In this document: piece after piece, positions 1 to 34,130 of the stretch
How positions within the stretch are numbered: position 1 is the first letter of the stretch
Layout of the letters: each line of letters opens with the position of its first letter
Source of the DNA: a virus
Taxonomy: Duplodnaviria > Caudoviricetes
Virus record (IMG/VR): IMGVR_UViG_3300025021_000204
Coordinates: 1-34,130 of that record
Reading direction: 5' to 3' (one strand)
DNA: 34,130 bases
Notes under the pieces: generated by a model
Told to the model about the DNA's origin: nothing
The model's database searches: none
Seen by the model: only the letters and a program-made list of their open reading frames with translations
Program-made: the position numbers and the translations under genes

Positions 1-972
1 CAGGGCACCATCGTAATAGTAGCCACCGGCCAGAGGCAGGCGCTCATCCGTTACATCAACCCAGAATCCGTCGCCGCCAAGGCCGGTGCTGGCGACCGGA
101 TAAAGCCCCAGAGATTTTGCCAGCGACAATGCGGCTGCACCTACTGGCGTAGTGCCAGGGTTGGTCATACCTTCCAGGCTTGCACCCGATGCACGCACCA
201 GTGTGTAGTTGGTTGTACCGGATGTCGCATACTTGATCGCATTGGCCGAGCCAGGCGCAACCAATGCACCAGTAGAGCCGTCAATAGCCTTCCAAAGTGA
301 CGAAGTCGCGCTCTGATCCTTGGTGTTATCCGCCGCATCATTGTTCTGGATGATTTGGATTTCGCCAGCTTGCAGGCGCATACCGGCGTTCCACTCCCAC
401 AAATTGCCGTTCAGATCGGCGATGCCGCTAGGCTGGCCGTTATGACGCCAAGAGGCCGGGCCTGCACCAGTGTAGGTCTTGCCATTGCCGGTAGCGCTCC
501 CGATAGCGCCGCCATCGGCGCGCGCTGCCGTTTCCCACGGCGAGCCTACATCCCGGCCCCAGTCGTTATTGCCGCGAGGCATAGTGCCATTCTTCCAGCT
601 CCACAGAGCAATGGCAGCCATCTCGGCGGTAGTCATCATGTGCCAGCCTGGGCCATTGGCCGCAGCCAAACCACGGAACGTATCGAAGTTCACGCTGGCG
701 GTCGGTGAAACGCCCGGAATGGACAGCAGGTTGCCATCCTTCTGGATGCCGAGGTGCTGGCCGATGAAGATTTCACTCTTCTCGACGCCATTGACAATAA
801 ACGCCTCATGCACGCCGGTGCCGAGACCGGCATCGATGTCCTGCTTGTTGAACTTCGGGATGACATTCATATAGCACGGGTGTCCTGCCGCCGTGTAAAG
901 CACGGTGACATGGCCGCCAGTTGCGGCCTCAACCGAGGCTCGAAGATCGTCTTTGATGAAGATGGTAGTCAT
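1..972 (-). CDS. Mtd-like (major tropism determinant) receptor-binding protein, C-type lectin/FGE-sulfatase fold; 3' end truncated by window
   Basis: Not in ORF track (no stop inside window). SD AAGGAG then ATG at 972; open for 324 codons: MTTIFIKDDLRASVEAATGGHVTVLY...GWHMMTTAEMAAIALW...GIADLNGNLWEW (391-426)...ERLPLAGGYYYDGAL>; last gene of the tail operon. Confidence 0.85.
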   Translation of the reverse strand, partial: MTTIFIKDDLRASVEAATGGHVTVLYTAAGHPCYMNVIPKFNKQDIDAGLGTGVHEAFIVNGVEKSEIFIGQHLGIQKDGNLLSIPGVSPTASVNFDTFRGLAAANGPGWHMMTTAEMAAIALWSWKNGTMPRGNNDWGRDVGSPWETAARADGGAIGSATGNGKTYTGAGPASWRHNGQPSGIADLNGNLWEWNAGMRLQAGEIQIIQNNDAADNTKDQSATSSLWKAIDGSTGALVAPGSANAIKYATSGTTNYTLVRASGASLEGMTNPGTTPVGAAALSLAKSLGLYPVASTGLGGDGFWVDVTDERLPLAGGYYYDGAL

Positions 973-990
973 GGTGATTGGTCTCCTTAA

Positions 991-1311
991 TTAGTTTGCT
1001 GGCCACAGCGTGAGGACGATGCGGTTTGGGTCGAATGCCACCGGAGTGGTAACGGTAGTCGGGTGTCCGTCTGCATCGAGCGGGCCTGCCTCCTCGATGT
1101 AGCGCCTGGCGGGAATTTCGACCTGCGCCAGGAAAGCGCCATCACCACCCTCGTGAGGGATGCCGTCAAGTTCGCGGATTTCAATGATCTGTGCTTCGTC
1201 AGTCTCACGCGCAGCGCAGTCGATTACTACGCCAGCCACGGTCACTACATCACTCGTAACTGAGAACTCGGAAACGACTTGGCCAGGCTGTTTCATGTTG
1301 ATTTGCGGCAT
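991..1311 (-). CDS. small tail-tip protein (possible adaptor between fibre and Mtd-like protein)
   Basis: 106 aa, SD AAGGAG, co-oriented between tail fibre and Mtd-like gene; function inferred from position. Confidence 0.6.
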   Translation of the reverse strand: MPQINMKQPGQVVSEFSVTSDVVTVAGVVIDCAARETDEAQIIEIRELDGIPHEGGDGAFLAQVEIPARRYIEEAGPLDADGHPTTVTTPVAFDPNRIVLTLWPAN

Positions 1312-1329
1312 TTGTAACTCCTTTCATGG

Positions 1330-2259
1330 TTAAGCGTTGAGGCGGCTCACGCGGTAGCGAGCCACCACATTGTCAGCGGCTGCGGCAAGCATCACCGTGA
1401 AGCCGTTATTGGCACGACTGGACACCACCAGGCTTTTAGCCTCGGCTGGCCCGCCCTGGGCGGATAGCACGTCAAAGGTGATGTGATAGGCGCTGTCCGG
1501 CAGGCCGTTGATCTGCGGCGAAGCCTGCGCCGGGTTGTCCAGCATGATCGGAAAGCCAGCCTCGATGCGCCGCACATCCATGAGCGTCACAGAGGACAGG
1601 TTTGGATCTGTCGCATCCGTCGAATTCGCTGGCACGGTCAGGTTATAGATCAGAATGCCATCGTCCGGCACAGCCTGACCGATGGTGGTCACGGCCAAGC
1701 GCCAGAAGCCATAGGCATCCTGATAAAGGTAGGCATACACCGTTACAGCGCCGGTACCGGTGTTGCTCGGCACCGAGGCATAATTGTTGCCATCAGCCAC
1801 CGCAAACTGCTGGCCTTTCGCAAAACAGATTCCCGCCGCGATGCTAAGGTTGCGCGCCGCCGTCGTAGATTTCGACAATATGCAGCCCGTGACAACGCCA
1901 CGATTCTTGATGGTCACGATGCCTTCCTGCTGTGCGAATTGATGCAGTCCGCGCACGCCTTTGTTGGCCACGTTCGCTTGGTCGATGGCGAATTTAAGCG
2001 TAGCCATCACAGCGTCCTGAGTATCCGGCCCCAATGCTGCCGTGGAGGCTTCCACGGCAGCCATGCGCTCGGTCAGGCTTGGATAGGAACCCTTGGCCGC
2101 ATCGACAACGTCGGCGCGTTCCTTGAGGTATTTGGTACGATTGGCGAGCTGCTTTGCCTGCACGTTGGCAATACCATTCGGCCCAGCCAGCACCGGGTCA
2201 GTCGTTTCGATCTGGTAGACGCCATTTTCCCAGGTCGGGCTTTCAGTCACATTTGCCAT
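1330..2259 (-). CDS. short tail fibre protein
   Basis: N-terminus MANVTESPTWENGVYQIETTDPVLAGPNGIANVQAKQLANRTKYLK is a typical myophage fibre baseplate-attachment segment; coiled coil then beta-rich region; SD GGAGG. Confidence 0.75.
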   Translation of the reverse strand: MANVTESPTWENGVYQIETTDPVLAGPNGIANVQAKQLANRTKYLKERADVVDAAKGSYPSLTERMAAVEASTAALGPDTQDAVMATLKFAIDQANVANKGVRGLHQFAQQEGIVTIKNRGVVTGCILSKSTTAARNLSIAAGICFAKGQQFAVADGNNYASVPSNTGTGAVTVYAYLYQDAYGFWRLAVTTIGQAVPDDGILIYNLTVPANSTDATDPNLSSVTLMDVRRIEAGFPIMLDNPAQASPQINGLPDSAYHITFDVLSAQGGPAEAKSLVVSSRANNGFTVMLAAAADNVVARYRVSRLNA

Positions 2260-2271
2260 AAATCTTCCTCC

Positions 2272-2742
2272 TTAAAAAAGAATCGTCCAGGAGCCGGTGA
2301 GCGACAAGTCGGACTCCTTCTGGATGGGGGCGCGTTGCTTGCGCGAAAACAGAGTTCCGTCCGCGCAGATCAGACCGAACTCCGTGATGGATACGCCGTT
2401 CATCTCGGCGGTGGACAAGCTCCAGTTAAACTGCACCTGGCCGGTGGCCGGATAGCTCACGCTGCCGATGGCCTTGATATAAGGCGATGTCAGCGCCGTA
2501 TCTCCCGGCGCGGCAGCAGTAGTGCCTACACCGAAGCCGATCTGCGTGATGTGCCGATTAGTTCCGTTGCCGCCGATCAGCCGCGCGAGCTGGTTTTTCG
2601 CACCGTTGACGATAAGGTTCGTTTCGTCGATGACCTCGACCAGTTCACCGCCTCGGCGAAGCTCAACGTAGAAATGCCCAGCCATCGGCACATCGTCGCG
2701 TAGGACGATCCCGCCGCCCATGTTGTTTTGTTCGTTCATCAA
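2272..2742 (-). CDS. baseplate/tail-fibre attachment protein
   Basis: NLIVNGAK...ITQIGFGVG...ITEFGL...LFSRK...LTGSWTILF pattern resembles the N-terminal domain of P2 gpH-type fibres as a stand-alone gene; follows gpI-like gene. Confidence 0.65.
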   Translation of the reverse strand: MMNEQNNMGGGIVLRDDVPMAGHFYVELRRGGELVEVIDETNLIVNGAKNQLARLIGGNGTNRHITQIGFGVGTTAAAPGDTALTSPYIKAIGSVSYPATGQVQFNWSLSTAEMNGVSITEFGLICADGTLFSRKQRAPIQKESDLSLTGSWTILF

Positions 2743-3782
2743 GCCTCCAGCATGGTGATGGCATCGCCGCTGTACGCGGTATTGCCGAAGTGAGTAAATT
2801 GCCCGGCGTAGTTTTCCGAGCCGTCAAAGCGGTAGGCGCTATAGGCCATGCGCCCATCGAAACGGCGATGGCGGCGCACCTCGATCTGCATGGGCAGGTC
2901 TTCTGCTACAGGAGCCGATGCGCCGAAATCGGCATAGCCGCTGTAGTCCAGCTCCGCACCGTAAGCAGGGCAGCGAATCTGCTGGTCAGTCATGCCGATC
3001 AACGCGGCCATGCTGTCGCGCTCACGGTCGCCGTCATGGATCGCGCCTGTTGGCGTGGCCGAGAAGCCGTTGTGAATCGCAGCGCCATCGAAGTGCAGCG
3101 CCCCATCCCAGGTATGCAGTGCGCCCTGATCATAGGCCAGCGCGCCATCGTAGAAATGGTGCCCCCAACGATGCTGATCATCGTGTGTAAAGGAGCCTGC
3201 GTGTTGTCCCAGCTCGGTCACACCAACCTGCTCGGTAATACTTGCGCGGTGCTGCACGTCCACCAGGTGACTGCGCGCAGGCTTCCACGCCGTAACGGCC
3301 TCCACTATCAGCGCAGTCTGGGCGGCGGTGATAGGCTGATCATCACCCGCGTCGGCCACCACGCGGAACTGCGCCCAACCGTAGGCGGCATAAGTATCGG
3401 AGCCGCTGAACGTCACGCCACCGTCGTAGCGGTTTGACGGCAGGCGCTCATTGATTTCCAGATCATTAAAACCAGCCGCCTTGAAAGCCTCACGGATGGC
3501 CCAAGGGGTACCCTTATGTCGGTGTAGCGCCACGGCTCTGGCCAGCAGCGCGCGGCGCTGTTCAGGCGTATCTGCCAGATTCCATCCACCTTCACCCATG
3601 ATGCAGAACTGCTCACCCAAGTGCGACAGCGCCGATTCCGCGACGTGTTCGAAGTCGTAGATCAGCGTCGGTAGCAGGTCAATGTCCGACAGGCGCGACT
3701 GGACAGCTTCCAGCGCCCGCATGGATAGATCGGTCGCCAGTGGCGGCGGCAGTAGCGTTGGCTTCACGAAATCGTCAGCCAT
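2739..3782 (-). CDS. baseplate wedge/tail protein I (P2 gpI-like) with C-terminal (Y/F/W)DG repeats
   Basis: LLPPPLA...LSHLGEQF...ALHRHKGTPWAIREA...WKPARSHL motifs; follows baseplate J. Confidence 0.85.
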   Translation of the reverse strand: MADDFVKPTLLPPPLATDLSMRALEAVQSRLSDIDLLPTLIYDFEHVAESALSHLGEQFCIMGEGGWNLADTPEQRRALLARAVALHRHKGTPWAIREAFKAAGFNDLEINERLPSNRYDGGVTFSGSDTYAAYGWAQFRVVADAGDDQPITAAQTALIVEAVTAWKPARSHLVDVQHRASITEQVGVTELGQHAGSFTHDDQHRWGHHFYDGALAYDQGALHTWDGALHFDGAAIHNGFSATPTGAIHDGDRERDSMAALIGMTDQQIRCPAYGAELDYSGYADFGASAPVAEDLPMQIEVRRHRRFDGRMAYSAYRFDGSENYAGQFTHFGNTAYSGDAITMLEA

Positions 3783-4896
3783 TGGCCACTCCTGTCACCG
3801 TGACGGTAATGCCTGTGCAGCGCGGGTACTCCCACTTCGCCAAATCCAGATCGGCGGCAGGTGCGACGGGGATGACGGAATAAACGCCATATACGAACAG
3901 CGCATCGATGAGCTGCGAACGTATGATGGACTGGCCGAACTTCAACCGCGCATCGCGGAAAACCTGCGCGGCCTTCTCCGCTTCCGCCTGCGCCAGCGCA
4001 GCATCCGCAGTACTGGTGAGCACGATCTGCACATTGATGGCGTAGTCCACTGGAACCGGATCTGATACCAGCACCTGATCACACAGTGGGCGCACTTTAT
4101 CGGCGCTACACGTGGCCAGCACCGCCGCCTTGATGGCCTCTCCCGGCAGACCGGCTGCGGTCAACGGATAGAGCGTCACATCGCCAGGAACGTGCGAGAC
4201 AACGGCCACGTCGATGATATTCTGATGCGCACTCATCGCATGGAAGCGGTATGCCTCAACCGAACCAGCCACGCTGAATACCTCCGGGGCAAGCACGATG
4301 CGCTCCTTGAAATGCTCATCGTTCTCTTCTTCTGCACCGCCTTCGGACGTAGTGATATTCTCCACGGCATCCACAGCCAGACCGCTCGGCACATCCACCA
4401 GCGTCTTGATCTGGCCCGGCGCGAAACCGTTGCCGACCTCGCCAGATTGGGTGCAGGTAGCCAGCACGTCAATTTGTGCCGCCCCCGCAGCCACGGTTAC
4501 CGCATCCTTGGTCGCAAACGCCACGTTGCCGCTTTGGACTTGCGTCCCCGCAGGCAGAACGGCGCCAACCGTTGGCGCAGGATTAAACGTGAATCGCAGC
4601 GTTACAGTGGCAGCAACCGCAGGCACACGCGCCACGCCAACATTCTCGCCCAGGTAGTCCAGAATGACACCACGGCTGTAGCGCACCAGATTGAGCTTTG
4701 CGCCGTCCTGGAACGCCTCGCGCACCAGGCTTTCGCGGTAAGCCACTACATCAATCAGCAGGCGCTCGGCCTGCGCCGGGTAAAGCGTCTTACCAGTAAG
4801 CTGCTCGTATAAAGCAATCATCTCGCGCGTAACCTTGGCAGGATCGCGCTCGATGAAATTGGGGTCTGGCATCTGCCGATCAAGAAGCGTGCTCAT
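3775..4896 (-). CDS. baseplate J-like protein
   Basis: PNFIERDP, LDYLGENVGV, GGAEEENDEHFKERI, FSVAGSVEAYRFHA, VRPLCDQV motifs; start reassigned to ATG 4896 (ATGA overlap with gpW stop). Confidence 0.92.
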   Translation of the reverse strand: MSTLLDRQMPDPNFIERDPAKVTREMIALYEQLTGKTLYPAQAERLLIDVVAYRESLVREAFQDGAKLNLVRYSRGVILDYLGENVGVARVPAVAATVTLRFTFNPAPTVGAVLPAGTQVQSGNVAFATKDAVTVAAGAAQIDVLATCTQSGEVGNGFAPGQIKTLVDVPSGLAVDAVENITTSEGGAEEENDEHFKERIVLAPEVFSVAGSVEAYRFHAMSAHQNIIDVAVVSHVPGDVTLYPLTAAGLPGEAIKAAVLATCSADKVRPLCDQVLVSDPVPVDYAINVQIVLTSTADAALAQAEAEKAAQVFRDARLKFGQSIIRSQLIDALFVYGVYSVIPVAPAADLDLAKWEYPRCTGITVTVTGVANG

Positions 4897-5315
4897 AGCT
4901 GTTTCCTCAACGGCACAGGCGTCTTGAAGATTTCCGACCCAACGCCATCGGCGAACACCCACTCGACCTCGACCAGCAGACCGGCCACATCGCCGAGAGA
5001 AACAAACACACGCATCACCTTGATGCGCGGCTCCCACTGGCGTAGCGCATCCACCACCTCGCGCACGATGTGAGGACGGGCGGCGTCGATAGGATAATCA
5101 ACATACAAGTGCAGGTTACTGCCGAAGGTCGGGCGGTGCGGATCGCTGCCCTTGGGAGACTCCAGAATGATGTAGATGCACTGACTGACATCATCCGCGC
5201 CAGTGACAATCTCGCCCATCCGGTCGCTTGCGAGACCGGATGGATGCCCAACCACCTGCCCGGACAGCGCGGGCTGATAGAAAGCGGGGCGAGAGTTTGC
5301 AGGGATGGCGACCAT
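4893..5315 (-). CDS. baseplate protein W / gp25 family
   Basis: QCIYIILESPKGSDPHRPTFGS...ALRQWEPRI motif; between spike and J. Confidence 0.9.
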   Translation of the reverse strand: MVAIPANSRPAFYQPALSGQVVGHPSGLASDRMGEIVTGADDVSQCIYIILESPKGSDPHRPTFGSNLHLYVDYPIDAARPHIVREVVDALRQWEPRIKVMRVFVSLGDVAGLLVEVEWVFADGVGSEIFKTPVPLRKQL

Positions 5316-5363
5316 GTGCTTATGGTCGCCTAAAGCCCTTATTGCGGCGATTAAAGGGCTTTA
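5316..5363 (-). promoter_or_regulatory. putative activator-dependent late promoter (box TAAAGCCCTTTA at 5352-5363, -10-like GACCAT), leaderless into gpW
   Basis: Dyad box ends exactly 36 nt before ATG 5315; same geometry as three other sites; no SD. Confidence 0.7.
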
Positions 5364-5373
5364 GTTTATGGGG

Positions 5374-5970
5374 CTAGTGGGAGTGATGATTGGAGTTTCC
5401 ACCGGCATCAATGATCGTGCCGGTCGCCTGGATATTGCCATCCACTTGCACGTTGCCCTGAATGCTGGCCGCTGAGCCGCCACCCGAGCCGGACATACCG
5501 TCCTTGTAGGTCAGCAAACCATTAACAGTCAGCTTGCCGGTGCAGGTAGTCTGCGGCGTGTCCAGTATGATGCTGGGCGCTTTGATCGTTACCGCACCAT
5601 CGGCGGTGACATTTACAACCCCTTTGCAAAATACAGTCATCGCCCCGCTGGCACGGTCATATTCGATGCTGCCGCCGTCCTTGAACGCCAAGTGGAACTT
5701 ATCCTTGCTCGCCACGGGCGGCATATCCGGATCAGAGTAGATCGCGCCGAGGATACAGCCGTCTTCCATGAACTCATCGAGCAGGCAGGAAACCTGCTCG
5801 CCCACGTCCAGCGTCCACACAATTTTGTCTTCAAGCGTCTTGGGGTGAATGACCGGCAGCCAGGCCGTGACCAGGCCATCTATATCCTCGAAGCTCACCC
5901 GCGCAAATCCGGGCTTGGATTCAGCCACGATGCCCGTCTTGTAACTCACGCCGCCCGTGGTTCGCGTCAT
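5374..5970 (-). CDS. baseplate assembly protein V (central spike)
   Basis: OB-fold N-terminus (ARVSFED...TAWLPV...GEQV), FKDGGSIEYD, beta-helix repeats, C-terminal NHHSH metal-binding tip. Confidence 0.92.
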   Translation of the reverse strand: MTRTTGGVSYKTGIVAESKPGFARVSFEDIDGLVTAWLPVIHPKTLEDKIVWTLDVGEQVSCLLDEFMEDGCILGAIYSDPDMPPVASKDKFHLAFKDGGSIEYDRASGAMTVFCKGVVNVTADGAVTIKAPSIILDTPQTTCTGKLTVNGLLTYKDGMSGSGGGSAASIQGNVQVDGNIQATGTIIDAGGNSNHHSH

Positions 5971-7004
5971 TTCTTCTCAGCTCCCTGCTCCGGATCGCGC
6001 ACCCGTTTCAGATCTACTTCCGTGCCGTAGCCCGAGCTGCGCGACACGCGATGCCGAGCTTGCGTCACGGTGTATTTGCCGTCCATCGCACCGAAGCCGA
6101 CCAGCAGCACATTCACGCCAGACATCAACCGCACCTCGCCGGGCAGAGTGAGGCCGCCACCCGTCTGGTCTTCGTTGGCGAGATCGAGCGCGGCATCGGC
6201 CTTGAGCTGCGCCTGCTGCTCGTTTTCGGCGCGCACGTTGCGCTTCAGCTCATCGGCGCTGTGCGCGTTGTGCTTGGCCTCTTTGTCCTTAACCGTCGCC
6301 TTCTTCGTCTTCTTGGTCTTGGGATCGTGATAGGACACGGTTGCGGCCACCACCACGCCATGCACCTTGTCGCGGAAGCGAAAGCTGGTCACGTCCTGGC
6401 GTGTAATGGTGAGCGTGGATTCCGCCTTCTTGAGTTCAGCGCGCTTGAAGAACGTGAGCTTGTCGCCACGCACCGAGAAGCTGTAGCCGTAGCTCTCGGC
6501 CACGCGCTTGAGAAAGGTCAGGTCGGTTTCATAGACCTGCGTCACACGGGATATCTTCACTGCCTCGATAGTGCCGGAGAGCTTCAGCTTGTTGCGCTGC
6601 GCCACGGTTCTGGCAATGTCGGCCAGAGTGGTATTCTCGTAAGCACGCCCGTTGTAAGTGCGCACGGAGCGTTTCACCCCTGCCGCCAGCCCCTTGATGC
6701 GGATAGTGTCCGGCGGGCCTTCCAGCTCAACCTCATCCACCTCGAAATCGCCGCACGGCAGCAGCGGCCCATTGGCATAACCGAGCTGCACGCTCACCAT
6801 GTCGCCATGCTGTGGGTACCAGGCGTTCTGCCAGCGCCGGTCAACATCCTCAAGCAGAATCTCGACACTGTCGCTTTCACCTTCCATGAAGTCGGTATAG
6901 CTGATCTCGATGAGCGCCGGGGAAATCACCGTGGTGATATCGCGGCGCTCATAGATCACGATGACCTTGGGTTCGGGTATCGTAGAAAGGCTCAACGCTT
7001 CCAC
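5967..7004 (-). CDS. late control D / baseplate hub (P2 gpD-like)
   Basis: ISYTDFMEGESDSVEI, GDFEVDEVELEGPPDTI, QVYETDLTFLKRVAE motifs. Confidence 0.9.
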   Translation of the reverse strand: MEALSLSTIPEPKVIVIYERRDITTVISPALIEISYTDFMEGESDSVEILLEDVDRRWQNAWYPQHGDMVSVQLGYANGPLLPCGDFEVDEVELEGPPDTIRIKGLAAGVKRSVRTYNGRAYENTTLADIARTVAQRNKLKLSGTIEAVKISRVTQVYETDLTFLKRVAESYGYSFSVRGDKLTFFKRAELKKAESTLTITRQDVTSFRFRDKVHGVVVAATVSYHDPKTKKTKKATVKDKEAKHNAHSADELKRNVRAENEQQAQLKADAALDLANEDQTGGGLTLPGEVRLMSGVNVLLVGFGAMDGKYTVTQARHRVSRSSGYGTEVDLKRVRDPEQGAEKK

Positions 7005-7225
7005 GGCGGCAACTCCTCTGCCTGCAACGCTTGAGTGGATTCACTGACGGGCAGCACCGGAATCAGCACCTTTACACCGGAAGGCAGCGCCGAGCCAATG
7101 TCCAGCGCCGGGTTTGCTTGAATGATGCGACCATAGTCCAGCGGATTGCCGTAATAACGCCACGCCAGGCTATCCCAACGCTCACCGGCCTGCGTGATGT
7201 GCTCGATGCAATTGATAGCTTTCAC
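6992..7225 (-). CDS. tail protein X (LysM-like)
   Basis: HITQAGERWDSLAWRYYG...IIQANP...LPPWKR. Confidence 0.9.
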   Translation of the reverse strand: MKAINCIEHITQAGERWDSLAWRYYGNPLDYGRIIQANPALDIGSALPSGVKVLIPVLPVSESTQALQAEELPPWKR

Positions 7226-7830
7226 CGTGCGCTCCGCAGCGGTGATGCGCCAGCGGGGCGCGGGGCGGGAGTCTTATAGACCGATTGTGACGGCATCGTA
7301 GCTGAACCGCTCGCCGCATTCTGCTCGATGGCTACGGCGGACTGGCGCGGTGTTTCGTCCGGCATCGACGCAGCCGGTGGAGATTCGCGCATCTTGAGTT
7401 GCGCCTCAATCCACAGCAATGTCCCATCGCCCCGAGTCATGCGCGTAGTCACGTTCACCGAGACCGGCACAAACCATCCCTGGTGCGCACCGCTGGCAAA
7501 CACCAGCGGCAGCGGCGTGTGAGCCGCGACGGCAGCGCGTAACTTCAATAGTTCCACGGTCGGCACACAGAAGCCCGCGTGGAACATCAGATTCCACGTC
7601 ACTTCGCCAAGATTATCGCCCACCCACTGCAAGCGCGGCTTACCCTCGATCAGCGCATGCTCCGCAAAGTTCGCCGAGAAACTCTCTTCGACCCCTTCAA
7701 TTTGAGACAGCACATCAAAGCCAATCGTGCCCAGCATGGCATGTGAAATTCCGCCGAGATTGCTCTTCAGCTCGCGGATGACGCGGTCGGAGGCAAAATT
7801 TCCGCCAACTGAGAGCAGTTGATCTAACAT
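7222..7830 (-). CDS. tail tube initiator (P2 gpU-like)
   Basis: FAEHALIEGKPRLQWVGDNL motif; directly after tape measure. Confidence 0.85.
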   Translation of the reverse strand: MLDQLLSVGGNFASDRVIRELKSNLGGISHAMLGTIGFDVLSQIEGVEESFSANFAEHALIEGKPRLQWVGDNLGEVTWNLMFHAGFCVPTVELLKLRAAVAAHTPLPLVFASGAHQGWFVPVSVNVTTRMTRGDGTLLWIEAQLKMRESPPAASMPDETPRQSAVAIEQNAASGSATMPSQSVYKTPAPRPAGASPLRSAR

Positions 7831-10652
7831 CAGAATGCCCTCCGTTGCTGCTCGGCCTGCAAGCGGCGCAGCATCTGCTCCAGCTCGCGCACGGACATCT
7901 GCATGGCATGCTGCACCTGGCCTTTCACGTCACCGCTGCCATTGCCGCCAATAGTGATAGATGGAGAAAACTGGATCGTCATGCCCGATGCACTTGGTGC
8001 TGCACCAGACGCGCCGCGCGCCGAAGGTGAAGCGATCTGGATGTTCGGCAGCATCTGTGTGGCTTCTTTCGCCCCCGCCATTGCATGGCCGCTGGCAGCC
8101 ATCGCACCAGCCATTGCCGCACCCGCCAGCTTTCCTGCCGCACTTTGCACACCAGACATTGCACTCTTGATTCCCTGCGTTGCTCCAGCGCCAATGTTTA
8201 GGCCATAGTCCATGAACACCGTGCTCGGAGAATGGATGCCAAGCATGGACTTGAACTTATCCTTGATGCCGCTGGCGAGTTGGCCGACCGACTTGCTCAA
8301 CTTCGCCCACCCTTCGGTGAGACCACCGACCAGACCGTTGATGATGTCAGCGCCGATCTGGATCATGCGCGCGGGCAATTTGAGGAACTCGGCTAGTAGC
8401 TTTGCGCCCCAAGTCAAAACTCCCGCGATCCCCTTGCCGAACTTTTCCCCCATGTTGCGGCCAGCGTTACCCACATCCTCAACTGGCGTGAAAAGGTTTC
8501 TCATCCAGCCCCAAAGCATTTTCACGCCCCCGGCCACGAGTTTAATGGGCAACAGGATGGGGGAAAACAGCACCTTGAGCAGCGGCATCAACGGCTGAAT
8601 GGCCGTCATCAGATTGCCGAATGCAGTCCGCAGAGCGGCCAGCGCCGGGCGCAGCGCATCCATTACTGGCTGAAAGCCAGTCTTGAGGCCCGCCCACATA
8701 CCGCTGAAGAATCCCTTGATCGGCCCCCAATACTTCCAGACCAAAAAAGCAAGACCCGCAACCGCCGCCGCCACCCAGCCGATGGGCGTAGTGAGCAACG
8801 CCAGACCGAATGCACGCGTGCCAGTCGCCAGCGACATCAGCGCCGTCCTGCCGACTTGACCAAGCAGCGCCATTGGCCCGCCCGCCAACTGACTGGCCAG
8901 TGCTACGCTCGCCAAGCGCATGCGCAGGCCGGATAGTGCAGCTTGATACAGATTTGTGACGCTCACATTCGCCGCCACACCCAGGCGCGTGGTCATCAGC
9001 CAACCGGCCACATTCTGGAATGTACCGAGCGATGACAGCAGTCCGCCCTGCATGAACTTGAACGCGAAGCCGAGCACCGTCATAGCAGATGCCCCCATCA
9101 GCACACCTGCGGCCAGCCTAGAGAACATGGGGAACGTCTGCGTAACCCAAGTCATGAAGGTGGTGATGCCGCGAATCAACGGAGTGAAGAGATCAATAGC
9201 GGGCATCATGGCGTTGCCCAGCGCAATGCCGAAATCAGTGATGGCGATCTTCAAGCCCTTGAGTTTTTCAGCCATGCCCTCGGTACGCCGTGCATAGTCC
9301 GTATCGAGCGTTCCCCGCCCATCAGCGTTCTTGCCGGTTTTGACATCGCCCATCATCTTGTTGAGATCGCCCTTGTTCTGGATTTCGGCCAGCAGGTAGG
9401 AAACCGCCTGCATGTCCTGAAACAAGTCGCCTATGCCAGCACGGTCGCCGAGCTTCTGAATCATCGCGGAGCGGCGTTCCAGCTCGGCCTGCCGTTGCAC
9501 CGGGTCGGAAATCTTCGCCACCTCCTCGGCCACCTTTTTCAGCTCGGCAGCAGCCTCCGGCGCTTTGGCCTTGACGTGCTGCATGACCAGATCGACGCCA
9601 GCCGCAATCGGGTCGAGTCCCTTCCGCGCCGCCGCTTGGAGCTGCGGAATCAGGTCGATACCCTGCTTCTTGAAATCCTTGATGGTGTCCTGCGAGGTCA
9701 GCTTTGTCAGAAAGTTCTTGAAGTTGTTGGCGGCCTCATCGTTGCTGCCTGCCGTGCGCGTGGCCACCTGCATCCTCGAAGCCATGCTCACTACAGCCTC
9801 ATTGCCGGACACGCCGAGTTCCTTCATAAATCCGCCCAGCGCCGGGAACCACTTGGCCATATCGCGCAGCTCGAAGCTGCCCTGCTTGCCAGCCTTCGCC
9901 GCTTGGTTGAAGGCCAGCTCCATATCCTTGACGCCAAGCAACTCGAAGCTGCGTGCCATTTTCGCTGCATCGCCGCTGTCGGTGCGCGTCGCGGTTGCCG
10001 TCTTTGCCATCAATGGCATCATGGTGCTTGCTGCTTGCTGGCTCATGCCGGTTTCCACCAACTTCTTCATGGCCTCGGCCACGTCCTGCTGCGACTGGTT
10101 ATAGCGCAGCGACAATCCACGGATGGATTTCGCCAGCTCTTCTTCCTCTCGCTTTGTCAACTCGCCAGTGATGGCGATGTCCTTGATGACATCCTCATAG
10201 CGTGCGGCCACGGCCACCGGCTTGTAGAAGCTGTACCCCGCAGCGACCGCATCCATCACCTTGCCGCGAGCATCGGCTCGCATCGCGGCACCGGCACTGA
10301 TGTTGTTTTGCCCGGCCACGCGCAGGTTAAGACCGGACTCGGCTGCACGAAGCTGGCGCAGTTCCGTATGCAGCTTGCCGATATTCAGCCCGGCTTCACG
10401 TGCCTTGGCTGACATATTGAGCAGCTCGCGCGAGACCTTGGCGATCTCCTCTTTTGAGTACCTGCCGCTGCTCGATACTTCATTGAATCTGGCCTTGAGC
10501 GCCAGCAGGTCTGAACCGAGCTTTTGTTTGAGCTGGACGCCATTCAGACTGGTCTTGAGCTGGTCAACGTTCTGCCGTATCATCGACAAACCGCTGACAG
10601 CAGCGGCTCCGCCGAGCAACGAAATCAGAACATCTAACTTGGTTTGTGCCAT
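7830..10652 (-). CDS. tail tape measure protein (TP901-type core)
   Basis: 940 aa, Ala/Gly-rich, AGKQGSFELRDMAKWFP core, hydrophobic segments, LGIHSPSTVF; SD AGGAG. Confidence 0.95.
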   Translation of the reverse strand: MAQTKLDVLISLLGGAAAVSGLSMIRQNVDQLKTSLNGVQLKQKLGSDLLALKARFNEVSSSGRYSKEEIAKVSRELLNMSAKAREAGLNIGKLHTELRQLRAAESGLNLRVAGQNNISAGAAMRADARGKVMDAVAAGYSFYKPVAVAARYEDVIKDIAITGELTKREEEELAKSIRGLSLRYNQSQQDVAEAMKKLVETGMSQQAASTMMPLMAKTATATRTDSGDAAKMARSFELLGVKDMELAFNQAAKAGKQGSFELRDMAKWFPALGGFMKELGVSGNEAVVSMASRMQVATRTAGSNDEAANNFKNFLTKLTSQDTIKDFKKQGIDLIPQLQAAARKGLDPIAAGVDLVMQHVKAKAPEAAAELKKVAEEVAKISDPVQRQAELERRSAMIQKLGDRAGIGDLFQDMQAVSYLLAEIQNKGDLNKMMGDVKTGKNADGRGTLDTDYARRTEGMAEKLKGLKIAITDFGIALGNAMMPAIDLFTPLIRGITTFMTWVTQTFPMFSRLAAGVLMGASAMTVLGFAFKFMQGGLLSSLGTFQNVAGWLMTTRLGVAANVSVTNLYQAALSGLRMRLASVALASQLAGGPMALLGQVGRTALMSLATGTRAFGLALLTTPIGWVAAAVAGLAFLVWKYWGPIKGFFSGMWAGLKTGFQPVMDALRPALAALRTAFGNLMTAIQPLMPLLKVLFSPILLPIKLVAGGVKMLWGWMRNLFTPVEDVGNAGRNMGEKFGKGIAGVLTWGAKLLAEFLKLPARMIQIGADIINGLVGGLTEGWAKLSKSVGQLASGIKDKFKSMLGIHSPSTVFMDYGLNIGAGATQGIKSAMSGVQSAAGKLAGAAMAGAMAASGHAMAGAKEATQMLPNIQIASPSARGASGAAPSASGMTIQFSPSITIGGNGSGDVKGQVQHAMQMSVRELEQMLRRLQAEQQRRAF

Positions 10653-10899
10653 GAAGAACAGCTCCTACACTGACGCATTTATCACTTGCTACTGGACTGC
10701 GGTGCTGGCCATCAGCTTCGCCGTGTCGGTGGCGGGTGGCACTTGGGCGTTCTTGGGGCCGATTGGCGTAATTCTCGGCACCCTCGTAGTCGCCATCCCC
10801 GTCACCCTCTGCATCACCCTGTGCTTCCCGGTCACGTTCCCCGTTCTAGCTCTCGCAGCTTGGTGGCTTGGGCGGAAATCTGCTCACTCGCCAGCTTGA
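10651..10899 (+). CDS. small inner-membrane protein, antisense to tail operon (moron-like)
   Basis: 82 aa from ATG 10651 (MKNSSYTDAFITCYWTAVLAISFAVSVAGGTWAFLGPIGVILGTLVVAIPV...), almost entirely hydrophobic; fills the chaperone-TMP gap. Confidence 0.6.
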   Translation: MKNSSYTDAFITCYWTAVLAISFAVSVAGGTWAFLGPIGVILGTLVVAIPVTLCITLCFPVTFPVLALAAWWLGRKSAHSPA

Positions 10900-11020
10900 C
10901 CCACTGAACGAAGTCGCTGGTTTCCAGCGCCTCGATCTCCGATGGCTGAAACCGAAACCACTTGGCCAACAGCGCCGCACCCTGCCAGTAGTCAGTCTCC
11001 GAGACCCGAAACCTTGCGAA
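10832..11020 (-). CDS. tail assembly chaperone C-terminal extension (gpE'/GT-like), reached by frameshift
   Basis: +1 frame relative to chaperone reads FARFRVSETDYWQGAALLAKWFRFQPSEIEALETSDFVQWVKLA...; W/F-x-x-x-PSEI-x-x-L pattern typical of gpE'; no ATG of its own. Confidence 0.7.
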   Translation of the reverse strand, partial: FARFRVSETDYWQGAALLAKWFRFQPSEIEALETSDFVQWVKLASEQISAQATKLRELERGT

Positions 11021-11249
11021 AGGTGTCCATCACCTGGCGCATATCGGCCAAGGTGAGTTCCTCCGTATCTTCGATGGTCAGTTTCTCTGCCGAGAGCGAA
11101 CAGATCATGTGCCACACCTGATCTTCCTCGTTGCTGGTGATTTGTTGCGCAGCCTTCAAGTCTCTCCGCGTCGGCTCGCGGGTGAGCGTGATAGCCTTCA
11201 CCTCGCCGCTGGGGGTCTTGATCGGCTTCTTCAATGTGATCTTCGTCAT
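10992..11249 (-). CDS. tail assembly chaperone (gpE / Mu gp41-like)
   Basis: ITLKKPI...ITLTREPTRRDL...EELTLADM; between tube and TMP; SD GAGGA. Confidence 0.88.
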   Translation of the reverse strand: MTKITLKKPIKTPSGEVKAITLTREPTRRDLKAAQQITSNEEDQVWHMICSLSAEKLTIEDTEELTLADMRQVMDTFRKVSGLGD

Positions 11250-11355
11250 GTCCTGTTCCTCTATGTGTGCGGGCAGTCAGCGCCTCAAATCCGGCAGCGC
11301 CGCTGATGATCTTCCTCTCGATTACGCCGTCTCATCGAGCAGTCTCGGGGGGGAT

Positions 11356-11877
11356 TTAGCCACCGATGTTGGTGCGATACAGGTCGAGCTTATCTACGCC
11401 ATTGACCTTGTAGATATTCGCCATCGTATCCAGCTCCAGCACATCCTTACCATCGACCACCTGCTTGATGTAGGAAGCAAAGAACTTGCTCTGGAACTCT
11501 GCCTTATCGTTCTGCTTGAAGTCGCCCGCAGGCACCTCGTAGAACGAGCAGGTGAGGAACACCACATAAGGCACCTGCGCCTGACGGCCCTGGCTGTTGT
11601 AGGTTTCCAGACTACCGCGCGCTTGCAGTTGCACAGCGGTGTAGGGGTCGAGCAGCTTTGCCCATACCTCCGGGTAAAAAGAGTTCCACTTGATCTCGCC
11701 TTCCAGCGCTTCAAAGCCGCTGGGCAGCTTGATCGCGCCGACCATGCCCACGGCCTTGTGTTCGGCCATCTTGAACTTAACCGTTGGGAGTTTGAACTCC
11801 TCGGCCCGTCCAAGCAGGCTGTTGCCGTCGATGTAGATGTTCGCGTTGTTCAGTGTGTTCAGTTGAATGCCAGCCAC
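11356..11877 (-). CDS. major tail tube protein (P2 FII-like)
   Basis: NANIYIDGNSLLGRAEEFKLP...ELDTMANIYKVNGVDKL...NIGG. Confidence 0.93.
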   Translation of the reverse strand: MAGIQLNTLNNANIYIDGNSLLGRAEEFKLPTVKFKMAEHKAVGMVGAIKLPSGFEALEGEIKWNSFYPEVWAKLLDPYTAVQLQARGSLETYNSQGRQAQVPYVVFLTCSFYEVPAGDFKQNDKAEFQSKFFASYIKQVVDGKDVLELDTMANIYKVNGVDKLDLYRTNIGG

Positions 11878-11907
11878 GGTAGGCTCCTTTCAGTAATAGT
11901 GAGTTGG

Positions 11908-13362
11908 TTACTTCGCGCCCAGCTCGGAGAGGTAGTTGATGTTGATGCTGGCCTTGTAGGTCACGCGCTCTGCGGGTGTCGGCGGCATGAAATCGTAGGT
12001 GATCGTCAAGTGGCCTGCTGCCAGCTCCGTCACTTCGTTTTCAGCCTGATCGAACCACGCCTTGCCGTCGATGATCGCGCCGTTTGCCTTGAGCGTCCGC
12101 ATGAAACCGTTGCAGCTCTCGACAATGGCATCGATCAGCGCGTTATCCAGCGGGCGATCATTGAACTGGAGCGTGAAATACTCCAGGCTCTCCGCGATGA
12201 TGTCCGCCGTGCGGCGCACGCACAGGAAGTTCTTGGGGTGCGTGCTGGACGGGAACGCCGCGCTGCGGTTGCCCCACACGCGGATGCCAGTGCCGAATGA
12301 ATTGAACAGCGTGATGATGCCCGCCCCGTTGAGCAGATTTGCCTCGCAGTTCGGATCGTTGATCATCGCGTCGATGGGGCGTTCCATGCCGGTGATGCCG
12401 AGCAGCTCGGTATTCGACAGCGACCACCAATAGCCGTTCTCCTGATCCTTGCGCGACTGCGCGCCCGCCGCATACTGCGACAGCGGCATCAGCACTTCGG
12501 CATCGGCCACCGTGTCATAGGCTTTGACGTGCGGGTAGCACAAGCCAACGCGCTCGGAGCTGGTGTTGAAGTTGAGCGTGCCAGCCGGGCCGCGCCCGGT
12601 GATAGCCTGCTGCGGCGTGATGCCGATGGGCGCGTCGATAAAGCAGATCGCGCGGATGCTGTTTGCGGCAGCGATCAGCTCGGTGGACACGGCAGCCAGC
12701 GTGGCGAACACCGGAGAAATCAAAATCTTCGGGTAGAAGCCAAACAACTGATAGCTGTCGCGGAACGCCTTGAGTCCGGTGCGGTTGCCGCCCGCGTCGA
12801 TGGTGCCGATGATATCGGACGATTGCACCAAGGCCGGGTTGAGATAGGTATAGGTCGCCTTCACCGTGGTAGGAGTGGCAATGGTTCCTGCCGGGATAGC
12901 GCCCGTGCTGATGCGCTTGCCGGTGCCGGTGGCCGCATCGAAGCTGTAGTCGGTGTCCAGGATGTAAGTGGTCGCCAAATCCGCGCTGACCAGCGTGATC
13001 TCGCCGACCACGGCAGGATGCGGCAGCGTGAAGCTGCCATCGACCGGGTCAACGGTCGCGGTCTCCGGGACAGCGACCGTGGTCTTGTGCGCCGCGTTCG
13101 CGGGGTCGAGCACGTTAATCACCACGCACACGGTACCCTTCTGGTCAAAGATCGCGTCCAGCGCATCCAGAATGGTGCTGCCGGGGATGTTCTCACCGAA
13201 CTGCGCGAAATCCTTTTCGCTGGTCACGATGATCGGCTTGTTCACCTCGCCCGCCGCAGCGGTGCCGATGAGGCCGATCACCGCCGTCTTCACCATTTGA
13301 ACCGGACGCGGCCCCTTGTCGATCTCGATAGTCTCGACGCCATGCAGATAACTTGCAGTCAT
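11908..13362 (-). CDS. tail sheath protein (P2 FI-like)
   Basis: YLHGVETIEI, TAVIGLIGTA, YWWSLSN, GIRVWGNRS, YDFMPPTPAERVT motifs. Confidence 0.95.
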   Translation of the reverse strand: MTASYLHGVETIEIDKGPRPVQMVKTAVIGLIGTAAAGEVNKPIIVTSEKDFAQFGENIPGSTILDALDAIFDQKGTVCVVINVLDPANAAHKTTVAVPETATVDPVDGSFTLPHPAVVGEITLVSADLATTYILDTDYSFDAATGTGKRISTGAIPAGTIATPTTVKATYTYLNPALVQSSDIIGTIDAGGNRTGLKAFRDSYQLFGFYPKILISPVFATLAAVSTELIAAANSIRAICFIDAPIGITPQQAITGRGPAGTLNFNTSSERVGLCYPHVKAYDTVADAEVLMPLSQYAAGAQSRKDQENGYWWSLSNTELLGITGMERPIDAMINDPNCEANLLNGAGIITLFNSFGTGIRVWGNRSAAFPSSTHPKNFLCVRRTADIIAESLEYFTLQFNDRPLDNALIDAIVESCNGFMRTLKANGAIIDGKAWFDQAENEVTELAAGHLTITYDFMPPTPAERVTYKASININYLSELGAK

Positions 13363-13378
13363 TGCAAACTCCTTTCAG

Positions 13379-13633
13379 TTATTTGGTCTTGCCCGACTTG
13401 TCAGTCGCGGCTTTGGTTTCGGCGGATTGCACGATCTGGACAGGTGCTACCTGCACCGGCTTGAGGTAGCCCTGCGCGATCAGCACGCTCACCATCTCGT
13501 GGTCGGCGGGCAGATCCACTTCCTGCTTGTTCCAGAACAGCACATCCTGGTCTTTGAGGCCGCCTTTGCCGTCGCTCACCTTGAGCGTGACAGCGGAATT
13601 CGGGCCGGTATAGATGAATCGAGACATAAGCAC
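13379..13633 (-). CDS. small tail-associated hypothetical protein
   Basis: Conserved slot before sheath; FIYTGPNSAVTL...LIAQGYL; start may be ATG 13627. Confidence 0.65.
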   Translation of the reverse strand: MLMSRFIYTGPNSAVTLKVSDGKGGLKDQDVLFWNKQEVDLPADHEMVSVLIAQGYLKPVQVAPVQIVQSAETKAATDKSGKTK

Positions 13634-13641
13634 TCCTTCGG

Positions 13642-14196
13642 TTAAATGGTTACGGGTTCTTGAACAACCGGCGGCAACAGCGCCGGGGCATTGTCTTCAT
13701 TGGTGACAGACCAAGCCCCAGGCGGACGCGGACGGTTGGCCACGGTGGTCATGGGTACGCCGAAGCGCAGGCTGTAGCCCCAGGTGCCTTCGACGTAATC
13801 ATCGAATTCCACGCTGATGATTCGCACCTGCCCGGATGCGGTCGGCGGCGTCCAGCCCAAGAGGGTGTTGCGGCAGGTTTCGAGCAGGTCATAAATACCG
13901 ACCCCCAAAGCCGCATCAGCTGCGCCCGGCGTATTGGCTTCGCGCAGCGTGCGCGACACCAGCCCAAGCTCAAATTCGTCTTCATAGGTCACGAGCTGCC
14001 CGGCAGTCGCGTGGTGCGCGAACTTGCTGCCCCGGTAGACCACCAGCGCCGCGCCGTTGGGGTGCGTCATGCGGTAGTCGCGCGGACGCTCCGGCCAGGC
14101 GCGCACTTCCACTTTTGGGTGCGCCTGACCGGCCAGCGTGAGCGCAGCCGCCAGGCGGGCCACGATGGTGTTTTCGAGATCGCCGACCATGCTCAT
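13642..14196 (-). CDS. Mu gp37-like tail terminator/neck protein
   Basis: VRAWPERPRDYRMTHPNGAALVVYRGSKF motif; follows gp36-like gene. Confidence 0.82.
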   Translation of the reverse strand: MSMVGDLENTIVARLAAALTLAGQAHPKVEVRAWPERPRDYRMTHPNGAALVVYRGSKFAHHATAGQLVTYEDEFELGLVSRTLREANTPGAADAALGVGIYDLLETCRNTLLGWTPPTASGQVRIISVEFDDYVEGTWGYSLRFGVPMTTVANRPRPPGAWSVTNEDNAPALLPPVVQEPVTI

Positions 14197-14651
14197 CAGC
14201 GATTCCCCCTGCCGAACAGAGAAGGCGGCTCACCAAACTGCGGCATCCCTGCCGACTGCGAGGCCGGGTTGTCCGCCACGTCATCACGCAACGCAGCGCC
14301 CGGCAATTGCACATCGCCGCAAGCGATGGCCTTGAGCAGCCTCACCACATCCTCGTAACGCTGCCGCGCATCCTTGATGTCATCGGCGGGTCGCAGGGTT
14401 TGCAGCCGGTAGATGGCGATGTCGCAGGCGCAGCGCACCAGAATCGTCGGCACGGCCATCGCTGCCCCCGTCACATCTTGCAGCGGCAGCAGGTAGCGCG
14501 TGGCGAGCCATCCTTCGATCTCCGCCGACGCATCGGCCAGCGCCTGCCCGGCGCGTGTAGCGTCAAGCGCCTGAGCGTCCGGGTCGGTGATGTGCCGCAG
14601 ATCGCGTTCGGCGTATCGTTCGGTCAGTTGGGTGAGGGTGGCGTAGTTCAT
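14196..14651 (-). CDS. Mu gp36-like head-tail adaptor (DUF1320)
   Basis: MNYAT...ALADASAEIEGWLATRY...ACDIAIYRL...RYEDVVRLLKAIACG. Confidence 0.92.
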   Translation of the reverse strand: MNYATLTQLTERYAERDLRHITDPDAQALDATRAGQALADASAEIEGWLATRYLLPLQDVTGAAMAVPTILVRCACDIAIYRLQTLRPADDIKDARQRYEDVVRLLKAIACGDVQLPGAALRDDVADNPASQSAGMPQFGEPPSLFGRGNR

Positions 14652-14699
14652 GTCGCCACTTTGCCGGGCGCATGGAGATGTGGACAGTAAAGGCTTTTA
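14652..14699 (-). promoter_or_regulatory. putative activator-dependent late promoter (box TAAAAGCCTTTA at 14688-14699, -10-like CAAAGT), leaderless into gp36
   Basis: Box ends 36 nt before ATG 14651; 17 nt before the ATG identical to the copy at 17641-17657. Confidence 0.75.
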
Positions 14700-14914
14700 A
14701 TTTTTGCCCGGCAGGGGTGGGGTGATTCCTGTAGGGCAATGCGGGGAAAATAAGTAGACGACTACAGCATTCACCCCATAGCAGACCGGCACAGCCAAAC
14801 CAAAGGCCCACGGAGGCCGCTGCGAACATTCATAAACGATTCTTGCACCCCAACCTATACAACCGGGGCATATAGGTAGCTTCAATCGCTTGTAGGCGCT
14901 TCTGTCGCGTCTGC

Positions 14915-14949
14915 AAAAAAAAGCCCGCACCGGGGGAGGCGGCACGGGC
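14915..14949 (-). terminator. Rho-independent terminator of head operon
   Basis: GCCCGTGCCG-CCTCCCC-CGGTGCGGGC stem-loop followed by T8 on the minus strand. Confidence 0.88.
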
Positions 14950-14985
14950 AAACTGCCAAAAGGAGGCAGGAGGAGAGTTTTAGTG

Positions 14986-15186
14986 TCAGCCCTTCTTGCC
15001 GGGCTGCTTGGCGTCCGTCGAATTCGCATCCACTTCGCGCACGATCAGTCGCGGCTCGTTCTGGAGCGACTGGAGTTGCTCTTTGGACAAGTCGCCCAGC
15101 GCAACTACGGTTGGGGTGGCGGAGAACTCGCGTCCGGCGCGGCGAAACACGCCGGACTTGCAGATTACTTCGATGCTGTTAGCCAT
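14986..15186 (-). CDS. Mu gp35 / HI1506-like small head protein
   Basis: FRRAGREFS...LSKEQLQSLQNEPRLIV motif; directly after capsid; SD GGAGG. Confidence 0.8.
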   Translation of the reverse strand: MANSIEVICKSGVFRRAGREFSATPTVVALGDLSKEQLQSLQNEPRLIVREVDANSTDAKQPGKKG

Positions 15187-15201
15187 GATGTGTTCCTCCT
15201 A

Positions 15202-16101
15202 TTAAGCCAGCCAAGGGCAGACTTCAACCTTCATCAGCCCCTTCATCACGTTGCTGGTGTTGCTGATGATGACAGCCTCCAGCGCCGTGCGGGCAGCTTC
15301 TTCCAGCGAGGGCGGCACCAGCAGCAGGTTGGGCGTAATGCCCAGCGGCTCGCCGTTGTCGCCCTTGAAGCCCATCATATTGGCGCGTGCAGCCCACAGC
15401 GCGGTCTTGTCCAGCGTCTGCTTGCTGGCATAGGCGGTCTGCCACAGTCCATAGCCCACATTGCAGCGGCCATCCACGCCGAACAGCAGCTCGTTGCGCT
15501 TGAACACATGGTCGCTGTCGCCGCTGGTCAGCTCCTGCGGCTTGAACGGAGTGCGCTGCTGGAAGATGATCGGCTTGACCACCTTGCTGGTGTCCAGCAG
15601 ATACCAGGCCGCGCCGGAACCGCCGCCCGTGTTACTCACCGACACCACGCCTTCCTTCGTCTGCACCGGGTGATCGGTGTCGAAGAAATACTGGCCGTCC
15701 GGCCCGGTTGCGGCAAAACCCTCTTGCAACAGCTTGAACACCAGCCGATTCGGGAATACCCGTGCGTTCTGGCCGAGCTGCTGCGCGGCGATGGAATAGC
15801 CGCCGAGCTTGCGGTCGGCGATCTTGTCCACCGGCACGCCGATAGTGCCCTCGAAATGCTTGTTGGAAATCTTGAACGAGGCCTCGGACAGGTTCTGCAC
15901 CTGACGGTCACCCAGCCACTCGCGGATGGAAGACAGATTCTTCATCCAGCCGTATTCTTCGTCGGATGTCTCCGAGTTGATCAGCAGGGCGATGTCCTTC
16001 CACTGGTCTTCCACACCGCTGGCGGTGGCCATGAAGCCCTCGTTGAACAAAGCCCGGAGTCCGGTATAGGCGGCGGTCGCCTGCGCTTGAGTAATTAACA
16101 T
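15202..16101 (-). CDS. major capsid protein (Mu gpT-like)
   Basis: EEYGWM...IREWLGDR, DGQYFFDTDHPV, WYLLDTSKVVKPIIFQQR, LLLVPPSLE motifs. Confidence 0.95.
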   Translation of the reverse strand: MLITQAQATAAYTGLRALFNEGFMATASGVEDQWKDIALLINSETSDEEYGWMKNLSSIREWLGDRQVQNLSEASFKISNKHFEGTIGVPVDKIADRKLGGYSIAAQQLGQNARVFPNRLVFKLLQEGFAATGPDGQYFFDTDHPVQTKEGVVSVSNTGGGSGAAWYLLDTSKVVKPIIFQQRTPFKPQELTSGDSDHVFKRNELLFGVDGRCNVGYGLWQTAYASKQTLDKTALWAARANMMGFKGDNGEPLGITPNLLLVPPSLEEAARTALEAVIISNTSNVMKGLMKVEVCPWLA

Positions 16102-16134
16102 GTTTGCTCCTATTGAGTTGATTGAGTCAGGCGG

Positions 16135-16554
16135 TTAGCGGAAATCCACCCACACCACAGTGCCGGAGCCGACCGTTTCCACGTCGGCCACCTTGCCAGC
16201 CGCAACGCGTGTGCCGGTGGCATCGGTCAGGGCGACGGTTTCATCATCGACCACATAGCAGACAGCACCCACATCGCCCAGGTCGATCAGATCGGCAGCA
16301 GCCGAGTTGTTGAAGGCGAAGACGCCGCGCTTGACCTTGACCAGCACCGCGCCATCCGCGCCGCTGCTGTTGTCCACGGTCTCGACAGCGATGCCTGCGG
16401 CCTTGGTGCCGCCCGCCGCGCCGCCACGGGCAAAGCCGGTGGCCGACAGCGTGACCATGCTGCCCGCGTAAATTTTGGTGCTGGCCGCAACCGGATAGGT
16501 GAAATCCACGCCGTCGCGGGCCAAGGTGTTACGTGCCGAAGTCAGTGTGCTCAT
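16135..16554 (-). CDS. capsid decoration/cement-type protein
   Basis: YPVAASTKIYAGSMV...VKVKRGVFAF...CYVVDDETV...VWV; between protease and capsid. Confidence 0.7.
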   Translation of the reverse strand: MSTLTSARNTLARDGVDFTYPVAASTKIYAGSMVTLSATGFARGGAAGGTKAAGIAVETVDNSSGADGAVLVKVKRGVFAFNNSAAADLIDLGDVGAVCYVVDDETVALTDATGTRVAAGKVADVETVGSGTVVWVDFR

Positions 16555-16557
16555 CGC

Positions 16558-17046
16558 TTATTCTCCTTTCGCCTTGGCAAATTGTTCAGGGGTCAGACCG
16601 AGGCTCTTGCACACGGCCAACTCATCTTCGGTGAGCGCCACCTGCTGACCGCCGCCAGCTGGCTGTTTGCCGCCCGTCTGCGTGCCACCCAAAGCCGCCA
16701 GCGGCTTGGCATCCTTGAGAAAGGCATGCAGTGCGGCCAGCGGCTGCGCACGCCAGTACGCCTCGTTGGGCGGCAGAATGCGGGCATCGGACAGCGCCGC
16801 CGCCATCAGGCGTTCATGCTCGGCACGGTCGCCTGCGGCCTTGAGCGCGGCCAGCTCGCCATTGAGCTTGCTATGCTCTTCCAGCGGAATATGTTTGGCC
16901 GGGTCGAACTGGTTGGCCTTGAGCATTGCGATCTCTGTCTCCTGCTCGCGGGTTTTAGCCGCCAGCGCGGAAAGCGAAGTCAGCGCCGTGTCATCGCCGG
17001 TATCCAGGGGCAAGCCCAGGGCCACCAGCACTCGGGTTTTATCCAT
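16558..17046 (-). CDS. scaffold protein (Mu gpZ-like), in-frame internal start in protease gene
   Basis: SD GAGGA 7 nt before in-frame ATG 17046 (MDKTRVLVALGL...); helical C-terminus ending LTEDELAVCKSLGLTPEQF; Mu I/Z precedent. Confidence 0.7.
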   Translation of the reverse strand: MDKTRVLVALGLPLDTGDDTALTSLSALAAKTREQETEIAMLKANQFDPAKHIPLEEHSKLNGELAALKAAGDRAEHERLMAAALSDARILPPNEAYWRAQPLAALHAFLKDAKPLAALGGTQTGGKQPAGGGQQVALTEDELAVCKSLGLTPEQFAKAKGE

Positions 17047-17640
17047 CGTGGGTTCCTCATTGGTAGTCCTGCCAGAGCCGGGCAGTCGGCGTAGTGAAAC
17101 CATCTGCTGCACCAGCGCGGCGATCTCGCCGAGCGCGCCTAGCGCGGGCGTGTTCGTGAGCGCCAGGCTGTGCAGGGACTGCACAGCGCCGGTGTCGGGG
17201 TCGAAGAAAAAAACGGGAGAGAGGTAGCGGTATTCGCCCGCGACCAGATGCGCGGCCCCGGCATCCGTCCAGCGCACCTGCGCCAACAAGCCGATGCCGG
17301 GCTGATATTCGAGGCCGGTGATCCAGCCCGCAGCAGGCGCGGGGCGACCGTTCTCCGCCGCCTTGAGGGTTTGGTGCTCGTAGTCAATCGGCAGATCAAT
17401 ACCGCGATCAACGAACTGCGCGATGATGCGCTGCGCGATCTGCGCATCCATGCGCCACTTCTTGGCCTTCACGCCTTTGATGTTGCCTGGGCGACCATCT
17501 ACCGCATCGAATTCGCCATCGGGAATAACGCGTATCCGCTGCGGAGCTTCCTGCTCTTCAAACTCCAACTCAAAGGCCAGCGCGGCGGCTTGCGTCAGAG
17601 GTGCGGGAACCCGTTCAAGAGCTGCAAAGTGTTTGTCCAT
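16558..17640 (-). CDS. head maturation protease (Mu gpI-like)
   Basis: IDYEHQT, PAAGW, EYRYLSPVF, ALTNTPAL motifs. Confidence 0.95.
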   Translation of the reverse strand: MDKHFAALERVPAPLTQAAALAFELEFEEQEAPQRIRVIPDGEFDAVDGRPGNIKGVKAKKWRMDAQIAQRIIAQFVDRGIDLPIDYEHQTLKAAENGRPAPAAGWITGLEYQPGIGLLAQVRWTDAGAAHLVAGEYRYLSPVFFFDPDTGAVQSLHSLALTNTPALGALGEIAALVQQMVSLRRLPGSGRTTNEEPTMDKTRVLVALGLPLDTGDDTALTSLSALAAKTREQETEIAMLKANQFDPAKHIPLEEHSKLNGELAALKAAGDRAEHERLMAAALSDARILPPNEAYWRAQPLAALHAFLKDAKPLAALGGTQTGGKQPAGGGQQVALTEDELAVCKSLGLTPEQFAKAKGE

Positions 17641-17688
17641 GTCGCCACTTTGCCGGGAGGCATGGCGACCAGACAGTAAAGGGCTTTA
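17641..17688 (-). promoter_or_regulatory. putative activator-dependent late promoter (box TAAAGCCCTTTA at 17677-17688, -10-like CAAAGT), leaderless into protease
   Basis: Box ends 36 nt before ATG 17640 and contains the nuclease stop codon; no SD. Confidence 0.75.
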
Positions 17689-18129
17689 CTTTTTGGCGCG
17701 CTTACGGAACAGCCATGGCGGCGTCGGCTCATCGTCGGCCCACAGGCCGCGATGCGCGACCCGGGCCGCGTCCTGCATGGGGTAGAGGTGACCGTATCCC
17801 TTGGCGTATTTGTCATACACCCACGCCAAGCCGTTGCTCACCATGAACTGCCCAACATCTTGTTCCTGACACTTCACATCGGCGACGGTGCGCCCGTATC
17901 GGTCACGGCTCACCTTGTTGATTTGCGCGTCCTGCTCGAAACATAGCTGCGCCAGCGCATCGCGCGAGCGTTGACCGAAGGCTTGCTTCTTCTCTGGCGC
18001 GTCGATTGCGCCGAGCCGAACCTTGACCTCTTCGTATGCGCCAGGCTCGCCACAGCGCACCTTGATCGTGTCGCCATCGGTGACGCCAACTACCAAGCAA
18101 ATAAGAGCTGCGGCTGCGACAGACATCAC
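17686..18129 (-). CDS. thermonuclease (SNase-family) with hydrophobic N-terminus
   Basis: VTDGDTIKV, VRLGAIDAPEKKQAFG, DRYGRTVA, GLAWVY, RGLWAD...PPWLFR motifs. Confidence 0.92.
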   Translation of the reverse strand: MMSVAAAALICLVVGVTDGDTIKVRCGEPGAYEEVKVRLGAIDAPEKKQAFGQRSRDALAQLCFEQDAQINKVSRDRYGRTVADVKCQEQDVGQFMVSNGLAWVYDKYAKGYGHLYPMQDAARVAHRGLWADDEPTPPWLFRKRAKK

Positions 18130-18497
18130 TTCCTCTCCTTTTTCTTATCCTTGCGCAGCACGGGTTCCTCCGACTTTGGCGCTTCCTTCGTGCCGTGCTT
18201 GGCGATGGAACACACCCTCTTCGATGCACTGATACTACCGTCATTGCACACGAACTTATCGCCATCGCAATAGTTGACACCGCCTTTGCTTTGACTGCAT
18301 GGATAGTTGGCGGCGCTGGCCACACTAAAGCAGCAGATCCCCAGTATCACGAAAGCAAGTTTATTCACATCCTTGACGATCTGTCGGATGCGGTCATCAG
18401 GGTGCAGCTTACGCTTACGGCGTGCCGCGCCATCATTCGCAGTTGCGATGGCAAGCCACCCTCCAATGATCACCGCAACCACCATGATGAATTCCAT
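18126..18497 (-). CDS. YdcA-like small exported Cys-rich protein
   Basis: PCSQSKGGVNYCDGDKFVCNDGSISASKRVC after a signal-peptide-like segment; start uncertain (may begin at internal GTG, VNKLAF). Confidence 0.7.
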   Translation of the reverse strand: MEFIMVVAVIIGGWLAIATANDGAARRKRKLHPDDRIRQIVKDVNKLAFVILGICCFSVASAANYPCSQSKGGVNYCDGDKFVCNDGSISASKRVCSIAKHGTKEAPKSEEPVLRKDKKKERK

Positions 18498-18934
18498 CAG
18501 GATTTCCTTCCAAGCAGCGCCGCGATTTCTGCTCGCGCTGCGTCCACATCGAAGTTAGGCGCATCACCGTAATCCTGCACCAATCCGGTCAGCACGGCAT
18601 AGAACACCTCGTACTTCAAGCCAGTCCCAGCGCGCTGCAGTTCATCGCCTAGCAGGCTAGCCAACATGCTTACGCGCATCTTCTGCGCGGCTGTCGTAGC
18701 GTGCTCCTCGCCGCGCCTGACGCCGGTGGCGATGTATCCGGCATCAGCTCCAGCATCCACGAAGTGACGAAAAACATCACGCCCCATTTCAATCTTCCCG
18801 GTTTCGTAGCGAGACCAGGTCTCCCTTTCGACACCGAACTTTGCCGCTGCCGCCGCCTGGGACTTGATCCCAAGACGCAGGCGCTCCTCTTTAATCCGAT
18901 CTCCCGGAAAACGATTTTCATTGATTTTATTCAT
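18497..18934 (-). CDS. phage repressor, XRE-family HTH
   Basis: GDRIKEERLRLGIKSQAAAAAKFGVERETWSRYETG...DAGYIATG; divergent from Ner-like gene; start set at ATG 18934 because the longer start lies inside the operator/promoter. Confidence 0.85.
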   Translation of the reverse strand: MNKINENRFPGDRIKEERLRLGIKSQAAAAAKFGVERETWSRYETGKIEMGRDVFRHFVDAGADAGYIATGVRRGEEHATTAAQKMRVSMLASLLGDELQRAGTGLKYEVFYAVLTGLVQDYGDAPNFDVDAARAEIAALLGRKS

Positions 18935-18944
18935 CACACACCCC

Positions 18945-18973
18945 TTGACATGTGACATATTAAGTCACACAAT
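18945..18973 (+). promoter_or_regulatory. early lytic promoter with operator in the spacer
   Basis: TTGACA (18945-50), 17 nt, CACAAT (18968-73); dyad TGTGAC-N7-GTCACA at 18951-18969. Confidence 0.8.
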
Positions 18974-19009
18974 CACCACCATCACAAACCGAACACCACC
19001 AAGCAAGCC

Positions 19010-19216
19010 ATGACCAAAGACCAACTCGAACGAAAGATCGCCGCCTTCCGAGCTGAGCTTGACGCTCGCGGCGAATCCGTCTCCGACTACTGCCGCCGCA
19101 AGGGGCTGGACTACGACGCCATGTTCATGGTGCTGCGCGGACGCTCAAAGGGGAAACGCGGCGAAGCTCACAAGGTATTCGTCGCGCTCGGCCTAAAGAC
19201 CAATCGTACAGCCTAA
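19010..19216 (+). CDS. Ner/Cro-like DNA-binding protein (BcepMu gp16-type)
   Basis: GESVSDYCRRKGL...VLRGRSKGKRGEAHKVFVALGLK; first early gene. Confidence 0.85.
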   Translation: MTKDQLERKIAAFRAELDARGESVSDYCRRKGLDYDAMFMVLRGRSKGKRGEAHKVFVALGLKTNRTA

Positions 19217-19257
19217 ATTCTCCCACGTTGCAAATCATTTTCACAGGAGCTTAAACC

Positions 19258-19515
19258 ATGCCGCGTCCAGAAGATTCCTTTTCTACCCCAGACCAGCTGC
19301 AAACAAGTGCTCTATTTTTCTTTGCGCATGTCTTGGAGCGCCCTACTGATATCCGCTCAACCAACGATATGGCGCTACACATTCGCAATGGCGGGATGGG
19401 TCTAAGGTTGATCACCACGCAACGACTACGAGAGCTGGCCGAATACGCCAAGGCTGGTCTGGATTCAGTTGTCGAAGCTCATGAATCTAATTCAAACGGG
19501 TTGGTGCGCAAATGA
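19258..19515 (+). CDS. hypothetical early protein
   Basis: SD AGGAG, ATGA coupling to next gene; no motif recognised. Confidence 0.55.
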   Translation: MPRPEDSFSTPDQLQTSALFFFAHVLERPTDIRSTNDMALHIRNGGMGLRLITTQRLRELAEYAKAGLDSVVEAHESNSNGLVRK

Positions 19516-19817
19516 GCAAGCCAACTCAAACCAGCCAAACCGCAGGAAAGGTGCTCGACGTGTTGGCCGCCTTACTCGGCCACTTCGCACACGGCCTGAC
19601 GCCGACCGACATCTGCAAGGCAACCGGCCTCGACCCCAGCGCCATCACACGTTACGTGGCTACCCTGGAAGAAAAGGGATTCGCCGAGCGCATCCCGGAG
19701 ACCGGTCGAATCCGCCCATCGGTGCAGCTAGCACGCCACGCAGTTTCCATCCTTCGCAGCCTCGACGCGGCGGAGGAGCGCATCCAGAACATGAAGCAAC
19801 GTCTGACCACCAACTGA
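19512..19817 (+). CDS. IclR-type HTH DNA-binding protein
   Basis: KVLDVLAAL...GLTPTDICKATGLDPSAITRYVATLEEKGFAER. Confidence 0.85.
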   Translation: MSKPTQTSQTAGKVLDVLAALLGHFAHGLTPTDICKATGLDPSAITRYVATLEEKGFAERIPETGRIRPSVQLARHAVSILRSLDAAEERIQNMKQRLTTN

Positions 19818-19831
19818 AAAGGAGAAGCCAC

Positions 19832-20734
19832 ATGGCTCGCAAAACCACCACCACCGATAACCCATCCAGCACCATCGCCGAGGCTGGATTGCCCGGCCTG
19901 CCAGCAGCAGCAGCGGCAGCCAACCAGCTCGCCGTCATTGATCACCAGCGCGCAGAAAAGGTTAGGGAGTTGGCCACATCCATGCACTACTCCGGGCCGA
20001 TTCATCCAGATGCACTAGAGGCGGTGGCCATCGAAGCGCAGCGCCACATCCACGCCGGACTATTCGCTCTCGGCACGTCTCTAATTTTGCTGCGCGAGAG
20101 CTGCGAACACGGCGACTTCATTGCAAGGCTTGATCGTATCGGTATTGAGCCTCGTGTCGCACAGAAATCCATGCAAATCGCCCGCAAGTTTTCAAATGCG
20201 CCGATGTCGGCGCATTTGGAGCATCTCGGCAAGTCCAAGCTGCTGGAACTTCTGGTGCTGGACGATGAGCAAATCGAAGAGCTGACCGCTAATGGCCAGA
20301 CCGGGGAGTTGGCCCTAGATGACGTGGCGACCATGAGCATAAAGGAGCTACGCAATACCATCCGCAGCCTGCGCGGCGACGTGGAGGCCAAGGATGCCGT
20401 GCTGGAGCAGACCCACAAGAAGCTCGCCAGCCTGCAAGTGCAGCTCAAGAAAAAAGTGGTGGCCGATACTGATTGGCCGGACGCACTGGAGCCTGTCGCT
20501 GAACAGGTGGCCGCTGCGGGTCGCAAGATCGCGCAGGCCATCAGCGAGCTGGAAACCTGCCGCATCACGCTGTTCGAGGTAGCGCAGGACATGCCCGACG
20601 AACAGCGCCCAAAGTATGAGGCGGCGCTGACCCACATCGCCGATGTCTACGAGCAGGCACTCGCTCGATCAGAGGCGGGGCTGACCAAAGAGCGCACCAC
20701 TTTCGACAAGTCGCTCGGCGCATACGCTGCCTAA
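19832..20734 (+). CDS. DUF3102-like early protein with coiled-coil C-terminus
   Basis: SD AAGGAG before ATG 19832; LILLRESCEHGDF...AQKSMQIARKF...LGKSKLLELL...DDVATMSIKELR. Confidence 0.78.
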   Translation: MARKTTTTDNPSSTIAEAGLPGLPAAAAAANQLAVIDHQRAEKVRELATSMHYSGPIHPDALEAVAIEAQRHIHAGLFALGTSLILLRESCEHGDFIARLDRIGIEPRVAQKSMQIARKFSNAPMSAHLEHLGKSKLLELLVLDDEQIEELTANGQTGELALDDVATMSIKELRNTIRSLRGDVEAKDAVLEQTHKKLASLQVQLKKKVVADTDWPDALEPVAEQVAAAGRKIAQAISELETCRITLFEVAQDMPDEQRPKYEAALTHIADVYEQALARSEAGLTKERTTFDKSLGAYAA

Positions 20735-20750
20735 CGCGCAGGACATCATC

Positions 20751-22580
20751 ATGGCCAATCCACTCGCTCCCGATCTGCTGCAAGAGCTGTTTGCTCTGCG
20801 CGACCGCATCAACGCGGCTCCGCATGGTTGCGCGACCGAGCTGGTGCATCGCTTCGCCAGCTTGATCGGAAAGAATCCATCGACGGTCTATGCCTGGCTT
20901 CGAGATCACACCGGCTATCGAACTGGCCGTAAGAAGCGCGCCGATGCAGGCACCACTGCGCTGCCGCAGGAAACGCTGAACTTCATCGCGGCGGCGAAGC
21001 GCGAGGGGATACGCGGCAATGGCAAGGCAACACTGCCCACGGCGGTGGCCATGAACATCGCACATACCAACGGTATAGATGTGCCGGTATCCGAGGGTCG
21101 CATTAACTCTCTGCTGCGCGCGGCTCGCATGGACATCAAATCGCAACTCGCCGCGCGCAACCACATCACGCTGCGCAGCCTGCATCCGAACCACCTGCAT
21201 CAGATTGATCCATCGCTCTGCCTCATCTACTACACCCCGAAGGGCCAGGCGATCATGCGCGATGAGGAGTTCTACAAGAACAAGCCAGCCAGCATGGACA
21301 AGGTGCGGCTCAAGGTGTGGCGTTACGTTCGCTACGACCACGCCAGCAGCAACCTCGACGTTCGATATTACGAGGCAGCGGGCGAGAACCAGCATAGCCT
21401 GTTTGAGTTCTTGCTCTACACCTGGAGCCAGCAGCCGATGCGTGTGTCGCATGGCGTACCGCGCATGTTGCTGTGGGACAAGGGCAGCGCCAACACCAGC
21501 TTTGCCATCAAAAATTTGCTCGACGCGCTCGGCGTTGACCATGAAACACACGCCGTTGGCCACTCGTGGGGGAAGGGCGGCGTCGAGCAGGGTAACAACC
21601 TAGTCGAGACGCATTTCGAGAGTCGCCTGCGATTCGAGCCAGTAGAGACCGTCGAGCAACTCAACGCGGCAGCGGCGGCGTGGGTGCGTGACTTCAACGC
21701 CAACGCCATCGCGCATGTGGACTGTCGCCTAACGCGCGCCAGCGGCCAACCGATGGTGCGCGATGATCTATGGCAACTGATCATGCGGCACCCCGGCGCG
21801 CTGGTGCAGATGCCACCGCGCGAGATATGCCAGTGGTTCATGGCTGGTCAGGAACTCACCCGTGTGGTGCGCGACCTTTCCATCAGCTTTGCCCACCCGG
21901 AGCTTGGCCGTTCCGCGCGTTACGACTTGAAACCCTGGGCCGAGTTCCTCGGCAACGGACAGAAGGTGCGCGTGACGCCAATGCTCATGCAGCAGGGCGC
22001 GCTGCGCATCGAGATCGAGCGCATGGGCGATGAGTCGCTACTGGTGCAGGTGCAGCCGGAAAGCGCGTTCGACGACTACGGTCGCCCTCTCTCAGCGCCT
22101 GTCGCCGGAGAGGAATACGCTCGCGCACCAGCGACTGCAAGCGAGCGCGCAGCCAACACGTTGTCCGCAGCCGCGTGGGGCGACGGCACCACGGTGGACG
22201 GTGCCGAGAAGAAGCGGGCAGAGCAGGCCCGTCCTTTCGGCCACCTCAACGAAGGCAAGGGCATCGTCGCACACAGCCACTTGGGCAAAACCGACCTGCC
22301 GCATCGGCTGGTGCCAAATGCCGAGGAAGTACAGACGCCGCAGGTACAGAGCCTGCAATCCAAGGCTACAGCCGTTCAGGTCATGCTCACCGTGCCGGAA
22401 GCGGTGCGCAGCATCAAGGAGCGCCTAGGCTCCGCCTCCCCAGCCGACCTCTACATGCAAATCTCCACCGCCTTCCCTGCGGGCAATGTGCCGCAGGTAT
22501 GGGCCGACCAGTGGGGCAACACGGTGGCGACCGGCACGCACGGTGGCGGCAACGTGACTGAACTGAGGAGGGTCAAGTGA
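20751..22580 (+). CDS. Mu-like DDE transposase A
   Basis: HPNHLHQIDPS (D), LLWDKGSAN (D), GKGGVE (E); N-terminal HTH; followed by AAA ATPase. Confidence 0.92.
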   Translation: MANPLAPDLLQELFALRDRINAAPHGCATELVHRFASLIGKNPSTVYAWLRDHTGYRTGRKKRADAGTTALPQETLNFIAAAKREGIRGNGKATLPTAVAMNIAHTNGIDVPVSEGRINSLLRAARMDIKSQLAARNHITLRSLHPNHLHQIDPSLCLIYYTPKGQAIMRDEEFYKNKPASMDKVRLKVWRYVRYDHASSNLDVRYYEAAGENQHSLFEFLLYTWSQQPMRVSHGVPRMLLWDKGSANTSFAIKNLLDALGVDHETHAVGHSWGKGGVEQGNNLVETHFESRLRFEPVETVEQLNAAAAAWVRDFNANAIAHVDCRLTRASGQPMVRDDLWQLIMRHPGALVQMPPREICQWFMAGQELTRVVRDLSISFAHPELGRSARYDLKPWAEFLGNGQKVRVTPMLMQQGALRIEIERMGDESLLVQVQPESAFDDYGRPLSAPVAGEEYARAPATASERAANTLSAAAWGDGTTVDGAEKKRAEQARPFGHLNEGKGIVAHSHLGKTDLPHRLVPNAEEVQTPQVQSLQSKATAVQVMLTVPEAVRSIKERLGSASPADLYMQISTAFPAGNVPQVWADQWGNTVATGTHGGGNVTELRRVK

Positions 22581-23809
22581 TGGCCGCGACGCGCACTACA
22601 CCATTGAAGCGTCTGCTCGATAAGCTCGACATCAAGCAGGCCCACATGGCTAAACAACTCGGTATTTCAGTAGGCACGATGGCCGACCTGGTCAACCACC
22701 ACAAGTGGCCGAAGAAGCACACCGCCGCGCTACGCCATGCCATCAGCCACACGCTGCACCGCGCCGGTGCCAGCGACGCGCAGATCACACGGGCCTTGCA
22801 GCCCGCGCAAAAACAAAACGCCGCAGAGCGTTCCACCGCCGCGCCAGTATCCGACGCGGCTAATTCGTCAACTGTCCAGAAGGAGACCGACATGCTGTTG
22901 CAAAAACAAACCATGACCGCGCCCACGCGCAAACATTTCAACCTCGCCGCCGACCCGTTCGCCAATGACGTGACGCAGTCCAGCGATGTGTTCATCAGCC
23001 AGGACATCCGCTTCGTGCGCGAAACGCTCTGGCAACACGCCAAGCACGGCGGTCTGCTCGCCCTGGTCGGCGAAAGCGGAAGCGGAAAGAGCACCGTGGT
23101 GGCCGACTTCAAAGACCGCCTGCAACGCGAGGGCCGCGACGTGCTCATCATCGAACCCTCCGTGCTGTACATGGAGGAGAACGATAGCAAGGGAAAGACG
23201 CTTAAGAGCGCGGCCATCGTGCAAGCCATCATCGCCACGATAGCGCCCAGCGTGGCCCCCAAGCGCGATGCCGAGGCCCGCGCCCGCCAGGTGCAACAAC
23301 TGCTCACCGCAGGCCACCGCGCCGGGCAGCGCCATGTGCTGTTGATCGAGGAGGCGCACTGCTTGCCTACCGCCACACTCAAGCACCTCAAGCGGTTCGG
23401 CGAACTCAAAGATGGCCTCTCCCCCCTGCTCTCCATCGTGCTGGTCGGCCAGACCGAGCTGCGCAGCCGCCTTGCGGTAAACAACGCGGAGGTGCGCGAG
23501 GTCGCGCAACGATGCGACATCGTGGAACTGCCGCCGCTGGACGGATCGCTGCCCGAATATCTCAAGTTCAAGCTGACCCGCGTCGGCGCGGACGTGTCCA
23601 AGGTCATCAGCGCAGAGGGCATCGAAGCCCTGCGCGAGCGCCTTACCTTTGCGCGGCGCACCGGCAGCGCAAAGTCATCACAGTTGTCCACCACCTACGT
23701 GAGCCTGTCTTATCCGCTGGCCGTAGCCAACGCGCTCACCGCCGCCATGAATCTCGCGGCACATCTGGGCGCGCCGGTGGTGGACGCGGCCATCGTCAAG
23801 GAGGCGTGA
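22577..23809 (+). CDS. transposition ATPase B (ExeA-like AAA+) with N-terminal HTH
   Basis: Walker A GESGSGKS, Walker B LLIEEAH, IVLVGQTEL, EVAQRC. Confidence 0.92.
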   Translation: MMAATRTTPLKRLLDKLDIKQAHMAKQLGISVGTMADLVNHHKWPKKHTAALRHAISHTLHRAGASDAQITRALQPAQKQNAAERSTAAPVSDAANSSTVQKETDMLLQKQTMTAPTRKHFNLAADPFANDVTQSSDVFISQDIRFVRETLWQHAKHGGLLALVGESGSGKSTVVADFKDRLQREGRDVLIIEPSVLYMEENDSKGKTLKSAAIVQAIIATIAPSVAPKRDAEARARQVQQLLTAGHRAGQRHVLLIEEAHCLPTATLKHLKRFGELKDGLSPLLSIVLVGQTELRSRLAVNNAEVREVAQRCDIVELPPLDGSLPEYLKFKLTRVGADVSKVISAEGIEALRERLTFARRTGSAKSSQLSTTYVSLSYPLAVANALTAAMNLAAHLGAPVVDAAIVKEA

Positions 23810-23810
23810 C

Positions 23811-24143
23811 ATGGCTGCCGCCCTGCACCTCGTTCATTCCATCGACCACACGGAGAGTTTTATGAGCCGAATCTTCACCGAGGAGTTTGTATCGCGTCTC
23901 GAAGCAATCAACCGCGTGTCGCGCGAGCTGCGTGCGCAGGGGTATCGCACGGTGCGCGAGATCATGGGGCAAGGCCGCGCCATGCCGACCATCGAAGTGC
24001 AGCCGGGGACGAACATGCAGGCCAAGCCGCTGCTTGATCTGGGTTGCGGGCACATGCTGGAGAAGCGGCCAGACGGGAGCTTCATCCGCTCCATCACACG
24101 CCACGGTGTGATCGTGATGTGGCGCGAGGGAGCGGCGCAATGA
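23811..24143 (+). CDS. hypothetical protein (semi-essential region)
   Basis: SD AAGGAGG; coupled to neighbours. Confidence 0.65.
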   Translation: MAAALHLVHSIDHTESFMSRIFTEEFVSRLEAINRVSRELRAQGYRTVREIMGQGRAMPTIEVQPGTNMQAKPLLDLGCGHMLEKRPDGSFIRSITRHGVIVMWREGAAQ

Positions 24144-24625
24144 AAACACGCTGCCCGTGCTGCGGCGCAACCCTCTCGCTCGATGCGCTGGTCGCGCACG
24201 AGGGAGCGCGTGAGGCACTGTCCGCCGTGTTCAAGCTCTCCGGTGCGCTCGGCTCGGCGCTGGTGCGCTACATCGCCATGTTCAGGCCTGATGCGCGCGA
24301 GCTGACGCTGGAGCGTGTGGCGCGGCTGATCAACGAGCTGCTGCCCGACATCCAGGCGCAGCGCATCCAGCGCAACGGGCAGGTGTTCGACGCGCCGCTG
24401 GAGGCGTGGATTTGGGCCATCGAGCAAGGGCTGGCCGCGCGTGATGCCGGACGGCTCAAGACGCCTCTCAAGAGCCACGGCTGGCTCTATGAGGTGATCA
24501 GCGGCTATCGCCCCGCCGTCGCGCAACTGGTGGACGGCACACCGGCGCTGACCGCTTCCAGGAGCGCGAGCAAGACGCTGTCGGGCATCTCTGCCCTGGA
24601 GAATTTCAAGCATGGAGGCAGATGA
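24140..24625 (+). CDS. conserved Mu-like phage protein with N-terminal CPCCG motif
   Basis: MKTRCPCCGATLSLDAL...YIAMFRP...PLKSHGWLYEVI; start 24140 by ATGA overlap. Confidence 0.75.
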   Translation: MKTRCPCCGATLSLDALVAHEGAREALSAVFKLSGALGSALVRYIAMFRPDARELTLERVARLINELLPDIQAQRIQRNGQVFDAPLEAWIWAIEQGLAARDAGRLKTPLKSHGWLYEVISGYRPAVAQLVDGTPALTASRSASKTLSGISALENFKHGGR

Positions 24626-25055
24626 ATGGTTCCGCATCGAGATCGTGACTGGCCTGCAAAAGCTGCTGGCGCTGCGCCTGGCGGGAACGCCACCGGAGGA
24701 TGCCATCGTCGGCACGGCGGAAGTGTGGCTGGAAGCCTTGTGGCACAGCGGCACCGCCTGGTCGGAACACCTCGACAGAGAGCGGGTGCGCCGCGCCTTC
24801 CAGACGCTGTTTCGCATCTGCGACCGCTGGCCGTCGCCCAAGCTGTTGCTCGACAACCTGGGCAGCAGGCCACAACCGAAGGCACTCCCTACACCACCGG
24901 CATCGCCGGAACAAATCGCGCGTAACAAGGACAGGCTGCGCGAACTCATCGAAAGCCTGACCAATAACCTAACCATAAAGGAGCCTCGACATGGCAACCA
25001 AGCAAAAAGCAAAAGCGGCACCCTGGGCGTGCCAGAGCAAGGATCAGGCGATTGA
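24612..25055 (+). CDS. hypothetical protein
   Basis: GLQKLLALRLAGTPPED...CDRWPSPK; co-oriented and overlapping neighbours. Confidence 0.7.
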   Translation: MEADEWFRIEIVTGLQKLLALRLAGTPPEDAIVGTAEVWLEALWHSGTAWSEHLDRERVRRAFQTLFRICDRWPSPKLLLDNLGSRPQPKALPTPPASPEQIARNKDRLRELIESLTNNLTIKEPRHGNQAKSKSGTLGVPEQGSGD

Positions 25056-25500
25056 TGCCATTCGCGCACTCGGCGATGCGCAGCGCGAACTGACGCGTGT
25101 AGAGACTCATATCAATGACCAGATCGCGGCGATCACTGCGGAGCGCAAGGATGAAATCGAGGCGCTCAAGACTCGCATCCAAACGCTGATCGACGGCATC
25201 CATGTGTGGTGTGAAGCGCACCGCAACGAGCTGCTGGTGAGCGGCGGCAAGGAAGTTAAATTGACCACGGGCCTGGTGCGCTGGCGGCAGCGCCCCCCCA
25301 GCGTCAGCATCCGCAGTGTTGACAAGGTGCTCGAAACCCTGCGCGCGCTCGGTCTTGGCCGCTTCATCCGCAACAAGGAAGAACCGAACAAGGAAGCAAT
25401 GCTGGCCGAGCCGGAGGCCGTATCCGGTATCGCTGGCATCACCATCGTCACGGGCGTCGAGGATTTTGTCATCGAGCCGTTTGAAGTTGAGGTGGCGTGA
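24991..25500 (+). CDS. gam: host-nuclease inhibitor Gam family (DNA end protection)
   Basis: WCEAHRNEL...TGLVRWRQRPPSV...FIRNKEEPNKEAML...EDFVIEP; SD AAGGAG. Confidence 0.92.
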   Translation: MATKQKAKAAPWACQSKDQAIDAIRALGDAQRELTRVETHINDQIAAITAERKDEIEALKTRIQTLIDGIHVWCEAHRNELLVSGGKEVKLTTGLVRWRQRPPSVSIRSVDKVLETLRALGLGRFIRNKEEPNKEAMLAEPEAVSGIAGITIVTGVEDFVIEPFEVEVA

Positions 25501-25679
25501 TGAGTTCGAACGGAGGTTTTTCGACAGAAGATGCCTGGTATGAGGCATTGAAACTGATCGCGCATCGCCATCATGAAGAACGTCTGGTGCGCGACCGTGA
25601 AGCCTGGGTGTCGAACTGGCAGAACGAAATTCCAGAAGACGCCTTCTACAACGAATACCCGGAGTATCGAAATGAGTGA
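25497..25679 (+). CDS. hypothetical protein
   Basis: Overlap-coupled small ORF in early operon. Confidence 0.55.
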   Translation: MMSSNGGFSTEDAWYEALKLIAHRHHEERLVRDREAWVSNWQNEIPEDAFYNEYPEYRNE

Positions 25680-25953
25680 ACCAATCAAATTTCACGTCCA
25701 GGAACTGCGCCCAGAGGTGATGGCCTTCGCGCTGCTGATGGAGCAACGCTTGCGCGATAAGGATGCGGAGAAGGGACAAAGCTGGAAGGAAATGGCTGTC
25801 AGCGATCTGTATGTGGGGGCGGCAACCAAGGTGCTGCTCATTGAGCGTGCGCTCTTCAACAGCGATGGAACAGAGGCGATGCACGCGGTTGACTGCGCTA
25901 ACTACGCAATGATGATCGCTGACGTGTCAGGTCAACTGGAGTACGAAAAATGA
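25672..25953 (+). CDS. MazG-like/all-alpha NTP pyrophosphohydrolase-related small protein (tentative)
   Basis: FALLMEQRLRDKD..KG.SW...AVDCANYAMMIAD pattern; SD GGAG before ATG 25672. Confidence 0.45.
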   Translation: MSEPIKFHVQELRPEVMAFALLMEQRLRDKDAEKGQSWKEMAVSDLYVGAATKVLLIERALFNSDGTEAMHAVDCANYAMMIADVSGQLEYEK

Positions 25954-26135
25954 TCTCTGACCAACAGCTCGACATCGCCAACGAGTTGGCTGACGCAGCT
26001 TGCGCCCTCGACTGGAATAAACGCTACCTGCCAGACCGTTTGCGCATCGAATCCGAAAGCCTGGTGCGCGACATGCACAAGCTGGCGCAAGCCATCGGTG
26101 ACGACCGTTTTGACAACGCAATCAATACCAACTAA
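25950..26135 (+). CDS. hypothetical protein
   Basis: ATGA coupling, SD GGAG. Confidence 0.55.
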   Translation: MISDQQLDIANELADAACALDWNKRYLPDRLRIESESLVRDMHKLAQAIGDDRFDNAINTN

Positions 26136-26157
26136 CGCTACACCAGAAAGGGCCGCT

Positions 26158-26379
26158 ATGGACACGCAATGCAACCTGCTGTTGGAACGCCTCAAACGCG
26201 GCCCGATCACGCCGCTGGAAGCCTTGAACGAAATCGGCATCATGCGCCTCGGCGGTCGCATCTATGATCTGCGGCAGGCCGGGCATGACATCCGCAAGGA
26301 GATGGTCGAGGTTCATACCCGCAACGGCGGCAAGGCTCACGTCGCTCGCTACACGCTGCTGGAGCATACCAATGCCTAG
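26158..26379 (+). CDS. small winged-HTH protein
   Basis: QCNLLLERLKRGPITPLEALNEIGIMRLGGRIYDLRQAGHDI...VARYTL. Confidence 0.78.
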   Translation: MDTQCNLLLERLKRGPITPLEALNEIGIMRLGGRIYDLRQAGHDIRKEMVEVHTRNGGKAHVARYTLLEHTNA

Positions 26380-26803
26380 CCATTCCGACCCGCATGCCGT
26401 GCGCCAGCGGCTCATTCGCCTCATCCACGTTGCCAAGCGCGACCTTGGGCAGGACGATGAAACCTATCGCGCCATGCTCATGGGTTGCGTAAAAAAGGAT
26501 TCCACGTCAACCATGAACGCGCCGGAGCTGGAGCGCGTGCTGGAACGCATGAAACGCCTGGGCTTCCGCGTCAAGCGTAGCCGCCCGCTGGCGCAGGATG
26601 GCCAGAGTAAGAAGATTCGCGCGCTCTGGATGGAGTTGCATGAGGCCGGTGCGGTGCGCAACTCCTCCGAGGGCGCGCTGGCGTCCTATGTGCAGCGCCA
26701 GACCGGCGTTGCCGCGCTGCAATGGCTCGCGCCAGAGCAAGCCAGCACGGTCATCGAATCTTTGAAGCAATGGCTAACCCGTGTCCAAAGGAGGAGTAAA
26801 TGA
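26372..26803 (+). CDS. gemA: GemA / Mu gp16 family (DUF1018)
   Basis: IHVAKRDLGQDDETYRAML, KIRALWMEL, VIESLKQW; SD GGAG before ATG 26372. Confidence 0.9.
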   Translation: MPSHSDPHAVRQRLIRLIHVAKRDLGQDDETYRAMLMGCVKKDSTSTMNAPELERVLERMKRLGFRVKRSRPLAQDGQSKKIRALWMELHEAGAVRNSSEGALASYVQRQTGVAALQWLAPEQASTVIESLKQWLTRVQRRSK

Positions 26804-27165
26804 AGCTAGAAATGATGTCTTTCCCGGAGGGATACCCCGAGCTGCTTGAGCAGATCGGTCAGGTCATCTTCAAGCGGCTGCGAAACTGTGACATCGCGCA
26901 TGAGAGCGCGACCAGCATGACGTTCAATATCACCGAGGCGATCCGCACCGAGATCGGCGGCGTGCAGCAATACATTCCGCGCGGGATGTCTTACGAGCTG
27001 TCGCAGCGTGATGAGAAAATCTGGCAGGAGTTTGTCGGGGACAACTACCAGTCTCTGGCCTATAAATACCAGCTCACCGAAATGCAGGTGCGCAACATCG
27101 TCAAGCGTGCGCGTCTGCGCGAACAATCTACACGGCAAGGCTCTCTGTTAGCCGATCAGAATTAA
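26800..27165 (+). CDS. Mor/C-family late transcription activator
   Basis: IGGVQQYIPRG...RDEKIWQEFVGDNYQSLAYKYQLTEMQVRNIV. Confidence 0.92.
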   Translation: MKLEMMSFPEGYPELLEQIGQVIFKRLRNCDIAHESATSMTFNITEAIRTEIGGVQQYIPRGMSYELSQRDEKIWQEFVGDNYQSLAYKYQLTEMQVRNIVKRARLREQSTRQGSLLADQN

Positions 27166-27211
27166 AACGCTTTAATCGCACCAGCGCGGTTCTGTCGGCA
27201 CACTTGCCGAC
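27163..27211 (+). promoter_or_regulatory. putative activator-dependent late (lysis/packaging) promoter, box TAAAACGCTTTA at 27163-27174, -10-like CACACT
   Basis: Box overlaps activator stop codon and ends 37 nt before SD-less ATG 27212; position equivalent to Mu Plys. Confidence 0.7.
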
Positions 27212-27388
27212 ATGGAACCTAACACCCCATCCAATTCTCCTGGCACTTGTGGCGCTTGCGCCATCTGGACGCGCCACCCCGATCCGCGCATGCCGGAGCA
27301 CGGCCAGTGCGGTAAAAAGCCCGCAGGTTATTACACCCACCAAACCAGTTCCTGCACCTTCCGCCCGGAACTATGGAGGGCGCGATGA
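27212..27388 (+). CDS. 58-aa Cys-rich protein (CxxC...C...C), first gene of the lysis operon
   Basis: Not in ORF track. MEPNTPSNSPGTCGACAIWTRHPDPRMPEHGQCGKKPAGYYTHQTSSCTFRPELWRAR; stop overlaps endolysin ATG (ATGA). Confidence 0.65.
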   Translation: MEPNTPSNSPGTCGACAIWTRHPDPRMPEHGQCGKKPAGYYTHQTSSCTFRPELWRAR

Positions 27389-27855
27389 GTCGCGTTCTTT
27401 CCCCCAACTTCATGCTGGACGAATTCATCCGCTCCGACACCGCGTTGCGGCGCGGCATCGACAACACGCAACCGCCGTTCGAGGTGTTGCGCAACCTTGG
27501 CTATCTGGCCGACACGCTGGAGCGGGTGCGCGCACAGCTCGGCACGCCCATTATTATCAGCAGCGGGTATCGCTGCCCGGCACTCAATAAGGCCATCGGT
27601 GGCGCATCCACCAGCGCCCATATGCAGGGGCTGGCCGCCGATTTCATCGCGCCGCAGTTCGGTAGTCCGCTCGACATCGCGCGCGCCATCGAGGCATCCC
27701 TGATCGAGTATGACCAGTTGATTTATGAAGGCAACTGGGTGCATCTGGCGATCTCGCGCCACGGATCGCGACGCCAAAGCCTCACCGCCCATTTTGACAG
27801 TGGCCGCGCCAGCTACACGCCGGGGCTGTCCCCATCCCGCAACACTTACGCATAG
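27385..27855 (+). CDS. endolysin, peptidase M15 family
   Basis: LSPNFMLDEF, ISSGYRCPALNKAIGG...SAHMQGLAAD, WVHL Zn ligands; SD GGAGG before ATG 27385. Confidence 0.92.
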   Translation: MSRVLSPNFMLDEFIRSDTALRRGIDNTQPPFEVLRNLGYLADTLERVRAQLGTPIIISSGYRCPALNKAIGGASTSAHMQGLAADFIAPQFGSPLDIARAIEASLIEYDQLIYEGNWVHLAISRHGSRRQSLTAHFDSGRASYTPGLSPSRNTYA

Positions 27856-27863
27856 GAGCCGCC

Positions 27864-28100
27864 ATGACTCAACAAGCCGTTGTCCTGACACCCAAGCCCT
27901 GGTGGCAAAGCAAGACCGTCTGGCTCAATCTCATATCAGCCCTGCTGCTGGCGCTGGAGCTGAAGTTTGATCTGCTCCAGCCGCTCGTGCCTGGCAATGT
28001 CTACGCCTGGATGTCTGTTGCGATCACGGTCGCCAACGTCATCCTGCGCGTGGTGACAGCTTCGCCGCTGGTGTTCGGCTTCAATAAGGAGGCGGAATGA
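27864..28100 (+). CDS. holin (two TM segments)
   Basis: KPWWQSKTVWLN, two hydrophobic helices, NVILRVVT; between endolysin and spanin. Confidence 0.8.
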   Translation: MTQQAVVLTPKPWWQSKTVWLNLISALLLALELKFDLLQPLVPGNVYAWMSVAITVANVILRVVTASPLVFGFNKEAE

Positions 28101-28600
28101 TCATGCCGTTTCTAGACCTGGCGCGCAGCCTGCCCTGGAAGCTCATCGGCATCCTGGCCATCGTCGCCTCGGTGTTCGTTGGTGGCTGCCATCATGGCGA
28201 GACATCTGTAACCGCAAAGTGGGAAGCCGAGCGCGCCGAAACCGAAAACAAGTTACAGCAGCTTGCTGCCAAACAAGCGCAGGCCACCACACAGGTGGTC
28301 ACGCAGTACGTTGACCGCGTTCGTGTGGTCAAGACGCGCAGCAATGACATCATCAAGGAGGTTCCAATCTATGTTTCGTCTTCTTCTTCCTGCGATCTGC
28401 CTGGTGGCTTCAGGGTGCTCCACGATGCCGCCGCCAGTCAAGGCGAGCTTCCCGACCCCGCCAGAGCTGCTGATGCGCCCCCCGTCAGCGTTAAAGACGT
28501 TGCCGCCTCGGTCGCCGGAAACTACGCCACCTACCACGAAGTCGCCGAACAATTGATGGCGCTGCAATCGTGGGTTAAACAACAGGGGCAGGCGCAATGA
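28097..28600 (+). CDS. inner-membrane spanin (Rz-like)
   Basis: N-terminal TM, coiled coil, IIKEVPIYV...CDLPGGFRVLHDAAA. Confidence 0.85.
   Translation: MIMPFLDLARSLPWKLIGILAIVASVFVGGCHHGETSVTAKWEAERAETENKLQQLAAKQAQATTQVVTQYVDRVRVVKTRSNDIIKEVPIYVSSSSSCDLPGGFRVLHDAAASQGELPDPARAADAPPVSVKDVAASVAGNYATYHEVAEQLMALQSWVKQQGQAQ
28371..28556 (+). CDS. outer-membrane spanin lipoprotein (Rz1-like), embedded in Rz
   Basis: SD AAGGAGG before ATG 28371; MFRLLLPAICLVASG-C lipobox; Pro-rich mature region. Confidence 0.8.
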   Translation: MFRLLLPAICLVASGCSTMPPPVKASFPTPPELLMRPPSALKTLPPRSPETTPPTTKSPNN

Positions 28601-28899
28601 CGATTCAGGTTGATTTCTGGCAGATCGTGACTCTGTTGCTTGGCTTCATCGGCACGCTGGCTACGTTCGGCAAGATTTTACTCAAGCAGTTGGATGCCCG
28701 CATCGACCACCAGAACGGGCGGTTGGAAAAACTGGAAGCTCAACACAATGACTTCCTCACAAGACTGCCGCTGGAGTATCAGCGGCGCGAAGATGCCATA
28801 CGCTTCGAGACTGTGCTCAATGCCAAGCTCGATGCAATCGGTGCGCGTATCGAGCGCCTTATTGAGCGCCCGACTGTTACACGTCGAGCGACGGATTGA
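28597..28899 (+). CDS. membrane-anchored coiled-coil protein (Mu gp25-like position)
   Basis: One N-terminal TM then coiled coil, LPLEYQRRED. Confidence 0.7.
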   Translation: MTIQVDFWQIVTLLLGFIGTLATFGKILLKQLDARIDHQNGRLEKLEAQHNDFLTRLPLEYQRREDAIRFETVLNAKLDAIGARIERLIERPTVTRRATD

Positions 28900-28917
28900 T
28901 TTCATGGAGAAGCGTGT

Positions 28918-29229
28918 ATGACCCCTGATGTGGAAAAAGCGCGGCGCGAAAACTTGCGGTGGATCATCCTGCTTGCGTTGAACTCGGCGCAGCCGGTAGG
29001 AACTAGCGAAGCGGTGGTGTTATCGGCGATTCAGCCGATGCTGCCCGACATCACGCCGCTGGAGTTACGGCGCAACCTCGATTATCTGGAGGAGCGCAAT
29101 CTCATCACCATTACTGGCCGCAATACGCAGCCACATTGGTTCTGCAAGCTCGACCGCTTCGGCATCGACATTGTTGAATACACCGTCCCGTGCGATGCAG
29201 GTATCGCGCGCCCGGTGAAATACTGGTAG
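28918..29229 (+). CDS. Mu gp26-like protein (wHTH-like)
   Basis: RRENLRWIILLAL...LRRNLDYLEERNLI...GIDIVEYTV...GIARP. Confidence 0.75.
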   Translation: MTPDVEKARRENLRWIILLALNSAQPVGTSEAVVLSAIQPMLPDITPLELRRNLDYLEERNLITITGRNTQPHWFCKLDRFGIDIVEYTVPCDAGIARPVKYW

Positions 29230-29234
29230 CCGCT

Positions 29235-29759
29235 ATGCCTCGACGTTCCAAGGTTGAGGGGCTTCCCTCGGACGTGAAAGCCTGGCTCGATCAGGCGCTG
29301 GTGAAAAACAATTTCAGCCAGTACGAATTGCTGTCCGCTGAACTTGGCAAGCGCGGCTACGAGATAGGCAAGTCAGGCTTGCACCGCTATGGCAAGGGGT
29401 TCGAGGAGCGCCTGAAAACCCTACGCCTGGTCACTGAACAAGCCCGTGCCGTGGTACAAGCCGCACCCGATGAAGACGGCGCGGTCAATGACGCGCTTGT
29501 GCGGCTGACTCAGGAAAAGATGTTCTCCATTCTGATGGAGATGAACGTCGACCCTGACGCGGTAGATCTGCCGAAGCTGGCACGCGCAGTTGCAGAGCTT
29601 GGTAAGGCATCGGTAGCACAGAAACGCTGGCAGGCAGAGGCGCGCAAGCAGGCGCTGACCGATGCAGCCAAAGAGGCTGGCGATGCCGCCAAGAGCGTTG
29701 GCCTGACCGATGACGCTGTCGCGCAAATCCAGAACCGCATCCTGGGGATGTCGGCATGA
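29235..29759 (+). CDS. terminase small subunit (Mu gp27 / DUF3486)
   Basis: MPRRSKVEGLP...IGKSGLHRY...GLTDDAVAQIQNRILG. Confidence 0.88.
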   Translation: MPRRSKVEGLPSDVKAWLDQALVKNNFSQYELLSAELGKRGYEIGKSGLHRYGKGFEERLKTLRLVTEQARAVVQAAPDEDGAVNDALVRLTQEKMFSILMEMNVDPDAVDLPKLARAVAELGKASVAQKRWQAEARKQALTDAAKEAGDAAKSVGLTDDAVAQIQNRILGMSA

Positions 29760-31276
29760 GTAATGCCGTTCTTTTGCCCTATCAGCAGGCATGGATGGCC
29801 GACCGCGCGCAGGTCAAGGTGTGCGAGAAATCGCGCCGCGTTGGCTTGTCTTGGGGCGAGGCCGCAACTTCCGTGCTGGAAGCCTCGAAGCAGAACGGGC
29901 AAGACACATGGTATCTCGGCTATTCGCAGGACATGGCGCAGGAGTTCATCCGCGACTGTGCTTGGTGGGCTGGTCATTTCCAGGTCGCTGCCGATGCGAT
30001 GGAGCAGACTGTCATCGACGATGAAGACCGCGACATCCTTGCCTACCGCATCAAATTCGCGTCCGGTTTTCGCATCACCGCACTATCCAGCAGCCCGCGC
30101 AACCTGCGCGGCAAGCAAGGCCGCGTGGTCATCGACGAAGCGGCATTCCACCCCGATCTGCCGGAGCTGCTCAAGGCCGCGTTTGCGCTGCTGATTTGGG
30201 GCGGTTCGGTGTCCATCATCAGCACCCACTTCGGCGTGGACAACCCATTCAACGAGCTGGTGAACGATGTTCGCGAGGGCAAGAAGCCTTACAGCCTGCA
30301 CCGCATCACGTTCGATGAAGCCATCGAGCAGGGCTTGTGCAAGCGCGTGTTCTCCGCCAGCAAGCGTGATTGGAGCGAGGCGGCGCAGGCGGCATGGGCC
30401 GATGAAATCCGCGCCATCTACCGCCCAAACGATGCCGAGGAGCTGGACTGCGTTCCGTCGAACAGCAGTGGCGCTTATCTCTCACGCGCCCTGATCGAAT
30501 CGCGCATGACCGCCGACGCGCTGGTGCTGCGCTATACCTGCCCACAGGACTTTGAGCAGCTTCCTGACACCGTGCGCGAGTCACACGCGCAGGACTGGCT
30601 TGATGTCACGGTTGGCCCGCTGCTGGCTACACTGCCGCGCACAGCGCGGTCGAGCATCGGTATGGACTTCGGTCGTAGCGGCGACTTGTCGGTGCTGGTG
30701 CCACTGCTGGAGGGGCAGGCACTGGATCGCACCTGTCCGTTTCTCATAGAAATGCGCAACGTGCCGTTTCGCCAGCAAGAACAGATCGTGTTCTGGCTGA
30801 CCGACCGGCTTCCGCGCTTCAACTACGGCGCTTTCGACGCGCGAGGCAACGGCCAGTATCTTGCCGAGGTCACGATGCAGCGGTACGGAGCCAACAGCAT
30901 CGGCCAAATCATGCTTACACAGAACTGGTATCTGGATCACATGCCGCGCCTCAAGGCCGCATTCGAGGATGGTACGCTGGCCAGCATCCCGAAAGATCGC
31001 GACATTCTGGATGATCTGCGCGCGATCACCGTCATCAAGGGTATCCCGCGCTTGCCGGAAGGTAAAACAAAGACCGGTCAAGGCCAGCAGCGCCACGGTG
31101 ATGCGGCGGTTGCGCTGTGCCTGGCATGGTTCGCTGCTACACAGGGTGGCGGCCTCATCGAATACCTCGAAGTGCCGCTGCGCTCCGAACAAGCAGATCA
31201 ACCTCGCGGCGGGAACTTTATGCGGCCTCCGCCCGATACAGACTACCAGGCAGACATGGGCCGACGCGCCTGGTGA
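29756..31276 (+). CDS. terminase large subunit (Mu gp28-like)
   Basis: LLPYQ, EKSRRVGLSW, VVIDEAAFH, IISTH, GMDFGRSGD, HGDAAVA. Confidence 0.95.
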   Translation: MSNAVLLPYQQAWMADRAQVKVCEKSRRVGLSWGEAATSVLEASKQNGQDTWYLGYSQDMAQEFIRDCAWWAGHFQVAADAMEQTVIDDEDRDILAYRIKFASGFRITALSSSPRNLRGKQGRVVIDEAAFHPDLPELLKAAFALLIWGGSVSIISTHFGVDNPFNELVNDVREGKKPYSLHRITFDEAIEQGLCKRVFSASKRDWSEAAQAAWADEIRAIYRPNDAEELDCVPSNSSGAYLSRALIESRMTADALVLRYTCPQDFEQLPDTVRESHAQDWLDVTVGPLLATLPRTARSSIGMDFGRSGDLSVLVPLLEGQALDRTCPFLIEMRNVPFRQQEQIVFWLTDRLPRFNYGAFDARGNGQYLAEVTMQRYGANSIGQIMLTQNWYLDHMPRLKAAFEDGTLASIPKDRDILDDLRAITVIKGIPRLPEGKTKTGQGQQRHGDAAVALCLAWFAATQGGGLIEYLEVPLRSEQADQPRGGNFMRPPPDTDYQADMGRRAW

Positions 31277-31288
31277 TGGAGATTACTT

Positions 31289-32866
31289 ATGGCAATTCTT
31301 GACCAGTTCGGCAAGCCCATCGACCTTGATAATTTCGACCAGCCACAGACATCTAGGCTGGTTGGGCTTTACAACCAGGTGGCAGGACACCCATCGCGCA
31401 ACCTCACGCCAGCGCGCCTGAACGCCATTCTTCAATCAGCAGAAACCGGAGACCTGATCGCACAGCATGAGTTGTTCCGCGATATGGAGGAGCGCGATGG
31501 GCATGTATTTGCCGATTTGAGCAAGCGCAAGCGCGCCGTCATCAAGCTGTCATGGGACATCATTCCACCACGCAATCCGAGCAAAGAGGAAGAATCAGCT
31601 ACCGCCTATGTGAAGGAGTTGCTGCTCGATATGACGGATCTCGAAGACTTGTTCTTCGATGCGCTCGACGGAATTGCGCACGGCTTCTCTGCCATCGAGT
31701 TGGAATGGCAGCGAGTGGGAAGCGACTGGACGATTGTTCGTGCCCATCATCGCCCACAGACGTGGTTCCAGCTCGACCGTGATACGCGCACCGGCCTGTT
31801 CCTGCGTGATGGCACGCTAAACGGTGCGGCCTTGCGTCCTTTTGGCTGGCTGATGCATATCCACAAAGCGATCTCAGGTTATACGGTGCGATCCGGTCTT
31901 GGCCGAGTGTTGGTGTGGCCTTACCTGTTCAAGCACTTTTCCGTCGGTGACCTGGCTGAGTTCCTAGACATCTATGGCCTGCCGCTACGCATCGGAAAAT
32001 ATCCGTCGAATGCCAGCGATGCGGAAAAAGCAACGCTGTGGCGCGCGGTCGCTGGCATCGGACACAACGCGGCAGGTGTCATTCCTTCGGCTATGGCTAT
32101 CGAGTTTCAGGAAGCCGCCAAGGGTTCGGAAAAGCCGTTTGAAGCCATGATCAAGTGGTGCGAGCAGACACAGTCCAAGGCTATCCTGGGCAGTACGCTC
32201 ACCAGCACCGCCGAATCAACCGGCCTCGGCTCCGGCGTGGCCGAAATCCACAACGAGGTGCGGCTCGACATCCGTGACAGTGACTGCAAGCAGCTCGCTG
32301 GAACGCTGACGCGCGACCTGATCTACCCGCTGCTGGCAATCAATAAAGGGTGGGAAGACTTCCGGCGTTGCCCGCGCCTGGTATTCGACGTCACCGAGGG
32401 CGAAGACATCAAGACCTACGCCGACGCGCTGCCCAAGCTGGTTGGCATCGGTATGAAAATCCCCACGCAGTGGGCACACGAAACCCTGCGAATTCCATTG
32501 CCATCCAATGACAAGGAAGACGTGCTATCCGTGGCCTCGCCTCCAAAGGGCAAACAGGCCGACACCAAGGCCGCATTGCTGGCCGCGCTGCGCGATAAGA
32601 CTGGAGAGTCAGACTTTCCAGACCAGGCTGCGCTCGATGGCGCACTTGAGGAACTTTCGACTGTCCTGCAACCACAAGTCGCCGCCTGGCTCAAGCCAGC
32701 GCTCGATGCGCTGGCAAAAGCCAATGACCCGGAATCGGCACTGGCTCTACTTGCTAGCGAAAACCCGCTGACCGATGATGCTGTGTTGGTCGAGGCTATT
32801 GCCCGTGCTCTATTCGTATCCGAGCTGCTTGGAGCGGACGGCGTCCGGCAGGAGTTGAAGCCGTGA
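31289..32866 (+). CDS. portal protein (Mu gp29 / DUF935)
   Basis: DMEERDGH, FLDIYGLPLRIGKY, SKAILGSTLT, HNEVRLDI. Confidence 0.95.
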   Translation: MAILDQFGKPIDLDNFDQPQTSRLVGLYNQVAGHPSRNLTPARLNAILQSAETGDLIAQHELFRDMEERDGHVFADLSKRKRAVIKLSWDIIPPRNPSKEEESATAYVKELLLDMTDLEDLFFDALDGIAHGFSAIELEWQRVGSDWTIVRAHHRPQTWFQLDRDTRTGLFLRDGTLNGAALRPFGWLMHIHKAISGYTVRSGLGRVLVWPYLFKHFSVGDLAEFLDIYGLPLRIGKYPSNASDAEKATLWRAVAGIGHNAAGVIPSAMAIEFQEAAKGSEKPFEAMIKWCEQTQSKAILGSTLTSTAESTGLGSGVAEIHNEVRLDIRDSDCKQLAGTLTRDLIYPLLAINKGWEDFRRCPRLVFDVTEGEDIKTYADALPKLVGIGMKIPTQWAHETLRIPLPSNDKEDVLSVASPPKGKQADTKAALLAALRDKTGESDFPDQAALDGALEELSTVLQPQVAAWLKPALDALAKANDPESALALLASENPLTDDAVLVEAIARALFVSELLGADGVRQELKP

Positions 32867-33648
32867 TCGACAAGACCATCCTGCTGGCTGCGTTCAACAT
32901 GCCGCCAGAACAGGCGGTTGAATTCCTGCGCAGCAAGGGCTTGCAGGTAAGCGATTCATGGCGCGATCTGTGGCAGGCCGCGCATAGACGCGCTTTCACC
33001 GTGGCGCGTTCGGCTGGTTTCGACGTACTGGAAGACATCCGTTCTGCGCTGCTGGAATCCATGACCAAGGGTGAGAGCTACCAGCAGTTCATCGACAAGT
33101 TAACGCCAACGCTACAAGCCAAAGGCTGGTGGGGTAAGCAGATCGATATTGATACCGGAGAAATCACTGTTTATCCAGGCACCAGCCGCCCGGTGGAGTT
33201 GGGTAGTCCGCGCCGCTTGAAGCTGATCTACGAGCAGAACCTGCAAACTGCGTTCATGGCCGGACGCTGGCGTGGCATGAAGGATGCCACGGCCACGCAT
33301 CCATACTGGCGCTATGTGGCCGTTCTGGACAGCCGCACACGGCCTAGCCACCGTGCCATGCACGGACGGGTATTCGGGCATGATGATTCAGCATGGTCAG
33401 TTGCCTACCCTCCGAACGGCTGGCGCTGCCGCTGCCATGCGCAGCCATTGACCGCCGCCGCCGTGCGCCGCGAGGGATACACCGTTCAGTCTGCTGATGG
33501 ATACATTAAGCAGGTCGATGTGCCACAAAAGGATGGTTCCGTGCTTAAGGTCAAGCGCCTGCAACTTCCCGGAATGGACAAGCCGTTCCAGCCGGATGCC
33601 GGGTGGGATTACAATCCTGCCGCCGACTACCACGGAGGTCAGCCGTGA
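32863..33648 (+). CDS. head morphogenesis protein (Mu gpF / gp30)
   Basis: AFTVA, RRLKLIYEQNLQTAFMAGR, YVAVLDSRTRPSH, PPNGWRCRC. Confidence 0.93.
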   Translation: MIDKTILLAAFNMPPEQAVEFLRSKGLQVSDSWRDLWQAAHRRAFTVARSAGFDVLEDIRSALLESMTKGESYQQFIDKLTPTLQAKGWWGKQIDIDTGEITVYPGTSRPVELGSPRRLKLIYEQNLQTAFMAGRWRGMKDATATHPYWRYVAVLDSRTRPSHRAMHGRVFGHDDSAWSVAYPPNGWRCRCHAQPLTAAAVRREGYTVQSADGYIKQVDVPQKDGSVLKVKRLQLPGMDKPFQPDAGWDYNPAADYHGGQP

Positions 33649-34130
33649 CTTCGTTCTCCGTTCAGATCAAGGGCGACGTATCGGACAAATTGGCCGCTTT
33701 GCAACAGCGCCTGAATAACCCAGCACCTTTGATGGCAGGTATATCCGCCGAGCTATTCTCCCTGACCATAAGCGCCTTTGAGCATGAGAGCGTGGTCGGA
33801 GGAGACAAGTGGAAGCCGCTGGCGCTATCAACCATTCGTCAGCGAGAAAAGAAGGGGCAGTGGCCAGGCAAGAAGCTGCAACGCTCAACCGCTGGCCTTG
33901 CCGCCAGCATCCAACCGTTTCACAACGCGCATCAAGCGGGTCTAACAGTTTCCAAACCCTACGCAGCCATCCATCAGTTTGGAGGTATGGCGGGACGTGG
34001 TGGTAAGGTGGAGATTCCTGCCCGGCCCTACTTGCCGGTGAGGATGGAAGGTGGTGGAACAGAGTTGACGCCAAAGGCGCGGTCGCTGCTTGAGGAGATG
34101 TTGGCCGATTTCGTCGAGCGTGGGTTGTGA
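33645..34130 (+). CDS. virion morphogenesis protein (Mu gpG / gp31)
   Basis: WKPLALST, YAAIHQFGG, IPARPYL; SD GGAGG before GTG 33645. Confidence 0.9.
   Translation: MTSFSVQIKGDVSDKLAALQQRLNNPAPLMAGISAELFSLTISAFEHESVVGGDKWKPLALSTIRQREKKGQWPGKKLQRSTAGLAASIQPFHNAHQAGLTVSKPYAAIHQFGGMAGRGGKVEIPARPYLPVRMEGGGTELTPKARSLLEEMLADFVERGL

What the first reader, a model, noticed from the sequence alone, without database searches (positions are those of the whole stretch)
1..972. Unlisted Mtd-like tropism protein cut at the start of a probable DGR variable region
Seen: a 324-codon minus-strand frame with a strong SD, absent from the ORF track, placed last in the tail operon. It has GWHMMTTAE and GIADLNGNLWEW motifs and ends at the edge in ERLPLAGGYYYDGAL (1-45). 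Known: these motifs mark the CLec/FGE-type fold of DGR targets such as Bordetella phage BPP-1 Mtd, whose variable region starts near a GGxW-like motif close to the C-terminus. Seen: the codons right after GGT GGC are TAC TAT TAC GAT, all obtainable from AAC/AAT by A-to-N change. Inference: a template repeat, Avd and reverse transcriptase lie just left of the window, so this Mu-like phage would switch host range by mutagenic retrohoming rather than a Gin-type invertible fibre. I found no template repeat or RT inside the window.
Basis: partly seen in the sequence, partly recalled or inferred. Interest (0 to 1): 0.82.

Follow-up and report, generated by a model that had tools for sequence, protein, structure and literature searches.

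The report
Hypermutating tail-tip gene in Mu-like phage
This groundwater Mu-like phage carries the cut-off target gene of a diversity-generating retroelement: near-identical copies show the template, helper and reverse-transcriptase genes just past the contig end, with variation almost only at template adenines, likely retuning which bacteria the phage binds; it is a clean new example of a known system.

Summary
Confirmed. The frame (972-1, minus) is a homologue of the Thermus DGR variable protein TaqVP (E 3e-81; model TM 0.88), not of multidomain Mtd (TM about 0.3). The contig ends 42 nt into the variable repeat. Two contigs 99.9% identical to the window (L001, L010) continue into VR end, GRNA hairpin, avd, TR, a DGR-type RT (IGxxxSQ, YVDD), com, dam and the phage end 4.0 kb away. 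TR and VR differ at 13 of 13 sites at template adenines. L001 and L010 differ at 19 of 6,551 nt, 17 of them at template adenines. In 8 groundwater runs, 20 of 21 variable places are template adenines. No serine invertase was found, so the DGR occupies Mu's gin slot. Host-range switching is inferred from gene position and homologues (VHML ORF35, ACA1/ACA2 antireceptor), not shown. One correction: the second codon's template is TAT, not AAY. DGRs in Mu-like phages are in print (Hankyphage, Mushu, YPCBV-1). BalMu-1 is annotated with one and cultured Pseudomonas phage Bise has the same cassette. This scan found the same kind before on other DNA (e1-1961047). Verdict: new member of a known kind.

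The parts
1..972 (-). DGR target gene, TaqVP-like single-domain CLec (FGE-subtype) protein; 324 of 351 codons present
   Evidence: 5VF4 E 3e-81; full-length 351 aa in L001; AlphaFold pLDDT 96, TM 0.88 to TaqVP
1..42 (-). First 42 nt of the 115-nt variable repeat. The rest of VR, IMH, GRNA hairpin, avd, TR, RT, com, dam and the phage end lie beyond position 1 (L001 3692-6551; L010 5973-9980)
   Evidence: Differs from TR (L001 4394-4508) at 3 of 7 template adenines and nowhere else
983..988 (-). Shine-Dalgarno-like AAGGAG
   Evidence: Sequence
991..1311 (-). 106-aa beta-rich protein of no named family (phrog_8734), found between the fibre gene and the target gene in many relatives; candidate adaptor or chaperone (inferred)
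   Evidence: no PDB match at E<=0.001
1330..2259 (-). 309-aa tail-fibre-like protein (N-terminal baseplate-attachment region; C-terminal domain travels with the 106-aa gene and the target)
   Evidence: PHROG tail fibre families E 8e-19 on the N-terminus; ESM Atlas 'putative tail fiber' 0.98
2272..13362 (-). P2-like contractile tail module (gpI, J, gp25, spike, gpD, X, U, tape measure, tube, sheath)
   Evidence: Pfam and PHROGs
20751..23809 (+). Transposase and transposition ATPase; with Gam, GemA, Mor, Mu portal, gpF and gpT they mark a Mu-like transposable phage
   Evidence: phrog_310 E 3e-68, phrog_296 E 2e-63; Pfam Mu families

Best explanation
The frame is the target gene of an intact diversity-generating retroelement in a Mu-like contractile-tailed phage, whose variable repeat differs between near-identical copies almost only at template adenines, and it likely encodes a tail-tip receptor-binding lectin whose rewriting would change which cells the phage binds. 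Mechanism: by established BPP-1 biology, avd-TR-RT RNA is copied by the RT-Avd complex with misincorporation opposite adenines. The cDNA replaces the VR from the IMH end, guided by the downstream GRNA hairpin. Here 23 adenines in 12 residue-changing codons allow about 9e12 proteins. Shown: the parts (in 99.9%-identical contigs), the adenine-specific variation, the CLec fold, and no serine invertase. Inferred: the retrohoming chemistry, display on the virion through the 309-aa fibre and 106-aa protein, host-range change, and a Gallionellaceae-like host.
For: L001 (5 differences in 3,691 nt) and L010 (7 in 5,972 nt) carry VR-hairpin-avd-TR-RT-com-dam. TR/VR mismatches: 13 of 13 at A in L001, L010 and L004, 11 of 11 in L011, 9 of 9 in Bise; the last A is a fixed IMH/IMH* boundary difference. 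L001 vs L010: 17 of 19 differences are at template A and the TRs are identical. In 8 runs, 20 of 21 listed variable places are template A, and two runs each hold two alleles. The first four variable codons give 8 distinct alleles among 9 sequences. RT: RVT_1 54 bits, IGNLLSQ and YVDD, 36% to BPP-1 Brt. Avd: Pfam bAvd 56 bits, cut-off 40. A GRNA-loop hairpin follows VR in 13 of 13 DGR loci folded. Fold: TaqVP TM 0.88, then TvpA and Mtd at E about 7e-4 to 1e-3. Homologue ACA1 gp42 (41% over 60%): near-identical ACA1 and ACA2 infect different Pseudoalteromonas species and differ mainly in the VR (PMC10612066 passages).
Against: No contig with the window's own VR allele was seen joined to the cassette. 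Only assembled contigs were available, so there are no read-level allele frequencies or RNA, and the runs may come from one campaign. Avd scores 75.4 bits against the NCBIfam DGR-Avd cut-off of 80. The window lineage's hairpin has 6 perfect pairs plus 3 after a bulge, z -2.3, against a 7-10 bp consensus. TaqVP is a monomer without Mtd's trimerising domains, and the parts read name no ligand (PMC6328139). 23 of 44 informative genome loci have the target with no RT nearby, so the protein does not need a DGR. The ACA authors found unexpectedly high spectrum counts of the prophage-type antireceptor and suspected another role.
Confidence: 0.8

Rival explanations
1. The DGR is real and active, but the target is not the primary receptor-binding protein. 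It is a secondary adhesin, or a protein made in the lysogen that binds or masks a surface ligand.
For: TaqVP is monomeric with no ligand named in the parts read (PMC6328139). The ACA1 antireceptor was more abundant than major capsid by normalised spectrum counts and of the prophage allele (PMC10612066). The Mushu DGR target is a Hoc-like capsid protein, not a fibre (PMC5883640). The phage has a separate fibre-like gene.
Against: The gene is last in the tail operon, followed by a terminator-like hairpin. The fibre, 106-aa gene and target stay together in 11 of 12 informative loci found through the fibre. ACA1 and ACA2 differ in host and mainly in VR.
Confidence: 0.15
2. The VR alleles are standing variation shuffled by recombination among strains, and the retroelement is now inactive.
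For: Activity is inferred from contigs, not a time series. All four combinations of two residues at the first and third variable codons occur, a pattern recombination can give.
Against: Outside the VR the copies are nearly invariant (2 differences in about 6,400 nt). RT is intact in 4 of 4 copies checked. The two codons are 6 nt apart, so recurrent mutation is the simpler source.
Confidence: 0.03
3. The window's own phage is a static variant that has lost the cassette, like relatives in which the target is followed directly by com-dam.
For: Such variants exist (L031), and the window ends before the cassette.
Against: Both near-identical contigs that extend past the VR have the cassette (L001, L010). 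All 8 runs laid hold both the target and the cassette, one in a single 19-kb contig. The window's allele differs from L001 and L010 inside the VR only at template adenines.
Confidence: 0.02

Closest known systems
Thermus aquaticus prophage 2 DGR, target TaqVP (PDB 5VF4; PMC6328139, PMC4605624)
   Same: Homologous single-domain FGE-type CLec target (43% structural-alignment identity, TM 0.88); C-terminal VR; order target-avd-TR-rt; 36-kb prophage with many genes annotated as Mu-like.
   Different: 12 residue-changing codons here against 9 in TaqVP; mesophilic groundwater phage; population-level variation is seen here.
Pseudomonas phage Bise (OR683401, host P. aeruginosa 199)
   Same: Gene order and layout shared; 74% DNA identity over 97% of window 1-8000; target 66%, RT 85%; TR/VR 9 of 9 at A; com-dam after RT; no invertase.
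   Different: Its capsid is not among the top 30 matches to the window's capsid. The record labels the genes only hypothetical, four-helix bundle and RT; no paper found (0 hits; uninformative).
Bordetella phage BPP-1 DGR (mtd-avd-TR-brt)
   Same: Cassette order, adenine-specific TR/VR, IMH/IMH* divergence, GRNA hairpin, RT 36% identical, CLec VR.
   Different: [quoted passage not shown] BPP-1 is a podovirus (recalled).
VHML / VP58.5 / ACA1-ACA2 / FP_Lagaffe DGR targets
   Same: Same target family (41-46% over 60% of the length); VP58.5 TR/VR 12 of 12 at A.
   Different: Not Mu-type transposable phages (ACA P2-like; Lagaffe uses an IS30 transposase); VP58.5 lacks the fibre-C and 106-aa genes by profile search.
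DGR-bearing transposable phages: Hankyphage, Mushu, YPCBV-1, BalMu-1
   Same: Mu-like replication plus DGR is in print (PMC6199706, PMC5883640, PMC9769972). BalMu-1 has the same trio, Avd (annotated), TR and RT.
   Different: Hankyphage and Mushu diversify unrelated targets (a large multidomain protein; a Hoc-like protein). YPCBV-1's target did not match this family at E<=0.001.
Phage Mu G segment (S/U, gin, com, mom)
   Same: Same genomic slot, between the tail fibre and com plus a DNA-modification gene near the end (Mu order recalled; com and dam shown).
   Different: No serine invertase; about 1e13 possible alleles instead of two orientations; dam instead of mom.

Membership tests
Diversity-generating retroelement | TR and VR near-identical, differing at template adenines | tested here: met
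   13 of 13 in L001 and L010; 3 of 3 in the window's 42 nt
Diversity-generating retroelement | VR in the 3' coding end of a target gene | tested here: met
   VR is L001 3650-3764; stop at 3773-3775
Diversity-generating retroelement | RT with (I/V/L)GxxxSQ and YxDD (PMC3521204 passages) | tested here: met
   IGNLLSQ and YVDD in 4 of 4 copies; RVT_1; read from near-identical relatives, outside the window
Diversity-generating retroelement | Avd accessory protein | tested here: met
   Pfam bAvd 56.4 bits over cut-off 40; NCBIfam 75.4, just under 80; pI 8.8
Diversity-generating retroelement | IMH versus IMH* divergence after a G/C tract | tested here: met
   VR and TR diverge after the shared G/C run in 6 of 6 pairs
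Diversity-generating retroelement | Hairpin with GC-rich 7-10 bp stem and GRNA loop downstream of VR (PMC3240598 passages) | tested here: met
   GRNA loop in 13 of 13 loci; in this lineage the stem is 6 bp plus 3 after a bulge, z -2.3
Diversity-generating retroelement | Ongoing adenine-specific variation of VR with invariant TR | tested here: met
   17 of 19 differences; 20 of 21 places in 8 runs; contigs only, no raw reads
Diversity-generating retroelement | RT-dependent retrohoming through an RNA intermediate | not testable with these tools
   Needs an RT knockout or homing assay
TaqVP-type FGE/CLec variable protein | Single-domain CLec fold of FGE subtype with C-terminal VR | tested here: met
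   E 3e-81 single sequence, 4e-130 profile over residues 4-357; TM 0.88
Mtd family (BPP-1) | Beta-prism and beta-sandwich trimerisation domains before the CLec domain | tested here: not met
   Whole chain matches monomeric TaqVP; Mtd TM about 0.3; no sequence hit. It may work like Mtd without being one
Phage receptor-binding protein | Present on the virion and determines adsorption | not testable with these tools
   Only gene position and homologues
Mu-like transposable phage | Transposase/ATPase, Mu head genes, fixed end joined to variable host DNA | tested here: met
   the same end motif is followed by three different flanks in L004, L010 and L011
Gin/Cin invertible tail-fibre system | Serine invertase next to an invertible fibre segment | tested here: not met
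   PF00239: 0 of 1 own, 0 of 3 relatives; control rings in 12 of 14 genomes; genes after RT are com, dam, DUF6900 and one unnamed

The most novel reading that the evidence does not exclude
The TaqVP-type target is the tip of an undescribed three-part module: a 309-aa fibre, a 106-aa protein with no solved-structure match, and a monomeric lectin. The module moves between phages of several phyla and repeatedly gains and loses its DGR, and in B3/BcepMu-type transposable phages the DGR fills the gin slot. If so, it explains how monomeric DGR targets are mounted on virions, and phage Bise gives a cultured model.
Probability: 0.35. Interest if true: 0.5.

Novelty: new member of a known kind. Interest (0 to 1): 0.3.

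Why it matters
It confirms a prediction made from 45 nt at a contig edge and documents an actively varying DGR in a recurrent groundwater phage, probably of Gallionellaceae-like bacteria. It does not change what is known about DGRs. The useful leftovers are a conserved fibre/106-aa/target trio that may show how TaqVP-type monomers attach to tails, and an unannotated copy of the cassette in cultured Pseudomonas phage Bise. It also shows that contigs of such phages break inside the VR, so DGRs are missed at contig ends.

Tried and rejected
Complex prediction of the target with the 106-aa protein: no answer, score 0.01 in two runs, controls not folded; not used as evidence either way. Pfam and NCBIfam do not name the target. 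PriA hits are chance. The 106-aa model has no PDB match at E<=0.001 and one uncharacterised phage match in BFVD; the wider VIA structure search was not run. The fibre alignment found no credible PDB relative. Sheath and baseplate-J scans for sister phages with gin in the slot mostly gave loci that stop short of it or are distant, so a gin/DGR swap within this phage group is untested. L144 has 13 N in its VR, but its own TR is not held and only 8-9 align with adenines of relatives' templates; not counted. One-base indel pairs are read as alignment artefacts of clustered substitutions. The promoter-like site before avd (9 of 12; shuffles mean 0.4) is not above chance. The target tree is the quick tree only. 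An enzymatic FGE/EgtB reading, as RefSeq labels homologues, was set aside: those matches are short or weak.

Full report
Observation. The record is the window alone, 34,130 nt, classed as a provirus 92% complete. It encodes a P2-like contractile tail, Mu-type head genes, transposase, ATPase, Gam, GemA and Mor (51 of the 214 listed ORFs scanned). It has no RT and no second copy of the repeat.

What lies left of the window. Searches with the protein gave 9 viral and 7 metagenome loci. L001 matches window 1-3691 with 5 differences and L010 matches window 1-5972 with 7. Both continue in the same order (L001 coordinates): target stop (351 aa in all), hairpin with a GATA loop, terminator-like hairpin, avd (3942-4355), TR (4394-4508), RT (4666-5673), com, dam. 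L010 then shows two small genes and the phage end 4,008 nt beyond the window edge. L004, L010 and L011 share the end motif but have different flanks, as expected for transposition.

Adenine specificity. TR and VR differ at 13 of 115 positions in L001, all template adenines (24 A in 115; p about 5e-11). The last of these is the same base in all six pairs compared and marks the IMH/IMH* boundary. The window's 42 nt differ from TR at 3 of 7 adenines. L001 and L010 differ at 19 of 6,551 nt, 17 at template adenines, and their TRs are identical. Twelve codons can change residue, giving about 9e12 proteins.

Variation in the field. All 24 listed runs holding the stretch are groundwater or aquifer metagenomes and may be one campaign. 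I laid 8 of the 24, all as assembled contigs. Of 21 listed variable places, 20 are template adenines in the VR; the other lies 6 nt upstream. One run has the stretch in a single 18,974-nt contig. In the other 7 no listed piece spans it, and pieces break at or inside the VR (and in some at the TR). Two runs hold two alleles each. The first four variable codons give 8 distinct alleles among 9 sequences (window, L001, L010 and six contigs), with all four combinations of two residues at codons 6 nt apart, which suggests recurrent mutation. None matches the window's allele, so the link from the window to the cassette rests on 99.9% identity. Contigs L002, L003, L142, L143 and L149 also end at or in the VR, which explains the window's edge.

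The machinery. The RT has IGNLLSQ and YVDD in 4 of 4 copies, the motifs described for DGR RTs (PMC3521204, passages). It is 36% identical to BPP-1 Brt and 85% to the Bise RT. Avd passes Pfam's cut-off and just misses NCBIfam's. A hairpin with a GRNA loop follows the VR in 13 of 13 DGR loci folded, matching the consensus in PMC3240598 (passages); in this lineage the perfect stem is 6 bp.

The target. The only credible PDB sequence relative is TaqVP. The AlphaFold model of the L001 allele (58-row alignment; pLDDT 96, pTM 0.94) matches TaqVP at TM 0.88, then TvpA and Mtd at TM about 0.3, then FGE proteins. TaqVP is a monomeric FGE-type CLec protein, while Mtd needs extra domains to trimerise (PMC6328139, parts 1-3 of 4 read). 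'TaqVP-like' is therefore the right label. The family includes VHML ORF35, VP58.5 gp18, the FP_Lagaffe target and the ACA1/ACA2 antireceptor (56 records). ACA1 and ACA2 are near-identical, infect different species and differ mainly in the VR, but the authors also noted odd abundance of the protein (PMC10612066, passages).

The slot and the module. No serine invertase was found in the window or in three whole relatives, nor among the genes after RT in L010. The DGR sits between the fibre and com, where Mu has gin (Mu order recalled). Among 52 genome loci, 8 were dropped for under 2.5 kb downstream; 21 of the remaining 44 have an adjacent RT and 23 do not within the DNA held. A quick tree needs 13 changes of the DGR label, at least 8 forced by well-supported branches, so gain or loss is recurrent. 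Of 50 loci with enough upstream DNA, 26 have the 106-aa gene and 25 of those also have the fibre C-domain. Searching from the fibre gave 15 loci: 3 uninformative, 11 with the trio (several near-copies) and 1 exception. Of 8 phage records inspected first, 5 have TR and RT and 3 do not, one of these with only 1.7 kb held.

Host. The 212-nt flank of L010 encodes part of a thiopurine methyltransferase. The best hits are unnamed (93-96%) and the best named are Sideroxydans (83%) and Sideroxyarcus (78%). A Gallionellaceae-like host is likely but rests on one flank.

Mechanism. Shown: parts, adenine-specific variation, fold, absence of gin. From established BPP-1 biology: RT-Avd copying of TR RNA with errors at adenines, and replacement of VR. 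Inferred: virion display and host-range change (about 0.8), against a secondary or lysogen role (about 0.15).

Prior art. DGRs in transposable phages are reported for Hankyphage (PMC6199706), Mushu with read-level VR variation (PMC5883640) and YPCBV-1 (PMC9769972), and in D. piger prophages with Mu-like proteins (PMC12724379); all were read as passages. TaqVP's own prophage has many Mu-like annotations (PMC4605624, passages). DGRs are enriched in groundwater (bioRxiv 2020.04.01.020958, passages). PMC5758913 was read as passages for target classes. Phage Bise is the nearest cultured relative; no paper on it was found (0 hits; one search swamped by unrelated terms). I ran no search aimed at the trio, so I do not claim it is absent from print. 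No supplements were read, and survey tables may already list this element. The scan has two similar earlier findings on other genomes.

Verdict. Real, active by population evidence, and a new member of a known kind. Interest 0.3.

Noticed in passing
window 991-2259 and many loci: Fibre C-domain, 106-aa gene and target form a conserved trio across Proteobacteria, Desulfobacterota and Bacillota loci, with or without a DGR.
   Followed up: partly
L030 5088-9546: Verminephrobacter locus with the trio duplicated in tandem, a third partial target, and no RT in the DNA held: copies instead of hypermutation.
   Followed up: no
L031 5051-8571: Trio followed almost directly by com-dam with no DGR, on a tail module unlike the window's.
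   Followed up: partly
L026 7783-11132: Two avd-TR-RT cassettes in tandem behind one target in an Azonexus genome; the second TR is divergent.
   Followed up: no
window 48 (L001 3644): A G/T polymorphism (Asp/Tyr) 6 nt upstream of the VR, seen in L010 and one contig of run X16; not a template adenine.
   Followed up: no
window 10-21 (L001 3671-3682): All four combinations of Ser/Tyr at the first and third variable codons occur among 9 sequences, hinting at recurrent mutation plus selection.
   Followed up: partly
L005, L033 versus L025: Targets 66-68% identical to the window's carry RTs of either 84% or 37-39% identity, so RT cassettes are exchanged independently of the target.
   Followed up: no
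L017 / OR683401 33647-36637: Cultured Pseudomonas phage Bise has a complete DGR (9 of 9 at A) that its record does not label as such.
   Followed up: yes
L146 6941-7246: A sister phage (76% fibre identity) has a small membrane-like gene after the fibre instead of the 106-aa gene; the contig ends there.
   Followed up: partly
L065, L066, L122, L134, L135: Other layouts: a target 5 kb from its cassette (L065), two targets for one TR (L066), and RT loci whose repeats were not resolved.
   Followed up: no
window 15202-16101: The capsid's best phage matches are about 45% (Rhodobacter RC1), not Bise, although flanking modules are 74-79% identical to Bise in DNA: a mosaic head module.
   Followed up: no
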